A DNA stretch of 40,847 nt, taken from contig CAZLFE010000005.1 in assembly GCA_964558725.1 (NCBI GenBank), forward strand, positions 1 to 40,847. The letters run 5' to 3'. Below the pieces are notes generated by a model. That model was not told the DNA's origin, made no database searches, and was given only the letters and a program-made list of their open reading frames with translations. How positions within the stretch are numbered: position 1 is the first letter of the stretch; every line of letters begins with the position of its first letter. The translations under genes were made by a program, and so were the position numbers. This document shows positions 1-40,847 of the stretch, piece after piece. Source of the stretch: an uncultured Nitrospiraceae bacterium. GTDB lineage: Bacteria > Nitrospirota > Thermodesulfovibrionia > Thermodesulfovibrionales > SM23-35.

Positions 1-47
1 CTAAAGATATTATTTCCTCTCACAACACAAGTGGTCATAAGGGGGGG

Positions 48-75
48 GAGGAGCCCCCGGGGGAGGGGGCTCCTC
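48..75 (-). terminator. GC-rich hairpin just downstream of the ftsZ stop; possible terminator of the dcw operon
   Basis: GAGGAGCCCCC (48-58) pairs perfectly with GGGGGCTCCTC (65-75), with a 6-nt loop. It begins 13 nt after the ftsZ stop codon (88-90). No clean T-tract follows on either strand, so terminator function is uncertain. Confidence 0.4.
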
Positions 76-87
76 GGTGGAGGGATC

Positions 88-1260
88 TTATAACTCTTTA
101 TGAATCTCTTTAAGAGAAGCTTTTCTTAAAAAAGTAGGCACATCAATAGGGTCCTCGTACGGTATTACATCTGCTGATATTGGATTCACATCATAATCAT
201 GTCCAAGAGTTTTCGCCAAAACCCTATCAGACCCTTTAAAACTTATAGGCTCTTTAATAGGAGTCCACTTTTTAATCTGAGGTAATTCCACCTTCTCCTT
301 CTTCTCCTCTCGAAAGCCTGTTGCAATTACAGTGATCTTCACCTCATCATCTATGTCCGGGTTTATCACCGCGCCGAATATAAGGTTTACTTCCTCGTGG
401 GCTGAGTCGTAGACATAAGAGGCTGCCTTTTGAACATCGTCTAACGATAGGTGAAGTCCACCCGTTATATTTAAGAGGATATTCTTTGCACCTTCGATTG
501 AGGAATCCTCAAGGAGGGGGTTTGATATAGCCTTTTTAGCTGCCTCGAGGGCTCCACATTCTCCCTTTCCAAATCCACAGCCCATAACGCCACGACCTTT
601 ATCTGCTATAATCGTCCTGACATCAGCAAAATCAACATTGATCAGCCCTGGAATGAGGATGATGTCAGATATGCCCTGCACTGCCAGTTTCAGGACATCA
701 TTGGCTAAAGCGAAGGACTTGAGCAGGGGTGTCCCTTTTTCAACAACAAGACCAATCTTATCATTCGGTATGATGATAAAGGTATCTACATATTTCTTCA
801 TTTCCTTTAAACCTTCTTCAGCATTCATACACCTCACTCTGCCCTCGTAGAAAAATGGCTTGGTAACAACAGCGACTGTAATGATACCAAGTTCTTGTGC
901 AATACTGGCAATCACCGGTCCTGCACCTGTTCCTGTGCCTCCACCCATACCGGCTGTTATGAAGACCATATCTGAGCCTTCAAGATACTCCATGATCGTA
1001 GTCCTGTCCTCAAGGGCTGCCTCTCTGCCGATCTGGGGGTTTGAACCTGCTCCCAGTCCCCTTGTAAGATCAGTTCCAATCTGCACCTTAACAGGCGCAA
1101 GCGAGGAATCGATAGCCTGCAAGTCAGTGTTAACGGCGATGAACTCAACTCCCCGGAGGTTGGATGCAATCATGGTATTGATTGCATTCCCTCCTGCGCC
1201 TCCAACACCAACAACTTTAATCTGTGCTTTCTGCCCCCTTACTTCTTCAATCTCAAACAT
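88..1260 (-). CDS. ftsZ: cell division GTPase FtsZ
   Basis: Tubulin signature GGGTGTG. N-terminal VVGVGGAGGNAI. C-terminal peptide DVPTFLRK. Last gene of the dcw cluster. I place the start at ATG 1260 because GGAGGTG lies 5 nt upstream; the track ORF starts at GTG 1266. Confidence 0.97.
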   Translation of the reverse strand: MFEIEEVRGQKAQIKVVGVGGAGGNAINTMIASNLRGVEFIAVNTDLQAIDSSLAPVKVQIGTDLTRGLGAGSNPQIGREAALEDRTTIMEYLEGSDMVFITAGMGGGTGTGAGPVIASIAQELGIITVAVVTKPFFYEGRVRCMNAEEGLKEMKKYVDTFIIIPNDKIGLVVEKGTPLLKSFALANDVLKLAVQGISDIILIPGLINVDFADVRTIIADKGRGVMGCGFGKGECGALEAAKKAISNPLLEDSSIEGAKNILLNITGGLHLSLDDVQKAASYVYDSAHEEVNLIFGAVINPDIDDEVKITVIATGFREEKKEKVELPQIKKWTPIKEPISFKGSDRVLAKTLGHDYDVNPISADVIPYEDPIDVPTFLRKASLKEIHKEL

Positions 1261-1299
1261 ATACACCTCCCTATAGATTTTTGATCTTGCCTTCTGTAT

Positions 1300-2529
1300 T
1301 TATAAATCTGAATCTCCATTGCCTTTAAATATTCCTGCGAACCAGTCCTTCATCTTTCCAAATATCCCTGTAAGATTACCTTCATAGGAGGCTCCACCAG
1401 ATTCTCTATCTAAACCGTAAAGTACAAGGCCTACTCCTGTTGCGTACATGGGATTATTGATGTTTCCCCTGCATCCTTTTATGCCATCTGGGGACCCTAT
1501 CCTTACCGGAAGACCTAATACAGCCTCTGCCAACCTGTCGAGACCATCAAGGAGAGAACCTCCTCCTGTAAGGACAACGCCTAATGATGCAATGTCGTAT
1601 CCAGCGCAGGAGAAAAGTTCACCCTTTATTAAATCCAGGAGCTCCTCGGCCCTCGGCTGCATGATCTCTGATAAGTATCTGCGCGGTATCTTCCTTTTCT
1701 GTCCTGCTTGAGTAATATCAATCACATCATCATCCTTTACCATGCTCGCTATAGCACAACCGAAATCCTTTTTGAGCCTTTCAGCCTCAGCTAACGGAAT
1801 CCTCAGACCGATGGCGATATCGTTTGTGAAATGGTGCCCTCCAATAGATAGGGTTGATAAATGTTGCAACCAGCCATCCTTGTAAAGGACAATTTCTGTT
1901 GTGCCACCAATGTCTACGAGGGCAACACCGAGTTCCTTCTCATCATCTGTAAGTGTCGCTGCTGTTGAGGCAAGGGGCTCAAAGACTGCCTCAATGACCT
2001 CCAGCCCGGCCATCTCGCAACACTTCAGGAGGTTCTGCAATGCAGAAACAGCACCCGTGATAATATGGACATTAGCCTCGAGCCTGACACCAGCCATACC
2101 AACAGGATCTTTGATACCATTCTGTCCATCGAGAATATAACCTGTTGGAATAACATGAAGGAGCTCCCTGTCAAGAGGCACATAGGCAGCCCGGGCAGAT
2201 TCCATGACGCGCTCCACATCCAAAGGAGTTACTTCACTGCCTCTGATTCCGACAGCACCATGACTGTTCAAGCCCTTGATATGGTTACCCGTAATTCCGA
2301 CATAAACCGTCTCTATCTGTACTCCCGTGGAAGACTCTGTTTCCTTTACAGCCTTCTTTATTGATTCCACCGTTGGTTCTATATGAATGATCACGCCCTT
2401 TTTAAGTCCTGTTGATGGAGATGTGCCGATTCCACGAATTTCTAACTCATCACCCACTACTTCTCCAACGACGGCGCAGACCTTTGTAGTTCCTACATCA
2501 AGCCCAACGATAATATTTTCTCTCCTCAA
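1300..2529 (-). CDS. ftsA: cell division protein FtsA (actin-like ATPase)
   Basis: N-terminal IVGLDVGTTKVC and DIGGTTE phosphate-binding motifs. Located between ftsQ and ftsZ. TTG start overlaps the ftsQ stop. Confidence 0.95.
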   Translation of the reverse strand: MRRENIIVGLDVGTTKVCAVVGEVVGDELEIRGIGTSPSTGLKKGVIIHIEPTVESIKKAVKETESSTGVQIETVYVGITGNHIKGLNSHGAVGIRGSEVTPLDVERVMESARAAYVPLDRELLHVIPTGYILDGQNGIKDPVGMAGVRLEANVHIITGAVSALQNLLKCCEMAGLEVIEAVFEPLASTAATLTDDEKELGVALVDIGGTTEIVLYKDGWLQHLSTLSIGGHHFTNDIAIGLRIPLAEAERLKKDFGCAIASMVKDDDVIDITQAGQKRKIPRRYLSEIMQPRAEELLDLIKGELFSCAGYDIASLGVVLTGGGSLLDGLDRLAEAVLGLPVRIGSPDGIKGCRGNINNPMYATGVGLVLYGLDRESGGASYEGNLTGIFGKMKDWFAGIFKGNGDSDL

Positions 2530-3266
2530 TTAATTACCTCTTTAATCGGTTTTACAACCACCTTGTTTGCAAACCGTAAGTCTATGTAATCAACGGGTAT
2601 CTTTCTCTTCTGTATCTCTTCCTCCAGTTCAAGAAGACGTTCAAGTTTTTCTCGATACTCTCCTGCTCCTATCTTGATAACAGTTCCATCGATGATTGAT
2701 GTAATTTCCTGGGGCTTTGACAGGACTATCTCAATTTGGTCTCTTTCTGAAGAAAACCCCATATCATTCATCGTCTTTGCAAGGGTAAGGGCATCTAAAA
2801 AACCCTCCTTTTCTTTAAAGGGATCGCCTGTGATTATGGGAAGGAAAGGAATCGGATTGTCTTTAAGCTCTTCGAGAAGGGTGCCCTTATCATCGGTTAA
2901 AAAAACATGTCCGTTTACATCGAGAAGCGCAAAGGGGACTACTTCACTTACCACTATTGATAAGGTCTCGGGGAACTCTTTTCGCACCCTTACGGATTTG
3001 ATCCAGGGGGATTTGAGTAACCTCTGGCTTATCTTTTTTCCCGGAAGCGTAATCAGACTTTCATTACTGTGAATCCCTGCAAGTGCCCTGAGTTCATCAA
3101 CGGATAGATGTTTGTTGCCGGTAAAAACAATTCTTTTAATCGGGAATGCTGCTTTTATTTTGATGAAAGAAACATATGCGACTGTTACAAGGGCAGAGAC
3201 AAGCACCACAAAAGTAGTAATACCTATCAATAAACTGCCCTTATTTTTCTTTTTCTTAACTTTCAT
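2526..3266 (-). CDS. ftsQ: cell division protein FtsQ (POTRA-containing)
   Basis: Single N-terminal TM helix after a Lys-rich tail, followed by a POTRA-like region ([17 protein letters not shown]). Located between ddl and ftsA. ATG 3266 is preceded by GAGGTG at a 6-nt spacing; the track ORF starts at GTG 3275. Confidence 0.85.
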
Positions 3267-4185
3267 CGAGAGCACCTCTGAGCATTTCTTCTATTAAGGC
3301 AGAAAAATCAAGACCTGCAAGCCTTGCTACTTTTGGGAGAAGGCTCGTTTCGGTCATACCTGGAATAGTATTGACCTCAAGTACGTACGGCTTACCCTTT
3401 CTATCAATCATGAGGTCAACCCTGGTAGCACCTCTACAGCCGAGGGCACGATGGGCCGAAAGGGCCGTTTCCTTTGCCCTCTCGTAAACCCTCCTGCTTA
3501 TTTCCGGAGGAAGTATATATTCAGTAAGACCTTTTTCATATTTGGCTTCATAACTGTAAAATTCAAGAGATGGCCGCACCTCAACCCCTCCAAGCACTCT
3601 GTCATTGAGTATTCCTATGTGAACCTCTTTCCCTTCTATATATTTCTCTATGATTGCCCTGTCACTAAAGGAGAAGGCATTTTTAACAGCAGAGCCAATC
3701 TGTTTTTTGTTTTTCACGATACTCACCCCAACGCTTGAACCTTCTGTTGCAGGCTTGACAACCCAGGGCAACGGGAAGCCTACTTTTGATGAGTCTATGC
3801 TCTTTGCTCTATGGTCTTTGCTCAGCACGATAAAAGGTGATACGGGAATTTTGTGATAGAGGAATATTTTTTTGGATGCCTCTTTATCCATCGCAAGGGC
3901 AGATGCGAGAACCCCTGATCCTGTGTATAATATTCCGAGAACTTCCAGCATACCCTGCACAGCACCGTTTTCTCCGTGTCCTCCATGGAGTGCAATGAAG
4001 GCTATCTCTACCTTCTTCCGTTTAAGGGCATCGCAAAGGTCAGACCCGGCATCTATTGCAACGGCATCATACCCTAAGTCCCTGAGAGCGTTATAGATTG
4101 CCTTTCCGCTCCTGAGAGACACTTCCCTTTCGGCTGACCTCCCGCCCATCAGAACACCTATACGTTTATCTGTTAACATCCGCAT
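3256..4185 (-). CDS. ddl: D-alanine--D-alanine ligase
   Basis: ATP-grasp protein with typical Ddl blocks ([35 protein letters not shown]). dcw context. Confidence 0.95.
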
Positions 4186-5116
4186 TTCTACCTACTATCC
4201 GTATCTCCGGTTCAAGGACAACTCCAAATCTCTCCTTGACTTTTTGAGCAACATCCTTCATGAGTCTGATAAAGTCAGATGCCGTCGCCTTTCCCTTATT
4301 GGTAAAGAAATTTGCATGTATACTGCTTACCTCAATCTTGCCAATTCTCATGCCTTTGCATCCTGCTTCATCTATCAATCTCCCTGCTGATAACTCAGGA
4401 GGATTTTTAAATACGCAGCCAGCAGATGGTTCCGAGAAAGGCTGGCTCTCCCATTTTTTCTTTAAGAAATCCTCTATCTTTGCAGAAACATGTTCCTTTT
4501 TATCCTTCTTGAGAATTATCTCCGCGCTGAGAAGCAGATCAGTTGAGGAAATGCCCGACCTTCTGTATCCAAAGTCAATATCTTCTTTCTTTAAAGTCTT
4601 GATTTTTCCTTTGTCATCCATGATCGACACTGAGATGAGCACATCTTTCATCTCATAGCCGAAGGCCCCGGCATTTCCACAGATTGCTCCACCAACAGAG
4701 CCTGGTATACCTGCAAGGCCCTCTATACCGGCGTAACCTTTTTCCCTTGAAAAGTTAACGAGCCTCTGGAGAGATGTTCCTGCCTCAACATGCATTTTTA
4801 CATTAGCCTTATCCTCGCTCAAGATCTCGATCTTTTTGAAGGATCTGAGAGATATAACAGCGCCCTCTATGCCGCCATCCCTCACTAAGATATTTGTTCC
4901 ACCACCGAGAGCTAAAAAAGGTATTTTTCTTTTTTTCAAGGCAACCAGGATATTTTTGAGGGAGGGAATGTTTCGAGGAATAACAAAGAGATCTGCAGGC
5001 CCTCCTATCCTTAACGATGTATGTTTAATCATGGGTTCCATGAATCTCACATCTCCCTCGAAGGTGATCTCAGAAAATATCTCTTCGAGTTCTTCAACGA
5101 TACCCTGGCTTCTCAC
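4166..5116 (-). CDS. murB: UDP-N-acetylenolpyruvoylglucosamine reductase
   Basis: FAD-binding PCMH-type N-terminus ([18 protein letters not shown]) and the MurB C-terminal domain. dcw context. Confidence 0.93.
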
Positions 5117-6528
5117 TCCTTACTCCTTAACCTCTGGAGTATCTCATCGCCTATCTTCCATACATCTCCTGCACCAAGGGTCAGGAGCATATCACCTTTC
5201 TGCATATAGGCGATGACATGTTTTATTGCTTCTTCCTTGTCTTTCATATACAAGGTATTGTTATAACCTCTCTTTTTGATTCTCTCGAAAAGGGTTGCTG
5301 AGCTTATGCCCTCTATCGGTCTCTCCCCTGCAGAATAAATATCAAGAAGGATGAGAAAATCTGCATCATTGAAGGAGGCGGCAAACTCATCCATCAGGTC
5401 TTTTGTCCTTGTATATCTGTGAGGCTGGAAAAGGACAAACAACCTTCCCGCTTCCTGAATTCTGAATTCTGAATTCTGACTGCTGATAAAGAGTCCTTCC
5501 TTAGCTGCCTTCAAGATTGCTTTTATCTCGGTAGGGTGGTGCCCATAATCGTCAAATACTTTTATCTCCTTCGCCTCACCCTTAAACTCGAACCTCCTCT
5601 GTATGCCCCCAAACCTCCTCAGAGCCTCCTTTATGGTTGGTATATCTATCTGGAGTTCTAAGGCAACTCCAATAGCAGCCAGGCTGTTCAGCACGTTATG
5701 CTCTCCTGACAGGGGAAGATCGAAATAACCGATGTCCCTGCCTTTATAGGTTGCTTCAAAGCCGACGGACATGAAACCTTTTCTGATATTTTTTGCATAG
5801 ATTTCTGCTTCACTATGAAATCCATAGGTGATATATCTTCTGTGAAGAGATGGGAGAAGCTCACGCAGATGCTCGTTCTCAATACAAACAATTGATACAC
5901 CGTAAAAGGGAATTTTATCCAGGAAAGAGCGAAAGGCGTCTTTCAAGGAATCCAGTGACCGGAAGAAATCCATATGTTCCCTGTCTATGTTTGTTGCAAC
6001 TGCTATTGTTGGAGAGAGTTTCAGAAATGAACCATCGCTTTCATCAGCCTCGGCAACAAGGAATTCTCCCTGACCAAGTCGTGCATTACTGCCTGTTGCT
6101 TTTAATCTTCCCCCTATGATAACTGTAGGGTCAAAACCAGCATGAGCAAGAATAGTTGATATCAAGGATGTTGTTGTCGTTTTTCCATGTGCCCCTGAAA
6201 CGAGTATCCCGTATTTCAGTCTTGCAATCTCTGCAAGCATTTCTGCGCGAGGTATTACGGGGGTAAACCTTCTCTTTGCCTCAACGATTTCAGGGTTATT
6301 GTCTGAAACTGCCGAGGAAACAACAACGACATGGGCATCGTCTATGTTTTCCGCTTCATGACCGATATAGACCTTTATACCCAAGCCCTTCAACCTTCTC
6401 GTTGTCTCTGAATCCTTTACGTCAGACCCCGTAACCTCGCAGCCGAGGTTATGAAGTACCTCTGCAATACCTGACATCCCGATACCGCCTATCCCGACAA
6501 AATGTATTACCCTGTAGCACTCAAACAC
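5113..6528 (-). CDS. murC: UDP-N-acetylmuramate--L-alanine ligase
   Basis: Mur ligase P-loop GAHGKTTTTS. N-terminal FVGIGGIGMSGIA. DDYGHHPTE and FQPHRYTRT blocks. Confidence 0.95.
   Translation of the reverse strand: MFECYRVIHFVGIGGIGMSGIAEVLHNLGCEVTGSDVKDSETTRRLKGLGIKVYIGHEAENIDDAHVVVVSSAVSDNNPEIVEAKRRFTPVIPRAEMLAEIARLKYGILVSGAHGKTTTTSLISTILAHAGFDPTVIIGGRLKATGSNARLGQGEFLVAEADESDGSFLKLSPTIAVATNIDREHMDFFRSLDSLKDAFRSFLDKIPFYGVSIVCIENEHLRELLPSLHRRYITYGFHSEAEIYAKNIRKGFMSVGFEATYKGRDIGYFDLPLSGEHNVLNSLAAIGVALELQIDIPTIKEALRRFGGIQRRFEFKGEAKEIKVFDDYGHHPTEIKAILKAAKEGLFISSQNSEFRIQEAGRLFVLFQPHRYTRTKDLMDEFAASFNDADFLILLDIYSAGERPIEGISSATLFERIKKRGYNNTLYMKDKEEAIKHVIAYMQKGDMLLTLGAGDVWKIGDEILQRLRSKE
5456..5479. 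repeat. tandem heptamer TGAATTC x3.4 inside murC, in frame
   Basis: tgaattc tgaattc tgaattc tga, read directly from the sequence. On the coding strand this is CAGAATT x3, encoding part of SSQNSEFRIQEA. Confidence 0.9.
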
Positions 6529-6572
6529 GATAATCTCCTGAATCGGTGCTGGATTCTATATTTTGTATGCTT

Positions 6573-6607
6573 ACTCATCATTCGTGACTTGTCACTCTTC
6601 ACTGTTT
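6573..6607. repeat. period-7 array (ACTNNTC-like x5) spanning the murC-murG gap and the murG stop
   Basis: actcatc attcgtg acttgtc actcttc actgttt. The reverse complement belongs to the same GAGTGAC/GATGAGT word family seen in ftsW and murD. Confidence 0.75.
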
Positions 6608-7696
6608 TTTAAGAAGGTTCATTGCGATATCGACTACCTTAGCACATGCCTCAGGTCTTCCGAGCGCCCTGCTATTTTTTTGCATCTCGGCCCTGATTGT
6701 CTCGTTTTCATAAAGCTCTCTTACGGTGTGGGCAAGGGATTCGCCATTTAGTTTACTGTCAAGGATCATCCTCGCTGCGCCCATCTCGAAGAGTTTCCTC
6801 GAGTTCAATTCTTGATGGTGTCCGGCTGCATGAGGGTAGGGGATTAAAACGGCTGGTTTTCCGAGAGCTGTCAATTCAGCAAGAGTTGTTGCCCCTGCTC
6901 TTGAGATTACGATGTCAGAGACAGCATATGCCTCCCCCATCTGATATATGAAGGGAGTGACTGTTCCTTTGAAACCGAGCTCCCTGTAAGCATTCCTGAT
7001 ATGTTCATAATCCTTCGTGCCTGTCTGGTGAAGGAACTGAATTTTGTCTTTTACATCATGCAAGTAATTAAGAGAATCTACAATCGCTGTATTAATGCTT
7101 CTTGCTCCCAGACTTCCTCCAAAGACAAAGACAGTAAATAAACTTTCTTCGAGAGAAAAGAGCCTATATCCAGATTCTCTGCTGCCCTTGAGGATATGCA
7201 TCCTGACAGGGTTACCGGTAAGGAAGGTCTTTTCTTTTGGGAAGAAGGGGATACTCTCCTGATAGGTTGTGCAGATGGCTCTTACAAATTTCCCGAGGAT
7301 CTTATTCGTAAATCCTGGGATACAATTCTGTTCAAGGATCATGGTTGGTATTGACATGAGAGATGCGATAAGCATAATTGCTCCTGATGCATAACCACCG
7401 ACACCTATCATGATATCGGGCTGCACATTCTTAATAATTTTATGGGAATCCAAAAATGAGAGAAACATCTTGGCTATCGCCTTAATCATTTTTGGAACAG
7501 ATACTCCTACCATTCCTTCTGCCCGTATAAACTTTATTGGATATCCTTCCATCGGTACAACCCTGGCTTCTATACCGTGTTCTGTTCCAACAAATATCAC
7601 TTCTGTCATCTCATTTCTTCTCCTGAGTTCTTCAGCTATTGCAAGTCCTGGAAAGAGATGTCCTCCTGTACCTCCCCCCGCAATGATCACCCTCAT
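6599..7696 (-). CDS. murG: UDP-N-acetylglucosamine--N-acetylmuramyl-(pentapeptide) pyrophosphoryl-undecaprenol GlcNAc transferase
   Basis: N-terminal IAGGGTGGHLFP. GT28 C-terminal block SRAGATTLAEL. dcw context. Confidence 0.95.
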   Translation of the reverse strand: MRVIIAGGGTGGHLFPGLAIAEELRRRNEMTEVIFVGTEHGIEARVVPMEGYPIKFIRAEGMVGVSVPKMIKAIAKMFLSFLDSHKIIKNVQPDIMIGVGGYASGAIMLIASLMSIPTMILEQNCIPGFTNKILGKFVRAICTTYQESIPFFPKEKTFLTGNPVRMHILKGSRESGYRLFSLEESLFTVFVFGGSLGARSINTAIVDSLNYLHDVKDKIQFLHQTGTKDYEHIRNAYRELGFKGTVTPFIYQMGEAYAVSDIVISRAGATTLAELTALGKPAVLIPYPHAAGHHQELNSRKLFEMGAARMILDSKLNGESLAHTVRELYENETIRAEMQKNSRALGRPEACAKVVDIAMNLLKKQ

Positions 7697-7738
7697 AAAA
7701 TGTTAAAGGTAAAATTTAAAATGAAAAATTCAAAATAA
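7697..7738. repeat. period-7 A-rich array (AAAANNN x6) in the murG-ftsW junction
   Basis: aaaatgt taaaggt aaaattt aaaatga aaaattc aaaataa, all in one unbroken 7-nt register. Confidence 0.7.
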
Positions 7739-9022
7739 AGGAATTCCATCATTGTTCATCTTTGCTTTTTCATTTCTCAAGCCATAAATGGCCCTTTTAG
7801 CCTTCCTTCTCACAAACATTTTTTGCTTTATATCTTCAATCTCTTTGTTCTCTTTTCCTCTCGATATATTAAGGAGTATTCCGATAGCAGCCAAGCTCAC
7901 AAGAAGAGATGAACCGCCATAACTGATAAAGGGCAGTGGTAAGCCCTTTGTAGGCACCAGACCTGTGGCAACAGCGAAGTTGATAAGAGCCTGTAGGGAT
8001 ATCATTAGTGAAAGTCCAACTGCCAGGTAGTAAGCAAATCTATCCCTTGTCTTATTCGCAATAGATATTCCTCTGATAAAAATGAGCAGAAAAAGGGCAA
8101 TTATTATTGAGACGCCGATAAAACCAAACTCTTCACCGATAATAGAAAAGATAAAATCCGTATGTGATTCTGGCAGGTAAGATAATTTCTGTTTTGATCC
8201 GCCGATACCAACACCTGTGATACCCCCGCTACCAAAGGCTATAAAAGATTGCACAAGCTGAAAACCACTGCCCTGAGGATCCTTCCAGGGGTCAAGAAAG
8301 GATGTAACTCTCCTGAGGCGGTAAGGTTCCATAATGAGTATGAATAGTACCGGCAGGGCAAGTAAAGAAAGGGAAAAAAGGTATCTCAGTCTTATTCCTG
8401 ATAGAAAGAGCATTGCGAGCGTGAGAAAGGATAGGCTCATAGCAGATCCGAAGTCTGGCTGCATAAGCATAATCGCCTGGAATCCTATCATGATAGAAAT
8501 GGGTTTTATGAAAGATGTAAAGCTTTCGGTTATATAGTCAGGTGATGACAAGTATCGCGCGAGGAATATGACCATGGAAAGCTTTACGAACTCTGATGGC
8601 TGGAAGGTTGAAGGCCAGAGTCTTATCCATCTCTTTGCGCCACCTGCATGGACACCGATGACGGGCAAGAAAACGAGTATTAAGAGCACGAAAGAGAAAA
8701 TCAGGAGGGGCACAGCTATCTTCTTGAGAAAAGAAGGTTTCAAGTTGTAGGCAAGAAACATAAACCCTACCCCTATGAGGATTGTAAACATATGTCTCTT
8801 GAAGTAATAAAATTCGTTAACACCTTTTTTTGCAAGGGTAGGTATGATGACAGAGGTTGAACTGTATATCATGAGAGCGCCAAAGACGACGAGAACAAGC
8901 GTGGCAAGGAGAAGCAATTTGTCGTAAGTAAGGTACAGTGAAGAGTGACGGTTAACGGATGACGAGTTTCGTTCAGAAAACCGAAAGGCTAACTGCGTCT
9001 TACTCATTGTTTTGTCCATCAT
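7730..9022 (-). CDS. ftsW: SEDS-family peptidoglycan polymerase / lipid II flippase FtsW
   Basis: Polytopic membrane protein with SEDS blocks (PSEFVKL, QPDFGS, LPESHTDFIFS, PFISYGGSS). Located between murD and murG. Has N- and C-terminal extensions. Confidence 0.9.
   Translation of the reverse strand: MMDKTMSKTQLAFRFSERNSSSVNRHSSLYLTYDKLLLLATLVLVVFGALMIYSSTSVIIPTLAKKGVNEFYYFKRHMFTILIGVGFMFLAYNLKPSFLKKIAVPLLIFSFVLLILVFLPVIGVHAGGAKRWIRLWPSTFQPSEFVKLSMVIFLARYLSSPDYITESFTSFIKPISIMIGFQAIMLMQPDFGSAMSLSFLTLAMLFLSGIRLRYLFSLSLLALPVLFILIMEPYRLRRVTSFLDPWKDPQGSGFQLVQSFIAFGSGGITGVGIGGSKQKLSYLPESHTDFIFSIIGEEFGFIGVSIIIALFLLIFIRGISIANKTRDRFAYYLAVGLSLMISLQALINFAVATGLVPTKGLPLPFISYGGSSLLVSLAAIGILLNISRGKENKEIEDIKQKMFVRRKAKRAIYGLRNEKAKMNNDGIPLF
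8937..8971. repeat. period-7 array (xGTGACG-like x5) inside the ftsW N-terminal extension
   Basis: agtgaag agtgacg gttaacg gatgacg agtttcg, followed by a small hairpin TTTCG..CGAAA. Encodes NSSSVNRHSSL. Confidence 0.75.
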
Positions 9023-10503
9023 GCCAGCTCCATAACAATCTTTTTGAATTGCCTTCCCCTGTCTTCAAAATCCATAAACATATCAAAACTGGCACATGCA
9101 GGAGAGAGGAGGACAACATCACCTTTAACTGCTATACTCCGTGATATAAGTACAGCCTCTTCCATGTCTTTAGCCATAGCTGTTTCAGTAAGGTCTCCGA
9201 GAGACTTTTTTATCTTCTCACGAGCTTCACCAATAAGAACAATGGCCTTTACCCTCTCTTTTACTAAATTCCTCAAGGGTGAAAAATCTCCTGCCTTATC
9301 TCTGCCCCCTGCAATCAGGATGATAGGCTCATTAAAGCTCTCGAGGGACTTTACTACGGCGCCTACGTTTGTCCCCTTTGAATCATTAACATACCTGACA
9401 CCATCTTTTTCTCTCACAAATTCGAGCCTGTGCTCTAAACCAGGAAATTCTCTCAGGGAATCCTTTATTGACTCTAAGGAGCTACCTGCAAGGAGAGCCA
9501 TGGCCGAGGCGGCCATGGCATTCTCCAGGTTATGGACTCCCTTGATCTTTATCTCGTCGGCATGTATGAGTAATGAGTGATGAGTGACGAGTGACATGCC
9601 AGGAAAATTACAATAGATTCTTCCATCTTTAAAATAGATACCCTCAACCTCTTTCTTCCGGCTGAAGTAAAAAATGCCCGGTTTTTCACGTTTACCCTTT
9701 ATCTGTTCTTTTGCAACTTTTACTGTTTCCGGGTCATCCGCATTGAGCAGCAGGAAATCTTCTCCCCTCTGGTTTTCGAATATTCTTGCCTTTGCCTCAG
9801 AGTACTCTTCGAGTGAATGGTACCTGTCAAGGTGGTCAGGTGTGATATTGAGTATCACAGCACCTTTGGGTCTGAAATCCTGTATCGATTCGAGTTGAAA
9901 GCTTGATACCTCAACAACGATATAGTCAATTCCGATGTCTGAACCGGCGACACGGCGAGTGGGAGAAACGGTGACTTCTCCGAGTCTCCGAGTCCCCGAG
10001 TCCCCGAGTCTTTTATAGATTTCCTCTGTCAGGGCATTCCCAATGTTCCCTCCGAGGATTGTCCTGAAACCACCCTTTCTGAGCATTGCATTCAGGAGGG
10101 TTGTTGTTGTGGATTTGCCATTTGTTCCTGTAACAGCGAGAAAGCTGGCCACTGACCCCTCGGAATCAAATCGTAATGCCTGGTTGCTGGCTATCTGGTA
10201 AGCAAGTTCGAGCTCCCCAATGATGGGAATCCCTTTTCCCTTTACCTTTGATAAGGGTAAAACACTGAGGGGAACCCCAGGGCTGATGACTATCATGTCA
10301 GCCGATATGAATAAGTCTTCGGGATGACTCCCCAGAGAAAGCCTGATCGAAGGTTTGAGCTTTTCTCTAAAATCTGTAAGCTCCTCTTCTGGTTTTCTGT
10401 CTGTTACCGTCACATCTGCACCAAGTTCAGAAAGCAGATTTGCTGCCCCTATGCCGCTTCTGCCAAGGCCTACAACTGTAATTTTCTTACCCTGTATTTC
10501 CAT
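9019..10503 (-). CDS. murD: UDP-N-acetylmuramoylalanine--D-glutamate ligase
   Basis: N-terminal VVGLGRSGIGAA. P-loop GTNGKSTTT. Also SSFQLE, NDSKGTN and LLSPACASFD blocks. Confidence 0.95.
   Translation of the reverse strand: MEIQGKKITVVGLGRSGIGAANLLSELGADVTVTDRKPEEELTDFREKLKPSIRLSLGSHPEDLFISADMIVISPGVPLSVLPLSKVKGKGIPIIGELELAYQIASNQALRFDSEGSVASFLAVTGTNGKSTTTTLLNAMLRKGGFRTILGGNIGNALTEEIYKRLGDSGTRRLGEVTVSPTRRVAGSDIGIDYIVVEVSSFQLESIQDFRPKGAVILNITPDHLDRYHSLEEYSEAKARIFENQRGEDFLLLNADDPETVKVAKEQIKGKREKPGIFYFSRKKEVEGIYFKDGRIYCNFPGMSLVTHHSLLIHADEIKIKGVHNLENAMAASAMALLAGSSLESIKDSLREFPGLEHRLEFVREKDGVRYVNDSKGTNVGAVVKSLESFNEPIILIAGGRDKAGDFSPLRNLVKERVKAIVLIGEAREKIKKSLGDLTETAMAKDMEEAVLISRSIAVKGDVVLLSPACASFDMFMDFEDRGRQFKKIVMELA
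9566..9595. repeat. period-7 array ATGAGTR x4 inside murD, in frame
   Basis: atgagta atgagtg atgagtg acgagtg ac. Encodes SLVTHHSLLIH on the minus strand. Confidence 0.85.
9980..10011. repeat. tandem octamer CCGAGTCY x4 inside murD, in frame
   Basis: ccgagtct ccgagtcc ccgagtcc ccgagtct. An adjacent inverted repeat GGAGAA(9962-9967)/TTCTCC(9976-9981) is present. The whole segment encodes LGDSGTRRLGEVTVSPTRR. Confidence 0.9.
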
Positions 10504-11593
10504 TTATGCTTTTCTCTAAGACTCTATAATCTTTTCCTTTTTTACTCTTTGCAAGGGTTTTTGTCTTACTCCTTTTCTTTGCAAAGGTCTTTGTTTCCCC
10601 CTTTTTCTTTGCAAATACTTTCTTTTTCTTTAACGCTGAAGTTTTATGGCCGAACTTTGAACTCTTCTTATAGGTTGCTTTTCTCACGTCGAGTGAATCG
10701 TAATCTGCCTTTGTAAAATAGACAACAGGTTCTTCTTTGTAAGTTAAAATATTAAATCCCTTGTCAATGAGAATCTCTGTCTCTTTCCAGAGGTTTACCC
10801 TGCTTGGGTTCCCGAGAAGGGCAACGATCACAGTATCCTTCTCACGTTCAGCAGCACATACAAAACAATGCCTTGCCTCACGTGTGTAGCCGGTCTTGCC
10901 TCCTATAAGGTCTTCATCGGACCATAAAAGCCTGTTTATATTCCTGAGATACAGGTCGTTTCCATTTCCCCTCGAGACTTCTGCTACACGAGTTCCTATT
11001 ATTTCTTTCAGTTTTGGGTATCTCAGGGCATACCGCATCATTATTGACAAATCAAAGGTAGTCGTATATTGATTCGGGCCAGGAAGCCCATGGGGGTTTA
11101 TAAATTTAGTATCCGTTAATCCTATAGCTTCTGCTTTTCTGTTCATGAGATAAACGAACATTTCCTCAGAACCAGCCACAGCTTCTGCAAGAGCAACAGC
11201 AGCGTCATTTGCAGACTTCATGAGTGCAGCATAGAGAAGTGTTTCAATAGTTACTTCATCCCCTTCTTTGAACCCTGCCTTTAAAGGAGCAACAAGAGAG
11301 GCATTTTTACTTATCTTTACAACCTCTGAAAGGTTTTTCTCTTCTATGGCTATAATTGCTGTCATCAGCTTTGTTGTACTTGCAGGAGGAAGCCTGAGAT
11401 TTGGATTCTTTGCATAAAGGATCCTTCCTGTTGATGCTTCCATCACAGCGGTTGACCGGGAATTAACCTCATAAGCATTTACAGCAGTGACACGTAACAA
11501 GGTACAAGTAACAAGTAAAACAAAAATAAGAAATAAAAAATATCTTGTATTAACTTTAAACTTTAAACTTTTAACTTGTAACTGTTTTTCCAT
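10487..11593 (-). CDS. D-alanyl-D-alanine carboxypeptidase (peptidase S11, PBP5/6-like) with a Lys-rich C-terminal tail
   Basis: SxxK (ASTTK), SxN (SAND) and KTG (KTGYT) motifs. N-terminal signal/anchor sequence. The C-terminal ~60 residues are Lys-rich degenerate repeats. Confidence 0.9.
   Translation of the reverse strand: MEKQLQVKSLKFKVNTRYFLFLIFVLLVTCTLLRVTAVNAYEVNSRSTAVMEASTGRILYAKNPNLRLPPASTTKLMTAIIAIEEKNLSEVVKISKNASLVAPLKAGFKEGDEVTIETLLYAALMKSANDAAVALAEAVAGSEEMFVYLMNRKAEAIGLTDTKFINPHGLPGPNQYTTTFDLSIMMRYALRYPKLKEIIGTRVAEVSRGNGNDLYLRNINRLLWSDEDLIGGKTGYTREARHCFVCAAEREKDTVIVALLGNPSRVNLWKETEILIDKGFNILTYKEEPVVYFTKADYDSLDVRKATYKKSSKFGHKTSALKKKKVFAKKKGETKTFAKKRSKTKTLAKSKKGKDYRVLEKSINGNTG
10541..10630. 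repeat. three tandem 30-nt repeats encoding the Lys-rich tail (K-x-F/L-A-K-K)
   Basis: CTTTGCAA recurs at 10547, 10577 and 10607, an exact 30-nt period. Translated as KKVFAKKKGETKTFAKKRSKTKTLAKSKK. Confidence 0.8.
11494..11584. repeat. 13 consecutive heptamers in one register covering the carboxypeptidase signal-peptide codons
   Basis: gtaacaa ggtacaa gtaacaa gtaaaac aaaaata agaaata aaaaata tcttgta ttaactt taaactt taaactt ttaactt gtaactg. The two halves are roughly inverted (ACAAGT ... ACTTGT). Confidence 0.85.
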
Positions 11594-11594
11594 A

Positions 11595-12677
11595 TCACCT
11601 CACCTTTAATGTTGCCAGGCTTAATAAAGCCAGCATCATTCCTATTATCCAGAACCTCACGATGACTTTTGGTTCAGGCCACCCTTTTAATTCAAAGTGG
11701 TGATGGATGGGGGCCATCTTAAACACCCTTTTACCCGTGAGCTTAAAGGATAGTACCTGCAGTATGACAGAGATTGTTTCTATAACAAAGATTCCCCCTA
11801 CTACTGCAAGGACTATCTCATGCTTTGTAATGACGGCCAGGGTACCGAGGGAACCCCCGAGCCCGAGAGATCCCACATCGCCCATAAAGATATCAGCTGG
11901 ATAAGAGTTATACCAGAGAAACCCAAGAGAAGCTCCAAATATGGCCCCGCAGAAAACGGTTAATTCTCCAGTGCCAGGGAGATAGAGGACCTGGAGGTAC
12001 TGGGCTAATCCCTTATGTCCTGATATGTAAACGAGTACACCAGTAGCAAGGACGGCAATAGCAACAAGACCTATTGCAAGCCCATCTATACCATCTGTAA
12101 GGTTAACTGCATTGGATGAGCCTACAATGACAATTGCTGAAAATGGTATATAAAACCAGCTGAGGTCAAAGAGCCATTTCTTAAAGAAGGGAACGATCAG
12201 AATATCTGCATAAGGGTCCTTTGGATTTACGTAGAGAAAGAAACCGATTAAGAGGGCAAGGACTATCTGGTTGCTAAACTTGGAAAAAACTCGGAGACCT
12301 TTGTGATTTTTCCTTGTGACCTTAAGATAATCGTCGAGAAAGCCGATGAATCCAAACCCTGCAAGGGAGATAATCATGATCCAGACATACATATTTTTCA
12401 GGTCTCCCCACAGAAAAACCGAAAGAAGTATGCAGACAATGATGAGGACTCCGCCCATCGTAGGAGTGCCTGCCTTGTTGATATGTGTCTTTGGACCATC
12501 ATCCCGAATTTGCTGGGTCATACTTAATCTCTTCAATCTTCCTATAATCCACGGACCCAATATGAGAGAAAACAACAGTGCTGTAAGCACAGCAAGGGAG
12601 GTTCTGAAGGTAATGTACCTGAAGACATTGAGAGGCGAGAACCAGTCATGTAAATTGTATAAAAGGCTATATAACAT
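11595..12677 (-). CDS. mraY: phospho-N-acetylmuramoyl-pentapeptide transferase
   Basis: Polytopic protein with MraY blocks (KAGTPTMGG, NAVNLTDGIDGLA, HHHFE). Confidence 0.96.
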   Translation of the reverse strand: MLYSLLYNLHDWFSPLNVFRYITFRTSLAVLTALLFSLILGPWIIGRLKRLSMTQQIRDDGPKTHINKAGTPTMGGVLIIVCILLSVFLWGDLKNMYVWIMIISLAGFGFIGFLDDYLKVTRKNHKGLRVFSKFSNQIVLALLIGFFLYVNPKDPYADILIVPFFKKWLFDLSWFYIPFSAIVIVGSSNAVNLTDGIDGLAIGLVAIAVLATGVLVYISGHKGLAQYLQVLYLPGTGELTVFCGAIFGASLGFLWYNSYPADIFMGDVGSLGLGGSLGTLAVITKHEIVLAVVGGIFVIETISVILQVLSFKLTGKRVFKMAPIHHHFELKGWPEPKVIVRFWIIGMMLALLSLATLKVR

Positions 12678-12678
12678 C

Positions 12679-14040
12679 TTATGCCTCCAGAACCCTTTCC
12701 ATATTCATACCCCTTGAACCCTTTATGAGAAGAGTATCACCTTCTCTGCAGATACCCTTAATCTTTTCCCTTGCCTCGATAGAATTCTGAAATGTGAAGA
12801 CCGTTCCTGAAAATTCCGATGCTGCGGCGGACATCAAAGGTCCTATTGCCACAAAGATGTCAATCGGAAGTTCTGACATCCACCTGACAAGTGTCCTGTG
12901 GGCCTCATCTCCATAATGACCGAGTTCAAGCATATCACCCAAGACAGCAATAGCCCTTTTCTTCCTGAGCCTGACAAGCTCTTTAAGAGCCTCTTCCATA
13001 GAAGCCGGGTTTGCGTTATACACATCACTGATGACATGAATGCCCTCAAGTTCTTTTATCTCAAATCTCATTGGTATGCTGACAAAAGAATCTATCACAT
13101 TTTTTATATTCCGTAGTTCAATATGAAAGATATGGCCGACGGAGACGGCCGCGAGGAGATTATAAATATTAAATCTTCCTGATATTTTCGGATGGACTTC
13201 TATAGATGTGTTTTTGCCGATGTGTAAAAGAAAGGTAGAACCCTTTTCATGGAGTCTGATATCCGTTGCATAGATTTCGGCATCATTGTTTATCCCGTAT
13301 CTAACTATCCTCCCTTTAAACCCTGAGGCCTGAATACCTTCCATCAAGAAAGAATCATCAGCGTTCACAACAGCCACACGAATATAATTCAGGATTTCAA
13401 GTTTCGTCCTCCTCAGGGTCTCCATATCTTTAAAACCCTCGAGGTGGGATGGACTGATATTCGTTAAAATACCATAGTCTGGCACTGCTATTTCGCATAA
13501 CTCCTCTATGTCACCTGGTGCACTTGCACCCATCTCCAGAACAACAGCCTCATCTTCTTCAGATATCCTTGTCAAAGTCAGAGGAAGTCCGATATGGTTA
13601 TTCAGATTACCTGCATTTTTCAGTACCCCGTATGTAGAGCTCAGGATCGATGCTATGAGTTCTTTTGTGGTTGTCTTGCCATTCGATCCTGTAACACCAA
13701 TAACAGGAATAGCTCTTTTCAAACGCATATAACGAGCTATCCTCTGAAGAGCCTTGAGTGTGTCCCCTACAGAGATGATGGTTTTCCCCTCTATCAGTTC
13801 TGCAGGAGGAAATTTTACAATAGCGCCGCTTCCTATCCTTAGCGCATCTTGAAGAAAATCATGTCCGTCAAATCTCTCGCCCCTCAGTGCAATGAATAAC
13901 TCTCCTTGTTGTATCGACCGTGAATCTATCGACATACCTGAAAAGGCATGAGAATTTCTCCATATAACCTTTCCATCTGTTGCTGCAATGATATCTTCGA
14001 TTTTCAAAACTCCTTTAATCTCATTCCTGAGCATCCACAA
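12679..14040 (-). CDS. murF: UDP-N-acetylmuramoyl-tripeptide--D-alanyl-D-alanine ligase
   Basis: Mur ligase P-loop GSNGKTTTKE. DSRSIQQGELFIAL N-terminal block. YNANPASM block. The start could instead be the internal ATG at 14034. Confidence 0.93.
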   Translation of the reverse strand: MWMLRNEIKGVLKIEDIIAATDGKVIWRNSHAFSGMSIDSRSIQQGELFIALRGERFDGHDFLQDALRIGSGAIVKFPPAELIEGKTIISVGDTLKALQRIARYMRLKRAIPVIGVTGSNGKTTTKELIASILSSTYGVLKNAGNLNNHIGLPLTLTRISEEDEAVVLEMGASAPGDIEELCEIAVPDYGILTNISPSHLEGFKDMETLRRTKLEILNYIRVAVVNADDSFLMEGIQASGFKGRIVRYGINNDAEIYATDIRLHEKGSTFLLHIGKNTSIEVHPKISGRFNIYNLLAAVSVGHIFHIELRNIKNVIDSFVSIPMRFEIKELEGIHVISDVYNANPASMEEALKELVRLRKKRAIAVLGDMLELGHYGDEAHRTLVRWMSELPIDIFVAIGPLMSAAASEFSGTVFTFQNSIEAREKIKGICREGDTLLIKGSRGMNMERVLEA

Positions 14041-15566
14041 TGCTCATTCCCTCCCTGATTCCTTAATTTATCTTTAATTGCTTCCTCAAGAATTTCTCTA
14101 TCATTGAATTGATACCGTGTGCCTTTGATTTCCTGGTAATCCTCATGTCCCTTGCCTGCTATAAGGATGATATCTCTATCACATGCGACATTTACTGCTT
14201 TTCTGATCGCTTCTCTTCTGTCGGGCTCTTTTATATAGTTTCTTCTTACTACTCCCGCTTCGATCTCCTTAATAATATCGGATGGTTCTTCAGATCTGGG
14301 ATTATCAGAAGTCAGGATAACAAGGTCACTAAGCCTCGTTGCCGCTGCACCCATCTTGGGCCTCTTACCACGGTCCCTGTCTCCCCCACATCCAAAGACA
14401 GTGATAATGCGAGGTGATGCTTGCATAATGCGTGATGAGTTTTTGACAAGTTCTCTTGCAGTACATATCAGCCTTTCAAGAGCATCCTCTGTATGGGCAT
14501 AATCGATAAGGCAGAGGAAGTTCTGACCAAGATCAAGCTTTTCGAACCTTCCCGTAACACTACCAGTCTTCCTTATGCCTTCAAGAATTATCTGCCACGG
14601 AACCCCCAGAGAGATTGATACGCCAGCTGCAGACATAATGTTGTATACATTGGGCAGACCCATGAGGGGAGATGAGACATCATAACTCCTGCCGCGGAAG
14701 GATATCCTAAACTTCAATCCCCCAGCGGATGGATTAATTTCCCTCGCGACGATATCTGCTCCATCCTCTATCCCGTACGTCAGTATCCTTTTGAGTTCTA
14801 AGTCTTGTCCGCCTGAGGCGGATCCAAGCTCTGATGTTAGTCTCTTTCCATAAGGGTCATCCATATTTATCACACAGGTTCCATCCTTGTCGAGAAGCTC
14901 CCTGAATAATCTCTCCTTTGCCCTGAAATAGTTTTCCATAGTTTTATGAAAGTCCAGATGGTCTCTCGTGAGATTCGTGAAAACCGCAACCTTAAAAACA
15001 GCCCCTTCTACCCTACGCTGTTCAAGGGCATGGGATGATACCTCTGAAATAACATGGGTGCAACCCGAGGAGATCATATCTTTTAACAGACCATGGAATT
15101 CCAGGGATTCAGGCGTTGTGAAAGGTGCAGGGTAGGCCCTGTCTTTTATCATGTAGTGTATCGTGCCGATCAGGCCAACTTCCTTTCCCCAGGACTCGAG
15201 TATGGACTTGAGGATATACGTTGTCGACGTCTTTCCGTTTGTACCAGTTATACCGATGAGGACAAGATTTTCTGATGGCATCCCATAAAAATTATGAGCG
15301 ATACAGGCAAGGGCTCTTCTGCTGTCTTTTACACGGATGTAAATCTCAACATCTTTCAGATCTCTCTCACCCACTACTGCAATTGCCCCTTTTTTGATCG
15401 CCTCTGGAATAAAATCATGTCCGTCATACCTCTCACCCTTTATCGCTACAAACAGAGAACCCTCTTTTACCTTCCGTGAATCATAAGCCACACCCGCGAT
15501 ATCTCTATCCGATGGCAGAGAGTTGTTTACAAAATCACAACCTTGTAAAAGTTCTTTCAAGATCAT
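14004..15566 (-). CDS. murE: UDP-N-acetylmuramoyl-L-alanyl-D-glutamate--2,6-diaminopimelate ligase
   Basis: P-loop GTNGKTSTT. Also DYAHTEDALE, FGCGGDRDRGKRP and DNPRSE blocks. Confidence 0.95.
   Translation of the reverse strand: MILKELLQGCDFVNNSLPSDRDIAGVAYDSRKVKEGSLFVAIKGERYDGHDFIPEAIKKGAIAVVGERDLKDVEIYIRVKDSRRALACIAHNFYGMPSENLVLIGITGTNGKTSTTYILKSILESWGKEVGLIGTIHYMIKDRAYPAPFTTPESLEFHGLLKDMISSGCTHVISEVSSHALEQRRVEGAVFKVAVFTNLTRDHLDFHKTMENYFRAKERLFRELLDKDGTCVINMDDPYGKRLTSELGSASGGQDLELKRILTYGIEDGADIVAREINPSAGGLKFRISFRGRSYDVSSPLMGLPNVYNIMSAAGVSISLGVPWQIILEGIRKTGSVTGRFEKLDLGQNFLCLIDYAHTEDALERLICTARELVKNSSRIMQASPRIITVFGCGGDRDRGKRPKMGAAATRLSDLVILTSDNPRSEEPSDIIKEIEAGVVRRNYIKEPDRREAIRKAVNVACDRDIILIAGKGHEDYQEIKGTRYQFNDREILEEAIKDKLRNQGGNEHCGCSGMRLKEF
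14404..14437. repeat. direct repeat ATAATGCG(AG)GTGATG x2 inside murE, in frame
   Basis: ataatgcgaggtgatg (14404-14419) and ataatgcgtgatg (14425-14437). Encodes SSRIMQASP immediately before the conserved VFGCGGDRD block. Confidence 0.7.
14804..14828. repeat. imperfect palindrome inside murE, in frame
   Basis: CTTG TCCGCC tga GGCGGA tc CAAG. Encodes part of GSASGGQDLE. Confidence 0.7.
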
Positions 15567-17260
15567 TTTGCCACCAGTAGAGTAGTTTCGTAGGGAAGAT
15601 CCCTCCTCGGTATATTGAGATACGAAAGAGCTTGGTTTGCGATATCCTTGAAAACTGGTGAAGCCACTACCCCTCCATAAATCTGGCCTTTGGGTTCATA
15701 AACAATAACAATGAGCGCAAACCTTGGTTTGTCAGCAGGTACAAATCCCACAAAAGAACTGACATATTTTTCTCTCGAATATCTTTTTGTTTTCGGGTCT
15801 ATCATCTGGGCTGTCCCTGTTTTGCCTGCGACCTCGTCTCCCTCAACGGACGCTTTTTCGCCGGTCCCTCCTTCTACAACGCTCTTGAGAATCTCTCTGA
15901 ATATCTCAGCTGTCTTCGGAGAAAGTATGCGCTTCCTTTCATTGTCCATGAATGAAAAAAGTACCTGGCCTTCAGGGGATATTATCTCAGATACAACATG
16001 GGGTTTTACGAGGAATCCTCCATTTGCAATTGCAGAGTAAGCTCTGAGTATCTGCAGTGGAGTTACCGCAACCTCTTGACCAATTGGTATCGCACCAAGG
16101 GATGTCCCTGACCATCTTTCGGGTGGCTGTATCCATCCGGAGACTTCACCTGGTAAATCTATCCCTGTTTTTTCACCAACCCCTAACAGTTTTGCGTAGT
16201 TATATATCCTCTCTTTTCCAAGCTTCATACCAATCATAATGGAACCTACATTGGAAGACTTCTGGATAACCTCTTTAAATGTCAGAACCCCACATTTGTG
16301 AACATCGTGAATAGTTTTTCCTCCAACCTCAATAGACCCTTTGCTGACATCAAAGAGCGAATGAGGTCTAACTATTTCTTCCTCGAGGGCTCCAATGCCA
16401 ACAACAATTTTGAAAGTAGAGCCAGGTTCGTAGCAATCCGTTATAGCCCTGTTCCTCTTCCCAAAATCTTTAGCTTTTCCTATGTTGTTAGGGTCATATG
16501 ATGGTCTGTTAGCGAGGGCGAGGATCTCGCCAGTAAAAGGATCTATCATAATGGCTGATGCTGCAGCAGCCCTCCATTGAACCATTGCCTTCTCAATCGT
16601 CCTTTCGACAATTCCCTGAAGCCCCTCATCTATGGTGAGCACAATATTATTGCCTCTTGCTTCTTTATCTACTCCCGATGAAAGTGTTCTTCCACCAGCA
16701 TCTCTTTCAAAGAATACTTTTCCACCCCTTGTTTTCAAATATCGGTCAAATTGGAGTTCGATCCCTTCGAGTGCCTGGTTATCAACTCCAACAGAGCCGA
16801 TTATGTGTGAAGCAAGTTTTCCTTTCGGATAAATCCTTTTTGCCTCATTCATAAAACCCAGACCTGTAATATTGAGGTCTTTTACCCTCTCTGCGACATC
16901 AGGCTCAAGTTTTCTTTCAATCCATGCAAATTTCCCCTCTTCTGGTATCTTTGTGAGAATGACCTCTGGGTTTTTTGCCATAGCAGAAGCGAGTTTCTTC
17001 ATGCTCTCATTATCGAGATGAAGGTTCTCGGGTTCACAATAAAGAGATTCCAATTCGAGGTTCAATGCGAGCTGCCTTCCCTCTCTGTCAAATATTATTC
17101 CTCTTCTCACCTGTATGTCTTCAACCTTTATATGTTGCTGTTTAGCCTTCTCAGAAAGCAACTTATGGTTGAGGATCATCAAATCTGTTAGACGTAAAAA
17201 AACCGCAAAAAAACTAAAAATGATTATCGTATTCAAGATGACCCACCGTTTTTTATTCAA
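15563..17260 (-). CDS. ftsI: peptidoglycan D,D-transpeptidase FtsI (class B PBP)
   Basis: N-terminal TM helix and PBP dimerisation domain. STFK, SSN and KTGT motifs. dcw position after ftsL. Confidence 0.93.
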   Translation of the reverse strand: MNKKRWVILNTIIIFSFFAVFLRLTDLMILNHKLLSEKAKQQHIKVEDIQVRRGIIFDREGRQLALNLELESLYCEPENLHLDNESMKKLASAMAKNPEVILTKIPEEGKFAWIERKLEPDVAERVKDLNITGLGFMNEAKRIYPKGKLASHIIGSVGVDNQALEGIELQFDRYLKTRGGKVFFERDAGGRTLSSGVDKEARGNNIVLTIDEGLQGIVERTIEKAMVQWRAAAASAIMIDPFTGEILALANRPSYDPNNIGKAKDFGKRNRAITDCYEPGSTFKIVVGIGALEEEIVRPHSLFDVSKGSIEVGGKTIHDVHKCGVLTFKEVIQKSSNVGSIMIGMKLGKERIYNYAKLLGVGEKTGIDLPGEVSGWIQPPERWSGTSLGAIPIGQEVAVTPLQILRAYSAIANGGFLVKPHVVSEIISPEGQVLFSFMDNERKRILSPKTAEIFREILKSVVEGGTGEKASVEGDEVAGKTGTAQMIDPKTKRYSREKYVSSFVGFVPADKPRFALIVIVYEPKGQIYGGVVASPVFKDIANQALSYLNIPRRDLPYETTLLVAK

Positions 17261-17280
17261 AATCCTGCACCTCTCTCCAA

Positions 17281-17631
17281 TCAGGGTCCAACCAACTGTC
17301 TCTTCCCCAGTGATGCTTTATGAGGTAGAGATCCCTTCTGTCTCTTTACATGGATTACTCTGACCCTGTCAGGGAAGACAAAGCTATCGTTTTCCATCGA
17401 GGATGCCTCCAGCCTTTCCAGAGATTGGAGACCTGCCTTTTCAGCAAGCAGTAACCTCCTCTCTTTAATCTGCTCAGCTTTCATCTTTTCAAGGACACCA
17501 ATTTTGTATTCTAAGGTAAGAACATTTGACTTGAGCCATACAAGACTGAACTGACCAGCAAGTAAAAGCGCAATGCACAAGGGCTTTAAAATAAAAGTCA
17601 TCATACTTTTCCTTCTACCTAATCGTATCAT
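17281..17631 (-). CDS. ftsL: cell division protein FtsL-like (bitopic, coiled coil)
   Basis: Short basic N-terminus, one TM helix (FILKPLCIALLLAGQFSLVWL), then a heptad-like region. ATG 17631 overlaps the rsmH TGA (ATGA). Position between rsmH and ftsI fits. The call rests mainly on position and topology. Confidence 0.7.
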   Translation of the reverse strand: MIRLGRRKSMMTFILKPLCIALLLAGQFSLVWLKSNVLTLEYKIGVLEKMKAEQIKERRLLLAEKAGLQSLERLEASSMENDSFVFPDRVRVIHVKRQKGSLPHKASLGKRQLVGP

Positions 17632-18503
17632 ATCTTCTCCGCTGCCCTGAGTTTCGCACTCCTTGAAGAAGGATTTGATCTGAGCTCTCCAGGTCCAGGG
17701 GTCATAGGTTTTTTTGTCATTACCCTGAGCAATCCTCTTTTTGAACTCTCGACCATAAATTTTTTTACCATCCTGTCTTCGAGTGAATGGTAAGAGATAA
17801 TGCACAACCTTCCACCCTTTTTCAGAAGCCTTACAGAAGAATCGAGCCCTATCCTCAGTTCGTCAAGCTCTTTATTTACCTCTATCCGTAATGCTTGGAA
17901 TGTTTTCGTTGCAGGATGAACTCTTCCTCTTCTCCGATACAATCTTTCTACAATCTCTGATAGTTCAGAACAGATATCAATTGGTTTAACCCTCCTCTTT
18001 CTGACTATCGCCTCTGATATCTTTCTAGATAGACGTTCTTCGCCGAATTCTCGGAGTATTCTTTCAAGTTCCTTCTCAGAATACCTGTTCACGACATCCC
18101 ATGCAGACAACTCCTGTTCCCTATCCATTCTCATGTCCAGACGTTTATCCGAGGTAAAACTCAATCCCCTCTCAGGATCTTTCAGTTGTATCATGGAGAT
18201 ACCGAGGTCGAAAAGGATACCGTCGACTTCGGAGATTCCATCCATATGAAGCAAGCTCTCCATATCTGAAAATTTCCCTTTCTTTAGGACAACCCTTTTA
18301 TCTGGCAATCTCTTTTGAGCTACTCTCAAGGCTTTATCGTCCCGATCAATGCCTATGAGCTTCCCCCCTGAGCCTATCAACTTTAATATCTCTTCTGAGT
18401 GTCCCCCAGGACCAATCGTTGCATCTACATATATTCTACCCGGTATAGGGTTAAGAACCTCAATCGCCTCTTTCACCATAACCGGGAGATGAACAATCTC
18501 CAC
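17628..18503 (-). CDS. rsmH: 16S rRNA (cytosine1402-N4)-methyltransferase
   Basis: HLPVMVKE, DATIGPGGHS, FDLGISMIQL and SYHSLEDR blocks. Second gene of the dcw cluster. Confidence 0.95.
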   Translation of the reverse strand: MEIVHLPVMVKEAIEVLNPIPGRIYVDATIGPGGHSEEILKLIGSGGKLIGIDRDDKALRVAQKRLPDKRVVLKKGKFSDMESLLHMDGISEVDGILFDLGISMIQLKDPERGLSFTSDKRLDMRMDREQELSAWDVVNRYSEKELERILREFGEERLSRKISEAIVRKRRVKPIDICSELSEIVERLYRRRGRVHPATKTFQALRIEVNKELDELRIGLDSSVRLLKKGGRLCIISYHSLEDRMVKKFMVESSKRGLLRVMTKKPMTPGPGELRSNPSSRSAKLRAAEKI

Positions 18504-18524
18504 AGTCAGTCCCCGCTATTGTTT

Positions 18525-18977
18525 CTAAATGCCGTAGGTTGTCAGTTTTTCTTCGATAGATTTCCGATCTATCTTTGCTGAGTCAAGAAGGGTATTCCAT
18601 TCATCCCTGTCCCAGAGCTCAATCTTTTCGACCTGACCTGCTATAACCACATCACCGTTAATATTTGCATCTTCCCTGAGGGCTGCTGGGATCAGGATCC
18701 TACCCTGTTTATCAATCTCCACCTCAACAGCAGAGGCAATAACCCTTCTCATAAAAAATCTGATAGCCTCATCGGATCTTGGCTTTGTCCGAACCTGCTC
18801 CTGGAGCTTATTCCACTCCTCAAATGGGTAGATACAAAGGCATCGTTCAAAGGGAGCATTAGTGACATACATTTTTGTGTTATAATTACTGGTAATGATT
18901 TCTCTAAAAGGAGCAGGAATAATGATTCTCCCTTTTGGGTCAACGGTGTAATAGTATTTCCCAGAGAAAGATGACAA
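18525..18977 (-). CDS. mraZ: transcriptional regulator MraZ
   Basis: Two SpoVT/AbrB-like halves with DPKGRIIIP and DKQGRILIP. I place the start at TTG 18977, which is preceded by GGAGGA at a 5-nt spacing. The longer track ORF (to 19040) would run over the promoter. Confidence 0.9.
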   Translation of the reverse strand: MSSFSGKYYYTVDPKGRIIIPAPFREIITSNYNTKMYVTNAPFERCLCIYPFEEWNKLQEQVRTKPRSDEAIRFFMRRVIASAVEVEIDKQGRILIPAALREDANINGDVVIAGQVEKIELWDRDEWNTLLDSAKIDRKSIEEKLTTYGI

Positions 18978-18985
18978 ATTTTTCC

Positions 18986-19010
18986 TCCACTTTCTACCAC
19001 TTTTTACCAC
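18986..19010 (-). promoter_or_regulatory. three direct GTGG(T/A) boxes at exact 10-bp spacing; candidate MraZ operator
   Basis: Minus strand reads GTGGT aaaaa GTGGT agaaa GTGGA (plus-strand CCAC at 18987-90, 18997-19000 and 19007-10). They lie between the predicted -10 and the mraZ RBS, and the third box overlaps the RBS. Confidence 0.6.
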
Positions 19011-19011
19011 A

Positions 19012-19040
19012 ATATTATTGAGACAAAAAACAAATGTCAA
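19012..19040 (-). promoter_or_regulatory. sigma70-like promoter of the dcw operon (Pmra)
   Basis: Minus strand: TTGACA (19040-19035), a 17-nt spacer, then TAATAT (19017-19012). Confidence 0.5.
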
Positions 19041-19294
19041 GAAAAAAATTACAACTCCTATATCCTGTATGTCAGATACAAAGGTATAGCTATATATTGA
19101 GAACTCTCTGAGCCCTTCATCTCGAATTGCATGAAAGTATTGTGTAGATTCTGGGGGATCAGAGAAAAAGCGTAAATGGGTGCTCTCTCTTTTTTTTAAA
19201 AAATGAAAATTTCGTTATCATCAAGTTTTCATTGGATACCGGAGTAGAGCATAAACTGGCATAAACATTTCTCTATGGGGATTGAATTTTTGGC

Positions 19295-19323
19295 TTGACA
19301 AAAGGATTTCTTCTTGATACTGT
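19295..19323 (+). promoter_or_regulatory. sigma70-like promoter for hup with an extended -10
   Basis: TTGACA (19295-19300), a 17-nt spacer ending in TGa, then TACTGT (19318-19323). About 45 nt upstream of the hup ATG. Confidence 0.45.
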
Positions 19324-19370
19324 TAATCTCAACTTCTTAAAAACTCTGTATATGAAAGGGGGGAAGACAA

Positions 19371-19643
19371 ATGACAAAAGCGGAGCTTATTGATAAGGTT
19401 GCCTCAGGTGCGGGATTAAGTAAGGTAGATGCATCAAAGGCACTGGATACTACTTTAAACTCCATAAAGGGTGCCTTAAAGAAAGGGCAAAAGGTTACTC
19501 TCGTTGGATTTGGGACTTTCGCTGTTGTGAAGAGGAAATCCAGGAAAGGCCGTAATCCCAGAACAGGAGATGTTATCACAATACCTGCTGCAAAGATCCC
19601 GAAGTTTTCATCTGGCAAGGCACTCAAAGACGCAGTACGATAA
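19371..19643 (+). CDS. hup: DNA-binding protein HU
   Basis: 90 aa. Typical HU/IHF blocks (MTKAELI, GFGTF, RKGRNPRTGD..I.IPA). G-rich RBS upstream. Confidence 0.95.
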   Translation: MTKAELIDKVASGAGLSKVDASKALDTTLNSIKGALKKGQKVTLVGFGTFAVVKRKSRKGRNPRTGDVITIPAAKIPKFSSGKALKDAVR

Positions 19644-19673
19644 ACTTTGTGTAATTTTATCTTAAGAATAAGG

Positions 19674-19700
19674 AAAAGGGGCATACCGCCCCTTTTCTTG
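19674..19700 (+). terminator. rho-independent terminator of hup
   Basis: AAAAGGGGC (19674-19682), loop ATACC, GCCCCTTTT (19688-19696), running into a T-rich tail. Confidence 0.8.
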
Positions 19701-19764
19701 TCTGTACCTACTTGCTAACCTTAGCGTATAAACACACTTTGGGAAATCAAGAAAGGAGGGGGTT

Positions 19765-20070
19765 ATGCTTGTCGAGCTCAGTATTGTTCCTATCGGTGTT
19801 GGCAGCAGCATCGGTGACCAGCTTGCTGAAGTTTTAAAGATAATTGATGCAAGCGGTCTTCCGTATAAGGTTAATCCTATGGGCACTGTTATCGAAGGTG
19901 AATGGGATGAAATAATGAAGCTTATCAAGAAATGCCATGAGGCTGTCATGAAAACTGGCGAGAGAGCGCTAACAACGATCATCATCGACGACAGGAAGGG
20001 AAAGCCAAACAGAATAGAGGAGAAGGTAATATCTATCGAGAGAAGGATTGGAAAATCTCTTAAGAAATAA
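19765..20070 (+). CDS. MTH1187/YkoF-family (UPF0045) small protein
   Basis: 101 aa. Starts MLVELSIVPIG... and contains NPMGTVIEGEWDE, both characteristic of this family. GGAGGGGG RBS. Confidence 0.8.
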   Translation: MLVELSIVPIGVGSSIGDQLAEVLKIIDASGLPYKVNPMGTVIEGEWDEIMKLIKKCHEAVMKTGERALTTIIIDDRKGKPNRIEEKVISIERRIGKSLKK

Positions 20071-20077
20071 AGGGAGG

Positions 20078-20102
20078 ATCGATGGCCATTTGAACCATCG
20101 AT
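20078..20102. terminator. 8-bp hairpin between convergent genes
   Basis: ATCGATGG (20078-20085), a 9-nt loop, then CCATCGAT (20095-20102). No strong T-tract. Confidence 0.3.
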
Positions 20103-20190
20103 TAGGATTTGAAGACCTTGAATATACAACAATGCCACAACTTATGAAGAAACTCGAAAAGAGATTTGAAACTGAATAAATTGAGAAGGA

Positions 20191-22809
20191 TTATCTTTCT
20201 GTAAGCTTTGTTGATAGTGCCCTTACAAATCTCTCCTCGTCTTCCCGCGACTTGAGATGACCTCTCAGTTTTTCTTCGAGGAGTTCTTTGAGAATTCTCG
20301 AATAGATAGGCCCTGGCTTCACACCCATCTTTTTCAGGTCTTCTCCCTTGAGAACTGTTTTTGCTTTCCTTAACTCTGTCAGATACTGAGATATTACCTT
20401 CTGTTTCTGCCTCTCCTTGCTTATTGCCATCGACAGCAGAATTGTTTCGATCCTGAGTTTGCTCAGGAGGTTATATGTCTCCACAGGATCATTAAGCGGA
20501 AGTCTTTTCAGAACTTCCCTTGCTTGAGGTATCCCCCTGATAATCATGTCCTTGATTTTTGGGGATGGTGATAACCGTTCTATAGCGGCCTTTACCTCTT
20601 CATCCTTCAATCCTGACAACATGGCCATGAGATATAAAATTCCCCTGTCTATTTTTTCTTCAAGGAAGAGCAGATTAAACCATGAGAGGGTTTCATGCAT
20701 TGATTTCATGGTTGTCTCAAGTTCCTCATTGAATATGAAGTTTGGGTATATAACCTGTAAGAGGCCGAGATCTGACAGTCTCTTGAGTGTCCTGCTCGGT
20801 TCAGTCTCTTGAAACAGGAGCAGGAGTTCTTCATACAGTCTCGGTCCTGAAAGCATTTCGAAGAGATTCATCTTTATTGCTGACTTTATGAGATTCTCTG
20901 TATGTTTACTGATTCTAAATCCGAACCTTTCAGAAAATCTGATTGCCCTGAACGCCCTTGTCGGATCTTCAATAAAGCTAAGGTTGTGGAGGACCCTGAT
21001 TGTTTTTTCTCGTAAATCACGCTGGCCTCCAAAAAAATCTATCAGAAGCCCGAAGTCCTTTAAATTTAATTTTACTGCTAAGGTGTTGATGGTAAAGTCT
21101 CTCCTGTACAGGTCTTTCTTGATTGATGATGCCTCGACCTTTGGAAGCACTGCAGGTGACTCATAGTATTCAGTTCTGGCTGTTGCTACATCGAGCTTTA
21201 GTTTATCTGTAATTACCTGAGCAGTGTTAAACCTCTCGTGTGTTTTTACCCGTGCACCCAGTCTTTTACCTAATGCCTTTGCAAAGGGAATTCCATCACC
21301 CTCGATGACAATATCAATGTCAAGATTTTCCTCACCCCTCAAAAGATCCCTCACCGTTCCTCCAACGAGATAGGCATCGAAACCTGCTTCCTCTGCAATC
21401 TCACCAGAAAGTTTGAGAATGTGATAGATCTCTGAAGGAAACCTATCTTTCAGTAAAGAAGAGAGGCTTCTTCCCATAGATGGTTTTTCTTTTATCACCG
21501 TTTTTTCTATCTTCCTGCGCCTGAGGAACTCCTCATAAAGAGTCCTCAGCAGGTCTGTTCTTGTGATTGCACCGATAATCTTACCATTCTCTATAACAGG
21601 CATAAACCTCTGGTTTTGTTCTATCATTAACGTCTCTATCTCTCTGATCGGTGCATTTGGGCCAACAGTTATGGCATCAGTTGTGGCAAAATCAATTGAT
21701 CTGCTTTTCCCAAAACCATGGAAGATGGCCTTCTCCACGATCTCTCGTGATATAAGACCAGTATACTTTTCCTCTCTCAAGACTGGCAGGACATTGACCC
21801 CATAACGGGTCATCATTTCCTCTGCTTCTTTGATAGAGATGTCCCACTGGATAGTGATAACGGGACTCGTCATTACATCAGAAGCAACTTTGAAGGGCTT
21901 TACATTATTTCTAAGTAGTTCTGTCAATCTTTCCTCAAGGACTTCTAGGGATGCCTCTTTTATTGTGGCAGAGGCTGCTGTAGGATGGCCCCCACCTCCA
22001 AATTCTTTCATCACCTTTGATACGTTGAGCTCCGGAACCCTGCTCCTTGCGACCATCAATATCTTTCCTTCCATGCTCAGCAGTAATAACACAGCATCAA
22101 TATCTTCAATATCCATCAGCCTGTGGGCAAGGTAAGCTGCGTCTCCGTGGTAGTTTTCACGGGAAGCCTTTGCCACTTTTATTCTTATCCCTCCTATCAC
22201 CATCTCTTTTGATGACTGAACAAGCTCATTCAGGAGGTCAAGTTCTTCCATGCTCAATTCCATTTTTAGAAAGCTCGAGACAATATTAAGGTTTGCACCT
22301 CTTCTCAGGAGATACGAAGCAGCAAGTAAGTCCCTCTCCGTCGTAGAAGGAAAAAGCAGGCACCCTGTCTCTTCATATATGCCTAAGGTGAGTATTGTGG
22401 CCTCTATTGGTGTCAGATGTATTTTTCTGGTTTTCAGTATCTCTGTAAGGATGGTTGCTGTTGCCCCGACAGTTTCGATCTTCTCAACATCTCCCCGTAT
22501 ATCGCCTTCATTGAAAGGGTGATGGTCATAGATGTGTATCTTTATCCCTTTTTGAGAAAGTAGTTCAGCAAAAGGTCCTATCCTACTTGGTATTTTTGTG
22601 TCAACGATGATGAGCCTTGTAACTTTTGAAAGGTCAATGTCTTTAATCCGCTTTATCTCTACTGGGTGAAAGGTCTCCATGAAGTCTCTCAGTTTCTTTT
22701 CCTGTGAACCTGGAAAGACCATCTTTGCTTCAGGATACAACTTATTGGCAGCCACCATTGATGCAAGAGAATCAAAGTCAGCATTTATGTGGGAGGTAAT
22801 GATATCCAC
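20191..22809 (-). CDS. multidomain DHH phosphoesterase - CBS pair - poly(A) polymerase/CCA-adding-type nucleotidyltransferase
   Basis: N-terminal DHH family motifs (HINADFDSLAS, IYDHHP, GGGGHPTAAS). Two CBS repeats. Then the PolA-head block YLVGGTVRDLL..DIDIV and RRDFTINTLA. Confidence 0.88.
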   Translation of the reverse strand: MDIITSHINADFDSLASMVAANKLYPEAKMVFPGSQEKKLRDFMETFHPVEIKRIKDIDLSKVTRLIIVDTKIPSRIGPFAELLSQKGIKIHIYDHHPFNEGDIRGDVEKIETVGATATILTEILKTRKIHLTPIEATILTLGIYEETGCLLFPSTTERDLLAASYLLRRGANLNIVSSFLKMELSMEELDLLNELVQSSKEMVIGGIRIKVAKASRENYHGDAAYLAHRLMDIEDIDAVLLLLSMEGKILMVARSRVPELNVSKVMKEFGGGGHPTAASATIKEASLEVLEERLTELLRNNVKPFKVASDVMTSPVITIQWDISIKEAEEMMTRYGVNVLPVLREEKYTGLISREIVEKAIFHGFGKSRSIDFATTDAITVGPNAPIREIETLMIEQNQRFMPVIENGKIIGAITRTDLLRTLYEEFLRRRKIEKTVIKEKPSMGRSLSSLLKDRFPSEIYHILKLSGEIAEEAGFDAYLVGGTVRDLLRGEENLDIDIVIEGDGIPFAKALGKRLGARVKTHERFNTAQVITDKLKLDVATARTEYYESPAVLPKVEASSIKKDLYRRDFTINTLAVKLNLKDFGLLIDFFGGQRDLREKTIRVLHNLSFIEDPTRAFRAIRFSERFGFRISKHTENLIKSAIKMNLFEMLSGPRLYEELLLLFQETEPSRTLKRLSDLGLLQVIYPNFIFNEELETTMKSMHETLSWFNLLFLEEKIDRGILYLMAMLSGLKDEEVKAAIERLSPSPKIKDMIIRGIPQAREVLKRLPLNDPVETYNLLSKLRIETILLSMAISKERQKQKVISQYLTELRKAKTVLKGEDLKKMGVKPGPIYSRILKELLEEKLRGHLKSREDEERFVRALSTKLTER

Positions 22810-22900
22810 AATTTATTTTAACAGATAGAATGGGAGAAACGTGATGCGAACCTAGTATTATTTATGGTTTTCCTCTCAAAGATTGCAAAAAAGGATTCAT

Positions 22901-22968
22901 GGGGTCAAGGATTCAAGTGAATACTTTATTAAAAAACTTGAACCCACAACCCTCGAATCCTTGACCCC
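22901..22968. repeat. 68-nt hairpin element with a 14-bp perfect stem; possible terminator of the upstream GGDEF gene or a REP/MITE-like unit
   Basis: GGGGTCAAGGATTC (22901-22914) pairs with GAATCCTTGACCCC (22955-22968). An inner alternative pair TTCAAGT/ACTTGAA exists. On the minus strand a T6 run follows 8 nt after the stem. Confidence 0.5.
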
Positions 22969-23004
22969 TATTACATTATTAAGTGAATCCGAGATGAATT
23001 TTCT

Positions 23005-24417
23005 TTATAAGGAGGGATATATAGCAATCTGATCCCGCCCCTTTTTCTTAGCAGTAAAGAGGGCGTCGTCAGCAAAAGTAATGAGGTTATCAGGGTTTTT
23101 AATCCTTGTATCAGAACTGCAGGCTATTCCCACACTCACGGTAATTTTTTCCCCATTCTTGAGGGCATAAAACTGATATTTCTTTACTATTTTACTCAAC
23201 CGCTCTGCCTCTGCTAAAGATCCTGTTAAAGATGTCTGAGGCAGGAGCATTATGAACTCTTCACCACCATATCGTGCAAAGACATCAGATTTCCTCGTAT
23301 GTTCTCTCACGAGCTGTGCAAGTTCTCTGAGGATGATATCTCCCACTCTGTGACCATACGTATCATTGATATGTTTAAAATTGTCGATATCGAACATCAT
23401 GCAACATAAAGGGATTCTGTGTCTTTCAGCCCTGCTGAATTCCTCTTCAAGTCTGTTGTAGAAATACCTCACATTGTAGACTCCTGTCAGGTAGTCAGTT
23501 ATCGCAAGCCTTTCGAGGTCTCTCTTTTCTCTCTCAATTTTATCATAGAGAAAGGCATTATAAAGGGTATTTGCCGATGCGCTGGCAATAGCAGCACAGA
23601 GCTTTCTCTCTCTTTCTGTAAAGGTTCGTTCTGCCTTTGCTATATTCAGCAGTAAAGTACCTATTACCTCATCATGGAATATTACTGGTAGCACCATAAT
23701 AGAACGAATGCCCATAGGTTCTATGATATCCTTTACCTCATTCATCATGGGATCTGTCAGTGCATCTTTTACCAGTACTGATCTTTTGAGGGATAAGGCT
23801 TTCCTTATCTCAGGATATTTCTGGAGGTCAAGCCTGATGTTTGTAATGTTAGGATCTTCAAAGGTTGAAACAACATTTGCATATCTCTTATCCTTGGCAT
23901 CTATGCTGATCATCGAACATCTCGTTACTTTTATTATCTCTGATAATTTCTTTACCACGAGATAGAGTGCCTTTCTCGGGTCGAGGGTTGATGTAATAAA
24001 GTGTGTAAGTTCGATCATGGCCTCAAGATCTTTATTTTCCTTATGAAGGGTCTCTATCCAACTCTTTCTCTTTATCGCAACCCTTAGCCTGTCTTCAAGG
24101 TCTTCCTTATAGAAGGGAGCAAGTAAATAATACTCCACGCCCGATTTGACCACAGAGCGAATCCCGTTAACGGCGTTACCGGATGTTACAAGGGCTATGA
24201 CAGGAAATTCAAACTCTAAAGGCTTTATATCGTCAAGAGCATTGGGGCTACCAATGATAAGGGCAGCAGGTTTTTTCCTCTCCAATTCCTTCCTTAAGCC
24301 CTCTTTATCGGTTTTATTGATAAAGCAGGCTGTATAATCATTCCTTCCTCTAAAGAAGGACTTCAGGAATTTCAGGACTTCTTTGTCATCTTCGTAAATG
24401 AGTATTTCCCTTTTCAT
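23005..24417 (-). CDS. diguanylate cyclase: degenerate receiver-like N-terminus - GAF - GGDEF
   Basis: GGEEF active site (RYGGEEF) with an RxxD I-site (RKSD). GAF-like middle region. The N-terminal REC-like fold has no obvious phospho-Asp (AALIIGSPN where D is expected). Confidence 0.9.
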   Translation of the reverse strand: MKREILIYEDDKEVLKFLKSFFRGRNDYTACFINKTDKEGLRKELERKKPAALIIGSPNALDDIKPLEFEFPVIALVTSGNAVNGIRSVVKSGVEYYLLAPFYKEDLEDRLRVAIKRKSWIETLHKENKDLEAMIELTHFITSTLDPRKALYLVVKKLSEIIKVTRCSMISIDAKDKRYANVVSTFEDPNITNIRLDLQKYPEIRKALSLKRSVLVKDALTDPMMNEVKDIIEPMGIRSIMVLPVIFHDEVIGTLLLNIAKAERTFTERERKLCAAIASASANTLYNAFLYDKIEREKRDLERLAITDYLTGVYNVRYFYNRLEEEFSRAERHRIPLCCMMFDIDNFKHINDTYGHRVGDIILRELAQLVREHTRKSDVFARYGGEEFIMLLPQTSLTGSLAEAERLSKIVKKYQFYALKNGEKITVSVGIACSSDTRIKNPDNLITFADDALFTAKKKGRDQIAIYPSL

Positions 24418-24721
24418 CTTATCTCACTTGAAATTATCACAGATTTTCTTACGTTTGTCCAATAGATTTTTTCATTTAGGCCTCCCTTTTTCTGTGATAA
24501 GCATCACCATGACCTCTCGCAAACTCTTTTTCGGTGTCCTGCCAATTAGCCTTCTATGTTATTCCATTGGACTCTAAGGACCTTAAACTTAAGGGAGAGA
24601 TATAAAATATCTTGATTTTTGATTGGTAGTAAAAGTAAATTAATTTATCCAATCCAAAAAATAATCCGACGACATTATAAGTGAGATAATCAAAAATATT
24701 ATTGAAAAGAAGGAGGAAAGA

Positions 24722-24955
24722 ATGGAAGACATGGATAGGTATAATGAGATCAACAAGCACATAGCCTGTGTAGAAACCTTTTTTGATGTGTTTAATGTTG
24801 TTGCAAAACATGGTTTATTAGGAGAGGTAAAGAACACCTCAGTCAGTTATCTTCTCATGGAAATGGGCGAGAGATTGGAAGCGATCAAGAAGTTGAATAA
24901 AGAAACATATGACAGATTACAAGAGATAAAGAGATTGACAGGGGTAACGAGCTAA
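24722..24955 (+). CDS. hypothetical 77-aa protein
   Basis: ATG preceded by AGGAGG (24711-24716) at a 5-nt spacing. Helical, charged composition. I recognise no family. Confidence 0.55.
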   Translation: MEDMDRYNEINKHIACVETFFDVFNVVAKHGLLGEVKNTSVSYLLMEMGERLEAIKKLNKETYDRLQEIKRLTGVTS

Positions 24956-25075
24956 ACAGAGTTAGCTCTGACGCATAGCTTAATCACATTGGAATTTGTC
25001 TGTTCAATGAATTATATCGGGGATAGAGAGAATTCCAAAACAATCATTTGAATTAGGTGTCTGAAATTTCATAGC

Positions 25076-27127
25076 TTGAGGAGTCTCACGAATTTTGGAT
25101 ATGAGATTGAGGGAATGTCTGTAAATCCGGGATTTTTTGATGTCCAATTATTGTCATTAGTACGGGATTCAGTCTCGGAAATAACCGACCTATCCTTTGC
25201 CATCTATGACTGCAATGGTGTTTTGTTGATCCCACCGAAAAGTGAAGATAAATTGACTGTCCAAATAAAATCTTATATTAAAAAGGAATTCGAAGAGTTT
25301 ATTCGTGATGGGATAGAAAAGGCAGCCATGAGAAGGGATCCCTTCCTGCACAAGGGTCCTGCCAGCGAGTACCACCTTTTTATGTCTGCGGGCGTCGACG
25401 ACCTTAAACTCGTTTTTGTCAGCAATGCATTCTATCCTTCAAGAACTGAATTCGAAGATTTTTTGATCAAACATGGGGAGCGTCTGGGCCTTTTACCATC
25501 TCACCTTGAATTGTGGCTAAAGGCAGTTAAGATGAAAGATTTTCAAACAGTTGAGAAAATGGCAGCACAGATTAAACCTCTATTCGAGACTTTTTTACAG
25601 TGCAGTTATGAGAAGAATTTAAACTACAAGGGCTACAGGTGGTCTAAAACGTTAATCGATGTCGTGTTTAGCATTCAATTGCCTGTTACAACGGAAGAGG
25701 TCTATTCATTGATCCTTGATGTAATCCTGTTTCTCTTCAACGTGGAAACAGTTTCGATCATGGTTAAAGAAAAGGACGTCTTTAAGACCTTGATGTCTTC
25801 AGGAAGGCTACGAAGTGATGTGAAGTTTCTCTGCCTTGAAAATCGCAACCCCATGATTTCTCAATCCATAGAAGGTTGTAAGCCAGTATACATAAATGAT
25901 GTCGTGGAAATCCTGAGATTCGGTTTCCCGGGCACTATAACATCGATGTATATTTTTCCGCTCTCGCACAATAGCAGCACGTATGGCTTGGTAGTCATAT
26001 ATAATTCTGTCATCTCAGCGGAAGAATCCCTTAGTATTTTAGAGTTCTGCAAACTTGTGTCTCTTGTCCTTAAAAACCTCACTCTTCAAAATGCATACGA
26101 TAAATGTATTGATGATATGGAAATATTGAACATAGCATCAACAAAATTAACCCTCCAACTTCACAATCCTGAAGCCCTTCACGAAGCAATTCTGGATACA
26201 GCTACAAAGCTTCTTAAGGCAGAAAAGGGCTCTCTTATGTTATTTGAGGGTGATAGCCTTGTAATAAAGGTCGTAAAGGGTATTAACAGGTTGCTTGTGC
26301 AGGACACAAGGATAAAGAGAGGGGAGGGGATTGCAGGGAAAGTATTCAGGGATGGCAAGCCCCTTTTTATAAGGGATTTTGAAGAGATGGAACTACTGGA
26401 TATCAAGCCTAAAAGCCGTTATAGAACAGGTTCTTTTATGAGTGTGCCGCTCATATTTGGTTCTGAGACGATAGGCATTCTCAATATCTCGGACAAAATA
26501 ACAGGAGAGAGGTTTACAGAGAGTGATCTCAATTTGATTAACCGTTTTGCATCCTCTGCTTCGATCACCTTGAAGATATTCAATTATTATAATCTCGTTG
26601 AGCAGATGAAGGAACTCTCTATCACCGACCCTCTCACCGGGATCTTTAACAGACGGTTTCTCCGGCAGCGGTTTATAGAGGAAATACATCGCTCAGAACG
26701 TTATGACACCATCTTTTCTCTGGCGATATTTGACATAGATGATTTCAAGCTTTTCAATGATACAGAAGGACATCTTGCAGGGGATAGTGTTTTGAAGGAA
26801 CTTGCCCGCATAGCCCGGAGGTGTATAAGGGTAAATGATATCTTATCCAGATTTGGAGGAGAAGAATTTGCCATTCTCATGCCACAGACAAATAAAGAGG
26901 AGGCATTTTTGGTTGCAGAAAGGATAAGGAAAAGCATCAGGGAGTCTTCTATGTACAAATGGGAAAAATTTCCTCGTTCTACCATAACCGTGAGCATGGG
27001 CATAACCTCCTTCCCTCATAACGGCAAAAGCATCGATGAGCTGATAAAACATGCGGACATAGCCCTTTATAAAGCAAAGTCCATGGGAAAAGACAGAACC
27101 GTTGTTTACAGTGATCAAAACGCATAG
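25076..27127 (+). CDS. diguanylate cyclase: unknown N-terminal domain - GAF x2 - GGDEF
   Basis: RFGGEEF with the RVND I-site. GAF-like segments. The track start is TTG 25076; ATG at 25115 is an alternative. Confidence 0.9.
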   Translation: MRSLTNFGYEIEGMSVNPGFFDVQLLSLVRDSVSEITDLSFAIYDCNGVLLIPPKSEDKLTVQIKSYIKKEFEEFIRDGIEKAAMRRDPFLHKGPASEYHLFMSAGVDDLKLVFVSNAFYPSRTEFEDFLIKHGERLGLLPSHLELWLKAVKMKDFQTVEKMAAQIKPLFETFLQCSYEKNLNYKGYRWSKTLIDVVFSIQLPVTTEEVYSLILDVILFLFNVETVSIMVKEKDVFKTLMSSGRLRSDVKFLCLENRNPMISQSIEGCKPVYINDVVEILRFGFPGTITSMYIFPLSHNSSTYGLVVIYNSVISAEESLSILEFCKLVSLVLKNLTLQNAYDKCIDDMEILNIASTKLTLQLHNPEALHEAILDTATKLLKAEKGSLMLFEGDSLVIKVVKGINRLLVQDTRIKRGEGIAGKVFRDGKPLFIRDFEEMELLDIKPKSRYRTGSFMSVPLIFGSETIGILNISDKITGERFTESDLNLINRFASSASITLKIFNYYNLVEQMKELSITDPLTGIFNRRFLRQRFIEEIHRSERYDTIFSLAIFDIDDFKLFNDTEGHLAGDSVLKELARIARRCIRVNDILSRFGGEEFAILMPQTNKEEAFLVAERIRKSIRESSMYKWEKFPRSTITVSMGITSFPHNGKSIDELIKHADIALYKAKSMGKDRTVVYSDQNA

Positions 27128-27283
27128 GTCAGGCTGAAACCAACCATATGAAGATATGTTTTTTCTCTCCATTTGTGCTGAAGGCGGGGTTCAACGGGTT
27201 AAAGTATTAATTTTTAAAATGCTGGGTTTACCCAACTTTCCAAAAGTCCGTTAGACTCAACTACCCTTGAATATGCAGGTGGA

Positions 27284-28306
27284 TTAAAGTAGCTTAATCG
27301 TATTGTCAGTTATCAGTCTTACAATCTCAGGGTCAAACTGGGTACCTGCCCCTTTTATCAGTTCATCAATGATCTGACTTTGAGAAAGGGCCTTTCTATA
27401 AGGCCTATCACGCATCATTGCATCTATAGTGTCTGCGATTGCAACTATTCTTGCTGGAAGTGGTATCTTGTTTCCTTTAAGTCTTTCAGGATATCCTGTA
27501 CCATCAAATCTCTCGTGATGGTAAAGAATCACTTCGACTGTGTCTTCAAGGAAAGGCACCGCTTTAACAATCCTTGCACCTATCTCCGGATGTTTTCTCA
27601 TTTCTGCATGTTCTTCTCTACTGAGTAAATCCTTCTTTCTTAATATCTGTTCGTTTACTCCTATCTTTCCAATATCATGCATGATGGCCGCATGCCCGAG
27701 CTTATCTTTCATAATCTTTGAAAATCCAATGCCATCTGCTATTGTTGAGGACAGTTTTGCCACATGTTCGGAGTGGTCAAATGTATAACGGTCCTTTGCG
27801 TCTATTGCACGAATAAGTGCCTTTATGGTCCCCTCATAATATAGCATTAGATTCTGCCTTGCAGTTTCTACCTCCTTTACAAGGGATTCTTTAGTGCGTA
27901 AAAGATCTTCATGTTCTAACCTTGTTCTTTCCGAGTCGCGTCTTTTCTGAAGTCCACGTTCGACCACATTTATTACATCATCCTTATCAAAAGGCTTCGT
28001 AAGGTAATCTAAGGCACCGAGGCGTAATGCGCTCTGCGCTGTTTCAAGACCGGCGTATGCGGTCAGAAGTATAACCTCTGTATCAGGATATCTTTTTTTA
28101 ATCTCCTTCAGTACCGTTACTCCATCCATGTCCTGCATCTTTATATCAAGAACTACCAGATCCACAGGATTTTGGGCCATAAGATCAAGCCCTTCTTTCC
28201 CTCCATCTGCCATAAAAACAGTATATCTACCCTTTAAAACCTGCTGAACAGCATATCTCGCCATTAATTCATCATCTATTATGAGGATTTTTTCTTTGTT
28301 ATTCAT
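27284..28306 (-). CDS. response regulator with HD-GYP c-di-GMP phosphodiesterase output
   Basis: REC domain (ILIIDDE, LVVLDIKMQDMDG, KP). HD-GYP motifs (HDIGK, HHERFDGTGYP). Confidence 0.93.
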   Translation of the reverse strand: MNNKEKILIIDDELMARYAVQQVLKGRYTVFMADGGKEGLDLMAQNPVDLVVLDIKMQDMDGVTVLKEIKKRYPDTEVILLTAYAGLETAQSALRLGALDYLTKPFDKDDVINVVERGLQKRRDSERTRLEHEDLLRTKESLVKEVETARQNLMLYYEGTIKALIRAIDAKDRYTFDHSEHVAKLSSTIADGIGFSKIMKDKLGHAAIMHDIGKIGVNEQILRKKDLLSREEHAEMRKHPEIGARIVKAVPFLEDTVEVILYHHERFDGTGYPERLKGNKIPLPARIVAIADTIDAMMRDRPYRKALSQSQIIDELIKGAGTQFDPEIVRLITDNTIKLL

Positions 28307-30320
28307 TTTCTATTGGAACCACAGTTTTTGATACGTCTACAGTGAGGAGTTTAATTATAAAGCTGTTACTCCCGTTCTCACTTTTTATACTGAGGCTTCC
28401 GCCATGCCCCTCAATGATCTTATGGCTGATTGGAATATTTAGCTCAGTTCCAAGGGTATCAATATTCAGAAGCGGTTTAAGCAGGTCATCTCTTTCTTTA
28501 TCCGTTAACTCTTTGCCACTATATTTTATTAATATCTCCACATAAGGACTACTATCTATCGACACCGCACTGAGAGTGATAAAAGCGCCCCCAGGTGTCC
28601 TTTCAACAGCGCTGGAAACCAGATAATAGATAGCCTTTGCGAGGAGTTTTTTATCAGCGTTAATAAATACAGATTTATCGAGGTTTTGTTTTAAAAACCT
28701 ATGTGACGAGGGTATGTTCTTCACTATATAATCTGCGGATTCATCAATAATAAGGTTCACGTTTTCTTTATTAAGGTTATACTCGGCCTTACTCGAGAAA
28801 ATTATGAGTTTATCAATAAGGCTGTCAATCTTATGAATTGACTGAAAAACAACTGTTGCATAAAAATTATTAAGTTCCTCATTCTTAAACTTTTCATTCA
28901 TTAGCTGTGTATAAGTATATATTGATGTCATAGGGTTTCTTACCTCATCGGCAAGCTTTGCCATGAGGTCATTCATAGCCAGAAGCTTCTCCGTGCTTCT
29001 TTTCTGTTCCTCAAGTCTTTTAGAATCAGAAAGATCAGTGAAGACAATTCCTGCGCCGATAGGGATCCGATCTTCATCGAGCAACCTGCAGCTGTTTATC
29101 CCGATGGGCAGTTTTTCCTGGAGAATCTCCGCCTCGTGACGTTTATACGAGGTATCTCTAACCATAGTCTCATATAGTATGTCTCCCAATGGAGAAGGTA
29201 GTTCCCTTAAATCGTGATCTACCATCTCTGAGGGATTTAGATTCAAAATCTCAGATGCCCGCTGGTTAAAAATCGTGATCCTTTCATCCTTGTCAATTAC
29301 AATCACGCCGCTGGGCATGCTGGAAAGGATATTCTTTGTAAATTCTTTCTGGTAGAGTATCTGATGGTATAAATCTATATCCTTCACTGCTGCAGCGAGG
29401 TAATTGCAAAGCACATAGATTATCTCAAGCTCCTCCCTGTAAAATGGTTCTTCCGTGATCTTATTGCCTATGTTAAAGATGCCTATCAGTTTTCCTTTAG
29501 GTGTCATGGGGAATGAAAATGTACACTCCAGAAGTTCCATTTCTGACTTTATATTCAGAGAGGCCGTGTCAGTAAGATTAAGCGGTTTACGTAGTATCCT
29601 GCCTGTCTTTGCAAGCCATGTCACAAGCGCACTGTCCTTTCTTAACCTGAGATTCTCAGCAATATATGGGTCAAGCCCATAGTGTGTTTTAACATGAAAT
29701 CCTTCTTTATCCCTGAGCATAACTGACATCTTACTTACACGGCTAATACCCATAACCGAATCCATAAAGTGATTAAAGAGCTTTCTCATATCAAAACTTA
29801 CAGTCAGCAACTTAGCAAAATTAATCAATACTTGTAGGAATCTCCCGGATGCAAACGACCCAAGACCTTCCTGGCCATAAAAGGAGCTGACAGGAGTCCG
29901 CAGATCGTATGTACCATGTACAGGGGCATCATTTCTTGATTTTTCAAGGAGGCCTGTCACTTTCTTTAGCCTTTGCTTATCGAGGCCGCGCTTAACTATG
30001 ATGGGAAGCTCGCTATGTATAGACCGAGCCTCTACACAACCATAAATACTCGGGGGCATATTCTCCATAGTGAAATCGTTAAGTCTCTCGGGTGTAATAA
30101 GGATAACCGTGTCATTGTCGAGCTTATTTAATAGCTCCTCTAACCTGGATATCTTATATGAGACTGTATCTATAAGAAGTAGGTTAATCAGGAAATTGGT
30201 GTGAAGATCCTCAAACTCCTCTAAAGTCTTGAGGGGGTATATGGTATAGCCCTTAAGGGCTGTCTTTACCTCAGGAATAATTACATCATCTCTATCACTA
30301 AGTAATGCTAAGATTTCCAT
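28299..30320 (-). CDS. histidine-kinase-like sensor (REC-like/GAF/PAS) lacking the phospho-acceptor His and with a degenerate ATP-binding domain
   Basis: The H-box reads LADEVRNPMTSI, whereas the neighbouring kinase has FAHEIKNPLTSI. N, G1 and G2 boxes are not recognisable (LVSSAVERT, KYSGKEL, GTELNI). PAS-like segment (SGVIVIDKDERITIFNQRASEIL). Confidence 0.85.
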   Translation of the reverse strand: MEILALLSDRDDVIIPEVKTALKGYTIYPLKTLEEFEDLHTNFLINLLLIDTVSYKISRLEELLNKLDNDTVILITPERLNDFTMENMPPSIYGCVEARSIHSELPIIVKRGLDKQRLKKVTGLLEKSRNDAPVHGTYDLRTPVSSFYGQEGLGSFASGRFLQVLINFAKLLTVSFDMRKLFNHFMDSVMGISRVSKMSVMLRDKEGFHVKTHYGLDPYIAENLRLRKDSALVTWLAKTGRILRKPLNLTDTASLNIKSEMELLECTFSFPMTPKGKLIGIFNIGNKITEEPFYREELEIIYVLCNYLAAAVKDIDLYHQILYQKEFTKNILSSMPSGVIVIDKDERITIFNQRASEILNLNPSEMVDHDLRELPSPLGDILYETMVRDTSYKRHEAEILQEKLPIGINSCRLLDEDRIPIGAGIVFTDLSDSKRLEEQKRSTEKLLAMNDLMAKLADEVRNPMTSIYTYTQLMNEKFKNEELNNFYATVVFQSIHKIDSLIDKLIIFSSKAEYNLNKENVNLIIDESADYIVKNIPSSHRFLKQNLDKSVFINADKKLLAKAIYYLVSSAVERTPGGAFITLSAVSIDSSPYVEILIKYSGKELTDKERDDLLKPLLNIDTLGTELNIPISHKIIEGHGGSLSIKSENGSNSFIIKLLTVDVSKTVVPIENE

Positions 30321-32499
30321 CTCTCGCTTCCATTTTCTTAATAGGCAGTGTTATCTTAAAAGTAGTTCCTTTTTTAAATTCACTATCCACTACTATTTTA
30401 CCACAGTGGTCTTCAACAATCTTTTTAGTTATGGCAAGACCAAGCCCTGCGCCTATTGTCTTTGTCGAAAAAAAAGGCTCAAATATCCTGTGTACATCCT
30501 CAGTAGATATTCCGTCCCCATTGTCTGAAATTGACATGTCAACATTCTCTCCATTTGGGTTAATACTAACCTTTATTACTCCGTCATCCCGATTGTCAGG
30601 AATAGCCTGACAACCATTCATTATTATATTAATAAATGCCTGTCTTAGCCTTTTTTCATCTCCCAATACGTCGACCTTAATGTTTTTATAATCCTTTTCA
30701 ATATTGATCTTTTTCCTTCTAAGTTCAAGGTTTGCCTTTACCTCATCAATAATCTGGTCTATAAGCCCGGTTATATTTACAGTGCTCATTCTGCCAGATG
30801 TCCTCCCTGACGAAAGATTTAGAAATTCTGAAATAAGACCGTCTATACGGTTTACACTATCTATAACAATCTTTGAGAAGTTTTCCCTGAAATCTCTATC
30901 AGAGAACCTTTCGGGTAGCAATTGGGCAAATGTCTTTATAGAGGTGAGGGGGTTTTTTATCTCGTGTGCGAAGGTGGCAGATATCATACCTATTGATGCA
31001 AGCCTCTCTGAGTAAACCTTCTCTTCATAGAGTCTGGCATTTTTTATGGCAATTGCCGCCTGGTTAGATATAGTATTAAGCAATCTGATGTCTTCATCAG
31101 AGAATATATCTGCTGATTGCTTCTCTCCAAGAACCATTAAGAGTTCTAATTTACCATCGATAAATACTGGAACTACTACTTCACCATTAAAAGGCTTAAG
31201 GTCGGTATTAACTTTATCTACTACTTCCTGGCTTATTTTATGAATCTGCGGCAGCTCCTCTCTTATAACAACATTATTAAATGTCCTGAGGAGTTTAACT
31301 ATCTCTGATGTCCCGTTTATTGTTCCATCACTTGCTTGTATTCTGTATTCTGTGTTGTGTGCCCTGAAAGCAGAGTCTCTGTCTATGTTCATTGCTTTTT
31401 CGTCTTTCATTACATTATCTTTTCCATATGCTGTAAAATAGACAATTCTATAACTTTCACCCGAAACAATAGAGAGCAAATAAATGTTTTTTAAGCCAAG
31501 AGTTGAGAAAATTGTATCTCCAACGGAACTGTATATTTTCCTAAGATTAAAAGTTGAAGCAAGCTCATGGCTTACTTTCTGTATAGTGGCGTAATAGTCG
31601 TATGTCCTTTTATAAAAGATTTTGTCAATAATTGTTTGGACCCTGTTTCTAATAGGATTGAAAAGAAATGCAATTATAAGGGCAGCAATAGCAATAACTG
31701 TAAAAGAAGTTATACCAGCCAGATTAGATAAATATTTAGTCATGGCAAGAATAAGTATGATAAAAAAGCTGGTCAAAATCCCGGCAGAAAGGGAATAGAC
31801 CGCTGTTTTTTTGACTATAATATTTATGTCCATAAGGCGATAACGGAGGATGGCATAAGTAACAATAATACAGTATATAGGGATAGTGAGATTACCAAAA
31901 GGGTAGATATCAATTTTAAACATAGGGAAGAAATTGGTAGTGCCTCCTAAAAACCCCGAGAACGTTCCTACAAAAAAATAAAGTATTTGATTCCTTTTGA
32001 TTCCAGAGGTCTTTCTATAATGCACGACTAATTCAACATGCCCCCAAACAACTAAACTAATCCAAATAAAGAAAAAAATGGGATAAAATAAGCCAGTTGC
32101 GTGGTTATAATAAAGGAAGTTAAAGATAACTCTTGTCTTTGATATGAAGAGAGAAGTTGCATTAAGAAATAAAAAGAAGATGCCTTGCAAGTATGCGAAG
32201 AGGAGCATTTTTTTTAATTCTTTTTCCCTGTCGCAAAATACAACAGCGGTGTGAAAAAAAAGGACAGCAATGAATATTACCCCTATATGAGATAATCTCC
32301 AGGCAATTATTCCTTCCAAAGGAGTAGTTGCCCTCCCAATTAAAAAAGCGCCAAACCCCCAGATAGCTACCGCTACATTAAAAAACAACCAAACAATATG
32401 GATTTTTCTTTTCCTGTATATCGCTAATATAACTGCTACTCCTGAACATGTTAAGCCTAATATCAACCCTAATAGTGAATATAAAAAATTCGGATTCAT
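30298..32499 (-). CDS. polytopic membrane sensor histidine kinase (about 7-8 TM helices - GAF - HisKA - HATPase)
   Basis: Intact H-box FAHEIKNPLTS, N-box NIIMNGCQA, G1 SDNGDGIS and G2 GAGLGLAI. The N-terminal ~290 aa are hydrophobic helices. Confidence 0.92.
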   Translation of the reverse strand: MNPNFLYSLLGLILGLTCSGVAVILAIYRKRKIHIVWLFFNVAVAIWGFGAFLIGRATTPLEGIIAWRLSHIGVIFIAVLFFHTAVVFCDREKELKKMLLFAYLQGIFFLFLNATSLFISKTRVIFNFLYYNHATGLFYPIFFFIWISLVVWGHVELVVHYRKTSGIKRNQILYFFVGTFSGFLGGTTNFFPMFKIDIYPFGNLTIPIYCIIVTYAILRYRLMDINIIVKKTAVYSLSAGILTSFFIILILAMTKYLSNLAGITSFTVIAIAALIIAFLFNPIRNRVQTIIDKIFYKRTYDYYATIQKVSHELASTFNLRKIYSSVGDTIFSTLGLKNIYLLSIVSGESYRIVYFTAYGKDNVMKDEKAMNIDRDSAFRAHNTEYRIQASDGTINGTSEIVKLLRTFNNVVIREELPQIHKISQEVVDKVNTDLKPFNGEVVVPVFIDGKLELLMVLGEKQSADIFSDEDIRLLNTISNQAAIAIKNARLYEEKVYSERLASIGMISATFAHEIKNPLTSIKTFAQLLPERFSDRDFRENFSKIVIDSVNRIDGLISEFLNLSSGRTSGRMSTVNITGLIDQIIDEVKANLELRRKKINIEKDYKNIKVDVLGDEKRLRQAFINIIMNGCQAIPDNRDDGVIKVSINPNGENVDMSISDNGDGISTEDVHRIFEPFFSTKTIGAGLGLAITKKIVEDHCGKIVVDSEFKKGTTFKITLPIKKMEARDGNLSIT

Positions 32500-32508
32500 A
32501 TTTTTACT

Positions 32509-33804
32509 CTATATTTTCCTAAAAACTACTGCAGCGTTATAACCGGCAAAAGCGCAACATATTTTTAGCACTGTTTTTAACTCCAATTTGACTTTTTCTT
32601 TTGCCACGTCCATTTCCATTTTAGGATGAGTTTCCTCAACATTCAAGACAGGCAATACTAAATTACTTTCTAAACAAAGCAAAAGTATAGCTGTCTCTAA
32701 CAAATTGCTCCCCCCTAAATTATGCCCAATGTAAGGTTTAAATGTAGTAACTAAGGGTCTTTTAGGGTTTGTTCCAAAAATATCTGTAATTGCTTTTGCT
32801 TCGTATCTATCAATAACGGCATTACCCACTCCATGAGCACACACTAAATCAATTTCTTTTTTATCAATCTTGCTAAACCTTATCGCTTCTCTTATCGCTC
32901 TTTGGTAGAAATCATCTCCCACCTTTGGATAAATTACCTTCCATCCTTCTTGAGAGAAACCCCCGCCTAAATATTCAGCGTAAATTTTCGCTTTTCTTTT
33001 GACTGCGTGCTCCCAATCTTCCATTACAAGACCACATCCTCCATCTCCAAAAACAATCCCATTTGATTTTTTACTAAATGGCTTTATTCTGCCATCTTCA
33101 GCATACATATTTAAGTCTTTAAACCATAGATACTTATATATCCGTGGATAATCCGCTGAGGCGACAATTACCGCCGAACTTCGGCCGGTTTTAATTATTT
33201 GGCTGGCAACTTCTAAAGCATAAAGCCCTGAAGAACAAGCATTGTTTACAAATAGAGAATACCCGTGAATTTTAAATGTTCTTAGGATGTGAAACATAAC
33301 CATAAAAGTTTGCAAATCGTACGCACTCTTGACTGTTGCATAATGGTATTTTTCAGAAAATTGTCTCTTTGTGATTGGGTCAGATTTCTTCTTAATCTTC
33401 GCAAAAGAAACATCAATACATTTAGAAATATACTGCTCTAAACCGGCATTCTCATGGGTAACTACACACCCTATATCATTATCTTCAGGATTATATTCTA
33501 ATTTACTATCCTCCAAAGCTAACTTTACTGCAGCTAAAAGATAATACAAATCTATTATATCCTCTCCATCTTTCCAATCCTTAATCTCTTGTAATGTGTT
33601 CTTATCTATATTGAATTTTTCAATATCAAAGTTATCTATTTTGTGCAAATAAAATCTTTCCCATAATTCACCATCAACAAACCACTCTTCTAGTTTGATA
33701 TTTGTTTTTCCCTCAACAAGAGCGCTCCATAGAGAATCTTTACCTATCCCAATAGAAGTCAAAGGTCCTATCCCTGTTACCACCACTCTTTTTTCTTGCA
33801 TCAT
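32509..33804 (-). CDS. beta-ketoacyl synthase family protein (Cys-His-His present, atypical insertion)
   Basis: VNNACSSG (Cys), CAHGVGN (His) and IGHNLGGSN (His). About 40 extra residues before the Cys loop relative to FabF. The start ATG overlaps the upstream KS stop (ATGA). Confidence 0.88.
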   Translation of the reverse strand: MMQEKRVVVTGIGPLTSIGIGKDSLWSALVEGKTNIKLEEWFVDGELWERFYLHKIDNFDIEKFNIDKNTLQEIKDWKDGEDIIDLYYLLAAVKLALEDSKLEYNPEDNDIGCVVTHENAGLEQYISKCIDVSFAKIKKKSDPITKRQFSEKYHYATVKSAYDLQTFMVMFHILRTFKIHGYSLFVNNACSSGLYALEVASQIIKTGRSSAVIVASADYPRIYKYLWFKDLNMYAEDGRIKPFSKKSNGIVFGDGGCGLVMEDWEHAVKRKAKIYAEYLGGGFSQEGWKVIYPKVGDDFYQRAIREAIRFSKIDKKEIDLVCAHGVGNAVIDRYEAKAITDIFGTNPKRPLVTTFKPYIGHNLGGSNLLETAILLLCLESNLVLPVLNVEETHPKMEMDVAKEKVKLELKTVLKICCAFAGYNAAVVFRKI

Positions 33805-35018
33805 TTATTCCCCCCATTTTTGACTACCAGACAAGAATTATTACCACCAAAAGCGAAACCATTATTTAATGCAATATTCACTTTCTTTACTTTTGCTCTA
33901 TTAGGAACACAATCTATGTCACATTCTGGGTCAGGGGTCTCAAAATTTATAGTTGGAGGGATGATGTTTTCTTTCACAGTAAGACAGCAGGCTAATGCCT
34001 CAATAGCAGATGCAGCGCCCATAGTGTGGCCAAGCATAGATTTTATTGAACTAACAGGAATTGTTTTACTTCGTTCTTTAAAAAGATTTTTAATTGCGGC
34101 ACATTCAGTTTTATCGTTGCTTTGCGTACCGGTTCCATGAGCGTTTATATAATCAACCTCTTCTTTCTGAATATCCGCTTCTTTTAAGGCTTTCCGTATT
34201 ACTTTCTCAACACCCTCTACATGGGAGGCAGTCATATGGTAAGCATCACAACTAATGCCATAGCCTAATATCTCTGCGTAGATGTTCGATTTTCTTCTTA
34301 AAGCAAACTCTATCGGCTCTAAGACAAGAATTCCGGCTCCTTCTCCAACGAGCATTCCCCTCCTATTTTTATCAAAGGGCTGACATTTCTCATGAGCCAT
34401 TGCATAGAGGCGATGGAAGCCACAAAATGCAACTTTAGAGAACGAATCAGCACCCCCTACAACAGCATAATCTATATCTCCTTTTTTTATTAAATCAAAC
34501 CCGTAACCTATGGCATAGTTACCAGCAGCACAGGCTGTGGGAATAAGATAATTTGGTCCCAGTAGTTTAAAGTAATTAGCGATATTAGCAGATAAATTAT
34601 TCGGCGAAGACTGCAATATTTTTGTTTTGTTAATCTTATCAGACCCTTCCTTAATCCAGGCATCAATGGATTCCTCCAATGGTCTCTCACCCATTGTAGT
34701 CCCAATAAAAACACCAGCTCTTTCTTTACCGATGTTTCTCAAAGATAATCTGGAATCTTTTAAAGCCAGAGATGCAGCGGCTATAGCCAATTGGGATGTG
34801 CGACCCAAGAATTGGATTTTTCTTTTGGCAATAAAATCTTCAGGAATAAAATTCTTTATCTCACCAGCATAATGACACCTGAATTCTTTGGTGTCAAATG
34901 AAGTAACTCTACTTATACCTGATTTGCCATTTATTATGGCCTTCCAGAACTCATCTTTGCCAATCCCTACAGATGAAACTACTCCTAACCCTGTAACTAC
35001 AACTCTGCGTTTATTCAT
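33801..35018 (-). CDS. beta-ketoacyl-ACP synthase II-like (FabF-type KS)
   Basis: PTACAAG (Cys), NAHGTGT (His) and MLGHTMGAAS (His). Full-length FabF-like collinearity. Confidence 0.93.
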   Translation of the reverse strand: MNKRRVVVTGLGVVSSVGIGKDEFWKAIINGKSGISRVTSFDTKEFRCHYAGEIKNFIPEDFIAKRKIQFLGRTSQLAIAAASLALKDSRLSLRNIGKERAGVFIGTTMGERPLEESIDAWIKEGSDKINKTKILQSSPNNLSANIANYFKLLGPNYLIPTACAAGNYAIGYGFDLIKKGDIDYAVVGGADSFSKVAFCGFHRLYAMAHEKCQPFDKNRRGMLVGEGAGILVLEPIEFALRRKSNIYAEILGYGISCDAYHMTASHVEGVEKVIRKALKEADIQKEEVDYINAHGTGTQSNDKTECAAIKNLFKERSKTIPVSSIKSMLGHTMGAASAIEALACCLTVKENIIPPTINFETPDPECDIDCVPNRAKVKKVNIALNNGFAFGGNNSCLVVKNGGNK

Positions 35019-35019
35019 T

Positions 35020-35307
35020 TTACCCCGTGAGATAATTTTTAAGCCGATTCTTTAGATACCTTTTGCCCCATGCTGTTTTCAAATATTTCTCTCTTATTCT
35101 TGCATCATGTTCATTTAAGCAAGCTTCGTAATATATAATTTCAAATGGTACCCTATTTTTAGTAGATTGAGTCCTGCCATTATTATGTTCTTCAATGCGT
35201 CTCTTAAGATTCCGGGTTGAGCCAGTATACCATTTGTCATCTTTTAAACTTTCAGAACATATGTATAAATCATCACAATATCTCACGGGGTTTAATGCTA
35301 AATACAA
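35020..35307 (-). CDS. small GIY-YIG nuclease family protein, copy 1 (start uncertain)
   Basis: KWYTGST (YIG), RRIEEHN (conserved Arg) and IIYYEAC (Glu) are present. The only in-frame starts are TTG 35307 or GTG 35286, both inside the fabZ 3' end/TIR. The ATG that matches copy 2 (35273) is out of frame by 1 nt. Confidence 0.65.
   Translation of the reverse strand: MYLALNPVRYCDDLYICSESLKDDKWYTGSTRNLKRRIEEHNNGRTQSTKNRVPFEIIYYEACLNEHDARIREKYLKTAWGKRYLKNRLKNYLTG
35023..35290. mobile_element. 268-bp cassette A: GIY-YIG ORF bounded by perfect 12-bp terminal inverted repeats
   Basis: CCCCGTGAGATA (35023-35034) and TATCTCACGGGG (35279-35290). It fills the whole fabZ-KS gap. A second homologous cassette lies at 37311-37577, and both interiors are 244 nt. 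Confidence 0.6.
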
Positions 35308-35719
35308 GATTTGCTTTTGCCACGATTTTGTTACTCACTCTCGCTATAACATCTGTTATTGCAGCATAATCCAGAAACTTTACTTTCTCTGGTTCTATAA
35401 TCATTTTATTACCGGGATATACCGGAGCCAAGAACTCCGCCTTTACCTTGCCTAAATAATAATCGGGGAGCGCTTTGGCTATTTCCGGCTTATCAACAGA
35501 ATAAAGAATTATTGAAGCCTGTGCCATTGCTTCTATTATTAAAACACCCGGCATTATAGGTCTGCCGGGGAAATGCCCCTCAAAAAAACTTTCATTGTTT
35601 TTGATATTTTTGACAGCCACAATTTTTTGGGTACCATCAACTTCGATTACCTCATCAATAAAAAGAAAAGGCTCTCTATGAAGTAAAATAGATTCAATTT
35701 TTTCTTTATCCCAGTTCAT
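35273..35719 (-). CDS. fabZ: 3-hydroxyacyl-ACP dehydratase, FabZ-type hot-dog fold
   Basis: LLHREPFLFIDEV, GHFPGRPIMPGVLIIEAMAQ (catalytic His and Glu). The last six codons (KPREIL) and the stop lie inside the cassette A inverted repeat. Confidence 0.9.
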   Translation of the reverse strand: MNWDKEKIESILLHREPFLFIDEVIEVDGTQKIVAVKNIKNNESFFEGHFPGRPIMPGVLIIEAMAQASIILYSVDKPEIAKALPDYYLGKVKAEFLAPVYPGNKMIIEPEKVKFLDYAAITDVIARVSNKIVAKANLVFSIKPREIL

Positions 35720-35740
35720 ATATGAGCCTTTTTTAGAACA

Positions 35741-35762
35741 TGAGATAATTACCTATCTCACG
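35741..35762. repeat. degenerate end-to-end copy of the cassette inverted repeats at the ACP-fabZ junction
   Basis: TGAGATA (35741-35747), attacc, TATCTCACG (35754-35762). The right arm matches 9 of 12 nt of the TIR and the left arm 7 of 12. It overlaps the ACP stop codon. Confidence 0.45.
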
Positions 35763-35998
35763 TCCTTCAAGTGCTTGGTATATTCCATTATCAGTCTTAG
35801 ATTCCTGATATTTGGGATATCTTTTTCGGGTATAATAATCCGATACTTCTTCTCAAAAGCAGCCACTATCTCAATTGCCTTTAATGAATCTATCCCCAAA
35901 TCTCTAAAAAAGTCTGCATCAAGCGTAAGTTTTTCCACAGGAACCTCAGTAATATCTGCAATTATTTTCTTTACTTCTTCTTCGAAGTTATCAGGCAT
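35753..35998 (-). CDS. acyl carrier protein (divergent, non-housekeeping type)
   Basis: 81 aa. Phosphopantetheine site LGIDSLKAIEIV. Basic C-terminus, unlike the acidic AcpP. Confidence 0.9.
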   Translation of the reverse strand: MPDNFEEEVKKIIADITEVPVEKLTLDADFFRDLGIDSLKAIEIVAAFEKKYRIIIPEKDIPNIRNLRLIMEYTKHLKDVR

Positions 35999-36010
35999 GT
36001 ACCCTCCTTC

Positions 36011-37243
36011 TCATTGATATCTGGATATAATTGATGACGCATTGCTTCCACCGGGACCAAAATTGTTAATTAATACATTGTTTATTCTCGCTATCCGTGA
36101 TTTGTTGACCACATAATCAAGGTCGCAATCATTGTCTTTTACCTTATAATTAATTGTTGGCGGTATAAAATTATTAACTATACTGCCTATAGAAGCAGCA
36201 ATCTGAAGTAGACCACCTGCACTAAAAGGCTCTCCTATCATTGATTTAATAGAGCTCACAGGGATATTGAAAGCAAACTTGCCAAAAACATCCTTTATCG
36301 CCTTTGTCTCTAATCTGTCCTGTTCAGGTACAGAATTTGCCGAAGCACTTATATAATCTATATCTGTAATCCTCAATCCAGAATCTCTAACTGCTTTCTT
36401 CATACTTTCTCTTAATCCATCTGCTTCCGGATTATATTTACCCATTTTATAGGCATCAAAACAATTGCCTATGCCTTTAATCTCAGCATAAATATTTGCC
36501 TTTCTTCTTTTAGCATATTCCTCATCTTCTATCACTATAACCGCTGCTCCTTCACCTAATATGATTCCATTTCTTCTTTTATCAAAAGGGCAGGATAATT
36601 CTTCACCTTTGATACCGGCAAAAAAACCTAACCTGTAAAATCCAATAAAATTTATCAAAGCAAAACTCTCCACAGCTCCTACCAGAACTGCTTTAATTCG
36701 TCCCAATTTGATAAAATCTACTGCGTACTTTAATGCGTCTAAGCTTGATGTATAACCTGTAGAAATGGTTGTATTGAATCCTTGGATATTAAAGCGAATT
36801 GAGACCTGACTTGAAGCAGCATTTACCACTGTTCCAGGAAAAAGAGCAGCATCAGTGAAAAGAGGGCCTTCCTTTATTGCTCCTTTTTCAAATTCAGCAA
36901 AATTCCAAAGGGAAGACAAGGTAGTTCCTGTGCAGACACCTATGTCATCTGTATTTTTATAGTTAATTGTTAATTTTGCATCCTCTATTGCTAATTTTGC
37001 AGCAGAACACAATAGCCTTGCAGTTCTGTCAAGGCTTTTTAAACCTTTCAAGCCTAAAAAATCCGTGGGTTTAAAATTATTAATTTCACCACCCAACTTA
37101 CACTTAAACTCGCTTGTATCAAACCGATTGATTGGCTTAATCCCGGACCGGCCTTCCTTCAAAGCTGTCCAGAATTGTTCCTTTCCAATACCATTTGGAG
37201 CAATTACTCCTATGCCCGTTGTTACTATTCGTTTTTTACTCAT
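36011..37243 (-). CDS. beta-ketoacyl synthase-like protein lacking the catalytic triad (chain-length-factor-like partner)
   Basis: Collinear with FabF. The Cys loop reads ISTGYTSS (Cys->Tyr), the first His block YISASANSV (His->Ser), and the second His block SMIGEPFSAGG (His->Glu). Confidence 0.88.
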   Translation of the reverse strand: MSKKRIVTTGIGVIAPNGIGKEQFWTALKEGRSGIKPINRFDTSEFKCKLGGEINNFKPTDFLGLKGLKSLDRTARLLCSAAKLAIEDAKLTINYKNTDDIGVCTGTTLSSLWNFAEFEKGAIKEGPLFTDAALFPGTVVNAASSQVSIRFNIQGFNTTISTGYTSSLDALKYAVDFIKLGRIKAVLVGAVESFALINFIGFYRLGFFAGIKGEELSCPFDKRRNGIILGEGAAVIVIEDEEYAKRRKANIYAEIKGIGNCFDAYKMGKYNPEADGLRESMKKAVRDSGLRITDIDYISASANSVPEQDRLETKAIKDVFGKFAFNIPVSSIKSMIGEPFSAGGLLQIAASIGSIVNNFIPPTINYKVKDNDCDLDYVVNKSRIARINNVLINNFGPGGSNASSIISRYQ

Positions 37244-37246
37244 TTA

Positions 37247-37306
37247 CCCCGTGAGATATTTAAATTTAGTGCCAACCTATTTTGACCCTTTATTTATCTC
37301 ACGGGG
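37247..37306. mobile_element. 60-bp gene-less unit B with the same 12-bp inverted repeats (MITE-like or internal-deletion derivative)
   Basis: CCCCGTGAGATA (37247-37258), 36 nt, TATCTCACGGGG (37295-37306). It lies directly upstream of the KS-like gene start (37243) and 4 nt from cassette C. Confidence 0.45.
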
Positions 37307-37310
37307 TGAA

Positions 37311-37559
37311 CCCGTGAGATAATTCTTAAGACGATTCTTGAGATATCTTTTACCCCAGGCTGTCTTCAGATACTTCTCTCTCATTCTTGCATCGTGCATT
37401 TAAACAAGCTTCGAAATATATAATTTTAAATGGCTTTCTATTTTTAGTAGATTGGACATCACCATTATTATGTTCTTTAAACCGCCTCCTGAGGTCACGA
37501 GTCGAACCTGTATACCATTTATTATCTTTTAGGCTCTGTGAAACATATGTATAAATCAT
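37311..37559 (-). pseudogene. GIY-YIG nuclease family gene, copy 2, frameshifted
   Basis: Starts at ATG 37559 (MIYTYVSQSLKDNKWYTGST...). The ORF closes at 37350 after 69 codons. A 2-nt deletion relative to copy 1 lies around 37393-37398. The shifted frame still encodes DARMREKYLKTAWGKRYLKNRLKNYLTG, 27/28 identical to the copy 1 C-terminus. Confidence 0.7.
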
Positions 37560-37577
37560 AAATAATATCTCACGGGG
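37311..37577. mobile_element. 267-bp cassette C: frameshifted GIY-YIG ORF bounded by inverted repeats
   Basis: CCCGTGAGATA (37311-37321) and TATCTCACGGGG (37566-37577). The right end abuts the fabG stop codon (37578-37580). Confidence 0.6.
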
Positions 37578-38318
37578 TTAACTCATTCCACCATCTATAA
37601 CTATTGTCTGACCTGTAATATAGCTTGCCTCATCGCTGACTAAAAATTTCACCACCTTTGCCACTTCTTCCGGGCTCCCTAACCTTCCTAATGGTATCTG
37701 TTTTATTATCTGACTCTTATATTCTTCTTTTAAATCTTTAAGCATATCCGTCTCGATAAAACCAGGAGCAACTGCATTAACTCTGATATTATAGGATGCA
37801 ACTTCCTTAGCAAGAGATTTAGTAAAACCAATTATCCCTGCTTTAGAGGCAGCATAATTGGTCTGTCGTGGCAGACCTACGATTCCGCTTACTGAGGTAA
37901 TATTCGCGATAATGCCACTTTTCTGTTTTATAAATGTTATGATCGCGGCTTTGGTAAGATTGAATGTTCCATCTAAATTAGTATTAATTACTTCATGCCA
38001 ATCATTAAGTTCCATAAGGGCAAGTGCTTTATCTTTAATTACTCCGGCATTATTAACCACAATATCTATGCCACCAAATAATTCTTTAGTATTATCAACC
38101 CAGGATTTTACAGCATCATAGTCTCTAATATCCACCTGAAATGATTTAACGTTAACATCAAAATATTTTATTTCTTTTTCCAAATCCTCTGCATCTTCAT
38201 TACTTTTTAAGAAATTAAAACTAATATTCGCACCTCCCCTGGCTAATTCGATAGCAATAGCCCGCCCTATTCCTCTAGTAGCGCCACTAATGATAACAGT
38301 CTTATTCTTTAGTGACAT
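37578..38318 (-). CDS. fabG: 3-oxoacyl-ACP reductase (SDR)
   Basis: TGATRGIGRAIA cofactor motif, NNAG, and catalytic S...YxxxK (YAASKAG). I place the start at ATG 38318 (MSLKNKTVIISG). The track extension to 38369 adds 17 non-conserved residues. Confidence 0.92.
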   Translation of the reverse strand: MSLKNKTVIISGATRGIGRAIAIELARGGANISFNFLKSNEDAEDLEKEIKYFDVNVKSFQVDIRDYDAVKSWVDNTKELFGGIDIVVNNAGVIKDKALALMELNDWHEVINTNLDGTFNLTKAAIITFIKQKSGIIANITSVSGIVGLPRQTNYAASKAGIIGFTKSLAKEVASYNIRVNAVAPGFIETDMLKDLKEEYKSQIIKQIPLGRLGSPEEVAKVVKFLVSDEASYITGQTIVIDGGMS

Positions 38319-38578
38319 TTCCCGTATACGCCTTTTAAATCCATGTCTTGCATAGTTTACCATAACCAAAAAATGCCTCTAATATAAAGCCTTTTCTGCA
38401 ATTGGTAAGCATTTTTTGTGCTGAACAATCAGACTGATTAGCATTCAGAATCAGAACACAGATTACTTCGGTCGAAATGACCTCGTAATGACAACTAAAA
38501 ATTTTTTCTTTGCCTTATTCTTAAAAGTTTTACTTACTTTGTCTCCCCTGATGTGAGGAAAATCGGAGATGCTTCTAT

Positions 38579-40306
38579 TCATGACGAGGGGCTTTTTCTC
38601 TTTAGTATCTTTATGAGAGAATCATGACTCAAGGTATTCAGTATGTCTTCCTTTTCAAGCCAACCCCTTCTTGCGATAGAGACTCCATAAGCCATATAGT
38701 CGAAGTGGCTAATTATATGTGTATCTGTGCCTATTACCAGGGGTATTCCCTTTTCCTTTGCCATCCGTGCATGTACATCATTCAAATCGAGTCTTAAGGG
38801 GTAGGCATTTATCTCGATGGCAGTACCAGTTTCTTTCGCTACTTTAAGGACTTCATTGATGTCTATATCATAAGAATCCCTCTCTCCAATTAATCTGCCT
38901 GTTGGATGGGCAATAATGGACACAAAAGGGTTTTTCATTGCAGATACTAATCTCTTTGTAAGCTGTTCCCTGCTCTGCTTGAAACCTGAATGGATCGAAG
39001 CAACAACAATGTCCATCTTTTTCAGTACATCATCAGGGAGATCTAATCGGCCGTCGCTCCTTACATCTACCTCGATGCCAGTGAGAAGCCTGAATCCTTT
39101 CAACTTTTTATTGAATGCATCGATCTGTTTCTTCTCCTCCAACAACCTTTCTGCAGTTAGCCCTCGTGCGATACCGAGGCCTTTTGAGTGGTCAGTAATG
39201 GCTATGTAATGATATCCTCTCTTCCGGGCTTCTGCTACCAACTCCTCAAAATCATGGCTTCCATCACTCCATTTACTGTGTACGTGGAGATCACCTTTGA
39301 TGTCCCCAATCTCCACGAGTTTTGGCAGTCTCCCAGAGAGGGCAGCCTCTATTTCGCCTGTGTCCTCCCTCAACTCAGGAGGGATATAGGGAAGATCCAG
39401 AATCCTGTAAACATCCTCTTCCTCTTTTCCCCCAAGTCTCTTGTCATCTTTTTCTCTGAATATACCGTATTCATTTATCTTTAGACCTGATTTCACAGCC
39501 ATCTCTCTCAATCGTATGTTATGAGCCTTGCTACCCGTGAAGTAGGCAAGGGCAGCGCCAAAACTTTCTTCTTCAACAACGCGAAGGTCAACCTGCAGTC
39601 CTTCATGTATTATGACACTTGATTTTGTCGGTCCCTGCATAAGTATCTCCTTGATATGAGGCAGGTGAACAAAGGCTTTCATTACCTCTTTGGGATTTTC
39701 TGAGGTGGCCAATATGTCAATGTCCTTGATAGTCTCCTTCCACCTCCTGATGCTTCCTGCTACACTCAGGTTTTTAACAGGGGCTTTCTTTCTCAGGTGC
39801 TCGAGTATATCATTGGCAATAGGGAGAACCTTTCCCAAGGGCTGCCTTTCCATCCCCCTCTTCAGCATTTCAATACCCTTGAGTATATTTTCCTCTGTCT
39901 TTTCCTTAATTCCTGGCAGGCCAATAAGCTTATGTTCCCTGGCAAACCTTTCGAGAGTTTCTATATCTTTTACGTTTAATTTTTCGAAAAGAAGTTTTGC
40001 TGTTTTCGGGCCGAGGCTTGGTACGGAGAGGAGGGTGCTGAGACCTGCTGGCACCTCTTTTTTGAGGTCTTCATAGAACTGGAGCCTTCCTGTTTTAACA
40101 TATTCTTCAACCTTGCCTGCAAGATCCTGTCCAATTCCAGGGATCTTCATCAGTTCATCTTTTGGTGTTTCTGCAACATCCCTTGCGAAGCCTTCTATAT
40201 TCTGTGCAGCACGTCTGTAAGCCCTAATCCTGAAGGGGTTCTCCCCCTTAATTTCGAGCAGATCAGCAATGTCATTAAAGATTCTTGCGATCTCCTGGTT
40301 TTTCAT
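38579..40306 (-). CDS. polX: DNA polymerase X family protein with C-terminal PHP phosphoesterase domain
   Basis: N-terminal NQEIARIFNDIADLLE..NPFRIRAYRRAA (8-kDa/HhH), GSIRR, and PHP motifs (DLHVHSKWSDG, AITDH, GTDTH). I place the start at ATG 40306. Confidence 0.92.
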   Translation of the reverse strand: MKNQEIARIFNDIADLLEIKGENPFRIRAYRRAAQNIEGFARDVAETPKDELMKIPGIGQDLAGKVEEYVKTGRLQFYEDLKKEVPAGLSTLLSVPSLGPKTAKLLFEKLNVKDIETLERFAREHKLIGLPGIKEKTEENILKGIEMLKRGMERQPLGKVLPIANDILEHLRKKAPVKNLSVAGSIRRWKETIKDIDILATSENPKEVMKAFVHLPHIKEILMQGPTKSSVIIHEGLQVDLRVVEEESFGAALAYFTGSKAHNIRLREMAVKSGLKINEYGIFREKDDKRLGGKEEEDVYRILDLPYIPPELREDTGEIEAALSGRLPKLVEIGDIKGDLHVHSKWSDGSHDFEELVAEARKRGYHYIAITDHSKGLGIARGLTAERLLEEKKQIDAFNKKLKGFRLLTGIEVDVRSDGRLDLPDDVLKKMDIVVASIHSGFKQSREQLTKRLVSAMKNPFVSIIAHPTGRLIGERDSYDIDINEVLKVAKETGTAIEINAYPLRLDLNDVHARMAKEKGIPLVIGTDTHIISHFDYMAYGVSIARRGWLEKEDILNTLSHDSLIKILKRKSPSS

Positions 40307-40444
40307 AAGAAAAGTATAGCAGATTATTCTTCCTTGATAAATGAAGGTTTTTTTGAAGGCTTTTAATAGTTCAAAAAGATAGAAACATAGTATGGCGTGA
40401 CAGATTATTACCAATTAAAGCACATAGTATGAAGTAAAAATGCG

Positions 40445-40674
40445 ATGGGTAAAAGGCAGATAGAGGTCGTAGATGCTGTGATGGCTGAAATATATAAAAA
40501 AAGACACCAATGGAGCGGATTCAAATTGCCTTTGGGTTGTGGCACTCAGTCAGAACACAGTTATTCAACTGTCTTCGTTCTTTGCATCCTGATTGGAATG
40601 AACGACAGATACAACAAGAGGTTGTGAGGTGGATTTCTCACTCACCCCATCTCTTCAATAATCGCTGCTGCTAA
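40445..40674 (+). pseudogene. small ORF split by a frameshift at an A7 run
   Basis: Frame 0: MGKRQIEVVDAVMAEIYKK, which then drifts into low-quality sequence. The -1 frame from 40501 reads KTPMERIQIAFGLWHSVRTQLFNCLRSLHPDWNERQIQQEVVRWISHSP..., open to TAA at 40672-40674. The junction is A7 at 40496-40502. Confidence 0.5.
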
Positions 40675-40847
40675 GAGGGGGAACATGATTTCATGGTGTC
40701 CCGTAAGGGCATAAGCAAAGCCCTTGTGTATGGTAGGCCTCTTGAGGACATTTTCTCTCGGTCTGTAATGCTGGATAAAGTCCATATTTACTGTTGTTAT
40801 ATTCTCAACCCTGTTGCCAAGATTCCTCGCCACTGTCAGGGCCTTTA
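40642..40847 (-). CDS. C-terminal fragment of an unidentified protein (open to the window edge)
   Basis: The reading frame stays open from the window end down to the stop at 40642-40644. I recognise no family from the 68 visible residues. Confidence 0.45.
   Translation of the reverse strand, partial: KALTVARNLGNRVENITTVNMDFIQHYRPRENVLKRPTIHKGFAYALTGHHEIMFPLLAAAIIEEMG

Follow-up and report, generated by a model that had tools for sequence, protein, structure and literature searches.

The window, that is, the whole 40,847-nt stretch of DNA analysed here, belongs to a 2.46-Mb Thermodesulfovibrionales MAG and carries a dcw cluster in which NCBIfam equivalogs above cut-off identified murC, murG, ftsW, murD, mraY, murF and murE, all on the minus strand. 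A sequence-only reading had named ten sites in it, seven coding and three intergenic, as short tandem repeats or small palindromes, and its core observation of in-frame heptamer arrays in essential cell-wall genes is real. Strong tandem arrays account for five of the ten (murC, two in murD, the carboxypeptidase leader and the ftsW-murG spacer, with 3.6-4.9 copies in TRF) and decayed arrays for two (the ftsW tail and the murG-murC spacer); at the remaining three, both murE sites and 38444-38500, no significant repeat was found. The inserts of the window are tandem arrays of 21-72 nt, with words differing from site to site, that are read as protein loops, tails and a signal peptide. The features are as follows.

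5455-5479, minus strand: murC array of the perfect sense heptamer AATTCAG (TRF 7 nt x 3.6, 100%; lag-7 match 24/28)
6573-6607, minus strand: murG-murC spacer, decayed AGTGAAG/AGTGACA/AGTCACG heptamers (lag-7 18/28)
7697-7738, minus strand: ftsW-murG spacer, AATTTTN x 3.9 (TRF 7710-7736, 7 nt; lag-7 21/28)
8937-8971, minus strand: ftsW, decayed heptamers of the xACTCGT/CACTCTT type (lag-7 18/28)
9566-9594, minus strand: murD site 2, CACTCRT x 4.1 (TRF 7 nt; lag-7 22/28)
9940-10011, minus strand: murD site 1, octamer CTCGGRGA x 4.4 at 9977-10011 plus a degenerate inverted arm (TRF; lag-8 25/28)
10144-10179, minus strand: third loop insert of murD, residues 109-120 (12-aa gap against 3lk7; no detectable repeat here)
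11486-11583, minus strand: DD-carboxypeptidase (dac) leader (TRF 7 nt at 11486-11518, 11522-11542 and 11550-11583; lag-7 24/28)
14404-14437, minus strand: murE inter-domain linker insert (+6 aa, gap against 8f5d; lag-7 13/28, not significant)
14804-14828, minus strand: murE loop insert (+9 aa versus 8f5d; only a 5-bp palindrome, CCGCC-TCA-GGCGG, not a repeat)

An assembly artefact was ruled out by the presence of the same arrays in independent MAGs, a one-contig genome and the contigs of other studies.

Inserts in the cell-wall genes

The extra protein length relative to E. coli that the sequence-only reading had put at about 9-26 residues was borne out by gaps against solved homologues in MurC, MurD and MurE, and mapping the Mur ligase inserts onto structures placed them in coil loops between conserved blocks. 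MurC is 12 aa longer than its solved homologue (gap against 6cau), and its array encodes SQNSEFRIQ within this 12-aa loop insert, just ahead of the first strand (RLFVLFQPH) of the C-terminal domain. The murC array has no second (partner) arm, and relatives have at the same spot either period-7 DNA with other words or no insert. The ftsW heptamers code for part of a cytoplasmic N-terminal tail (SSSVNRHSSLY) that is common to the genus, and in one relative (G012) this position is occupied by well-preserved arrays of the ACTCGTC type. The array in the ftsW-murG spacer runs up to the ATG of murG, where inspection of the upstream sequence revealed no Shine-Dalgarno motif. Period 7 is absent from 38444-38500; that segment contains one copy of a different small palindromic family.

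MurD has three inserts of differing character. Site 2 encodes SLVTHHSLL, adds exactly 7 aa in a loop between two strands (gap against 3lk7) and forms coil 300-309 in the structural model. It has no second (partner) arm, its peptide is kept in most homologues, and 86 of 121 sequences (120 homologues plus the query) agree in its length. Site 1, array and inverted arm together, gives a disordered insert of about 24 aa (+24 aa versus 3lk7), of which residues 169-189 have a pLDDT below 50 in the model. Its imperfect hairpin has a z of -2.1, with 3 of 200 shuffles as good, and the insert matches nothing but itself in the genome. Relatives have different heptamer arrays at site 1, and two allele classes occur among the homologues. 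The third insert, with a pLDDT below 50 at residues 110-116, lies in a segment whose lengths among homologues are 18, 25 and 32, and some homologues carry at residues 109-120 the peptide of a GC-rich palindrome. When loop lengths were tested by modulus, modulus 7 alone was in excess at residues 103-123 (0.208, from homologues that are not independent), and sites 1 and 2 had no modulus-7 excess, again in sequences that are not independent.

In the dac leader, AAGTTAA x 4.9 encodes a Lys-rich n-region, a T-rich run follows, and TGTTACT x 4.7 encodes the hydrophobic core, the two arms being roughly inverted to each other. An RNA hairpin was considered for the leader and was not significant (z -0.7). 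Most relatives have an array of the AAAGTTC or AGTCRTY type for the n-region and TTTTCAC x 4-5 for the h-region; the latter array is identical across genomes of three genera. The murE linker, which has no significant repeat in the window, is in relatives the site of heptamer arrays and of GC-rich palindromic elements.

Arrays across the genome and the clade

The genome-wide census that the sequence-only reading had proposed found heptamers enriched above random background, with 102 period-7 arrays at a TRF score of at least 40 versus 0 in a fifth-order Markov genome, and 42 period-8 arrays versus 2; the arrays are thus far above chance. Among lag windows with at least 20/28 matches, genome-wide, lag 7 accounted for 160, lag 8 for 56 and other lags for 1-22. 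At the looser threshold of at least 18/28 there were 275 at lag 7 versus about 40 at control lags, and therefore about 85% of such windows, the class to which the two decayed arrays belong, are real. The local excess is only modest: the 13.5-kb dcw stretch has 3 arrays at a TRF score of at least 40 versus 0.55 expected from the genome mean.

These arrays are mostly intragenic (64 coding, 25 non-coding and 13 at an edge, about 63% within ORFs), and the ORFs that bear them are housekeeping genes. There translation runs through them in frame and adds 7-24 residues, which fall in disordered loops, linkers between domains, N-terminal tails or signal peptides; 16 of the 64 coding arrays lie within the first 10% of their ORF. 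Arrays in ORFs are oriented so that every one of the three frames stays open: 58/64 coding arrays have a sense unit free of stops and 14/64 an antisense unit free of stops, compared with 0.65 for a random heptamer. The words form a restricted family with an AGT[CG]A-type core and without CC/GG. Units with ACT/AGT make up 62% of arrays versus 18% of random heptamers, and GTCA and GTGA each occur in about 25% versus 4%. Some words recur at unrelated loci (CACTCGT at 9, CACTCAT at 7), and arrays of the same word share neither common flanks nor target duplications. Coding and non-coding arrays have the same modal length, about 4.4 copies, and the copy-number spectrum of perfect arrays is flat from 3 to 5 copies, a shape confounded by decay. 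Non-coding arrays were ACT-sense in 9 cases and AGT-sense in 4 relative to downstream starts, a weak bias in small numbers.

The dcw clusters of relatives contain 0-16 arrays each, and the exact (CACTCRT)x3 array is present in 60 of the 301 genomes from the order and, outside it, in 1 of about 100 from the phylum. Where the window has its inserts, relatives have different arrays or small repeats of another kind, and distant relatives are without inserts altogether; orthologues do not all have identical extra residues. On this point, as on the enrichment of the words, the tests set to refute the sequence-only reading went in its favour. Of the dcw protein inserts of at least 7 aa in 21 genomes, 30 of 85 had lag 7 as the best lag, versus 8% of core windows. 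Units resemble one another more than their orthologues (0.74 within the genome versus 0.60 between orthologues at murD site 2), showing concerted evolution of the arrays. In DNA searches of the congeners with an array-rich contig (C28), the region was not conserved and the matches were to the dispersed GC-rich palindrome only.

The repeat class is genome-wide and clade-wide, and it lengthens proteins in seven-residue steps. The chorismate synthase gene aroC has 2, 4 (out of frame) and 5 copies of its local unit among congeners, the added units being copies of that local unit; the four-copy form is known from a single MAG (G001). At the level of the genus AroC is only 412 or 405 aa long, and pairs at 97.8% and 95.6% identity differ by one 7-aa block. 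Persisting forms among congeners differ by three units (21 nt = 7 aa), loop lengths step through 22/29/36, 24/31/38 and 35/42/49, and seven-residue quanta are seen in AroC and MurD homologues. At AroC site 2, modulus 7 alone was in excess (0.186 versus 0.143, in sequences that are not independent). The strain comparison for repeat number gave a two-sided answer, with such unit steps among congeners and, among strains of about 98% identity in contigs from three other studies, no indel at any coding array in consensus sequences, which miss rare variants. The arrays are stable across about 2% sequence divergence, and the murG-murC spacer was the sole array neighbourhood with small indels (6545, 6590) among these strains.

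Candidate origins: slippage, mobile hairpins and selection

The sites are probably heptanucleotide (in one case octanucleotide) simple-sequence repeats that evolve by slippage, under a filter on frame and stops and with concerted evolution. Strand misalignment in replication or repair would let the arrays grow, shrink and homogenise, and loops of 7-8 nt would escape an intact MutS/MutL system. Selection would purge products that shift the frame, bear stops or hit structure, and what remains would be length variation with little or no effect on fitness, at sites that tolerate it. Loss of mismatch repair was ruled out as a cause, MutS, MutS2 and MutL all being present in the genome. Several observations sit uneasily with slippage. 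The recurrence of the same words at unrelated loci and across the order is not predicted by pure local slippage, the modal 4.4 copies are easier to reconcile with a burst or a cassette than with growth in steps, and the lack of 7-nt polymorphism among strains of about 98% identity (in consensus contigs) counts against it. Simple slippage cannot add three units in one step to a seed of one or two copies, and in murC or murD an intermediate that is out of frame would kill the cell. How three units enter an essential gene without a viable intermediate is a sharp mechanistic puzzle.

Inverted neighbouring arrays and bracketed PF05635 genes hint at an element-borne origin of at least some arrays. 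It is possible, if on balance unlikely, that the arrays derive, as arms, half-arms or footprints, from small mobile hairpin elements with tandem 7-8-nt arms. Full forms of these elements would carry a gene of PF05635 (the 23S rRNA IVS-protein family), and the elements would insert, in the manner of RPEs, at permissive sites that include in-frame sites in ORFs. Neighbouring arrays with alike units are inverted in 14 cases and direct in 2, words recur at unrelated loci, and all four PF05635 genes above cut-off are flanked by inverted repeats of 7- or 8-nt words from the same word family as the arrays (tandem at C12, C97 and C34, more loosely spaced GATAGAG words at C170), for which chance would give about 2% per flank. 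Congeners differ in which of four kinds of small repeat occupies the same loops of PurL, MurE and MurD, and in the window a second, degenerate arm is present at murD site 1 and the dac leader. These are the only two such arms, however; murC and murD site 2 have none, about 85-90% of all arrays are solo, and the window has no PF05635 cassette. Its inserts have no other copies in the genome, shared flanks and target duplications are absent, and the added aroC units copy the local unit. Nor does the number of PF05635 genes track array load: a relative with 26 exact word arrays (G015) has none, and array-free genomes have 3-14. As a generator of arrays PF05635 was rejected, its copy number being unrelated to the CACTCRT array in 57 genomes of the family, CACTCRT being a poor proxy for all arrays.

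A wider version, to which we attach little weight, would make heptamers, hairpins and PF05635 cassettes the products of one sequence-biased repeat-generating or mobile system; it is similarly doubtful that such a system extends over several phyla, namely Nitrospirota here and, in print, cyanobacteria and Beggiatoaceae. If true, the loops, linkers and signal peptides of essential proteins would be continually rewritten in seven-residue quanta by a general, undescribed engine of protein-length evolution, and of two complementary arms one would by its nature spell out a Lys-rich n-region and the other a Phe/Leu-rich h-region.

That selection maintains the arrays because they serve a function in RNA or protein, for instance as sites where a heptad-reading RNA- or ssDNA-binding protein tunes translation, or as linkers and signal peptides whose composition is useful, appears improbable. 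The quarter of coding arrays in the first tenth of the ORF would suit it, as would the array that abuts the murG ATG, where no Shine-Dalgarno motif is visible, like TAACTGA repeats in Beggiatoaceae (PMC4679880), the TTTTCAC array shared by three genera and the conserved MurD site 2 peptide. Against this, words and lengths vary freely at the same site among close relatives, the inserts are disordered and are missing from distant relatives, the RNA structure of the dac leader is not significant, and the orientation bias upstream of starts is weak. Very improbable indeed is phase variation, in which the arrays would be contingency loci that switch genes quickly and reversibly by frameshift. This idea could appeal to the frame shift that any one-unit gain or loss entails and to the out-of-frame aroC of G001, but the arrays are not switches because strains of about 98% identity show no length change at coding arrays in consensus contigs, the genes are essential, single-copy and housekeeping, the arrays are short at about 4 copies, and murD site 2 keeps its length in most sequences.

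Known repeat systems and protein length

The likeness to cyanobacterial STRRs that the sequence-only reading had proposed holds in kind: the arrays here are tandem, over-represented heptamers, and they are read in frame in loops. STRR heptamers were reportedly described by Mazel in 1990 and, inside the RNase P RNA gene, by Vioque in 1997; their words are CCCCAGT, TTGGTCA and CAACAGT, and they are mainly intergenic in heterocystous cyanobacteria. In both systems an essential gene tolerates tandem heptamers at a place that is variable and whose structure permits them; here the words and the phylum are others, the genes encode proteins rather than an RNA, and most arrays are intragenic. Membership of the STRRs was ruled out by units without CC/GG, a Thermodesulfovibrionales host and the 63% of arrays that are intragenic.

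Rickettsia palindromic elements are dispersed palindromic copies, 100-150 bp long, of one family. Like the arrays, they resemble selfish DNA and are translated, with the frame kept, as part of housekeeping proteins at positions exposed on the surface. As an account of the window sites the RPE-like reading fails, since the inserts have no dispersed copies, the units are site-specific tandem words, the added aroC units copy the local unit, and an inverted-arm layout is confined to murD site 1 and the dac leader, with weak (z -2.1) and no (z -0.7) folding support respectively. A better analogue of RPEs than the window inserts is a GC-rich palindromic element of about 45 nt, absent from the window, with at least 55 copies in the genome (33 inside long ORFs); in relatives it lies within murE, murD and purL and keeps their frame. 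Through it the RPE analogy is apt for the clade. The intervening sequence in the 23S rRNA of Coxiella burnetii carries an S23p/PF05635 ORF (PMC4990558), and the PF05635 genes here are likewise bracketed by inverted repeats, though their cassettes lie outside rRNA and their count does not follow array load.

TAACTGA repeats occur in Beggiatoaceae, cyanobacteria and some Bacteroidetes in 2-6 copies (MacGregor 2015, PMC4679880). Some sets lie immediately upstream of start codons without a Shine-Dalgarno motif, and ten lie inside ORFs, in the stop-free orientation only, including one in a surface loop of an RpoC-like protein; one word dominates and about 85% are intergenic (PMC4679880). The arrays described here likewise have an ACT/AGT-core heptamer and the open orientation inside ORFs, and they differ in having dozens of words and a mostly intragenic placement. 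Neither TAACTGA nor TCAGTTA is among the units of the window; the word was seen only in the dac leader of one relative (G019).

The LSSR5-11 are long simple sequence repeats in which a unit of 5-11 nt is iterated head-to-tail in three or more copies. As relayed in PMC4679880 and PMC4692102, no class of long SSR is commoner than the heptanucleotides, for which slippage is given as the cause (Mrazek 2007), and the units found in genes are those of a length divisible by three (Mrazek, Guo & Shah 2007 PNAS). Tandem copies, over-representation and whole-unit length change among relatives were all found here, and the two sets have in common a large variety of words, heptamers far above expectation in a free-living bacterium, a proposed origin in slippage and no tie to pathogenicity or switching. 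Unlike LSSR5-11, the heptamer arrays here are mostly intragenic, in essential genes, and evolve in three-unit quanta. Searching the literature for heptamer repeats in Nitrospirae or Thermodesulfovibrio yielded no report, and no description of the shared AGT[CG]A core turned up in the searchable papers.

Conserved essential enzymes such as MurC, MurD, PurL and AroC are usually thought to gain loops rarely, by codon-wise indels. In this clade much of the variation in length of dcw proteins comes from a process that acts on the DNA and whose period is not divisible by three (7 is the best period in 30 of 85 inserts). The signature that it leaves is an insert length in seven-residue quanta, a stop-free orientation of the unit and recurrent peptides, e.g., SLVTRHSSL, SQQSAVS and KFKVQSS. 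It offers a concrete model for the de novo rise of disordered loops and signal peptides, and the inserts are natural maps of insertion-tolerant sites in Mur ligases. For annotators, frameshifts at such arrays in MAGs may be real.

Repeat arrays of the dcw cluster and the genome

A complete dcw cluster, encoded on the minus strand, occupied the initial 19 kb of the window (in gene order mraZ, rsmH, ftsL, ftsI, murE, murF, mraY, DD-carboxypeptidase, murD, ftsW, murG, murC, murB, ddl, ftsQ, ftsA, ftsZ), and its Mur ligases, MraY, MurG and FtsW scored above the cut-off for NCBIfam equivalogs. The source genome (G000, of which the window is contig C5) comprised 2.46 Mb in 222 contigs at 41.8% G+C, and the nearest MurC relatives, at 82-92% identity, were from MAGs labelled Thermodesulfovibrionales or Nitrospirota. 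The sequence-only reading had listed ten repeat sites, an observation largely confirmed by Tandem Repeats Finder (TRF) and by a lag-match scan in which matches were counted over 28 comparisons per window. Across the genome, lag 7 yielded 160 windows with at least 20 of 28 matches and lag 8 yielded 56, versus 1-22 for each of the remaining lags between 4 and 13; when 18 of 28 matches sufficed, the count was 275 windows for lag 7 versus about 40 for control lags. Against these controls, five sites are certain arrays and two are probably decayed arrays, while both murE sites and 38444-38500 were ruled out as repeats.

Candidate repeat sites in the window (dcw genes on the minus strand; lag scores out of 28)
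5455-5479, murC: TRF period 7, 3.6 perfect copies; lag score 24
7710-7736, ftsW-murG spacer: TRF period 7; lag score 21
9566-9594, murD site 2: TRF period 7; lag score 22
9977-10011, murD site 1: TRF period 8; lag-8 score 25
11486-11518, 11522-11542 and 11550-11583, carboxypeptidase leader: TRF period 7; lag score 24
ftsW tail: lag score 18, probably decayed
murG-murC spacer: lag score 18, probably decayed
14404-14437, murE: lag score 13
14804-14828, murE: no signal in the lag-match scan
38444-38500: no signal in the lag-match scan

The extra protein length claimed for these sites was borne out against solved homologues, with 12 additional residues in MurC ahead of the RLFVLFQPH strand, about 24 at MurD site 1, exactly 7 at MurD site 2, and 6 and 9 at the two places in MurE. 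A third MurD insert, of 12 residues, was found at residues 109-120, and all three MurD inserts were coil in an AlphaFold prediction for the protein that drew on 20 relatives (mean pLDDT 80), where residues 110-116 and 169-189 had pLDDT values under 50. Directly upstream of murG, AATTTTN heptamers (7697-7729) adjoin the ATG and a Shine-Dalgarno motif is absent, an arrangement also reported from Beggiatoaceae, where the repeats are TAACTGA. On either side of the murD site 2 array (9559-9601) stand the arms of a perfect inverted repeat of 7 bp, GGCATGT ... ACATGCC, present in G000 and its relative G003 only and probably due to chance. The DD-carboxypeptidase gene (10487-11593) is placed between mraY and murD, and the Lys-rich C-terminal tail of its product is encoded by 2.3 copies of a 30-nt repeat (10546-10615).

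Heptamer arrays are a genome-wide class and not peculiar to the dcw cluster: at a TRF score of at least 40, G000 had 102 period-7 and 42 period-8 arrays, versus 0 and 2 in a fifth-order Markov simulation of the genome. The earlier likening of the arrays to cyanobacterial tandem heptamers (STRR) was right in kind. By crude ORF calls, under which 85% of the genome is coding, 64 heptamer arrays lay wholly in ORFs, 25 were non-coding and 13 fell at edges, and the octamer arrays were chiefly non-coding (27 versus 7). The bearers were ordinary housekeeping proteins, including PurL (three arrays), chorismate synthase (two), TolB, PilQ, TamB, a CbiG/methylase fusion and a radical-SAM protein. The units were many in number yet formed a loose family, as 62% of them contained ACT/AGT, compared with 18% of heptamers drawn at random from the genome, GTCA/TGAC was in about a quarter and so was GTGA/TCAC (4% in each case at random), and trinucleotides with CC/GG were nearly absent, non-coding arrays included. 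Of the 64 arrays within ORFs, 58 had a sense unit with no stop in any frame and 14 had such an antisense unit (65% of random heptamers are stop-free), and 15 of 32 non-coding arrays had stops on both strands. Due to this stop-free orientation, AGTCA occurs in sense but AGTGA only as TCACT, and the peptides SLVTRHSSL, SQQSAVS and KFKVQSS recur.

The same sites in relatives

A comparison of dcw clusters from 20 relatives, ranging from the same genus to the same order, showed that the same permissive spots were reused repeatedly with differing contents, as at MurD site 1.

Contents of MurD site 1 (9940-10011 in the window, minus strand)
G000 and G002: octamer array
G003: ACTCGTC x4
G009: AGTTACR x5 plus ATCACTC x4
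G012: AGTTAGC x4
G015: CACTTCT x3
More distant genomes: almost nothing

Most family members had period-7 DNA of varying words and lengths at the MurC site, where distant members of the order had no insert, and the MurE linker, which holds no repeat in G000, had heptamer arrays and an in-frame GC-rich palindromic element in relatives. The carboxypeptidase signal peptide was array-built in most relatives, with an n-region of AAAGTTC or AGTCRTY type and a hydrophobic core of TTTTCAC x4-5; in one relative the word was TAACTGA, as known in Beggiatoaceae. Over eight proteins in 21 genomes, the best period was 7 in 30 of 85 dcw insert segments of at least 7 residues versus 8% of conserved core windows. 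The number of arrays per dcw cluster ranged from 16 (G015) and 11 (G012) down to 0 in several other families, and the exact array (CACTCRT)x3 had a patchy distribution among genera: of 301 genomes in the order it was found in 60 (its reversed control in two), and elsewhere in the phylum in 1 of about 100. The allele class at MurD site 1 (octamer type or SSLVTRHSSL type, compared with homologues P0121-P0141) was independent of overall identity, since homologues at 89-92% had the other class and those at 70-80% shared that of G000, a pattern that suggests recombination or old polymorphism at the loop.

How the arrays arise and change

The clearest copy-number series was in chorismate synthase, where the AGTCAGG site of aroC had two copies in G003 and G004 and five in G000 and G005 (+21 nt, +7 residues). 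The extra units were copies of the local unit, which favours growth in place over insertion of foreign DNA. In a 5.8-billion-protein collection, genus-level AroC homologues were either 412 or 405 residues long, and a 7-residue block was the difference in pairs at 97.8% and 95.6% identity, so the change was recent and occurred at least twice. Loop lengths among 120 AroC homologues formed the series 22/29/36, 24/31/38 and 35/42/49, and those of MurD residues 103-123 were 18/25/32. The arrays also evolve in concert: units of MurD site 2 were 74% alike within a genome versus 60% for orthologous units between genomes, the variable unit position of MurD site 1 was G in 4/4 copies in G003 and A in 4/4 in G009, and a second AroC site of constant length had AAACTTC three times in G001 versus AAAGTTC five times in G000. 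MurD site 2 is an old insert, because its length was unchanged in 86 of 121 sequences (the query and 120 homologues) and its peptide conserved. The earlier proposal to look for strain variation in repeat number was answered by consensus contigs from three other studies (groundwater, depth about 145; freshwater; soil), about 98% identical over 10 kb, in which no coding array had an indel; of the three indels present, two, both small, were in the murG-murC spacer and the third was close to the stop codon of the carboxypeptidase gene. The arrays are not fast switches. In G002, a single-base substitution (aag to tag) put an in-frame TAG into murD (L115), and purL (L173) has several frameshifts and in-frame stops; G002 appears error-prone, so these may be sequencing errors.

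The best-supported account joins slippage, escape from MutS and selection. Strand misalignment on heptamer or octamer quasi-repeats would both create and homogenise arrays. E. coli MutS handles loops up to about four bases, and we infer that loops of 7-8 nt would escape it (G000 encodes MutS, MutS2 and MutL); selection would then sieve the results for frame (a net three units), stop-free orientation and structurally permissive sites. Slippage alone does not account for the restricted word family recurring at unrelated loci, for a modal size that is similar (about 4.4 copies) inside and outside coding DNA, or for the way in which an essential gene with one or two copies comes to have four or five. 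On the last point, the aroC of MAG G001 (L181) has four copies at the AGTCAGG site, out of frame, with the ORF split exactly there; intermediates can thus exist, although the organism may be able to do without aroC in situ and the consensus sequence of the MAG is uncertain.

A rival account, which we consider unlikely, is that the arrays were element-borne, from hairpin elements with tandem-repeat arms. Four G000 genes of PF05635 (the 23S rRNA IVS-protein family), all above cut-off, each lie between inverted 7- or 8-nt word repeats.

Bracketed PF05635 genes of G000
C12:24195-24735
C97:855-1365, AAGAGC-type heptamers on one side and their complement on the other
C170:2753-3370, flanking GATAGAG words, spacing looser
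C34:2-274

Among adjacent arrays with alike units, 14 pairs were inverted and two direct; where the gap is 11-82 nt the pair makes a gene-less hairpin, and where it is 228-444 nt a small gene lies between. The contents of two N-terminal PurL loops differed by genome: heptamers (G000), GC-rich palindromes (G001, G003, G004), an octamer-armed hairpin (G005) or a third palindromic family (G002), in every case inside coding sequence (with several in-frame stops in G002). Hairpin elements with tandem-repeat arms are therefore present in these genomes, at the same permissive spots, and within the window murD site 1 (an imperfect hairpin, z -2.1) and the carboxypeptidase leader (arms roughly inverted) have an inverted-arm layout. 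Against this, most arrays are solo, and PF05635 counts did not follow array load: G015, with 26 word arrays, lacked the family, and genomes free of arrays had 3-14 copies. Nor were dispersed copies of the window's inserts found in the genome, and the earlier comparison of these sites to Rickettsia palindromic elements (RPE) was accordingly not borne out. The C170 gene lies between two tRNA-like sequences, and 50 genomes out of the 57 from the taxonomic family carried PF05635, with a maximum of 14 copies. Complementary arms encode opposite hydropathy, and so the heptamer arms of the carboxypeptidase specify an n-region rich in Lys and a core rich in Phe/Leu: the inverted arms amount to a ready-made signal peptide.

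The repeats are heptanucleotide SSRs, mostly intragenic, in essential genes, at sites shared with other small repeats, and they evolve by 7-residue quanta with concerted evolution. The window's arrays belong to the long-SSR class of Mrazek and colleagues (2007), in which, as summarised in PMC4679880 and PMC4692102, heptanucleotides are the commonest unit. A related group is that of the TAACTGA repeats in Beggiatoaceae and cyanobacteria; MacGregor (PMC4679880) described ten sets of these that lie within ORFs and are stop-free as oriented, including one in an RpoC-like protein, at a surface loop. In the papers searched we found no description of heptanucleotide SSRs in the phylum Nitrospirota.

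Other small palindromic families

The RPE-like reading aptly fits another element, a GC-rich nested palindrome of about 45 nt (AATCCCCCC-tca-CCCCCCTTTAGTAAAGGGGGG-tga-GGGGGGATT), which is the clade's real RPE-like element. It had at least 55 copies in G000 (e.g., C28:10889-10926 and C3:18918-18946) and no copy in the window; 33 copies were in long ORFs, including those of PurL, the radical-SAM protein and the CbiG fusion, and were translated as ..PP.PPL.KGG.GG... In relatives it was in frame in murE (L112, L116, L120), purL (L169, L171) and murD. A non-coding octamer family (AAGGATTC / GGTTCAAG) had about 14 arrays with inverted arm pairs (C40:336-428, C6:9923-10057, C2:26503-26541), one pair straddling a start codon. 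Two tandem GTCATTNCGAS words at 38471-38492 of the window are part of the third palindromic family (GTCATTGCGAG...CGAAGCAATC), which had 47 matches in G000, mainly intergenic, versus about 9 expected, and a full copy within the purL coding sequence of G002.

Follow-up and report, generated by a model that had tools for sequence, protein, structure and literature searches.

Introduction

The closest described relatives of the gene set studied here come from anammox bacteria, in which 'Cluster I' (Kuenenia kuste3603-3608) encodes amxACP, amxFabZ, amxFabF2, amxFabFmut, a phytoene-dehydrogenase-like enzyme and a B12 radical SAM enzyme. Sets of this type are thought to start ladderane lipid synthesis. 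AmxFabF2 and amxFabFmut have been characterised as a ketosynthase (KS)/chain-length-factor-like heterodimer that decarboxylates malonyl-ACP and prefers C6/C8 chains (preprint), although in vitro only acetyl- and acetoacetyl-ACP were obtained, with no further elongation (preprint). The dehydratase amxFabZ has a preference for chains of up to C8 and does not work with canonical ACP. In non-anammox phyla including Omnitrophota, antiSMASH reports 'ladderane-type' clusters that contain extra FabF paralogues and phytoene-dehydrogenase-like genes and are reported to be expressed (Rattray et al. 2009; Cariaco Basin MAGs). We asked how a KS-rich locus of a Nitrospirota bacterium compares with these systems. 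The locus lies in a 40.8-kb stretch of DNA that was analysed as a whole and is referred to here as the window.

Results

A fatty acid synthase-like gene run that continues into a sensor kinase relay

The host of the window belongs to the Thermodesulfovibrionales (Nitrospirota); it encodes FtsZ and is therefore not an anammox bacterium. Six ORFs on the minus strand were verified in the positions and the order given by a sequence-only reading of the DNA (Table 1), and Pfam and NCBIfam agreed with the identities it had proposed (SDR/FabG, KS, PP-binding, FabA/FabZ, KS, KS). The ATGA coupling it had described for the last two KS genes was seen as an overlap of the KS2 stop with the KS3 start. The same reading let the gene run end at KS3. 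However, a 7TM histidine kinase gene begins 10 nt further on and is followed by the overlapping genes for HK2 and a REC-HD-GYP regulator. Judged from these overlapping or 10-nt-spaced genes, the module, the 7TM kinase, the PAS kinase and the regulator probably form one transcription unit. Elsewhere, the window carries a dcw/mur cluster that includes ftsA and ftsZ, together with genes for a CCA enzyme, PolX, GGDEF proteins and a two-component system. As the earlier reading had said of the cluster itself, fabD, fabH and an enoyl reductase gene (fabI) are lacking, and this holds across the full 40.8 kb.

Table 1. Features of the locus, in the direction of transcription (positions in the window).
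Feature	Position	Strand	Basis and remarks
fabG, 3-oxoacyl-ACP reductase	37578..38318	-	TIGR01830 304.8 bits, above the 297.75 cut-off
GIY-YIG mini-element 'a'	37244..37581	-	Pfam GIY-YIG 6.5e-12; repeats CCCCGTGAGAT/ATCTCACGGGG
KS1, triad-less KS	36011..37243	-	amxFabFmut orthologue; predicted chain-length-factor-like partner of KS2
Dedicated acyl carrier protein (ACP)	35753..35998	-	PP-binding 1.3e-14; 81 aa; DSL serine motif; pI 5.14
amxFabZ-type 3-hydroxyacyl-ACP dehydratase	35273..35719	-	Top solved matches are amxFabZ entries 7qv0_A and 8ay*
GIY-YIG mini-element 'b'	35020..35290	-	Pfam GIY-YIG 1.2e-12, without the first 8 profile positions
KS2, active ketosynthase (predicted)	33801..35018	-	amxFabF2 orthologue
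KS3	32509..33804	-	Distinct KS family; N-terminal insertions; translationally coupled to KS2
Swapped cassette, KS3 plus whole HK1 7TM sensor domain (aa 1-215)	31854..33825	-	Nearest neighbours change at both ends
HK1, sensor histidine kinase	30298..32499	-	Pfam HisKA_7TM input domain, GAF, HisKA, HATPase; start 10 nt past KS3
HK2, soluble GAF-PAS histidine kinase	28299..30320	-	Pfam; 23-nt overlap with HK1 stop
Response regulator REC + HD-GYP (c-di-GMP phosphodiesterase type)	27284..28306	-	Pfam Response_reg, HD_5, HD; overlaps HK2 stop

KS1 and KS2 are closest to the anammox heterodimer

By sequence, KS2 is the orthologue of anammox amxFabF2 and KS1 that of amxFabFmut. Among solved structures KS2 scored highest against 9s5h_B (484 bits), followed by Iga11 (6kxd, 351 bits) and B. 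subtilis FabF (332 bits), and KS1 was matched best by 9s5h_C (374 bits; next 274). Identity to B. fulgida amxFabF2 is 55% for KS2 and identity to amxFabFmut 47% for KS1, and the two proteins group with their anammox counterparts in 50/50 and 44/50 bootstraps, respectively. The Cys, His, His and gate Phe of KS2 are present, as in 77/77 homologues. KS1 was rightly described as triad-less, with Tyr, Ser and Glu in place of Cys, His and His; it retains the tunnel residues Phe135, Thr138 and Val139. No member of its family has the Cys or the first His, 67/67 have Phe135, and within Nitrospirota its sequence identity is 72-91%. The residues of the active site, gate and tunnel match those of the anammox pair, apart from two tunnel differences between KS2 and amxFabF2 (Ala110 to Met and a nearby Ile to Arg) and the Tyr of KS1, where the anammox proteins carry Val or Thr. 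Chain-length factors of aromatic type II PKS have Gln at this active-site Cys position.

The earlier reading saw in the KS, the inactive KS partner, KR and DH with their own ACP and without ER the logic of highly reducing type II PKS. That logic holds, and its nearest representative is the anammox pair. The relation to anammox 'Cluster I' and to antiSMASH 'ladderane-type' clusters had not been recognised. Highly reducing type II PKS (ishigamide Iga10-16; aryl-polyene ApeO/ApeC) do have in common with the locus an active KS with an inactive partner, a KR, a DH, an ACP of their own and the lack of an ER, the polyene KS of ishigamide is the second-best solved match of KS2, and precomputed Pfam gives ApeP/ApeI-like matches on FabZ. 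Nevertheless, an aryl-polyene, flexirubin or other polyene-pigment cluster is very unlikely: the anammox pair is a far closer relative, all NCBIfam models for specialised polyketide/flexirubin KS and KR score far under cut-off, and the window and its sister loci lack an adenylating/starter enzyme, a thioesterase, a second ACP, acyl- or glycosyltransferases and LolA/MMPL-type export genes, while amide-forming genes are also lacking from the window.

The FabG, ACP and FabZ proteins

FabG (246 aa from the ATG at 38318, or 263 aa from an alternative upstream TTG at 38369; homologues have 246-248 aa) matches Pfam adh_short_C2 and KR. The ACP had been called basic. Its pI of 5.14, with 17 Asp+Glu and 14 Lys+Arg residues, shows that it is not, although it is less acidic than usual; it falls below each NCBIfam ACP cut-off, and S. 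brodae amxACP (7qv0_D) leads its solved matches by no more than a small margin. FabZ exceeds one of the FabZ cut-offs and carries the markers of amxFabZ, namely Ile at the canonical tunnel-Gly position and non-basic residues at both ACP-docking positions.

Two GIY-YIG insertions of approximately 270 to 340 nt, overlooked in the earlier reading, occupy the fabG/KS1 and fabZ/KS2 gaps. Each comprises a frameshifted ORF and 11-nt terminal inverted repeats, which are the same in both. Element 'a' has an additional internal hairpin copy, and a 2-nt deletion breaks its ORF to a 69-aa stub. In element 'b' a 1-nt deletion after codon 6 shifts the ORF, and a repeat of this element supplies the last 6 codons and the stop of fabZ. 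Empty sites exist for both: contigs of related strains connect 37243 to 37582 with 13 nt between, and in run X4 position 35019 is connected to 35291 with 3 nt between.

Does the module represent the housekeeping fatty acid synthase, with KS1/KS2 replacing FabH at initiation and KS3 elongating? FabG passes its equivalog cut-off, FabZ one cut-off and KS2 the KAS II subfamily cut-off; the amx heterodimer is able to initiate from malonyl-ACP, the block is widespread in the class, and other fab genes are absent from the window. We nonetheless consider this improbable. KS2 (439.7 on TIGR03150, cut-off 493.75), KS1, KS3 and the ACP all remain under the equivalog cut-offs, malonyl transferase and enoyl reductase are missing, and relics of mobile elements are tolerated within the operon. 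The KS3/7TM cassette has a GC content of 0.35 compared with 0.40-0.47 in the dcw genes of the window. Sister species have a reductase instead of KS3, or no KS3, and close strains carry an allele that is ~50% identical. Moreover, the homologous anammox set co-exists with canonical FabF, ACP and FabZ, and its FabZ does not accept canonical ACP. The module is therefore probably accessory rather than housekeeping.

KS3 is a distinct ketosynthase family linked to a 7TM kinase

KS3 had been regarded as merely an atypical KS. Its triad (Cys190/His324/His361) and gate Phe are intact, however, and conserved in ~100 homologues. On the fabF model it reached only 190.9 bits, and in the tree it forms a separate long-branch clade (50/50 bootstraps). 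By NCBIfam scores and tree, none of the three KS proteins lies in the ordinary FabF clade; the placement of all three in ordinary FabF/FabB clades, which the sequence-only reading had named as speaking against its proposal, was therefore not what we found.

Next to KS3 lies HK1, which is conserved downstream of the cluster in related loci. Its AlphaFold model (pLDDT 88.9) has seven TM helices, the last ending at aa 218, and the predicted 7TM domain appears to lack a sizeable extracytoplasmic domain. A search for solved relatives of the 7TM fold gave no informative one; the overall architecture is PrsK-like, but the score is under the cut-off. HK2 is syntenic across Thermodesulfovibrionia loci (57-83% identity). 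The regulator contains HDIGK and HHERFDGTGYP and scores 234 bits on the NosR-family REC/c-di-GMP PDE model, below the cut-off of 400.

The block fabG-KS1-ACP-fabZ-KS2-[KS3 or thioester reductase]-[CrtI-like]-7TM HK-HK2-RR is repeated across Thermodesulfovibrionia. Omnitrophota, MAGs labelled as Planctomycetia and a Desantisbacteria MAG have variants of it, and the core of fabG, KS1, ACP, fabZ and KS2 recurs in these groups as well as in Nitrospirota. The core is usually accompanied by a CrtI-like oxidoreductase together with KS3 or, in place of KS3, a thioester reductase, with the 7TM histidine kinase next; KS3 and the thioester reductase never occurred together in the sampled loci. Since neither the CrtI-like gene nor the reductase gene of its sister loci is present, the window possibly holds a reduced version of the cluster. 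The earlier reading noted that starter, tailoring and export genes are missing; sister loci do have tailoring/off-loading genes, namely those for the CrtI-like oxidoreductase and the thioester reductase.

Seventy-two non-redundant KS3 genes had room downstream. A 7TM kinase followed within 6 kb in 60, ten ended in a CrtI-like gene at a contig edge and two had none, so that the kinase is present in 60/62 resolvable loci, counted as raw loci with no correction for shared ancestry. Counted likewise, 14/14 loci with KS3 or thioester reductase had the 7TM kinase, against 0/6 with neither. A global distance-correlation test gave no sign of special co-evolution between KS3 and the 7TM domain, with r = 0.28 for this pair and 0.55 for KS3-KS2.

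In the strain of the window, KS3 and the entire 7TM sensor domain of HK1 have been swapped in as a single cassette. Both are 74-81% identical to stand-alone ACP-KS3-7TM cassettes, which also occur and among which the KS3 of the window nests in the tree, and 40-52% identical to the closest relative, which matches the flanks at 79-91%. One break point coincides with the end of TM7 in the AlphaFold model. In run X3 the dominant related strain joins 31854 to 33825 through a different intervening sequence, and depth drops from ~146 to 0.3-7; the break points therefore recur as a population polymorphism.

Discussion

We favour, with moderate confidence, the view that the locus encodes a type II FAS/PKS-like module with its own ACP, of the anammox 'Cluster I' kind, self-priming and short-chain, whose product probably feeds or is sensed by the 7TM kinase and REC-HD-GYP relay. 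By analogy with the anammox proteins, active KS2 and non-catalytic, chain-length-factor-like KS1 would form a heterodimer that primes itself by malonyl-ACP decarboxylation and extends short chains on its own ACP, followed by reduction by FabG and dehydration by the amx-type FabZ. As Ile narrows the FabZ tunnel, we propose that chains of ~C6-C8 are favoured, although the two tunnel differences in KS2 mean that this chain length may not transfer. Because the cluster has no enoyl reductase, an ACP-bound short/medium 3-hydroxy- or enoyl- (possibly polyenoyl-) thioester would result unless a reductase acts in trans. KS3, which appears to fill the slot of the thioester reductase of sister clusters, probably carries out a final, product-defining condensation; its 3-oxoacyl product could exit as a 3-oxo acid or methyl ketone.

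The locus differs from anammox Cluster I in several respects despite the shared KS pair, FabZ markers, own ACP and, in sister loci, CrtI-like oxidoreductase. Gene order differs, fabG is included, and an additional, predicted active KS3 is joined to the 7TM kinase/HD-GYP relay. Ladderane synthesis would be suggested by the closest known relatives of four of the genes being those of Cluster I, and by the antiSMASH label 'ladderane' given to such clusters in many phyla. Yet ladderanes are reported from anammox bacteria only, the host is a Thermodesulfovibrionales member with ftsZ, and the window has neither the B12-radical SAM enzyme nor a CrtI-like gene; in the gaps of the sister loci inspected, no radical SAM gene was seen either. 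We give this reading almost no credence. The antiSMASH clusters, compared here at the level of the whole cluster, resemble the locus as FAS-like sets outside anammox. Their reports describe neither the KS3 family and its alternation with thioester reductase nor a link to a 7TM kinase or an exchange of the cassette.

Synthase genes lie beside multi-TM sensor kinase genes in lipid-signal circuits such as DSF (RpfF, RpfC and the REC-HD-GYP protein RpfG) and alpha-hydroxyketone signalling (CqsA/CqsS, LqsA/LqsS). The locus resembles both by analogy only, in that an enzyme for a fatty-acyl-derived product adjoins a polytopic membrane kinase, and resembles DSF signalling further in its REC plus HD-GYP output. 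In contrast to these circuits, the window has a KS instead of a crotonase (RpfF) or PLP enzyme (CqsA), and its 7TM domain is of a different family (HisKA_7TM).

Could the module instead make a specialised bulk membrane lipid with unsaturated or otherwise modified chains, the 7TM kinase being a sensor of membrane-state homeostasis and not a product receptor? In anammox bacteria the Cluster I homologues are strongly expressed and believed to make part of a membrane lipid, the CrtI-like oxidoreductase of sister loci could desaturate or saturate chains, and the small extracytoplasmic portion predicted for the 7TM domain is like that of intramembrane-sensing kinases. We consider this unlikely, though more deserving of attention than the alternatives above. 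The output regulators of the loci are REC-HD-GYP or single REC domains and none is of a DNA-binding type that would control lipid genes directly; the kinase accompanies the off-loading enzyme (KS3 or thioester reductase) and not the core alone; and ligand specificity accounts more easily for the exchange of KS3 and sensor as one allele than a generic sensor of membrane state does.

Taken together, the earlier observation was confirmed in part, and its interpretation is partly supported. Since KS3 and the 7TM input domain move as a cassette, we propose that the 7TM domain probably senses either the lipid product or the enzyme's state, and the output of the relay would be c-di-GMP hydrolysis. 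Because a membrane sensor kinase is attached to the module, the lipid that the module makes is probably sensed and does not solely serve as ordinary membrane fat.

A type II FAS-like module continues into signalling genes

The sequence-only reading had described an accessory-looking type II FAS/PKS-like operon in the order fabG, KS, ACP, FabZ-type dehydratase, KS, KS. This order is borne out on the minus strand, and each gene assignment agrees with both Pfam and NCBIfam. The three KS proteins are termed KS1, KS2 and KS3 in this order. The claimed coupling of KS2 and KS3 is present as an ATGA overlap of stop and start codon, and KS1 indeed lacks the catalytic triad, carrying Tyr, Ser and Glu at the triad positions. 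fabD, fabH and an enoyl reductase had been reported missing, and domain scans across the whole 40.8-kb window found none of them, nor plsX or fabI/K/L/V. The ACP, said to be basic, has a pI of 5.14 and is weakly acidic, and KS3, listed as a mere ‘atypical KS’, retains Cys-His-His as well as the gate Phe.

The gene run extends past KS3 without real gaps. A 7TM histidine kinase (HK1) follows after 10 nt, the PAS kinase HK2 overlaps HK1 and a REC-HD-GYP regulator overlaps HK2. Scans for promoters and terminators returned matches at chance level. Besides these two histidine kinases and the regulator, which carries the motifs HDIGK and HHERFDGTGYP, the window encodes a dcw/mur cluster with ftsA and ftsZ, a DHH-CBS-CCA enzyme, PolX and two GAF-GGDEF proteins, the latter adjoining the regulator. 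The dcw cluster includes a Peptidase_S11 gene that occupies the same position in sister strains, and the DHH-CBS-CCA fusion is at least 90% conserved in several Nitrospirota/Thermodesulfovibrionales MAGs.

Coordinates of features in the window
Feature	Position	Strand	Remarks
FAS-like module	32509-38318	minus	fabG to KS3
GIY-YIG mini-element	37244-37581	minus	copies ~80% identical; ORF frameshifted
KS1	36011-37243	minus	triad-less KS
GIY-YIG mini-element	35020-35290	minus	copies ~80% identical; ORF frameshifted
KS2	33801-35018	minus	active KS
KS3	32509-33804	minus	third KS
HK1	30298-32499		7TM histidine kinase
HK2	28299-30320		PAS kinase
Regulator	27284-28306		REC-HD-GYP
DHH-CBS-CCA enzyme	20191-22809	minus	872 aa; DHH/DHHA1, two CBS, CCA-adding/poly(A) polymerase head
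Peptidase_S11	10487-11593	minus	D-Ala-D-Ala carboxypeptidase; between mraY and murD

KS1, KS2 and FabZ resemble anammox Cluster I proteins

Among solved structures, KS2 matched best to chain B of 9s5h (484 bits, compared to 351 for the ishigamide KS and 332 for B. subtilis FabF) and KS1 to chain C of the same entry (374 bits, runner-up 274). According to a 2026 preprint, these chains are amxFabF2 and amxFabFmut of Brocadia fulgida, encoded by the anammox ‘Cluster I’, and form a KS/chain-length-factor-like heterodimer. The anammox heterodimer was reported to decarboxylate malonyl-ACP, to yield acetoacetyl-ACP and to prefer C6/C8 probes, with Phe135 and Val139 of the inactive subunit shaping the tunnel. 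A heterodimer of this type with malonyl-ACP decarboxylase activity is established only for the Kuenenia and Brocadia proteins.

Residue alignment showed that KS1 keeps Phe135, Thr138 and Val139 alongside the replaced triad. Across 67 KS1-type proteins the Cys and the first His were never present (0/67) and Phe135 was invariant, while all 77 KS2-type proteins kept the triad. KS2 itself keeps the triad, Ala164, Phe203, Met337 and the gate Phe, and departs from amxFabF2 at Ala110 (Met) and at a neighbouring Ile (Arg). The sequence-only reading had proposed phylogenetic placement of the three KS proteins, and a neighbour-joining tree with 50 bootstraps put all of them apart from canonical FabF-like proteins: KS2 grouped with amxFabF2 (50/50), KS1 with amxFabFmut (44/50) and KS3 formed a clade of its own (50/50).

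The best solved matches of FabZ were amxFabZ entries. We read the marker positions of the amxFabZ paper by eye off a gapless alignment to 7qv0_A. FabZ carries Ile at the tunnel Gly position (69) and Leu at 96 and 115, so that both ACP-docking positions are non-basic. The residues taken here as canonical are those given in the text of that paper and those of E. coli FabZ. For the ACP, preference for amxACP (7qv0_D, 55.7 bits) was marginal, with an Aquifex ACP close behind (49.6 bits). An unusual long 3-10 helix is described for amxACP-type carrier proteins.

Like anammox Cluster I, the module thus combines an active KS of the amxFabF2 lineage, a triad-less partner of the amxFabFmut lineage and the amxFabZ marker residues. 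Unlike Cluster I, it has no adjoining phytoene-dehydrogenase-like (CrtI-like) or B12 radical SAM gene in the window. The closest relatives (loci L019 and L089) do have a CrtI-like gene, as do many others. The gaps of the inspected sister loci showed no B12 radical SAM gene. Judged by matches, marker residues and tree, the module core is a new member of the Cluster I or ‘ladderane-type’ family in a non-anammox phylum.

KS3 represents a separate KS family linked to 7TM kinases

KS3 reached only 191 bits on the fabF model. Throughout its family Cys190 and His324 never vary and His361 hardly does, and insertions are found at the N-terminus. At the level of sequence, KS3 is a distinct KS family.

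We analyzed the neighbourhoods of 87 non-redundant KS3 genes, 72 of which had downstream room. A 7TM kinase directly followed KS3 in 30/72 loci, was separated from it by one or two CrtI-like genes in 26 and lay within 6 kb behind other genes in four. In ten loci the contig ended with a CrtI-like gene, and only two had no 7TM kinase downstream. Minimal ACP-KS3-7TM cassettes exist apart from any KS1/KS2. In the sister clusters the position of KS3 may be taken by a thioester-reductase-like protein (NAD_binding_4), and KS3 and reductase never occurred together (0/170 loci). When genome loci with ≥6 kb of room were compared, a 7TM kinase was found in 14/14 that carry KS3 or the reductase and in 0/6 that carry neither (Fisher exact p ~3e-5, calculated by hand on counts not corrected for shared ancestry). 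No description of the linkage to a 7TM kinase and a c-di-GMP phosphodiesterase or of the joint KS3/sensor exchange reported below was found in the literature.

One contig, L084, carries two KS3 paralogues that are 59% and 78% identical to KS3 of the window. Each is directly followed by its own HisKA_7TM protein (regions 3635-6038 and 8911-12266), and a frameshifted ACP lies ahead of the second. Residues 23-719 of HK1 align full length to PrsK, the histidine kinase of the XrtA/PEP-CTERM system, with 138 bits versus a 300-bit cut-off, and both families have a polytopic N-terminus followed by GAF and kinase domains. A fold search with the 7TM domain gave weak generic 7-helix (GPCR-like) matches only (TM-score ≤0.5).

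KS3 and the sensor domain of HK1 were exchanged together

KS3 and residues 1-215 of HK1 share 74-81% identity with the stand-alone cassettes (L082-L087, L091) and only 40-52% with L089, the closest relative. From residue 216 onward HK1 is again closest to L089 (79%). In an AlphaFold model of HK1 (pLDDT 88.9) TM7 ends at residue 218. As the break coincides with the end of TM7, the exchanged piece comprises KS3 and the entire sensor domain. Contigs of related groundwater strains showed the same break points, with 31854 and 33825 joined by other sequence in between, and read depth dropped from ~146 to <7 over the KS3 and 7TM region. The KS tree agrees with such a cassette swap. Since the closest relatives have the order KS3-CrtI-HK1, the swap removed the CrtI-like gene as well. 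Both the CrtI-like and the reductase genes found in the closest relatives are missing from the window.

Mini-elements and other inserted genes reside within the operon

Two GIY-YIG mini-elements, missed by the sequence-only reading, occupy the fabG/KS1 and fabZ/KS2 junctions. They have 11-nt terminal inverted repeats (CCCCGTGAGAT ... ATCTCACGGGG) flanked by TAA/TAAA and are inserted 1-2 nt ahead of the start codon (ATG) of the next gene downstream. In related strains these sites are empty. The repeat occurs six times in the window, always in the mini-elements (0.5 copies expected by chance). To our knowledge, no bacterial mobile element of such a GIY-YIG/11-nt-repeat form has been described.

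Bacterium BMS3Bbin08 (L007, 8480-9227 and 11912-11922) has four copies of the same 11-nt repeat around its homologous operon. One of them lies exactly at the fabZ/KS2 junction, where no GIY-YIG ORF was detected; it may be a footprint or else a preferred target. L007 and another Thermodesulfovibrionia locus, L003, also have a small nucleotidyltransferase gene and a HEPN-like gene (assigned by eye) inserted downstream of KS2 (14715-15394 and 5150-5844, respectively). In L003 the pair sits between KS2 and KS3, again placing selfish-looking small genes within the operon.

The module is probably accessory in a Nitrospirota host

Named KS3 homologues are mostly from Omnitrophota, which raised the question of an Omnitrophota host. 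This is ruled out: PolX, FabG, KS1, ACP, KS2, HK2 and the regulator are 81-91% identical and in the same order in Nitrospirota MAGs (L019, L089, L077, L023), and the 90% cluster of the CCA enzyme includes proteins named Nitrospirota and Thermodesulfovibrionales. The Omnitrophota signal arises because KS3 belongs to the swapped cassette.

Two sister strains (L173, L174) have a CCA enzyme of ≥90% identity. Behind their two GGDEF genes lies an outer-membrane channel of the FadL/Toluene_X type, and L173 has a methyltransferase and a GAF-HD-GYP protein beyond the channel. In the window this site is taken by the regulator-kinase-FAS block. The genomic place of the block therefore differs among close relatives. 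The sister-strain contigs found via the CCA-enzyme gene do not reach the cluster and show a different neighbourhood instead.

Against the curated models of housekeeping FAS II, FabG passes TIGR01830 and FabZ passes NF000582. FabZ fell below the cut-off of TIGR01750 (126.7 versus 155.15), as did KS2 on the NCBIfam FabF model (439.7 versus 493.75) and the ACP (54.0 versus 70.45). On the 40.8 kb of the window and ±10 kb of relatives' contigs, an accessory role is favoured because of these scores below equivalog cut-offs, and because the window lacks fabD, fabH and fabI, GC is lower than in the dcw genes and flanking genes differ in sister strains. It is further favoured by module composition that varies among species, by alleles replaced between strains, by tolerance of mobile-element relics within the operon and by the anammox precedent, in which canonical and amx sets co-exist. 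In the MAG of locus L044, L050 was considered as a canonical acpP-fabF locus and turned out to be another KS2-like/KS1-like/CrtI-like cluster.

The module does not have the features of aryl-polyene or flexirubin clusters. The sequence-only reading had noted that the cluster lacks starter, tailoring and export genes. In window and sister loci alike there is no enzyme for starter activation, no thioesterase, no acyl- or glycosyltransferase, no export gene of the LolA/MMPL type and no pair of ACPs, and the FlxB reductase model scored 250 against a cut-off of 340.

The module recurs outside anammox bacteria

In Thermodesulfovibrionia the block reads fabG-KS1-ACP-fabZ-KS2 followed by KS3 or the reductase, then often a CrtI-family FAD oxidoreductase, and then the HisKA_7TM kinase, PAS kinase and REC-HD-GYP regulator. 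Other gene orders are found in Omnitrophota, Planctomycetia-labelled MAGs and one Desantisbacteria MAG, and a KS1 homologue is named Firestonebacteria. The preprint calls Cluster I unique to ladderane producers; as the module recurs outside anammox bacteria, its FAS-like part and the phytoene-dehydrogenase-like gene are not confined to them. Similar clusters were reported in deltaproteobacteria (Rattray et al., 2009), and metagenome surveys list antiSMASH ‘ladderane’ clusters with no known function in many phyla including Omnitrophota.

By eye, a ~200-aa nitroreductase-like protein recurs just upstream of the CrtI-like gene (L024, L028, L029, L037, L014), lying between KS2 and the CrtI-like gene in Omnitrophota and Planctomycetia-labelled variants. 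GMC-oxidoreductase-, methyltransferase- and PP-loop-like proteins accompany it in the gaps of sister loci.

A putative lipid-sensing circuit

We propose that a KS2/KS1 heterodimer would self-prime from malonyl-ACP on the dedicated ACP, and that FabG and the narrow-tunnel FabZ would handle short chains. As the module encodes no reductase, the product expected to accumulate would be a short 3-hydroxy- or enoyl-thioester, unless a reductase acts in trans. KS3 might then perform a terminal condensation, a reductase standing in its place in sister clusters. The 7TM kinase might sense the released or membrane-bound product and signal via HK2 to the REC-HD-GYP phosphodiesterase. Such an arrangement resembles the DSF (RpfC/RpfG) and CqsA/CqsS circuits, in which the synthase adjoins a polytopic kinase, and the REC-HD-GYP output is shared. 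In contrast to these systems, no crotonase (RpfF) or PLP-dependent (CqsA) synthase domain was found in the window by Pfam.

The kinase/c-di-GMP phosphodiesterase link and the joint exchange point to a lipid-sensing circuit. A stricter version holds that KS3 and the 7TM input of HK1 are a cognate pair, KS3 performing the product-defining step of a fatty-acid-derived ligand and the 7TM domain being its receptor with a REC-HD-GYP c-di-GMP output. Strains and phyla would exchange this pair as a single specificity cassette. We regard this version as rather unlikely. Distance correlation, a test of global KS3-7TM co-evolution, gave r = 0.28, below that of KS3 and KS2, and does not support the pairing. 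The cassette would parallel the variable synthase/sensor region known from peptide pheromone loci and, if true, would represent a new family of lipid-based signalling, within or between cells, in uncultured anaerobes. Under this version the anammox ‘ladderane’ FAS genes would derive from a widespread short-chain lipid module instead of being ladderane-specific.

New here are the KS3 family and the way it alternates with a reductase, as well as the link to the kinase and the exchange of KS3 and sensor domain as one cassette. How ladderane lipids are made is an unsolved problem to which the genes of anammox Cluster I offer the main lead. Four of these genes have close orthologues in Nitrospirota, with the same marker residues. 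This suggests that the KS/chain-length-factor, ACP and FabZ part is a general short-chain module. If so, ladderane-specific chemistry would reside in the anammox additions, opening a comparative route to the ladderane problem and widening the choice of candidate organisms for work on the module.

Follow-up and report, generated by a model that had tools for sequence, protein, structure and literature searches.

Introduction

The Ssn family comprises nucleases that act on ssDNA and consist of a single GIY-YIG domain; copies of the hairpin repeat that the enzyme targets lie on either side of its gene, an architecture termed IS-like by its authors (Chenal et al., Nat Commun 2025, PMC11893778). 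Cleavage is site-specific, occurs beside the hairpin and is confined to ssDNA; Ssn enzymes leave dsDNA uncut, and SsnA does not act on RNA (PMC11893778). Membership of the family was defined by cd10448 as the top CDD hit, or by BLASTP against N. meningitidis SsnA (CAX49033.1) with E <1e-10 and at least 75% coverage (PMC11893778). Here we describe a GIY-YIG family found through two cassettes, A and C, in a biosynthetic operon of an uncultured Nitrospiraceae bacterium. The window analysed is a stretch of 40,847 nucleotides (contig CAZLFE010000005.1). The initial annotation had not recognised the cassettes as a described IS or transposon class; the kind has, however, been described in the homologous Ssn family (PMC11893778).

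The present family shares with REP/REPIN sequences and their RAYT genes (REPtrons), and with IS200/IS605 elements, dispersed intergenic palindromes, a small nuclease-type gene flanked by inverted repeats and a likely ssDNA hairpin substrate. Those systems make no target-site duplication, and none was found for the present family, with the element boundary ambiguous within about 4 nt. Their HUH/Y1 transposases work through covalent intermediates and can rejoin DNA, whereas the GIY-YIG enzyme here is hydrolytic; a RAYT gene is also usually single-copy, while the present ORF is multi-copy, with 2-3 copies within 6 kb at several loci. Phage GIY-YIG homing endonucleases (Seg proteins and I-TevI-like enzymes) have the same catalytic domain, the same co-oriented placement between conserved genes and the same presence/absence polymorphism, but their C-terminal 100-150 aa or so form a DNA-binding domain, they lack TIRs and ORF-less derivatives, and they reside in phages. 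Correia-type MITEs are likewise small TIR-bounded units present in many copies and often co-transcribed with their neighbours; unlike these, the present family has a visible gene-bearing parent, and its arms measure only 13-16 bp. Some CPR rRNA genes are reported to contain non-intron insertions with GIY-YIG ORFs (PMC11270868). Like ORF-bearing rRNA intervening sequences, such insertions place a small ORF within inverted repeats that could form a stem in the transcript. In contrast, no examined locus of the present family lies in an rRNA gene.

Repeat arms and elements in the window

The 11-mer CCCGTGAGATA occurs six times in the 40.8-kb window, at 35024 (+), 35279 (-), 37248 (+), 37295 (-), 37311 (+) and 37566 (-), against 0.48 copies expected from shuffles; six or more copies were found in 0/100 shuffles. 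Five of the six extend to the full 12-mer, and the copy at 37311 is the 11-mer. This recount bears out the repeats and coordinates of the initial annotation, as well as its account of interiors of exactly 244 nt in both cassettes (35035-35278 and 37322-37565), of 16 identical nucleotides at the right ends (AATATCTCACGGGGTT, at 35277-35292 and 37564-37579), of 78% identity over 46 residues (36/46 by hand count from the translations) and of two units that fill gene junctions, fabG/KS and fabZ/KS; both lie on the minus strand. The inverted repeats, then given as 12 bp, are real, but their true length is about 16 bp and the right arm is coding. On the minus strand both units are laid out as TT-N-ACCCCGTGAGATA, an 84-aa GIY-YIG ORF and TATCTCACGGGGT-R-AA. 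Translation of the right arm gives Y-L-T-G-stop, the C-terminal end that is conserved in the family, and the stop codon occupies the outermost repeat positions. The features of the locus are as follows.

35019..35294, minus strand: cassette A, full-length element at the fabZ/KS junction, present in the related locus L081 and missing in the related locus L217
35019..35034, minus strand: cassette A 3' arm, TAT CTC ACG GGG TAA A on the minus strand, encoding Y-L-T-G-stop
35020..35286, minus strand: cassette A GIY-YIG ORF, 88 aa from GTG at 35286, stop TAA at 35022-35020, PF01541 E 1e-12
35279..35294, minus strand: cassette A 5' arm, TAAACCCCGTGAGATA on the minus strand
35738..35763, no strand assigned: mini-hairpin 2, degenerate, at the ACP/fabZ junction; on the minus strand ACGTGAGATA, loop GGTAAT, TATCTCATGT
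37243..37310, no strand assigned: mini-hairpin 1, ORF-less; on the minus strand TTCACCCCGTGAGATA, 36-nt loop, TATCTCACGGGGTAAA
37311..37581, minus strand: cassette C, full-length element at the fabG/KS junction, starting right after the fabG stop TAA (37578-37580)
37311..37322, minus strand: cassette C 3' arm with one G absent, TTATCTCACGGG on the minus strand
37350..37559, minus strand: cassette C GIY-YIG ORF remnant, 69 aa, canonical ATG start (MIYTYV...), PF01541 E 6.5e-12
37566..37581, minus strand: cassette C 5' (ORF-proximal) arm, TTAACCCCGTGAGATA on the minus strand

The fabZ frame reads into the 5' arm of cassette A, which adds ...K-P-R-E-I-L up to a stop at 35273-35275; element-free FabZ orthologues end in ...SIKKNE, SIKTNE or SIKKE. 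At the other end, the KS start ATG (35018-35016) lies 1 nt past the stop codon of the cassette A ORF. Relative to the L081 copy (L081A), this ORF has lost 1 nt, which leaves its canonical ATG (35273-35271) out of frame, and an intact 84-aa version of the protein, with 97% identity, is present in the related sample P0002.

Cassette C is collinear with an orthologous copy in L081 (7496-7770). Alignment of its ORF revealed a 2-nt deletion (AATG--CACG) that shifts the frame ahead of the REKYLK glutamate, making it a pseudogene truncated to 69 aa, and the dN/dS of the remnant (0.165/0.78) indicates relaxed selection. Both window ORFs are thus damaged, by 1 nt in cassette A and by 2 nt in cassette C, and since the nuclease genes are broken the arms persist in the window only as intercistronic hairpins.

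The 3' arm of cassette C abuts the next element across the spacer T-TC-A, and the abutted arms fold with -12.9 kcal/mol (z -8.0). That neighbour, which had been absent from the initial annotation, is a separate 60-bp ORF-less mini-hairpin formed by the arm pair 37247-37306. Mini-hairpin 1 has a DNA fold of -16.5 kcal/mol (z -8.1) and is directly followed by the KS start ATG (37243-37241). Mini-hairpin 2 (-5.7 kcal/mol, z -5.2) fills the ACP/fabZ junction, the ACP ORF ending ...D-V-R-TAG within it; L217 carries a more decayed homologue at the same junction.

A family of single-domain GIY-YIG nucleases

Both window ORFs match PF01541 above its curated cut-off, and the closest PDB relatives are UPF0213 protein BH0048 (1zg2, E 3.8e-7) and SLX1. 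Family proteins are 84-87 aa long with PF01541 as the sole domain found, and residues Y8, Y20, G22, R30, H34 and E66, which include the catalytic set of the superfamily (two Tyr, Arg, His/Tyr and Glu), are invariant in 28 members. The frameshift in cassette C removes the catalytic Glu, while in cassette A the N-terminal strand is altered. The C-terminus KNYLTG is kept across phyla. Where intact, the protein is under strong purifying selection, with dN/dS of 0.043/0.375 between window cassette A and L081A and 0.033/1.26 between L081A and its cassette C counterpart L081C; the value for FabZ is 0.10/0.87.

The catalytic domain takes up all 84 residues, leaving no DNA-binding domain of the homing-endonuclease kind. 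Nor does the element encode a recognised transposase (DDE, HUH/Y1, serine or tyrosine recombinase), the 84-aa nuclease being its only ORF, in keeping with the earlier description of a unit that carries only a YhbQ-sized GIY-YIG gene within inverted repeats. The family comprises at least 4,000 protein clusters, with members in Nitrospirota, Patescibacteria, Ignavibacteriota, Bacteroidota, Omnitrophota, Planctomycetota and others. It had no match in phage records and was absent from sequenced phages and plasmids; with no DNA-binding domain either, the comparison with phage homing endonucleases drawn in the initial annotation is a weak one.

Element architecture across genomes

Of 82 homologous ORFs found in GTDB genomes, which span more than 10 phyla, 76 are flanked by inverted repeats of at least 12 bp. 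A position logo showed that the arms match at 88-100% for positions -8 to +7, with the exception of position -6, where they match in only 17% of copies and C stands opposite A, or T opposite G; the -6 state tracks the element subfamily through differing contexts. The arms covary (GTGAGATA/TATCTCAC, GTTAGATA/TATCTAAC, CTGTTAAATA/TATTTAACAG and GTTAGAGA/TCTCTAAC), and this covariation extends to synonymous codon positions of the Y-L-T-G tail. The terminal inverted repeat is imperfect and 16 bp long, and similarity drops sharply at -8, so that the element has defined ends. Its consensus is TTYACCCCGTKAGATA ... TATCTMACGGGGTRAA.

Neighbouring genes are mostly co-oriented with the ORF (62:14 upstream, 59:12 downstream). 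Among 49 copies, the upstream ORF ends at -35 to +5 of the arm start in 33, and the downstream gene starts at -6 to +14 of the arm end in 22.

Perfect ORF-less minis with the same arms were detected in at least 120 metagenome contigs (112 distinct), about 110 of the 120 having no ORF near the mini. They can be as short as 36 bp, with arms of 13-16 bp, and one type with an 11-nt loop occurs in at least eight different flanks. ORF-less minis are numerous close to full copies, sometimes in tandem, and abutted copies are spaced by 2 nt. The arm pairs are therefore not confined to the window: across genomes and metagenomes the element is widespread and its ORF-less derivatives are dispersed.

Empty sites and age of the insertions

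Locus L217 lacks cassette A and is otherwise collinear with the window at 84-86% nucleotide identity, the window having a net gain of 268 bp. The fabZ/KS junction is empty in L086, L087, L088 and L217; it is filled after SIK in the window and L081, and after KKNE in L089-L091. Relatives thus carry independent insertions three codons apart at one junction, and in the FabZ tree the filled sequences are intermingled with the empty ones. The consensus is flanked by inverted TT...AA and by no direct repeat, with the alignment of filled and empty alleles ambiguous within about 4 nt, and flank bases beside the insertion are altered between filled and empty alleles. In one relative, a PD-(D/E)XK cassette with its own inverted repeat occupies the very same junction.

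The window copies are orthologous with those of L081 at 83-87% nucleotide identity. The insertions in the window are old, fixed and decaying, and nothing points to current activity at this locus. The initial annotation had raised the possibility of a compact mobile element and of empty sites in related operons. The empty sites were found, together with independent insertions, and the mobile-element reading is borne out as far as a discrete TIR-bounded unit, empty sites, independent insertions and dispersed minis are concerned; against it, the copies here are not recent. As the unit is non-local, has empty sites and independent insertions and gives rise to dispersed ORF-less derivatives, it is best read as a compact element that is mobile now or was so formerly.

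Relationship to the Ssn family

Comparison with Ssn was made through a proxy, a 95-aa family with Ssn-type flanks (L094) standing in for SsnA. Pairwise alignment of the present family to this proxy covered 65-72 residues at 36-38% identity (E 1e-11), and hhalign gave a probability of 98.9%, E 1.3e-17 and 36% identity. Judged through L094, these similarities suggest that the family is a sister of Ssn, homologous but distinct.

Both families consist of single-domain GIY-YIG proteins of about 85-95 aa, encoded between inverted copies of a short repeat that also occurs gene-free in many copies; both have an IS-like architecture and are spread across phyla. The Ssn-like gene of L094, with NTS-like hairpin flanks, likewise lies between two co-oriented operon genes, thyA and folA. 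The repeats, however, are unrelated (TTYACCCCGTKAGATA in the present family, CGTCATTCCCGCG...GCGGGAATCYRG in Ssn). Each Ssn flank is a complete hairpin, whereas the present arms are half-hairpins with the gene in the loop, and the right arm is coding (YLTG-stop). The C-terminal third also differs, with TAWGKRYLKNRLKNYLTG in the present family and KKWNRKWKLELIE..NP.W.DL in Ssn. The arms are unlike NTS and neither forms a hairpin alone, so flanks of the NTS/SRM type are lacking, and the window contains no GTCATTCCYGC. Our own rendering of the SRM motif as a regular expression matched 0/78, a count without weight, as it also missed the positive control L094.

Proposed mechanism and alternative explanations

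In our assessment the cassettes are probably two old, decaying copies, accompanied by two ORF-less remnants, of an IS-like element that is widespread and measures about 270-290 bp, in which an 84-aa single-domain GIY-YIG gene occupies the loop of an imperfect 16-bp hairpin, and which would spread as set out below. The element is very widespread and selfish-looking. From homology with Ssn we infer a mobility mechanism in which the nuclease would recognise the single-stranded-DNA hairpin of the two arms and cut beside it; cutting, together with host repair or replication, would then spread and keep both gene-bearing and ORF-less hairpins. To our knowledge, hydrolytic GIY-YIG nucleases are unable to join DNA, so any insertion route would need host factors. 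The anatomy suggests that the promoterless ORF depends for its expression on transcription reading through from the host operon and on termination-reinitiation. The stop of the upstream gene falls in or just before the left arm and the downstream start lies a few nucleotides past the ORF stop, an arrangement that would make intercistronic insertions tolerable.

An unlikely alternative is a role in RNA only, in which a long-range stem of the arms in the transcript is processed (e.g. by RNase III, as for rRNA intervening sequences) or joins the upstream stop to the downstream start, the cassette being a tolerated or domesticated module without DNA-level mobility. Co-orientation with the neighbours in about 82%, tight stop/start coupling, a terminal stem in both the minimum-free-energy and centroid folds of cassette A RNA, arms still perfect here despite two broken ORFs, and the GIY-YIG ORFs of CPR rRNA insertions (PMC11270868) all fit such a role. 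It leaves unexplained, however, how identical sharp-ended units came to lie in over 70 unrelated contexts, why minis stand in tandem with 2-nt spacers, and why ORF-less minis occur at non-operon sites. Stem mismatches show no G.U excess (10 G.T, 7 A.C, 12 other), C.A outnumbers U.G at the conserved position -6, and the whole-cassette RNA fold beats shuffles weakly (z -1.8); moreover, 0/20 CPR loci lie in an rRNA gene, and SsnA is inactive on RNA (PMC11893778). A classical free-standing GIY-YIG homing endonuclease, cutting the empty dsDNA junction and copied in by recombinational repair, with the inverted repeat incidental or regulatory, would account for the intergenic site in a conserved operon, the patchy presence in close relatives with states interspersed in the FabZ tree, flank bases that differ as from co-conversion, a dS for the orthologous cassette (0.375) below that of adjacent fabZ (0.87), and the fact that no target-site duplication was found. 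We consider it improbable, since homologous Ssn enzymes do not cut dsDNA (PMC11893778), and the 84-aa protein consists of the catalytic domain alone, lacks a DNA-binding domain and has no phage-record match. Identical sharp ends in dozens of unrelated target contexts and dispersed ORF-less hairpins with the same arms also speak against homing.

It is highly improbable that the arms are recombination sites acted on in trans by another enzyme (a tyrosine recombinase, integron/Xer-type), with the GIY-YIG gene as cargo. The arms of many copies hold GTTAGAT and ATCTAAC, fitting the integron core-site consensus GTTRRRY/RYYYAAC, and several copies interrupt tyrosine-recombinase genes at an LGH....TT..Y motif. 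Most loci, however, have no adjacent recombinase and the window operon has none; the window arms read GTGAGAT rather than GTT, there is no attC-like bipartite structure, and the cargo is always the same gene, its C-terminus encoded by the arm. An attC site has the form R''-L''...L'-R', spans at least about 57 bp and lies 3' of the ORF, with an adjacent IntI/attI platform. An integron gene cassette was accordingly rejected, the arms being only 13-16 bp and no integrase adjoining the operon.

The reading of the cassettes as copies of an IS-like element has a bolder form, which we put forward tentatively and consider doubtful. The element, about 270 bp with one 84-aa GIY-YIG protein, might be the smallest autonomous DNA mobile element known, with a single-stranded hairpin as its mobile form or as an intermediate. 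In this view the nuclease cuts next to the arm stem, choosing the strand by the -6 mismatch, and insertion is finished by the host's replication or repair. The element would be specialised for operon junctions, because it provides the upstream gene with stop codons and the downstream gene with a coupled restart. It may also belong to a broader, unrecognised class of hairpin-bounded mini-nuclease genes, given the PD-(D/E)XK cassette at the same junction.

Implications

Should the proposed explanation hold, the Ssn principle of a minimal GIY-YIG nuclease with its own hairpin repeat would extend to a second large family. The anatomy is cleaner than that of Ssn, with the gene inside the hairpin, sharp ends, a conserved mismatch, and ORF-less derivatives and filled and empty alleles in view, which makes the question of whether a bare nuclease domain drives the spread of palindromic repeats directly testable. 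The family would also be a source of new pairs of enzyme and target sequence with which to cleave ssDNA site-specifically, and would account for many operon-interrupting "GIY-YIG nuclease family protein" annotations in uncultured phyla. For gene annotation, the element explains odd C-terminal extensions (...PREIL) and neighbouring start codons made of element ends.

Copies of the element in the operon

The two cassettes lie in an aryl-polyene-like type II synthase operon, on a metagenomic contig that is Nitrospirota-like. All genes of the cassette region are encoded on the minus strand of the window.

Genes of the cassette region, from first to seventh in reading order
38579-40414, minus strand, PolX
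37578-38369, minus strand, fabG-like SDR
36011-37243, minus strand, KS
35753-35998, minus strand, ACP
35273-35719, minus strand, FabZ/ApeI-like dehydratase
33801-35018, minus strand, KS
32509-33804, minus strand, KS/CLF-like gene

Two degenerate copies of a nuclease gene and two ORF-less hairpins are fixed in this operon. The repeat, the 244-nt interiors of both cassettes, the 16-mer common to both and their N-terminal identity of 78%, as described in the initial annotation, were all reproduced, and its GIY-YIG assignment held, with both cassette ORFs matching Pfam GIY-YIG at E values of 1e-12 and 6.5e-12. The 11-mer CCCGTGAGATA occurs six times in the window, always inside 35024-37576, against 0.48 occurrences expected by shuffling (0 of 100 shuffles reached six), and five of the six extend to the full 12-mer.

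Further features had been missed. The arm pair at 37247-37306 forms a separate 60-bp ORF-less hairpin adjoining cassette C, and a further hairpin of this kind, 26 bp long and degenerate, occupies the ACP|fabZ junction (35738-35763), with the ACP frame terminating inside it as ...D-V-R-stop. Both window nuclease genes also proved to be damaged by comparison with their intact orthologues in L081, a related Nitrospirota MAG (GCA_040756155.1). In cassette C, a 2-nt deletion truncates the ORF ahead of the catalytic Glu, and in cassette A a 1-nt deletion follows codon 6, the frame being kept open only by an upstream GTG. The window hairpins are strongly favoured as DNA folds (z of -8.1, -8.0 and -5.2). 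An Rfam search of the region returned one sub-threshold chance match, to IS009 (21 bits, where the gathering score is 117).

Anatomy of the element

Read on the coding strand, the unit consists of TT-N-A-CCCCGTGAGATA, 0-10 nt, an ATG and an 84-codon ORF ending in TAT CTC ACG GGG T-A-A (Y-L-T-G, stop), and the right arm is thus itself coding sequence. The corresponding protein C-terminus, KNYLTG, is conserved in all phyla sampled. Two reading frames meet stop codons in the left arm, and the ORF itself terminates in the outermost repeat positions. In cassette A, the left arm is entered by the fabZ frame, which adds K-P-R-E-I-L and then stops, and the KS start codons stand directly behind the right arms (GGGGTAAAATG and GGGGTAAATG). 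We infer that the ORF is expressed by read-through and termination-reinitiation.

Anchoring of 72 copies on the CCCC-G-T core gave a logo in which the repeat runs for 16 bp, from -8 to +7, and reads T T Y A C C C C G T K A G A T A. At each position except -6, agreement between the arms is found in 88-100% of copies, and beyond -8 similarity to anything stops abruptly. The arms co-vary, with four arm-pair variants seen, and several of the co-varying changes are synonymous in Leu and Thr codons of the tail, indicating selection on arm pairing, with the peptide not the sole target.

At position -6 the arms are complementary in merely 17% of copies. The states observed are C in the left arm with A in the right (stop TAA), or T in the left with G in the right (stop TGA), and the same bias is present in ORF-less hairpins (55 C/A-type versus 35 paired, of 112). 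Since the state tracks element subfamily across unrelated insertion contexts, we read position -6 as an imperfection conserved in the element and not as part of the target; an origin of positions -8 to -6 from an asymmetric target (TTC^AAA = TTT^GAA) is disfavoured for -6 on this ground. The mismatch may let a strand-specific ssDNA nuclease tell the two strands apart.

Distribution and gene context

The protein family comprises more than 4,000 clusters at 90% identity, with lengths of 84-87 aa, from Nitrospirota, Patescibacteria, Ignavibacteriota, Omnitrophota, Planctomycetota, Bacteroidota, Elusimicrobiota, Verrucomicrobiota and other phyla, and the nucleases of different phyla are 60-90% identical. 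Complete genomes with the gene include those of Niabella drilacis and Tangfeifania diversioriginum DSM 27063. A search of GTDB species genomes matched at least 600 places, 587 of which were confirmed among the matches listed. At the 80 loci kept, 76 of 82 ORFs stand between inverted repeats of 12 bp or more, and the unit is not confined to this locus.

Long neighbouring ORFs are mostly co-oriented with the nuclease gene, by 62:14 upstream and 59:12 downstream. Spacing was counted on the 49 copies flanked by co-oriented ORFs on both sides. In 33 of these the end of the upstream ORF falls in the interval from 5 nt ahead of the left arm to 35 nt into it, and in 22 the downstream ORF starts -6 to +14 nt from the right arm. 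The element therefore typically fills the exact stop/start junction of operon genes, as it does in the window.

GIY-YIG ORFs have been reported in non-intron insertions of CPR rRNA genes (PMC11270868). Among 20 CPR loci of the present family, none lay in an rRNA gene, and just tRNA neighbours were found. Two CPR copies (L039, ~3230-3310, and L037, ~3240-3325) end immediately 5' of a tRNA gene, and the tRNA of L039 has its first bases in common with the right arm (ACGGGCT).

Tyrosine-recombinase genes are interrupted by six copies, which come from at least three phyla (L002, L017, L019 at ~2950-3240, L015 at ~3490-3790, L061 and L056) and lie in the conserved ...ELLGH-xxxx-TT-x-IYTHV motif or immediately ahead of it. 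The upstream part of the recombinase frame closes as ...HPVR-stop in the left arm, and the part with the catalytic Tyr has no start codon. Definition of the element ends from reading-frame logic at these insertions was dropped because the sizes were inconsistent (core +2 or +3 nt).

ORF-less hairpins

Hairpins consisting of the two arms around a loop of 6 to ~110 nt are frequent near full copies, with six in locus L003, five in L004, five in L027 and four in L076. Three of the L003 hairpins are tandem 55-bp units with a GC-rich inner hairpin (1838-2080), and at L004 2936-3280 a full copy lies between two 38-bp hairpins with near-identical 6-nt loops (CGAAGT/TGAAGT). Abutted copies are typically exactly 2 nt apart, as GGGGT-GA/TC-ACCCC, including the junction between cassette C and its adjoining hairpin in the window.

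Metagenomes were scanned for the perfect pattern ACCCCGTGAGATA-N(4-34)-TATCTCACGGGGT. Perfect hairpins were detected in at least 120 contigs. Among the hairpins listed, 112 are distinct and 79 have TT...AA flanks, the loop type GGCAAAGaCGT recurs in at least 8 different flanks, and about 10 of the mini-hairpin-bearing contigs have a full ORF nearby. In L089, a locus from a relative, the arms at the cassette C position surround a 14-nt interior, and its own fabZ|KS insertion holds unrelated sequence in place of the ORF, so that ORF-less forms can also arise in place.

Filled and empty junctions

FabZ orthologues 70-85% identical to the window FabZ were compared. Native-type ends read ...SIKKNE, SIKTNE, SIKKE or SIQKK, while ...SIK-PREIL(S) marks an element inserted after SIK, as in the window, and ...KKNE-PREILS an element three codons further on. 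Empty sites, sought in relatives as the initial annotation had proposed, are present in L086, L087, L088 and L217, where fabZ and KS overlap directly (...AATGAATAAA... or ...AATGAGTAAAAG). The second insertion type, after KKNE, is found in L089-L091, where the right end of the element seems to supply the GTG start codon of KS. At L089 2420-2470 the element is degraded, this GTG lies in GGGGTGAAAAG, and the gene caller set the KS start still further inside the element. At the empty fabG|KS junction of L088 (1470-1500), none of the start codons ATG, GTG and TTG occurs in the KS frame around the expected start (…GAGTTAACCTGAAGAGACGA…); KS might begin at a CTG there, or the assembly might be wrong by 1 nt.

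On both sides of the junction L217 aligns collinearly with the window, at 84-86% nucleotide identity, and it is without cassette A, for a net difference of 268 bp; the four bases beside the right arm differ (ACTA versus TAAA). No target-site duplication was evident, and the ends are placed to within ~4 nt. In-silico deletion of the element to find junction-spanning ORFs was discarded, as testing 100 offset combinations artificially fuses adjacent co-directional genes.

Filled and empty states are intermixed in a neighbour-joining tree of FabZ, a short protein giving low resolution. There were repeated gains, or gains and losses, across the group. The window layout is common to four near-identical contigs, and L081, whose host DNA is 83-87% identical to the window and collinear through the cassettes, carries intact 84- and 87-aa copies at both junctions. 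The insertions at the window locus are thus old.

Cassette A of the window (35019-35294) and its counterpart in L081 (9976-10266) gave dN 0.043 and dS 0.375, and the two L081 paralogues dN 0.033 and dS 1.26, compared with dN 0.10 and dS 0.87 for the adjacent fabZ and dN 0.165 and dS 0.78 for the broken copy in cassette C. These values indicate that the intact nuclease is under stronger purifying selection than the host biosynthetic enzyme. The dS of the orthologous cassette is less than half that of fabZ, which hints at more recent exchange between lineages or an added DNA-level constraint.

Relation to Ssn and proposed mode of action

A literature search for this repeat or family turned up no earlier account of either, and returned only the papers on Ssn and on the CPR rRNA insertions. 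Ssn proteins are single-domain GIY-YIG proteins of ~94 aa (cd10448), whose genes have NTS/SRM hairpin repeats on both flanks, with the repeats also present in hundreds of copies (Chenal et al. 2025, PMC11893778). In that study SsnA bound the hairpin and cleaved ssDNA only, on a single strand just upstream of it, leaving dsDNA and RNA uncut, and the authors ascribed an insertion-sequence architecture to NTS-ssnA-NTS, likening it to REP/RAYT (PMC11893778).

We retrieved an Ssn-like 95-aa family (REKQLKKW...) and verified one member, at L094 1459-1830 in a Doudnabacteria genome. Its gene lies between thyA and folA, flanked by TGTCATTCCGGC-CCTGA-GCCGGAATCCAGA and an inverted copy, which are NTS-like hairpins, and it shares the junction-occupying habit of the window element. 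The two families align by hhalign with a probability of 98.9% (E 1.3e-17, 36% identity, 72 columns) and by BLASTP at 38% identity over 65 residues, but their C-terminal thirds are unlike. The NTS repeats are likewise unrelated to those of the window family, and whereas each Ssn flank is itself a hairpin, a window-family arm is not, so that the gene forms the loop of a single hairpin. The best solved relatives of the window nuclease are UPF0213 proteins and SLX1. Used as a regular expression, the published degenerate SRM motif gave no matches, a result without weight since it also missed the Ssn-like positive control. An analogy with integron attC sites was weighed and rejected.

We class the window family as a probable sister of Ssn among nuclease/hairpin-repeat systems, set apart by its repeat and by the position of the gene inside the hairpin. 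It is a discrete, sharp-ended nuclease gene flanked by inverted repeats with co-varying arms, inserted co-oriented and precisely at junctions, with dispersed ORF-less derivatives, filled and empty alleles and purifying selection. The compact mobile element of the initial annotation was largely right in kind, given these alleles and derivatives, although the kind has been known since 2025 from Ssn. By analogy with Ssn, the nuclease would recognise the arm hairpin in ssDNA and nick beside it, and host replication or repair might then turn the nick into spread or maintenance of the element. This last step is the weakest, since a hydrolytic GIY-YIG enzyme cannot rejoin DNA. Expression of the element would rely on the host operon.

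A purely RNA-level role of the element is possible, but the stem mismatches have no G.U bias (10 G.T, 7 A.C and 12 other), and such a role leaves the sharp ends in many contexts unaccounted for. Classical homing is also possible, yet the protein has no DNA-binding domain, ORF-less copies are dispersed, and tblastn against phage and plasmid collections gave no match to the gene at E 1e-8 or better. Mobilisation in trans is a further possibility.

NTS/SRM-like hairpins, such as TGTCATTCCTGCGGAAGCAGGAATCCAGAAC, were seen in other intercistronic gaps of the relatives' operon (L081 9085-9160 and L089 ~290-370) and not in the window itself. At the fabZ|KS junction of another Nitrospirota-like lineage (L092 480-1000, also L093) lies a different small nuclease gene, a 142-aa PDDEXK_3 (PF13366) ORF between the arms of an inverted repeat of its own, GCCACAGAT...ATCTGTGGC, with the KS ATG directly after it. 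This case suggests that small nuclease genes with inverted-repeat borders form a wider class at the junctions of operons. A second PDDEXK_3 gene is located further downstream.
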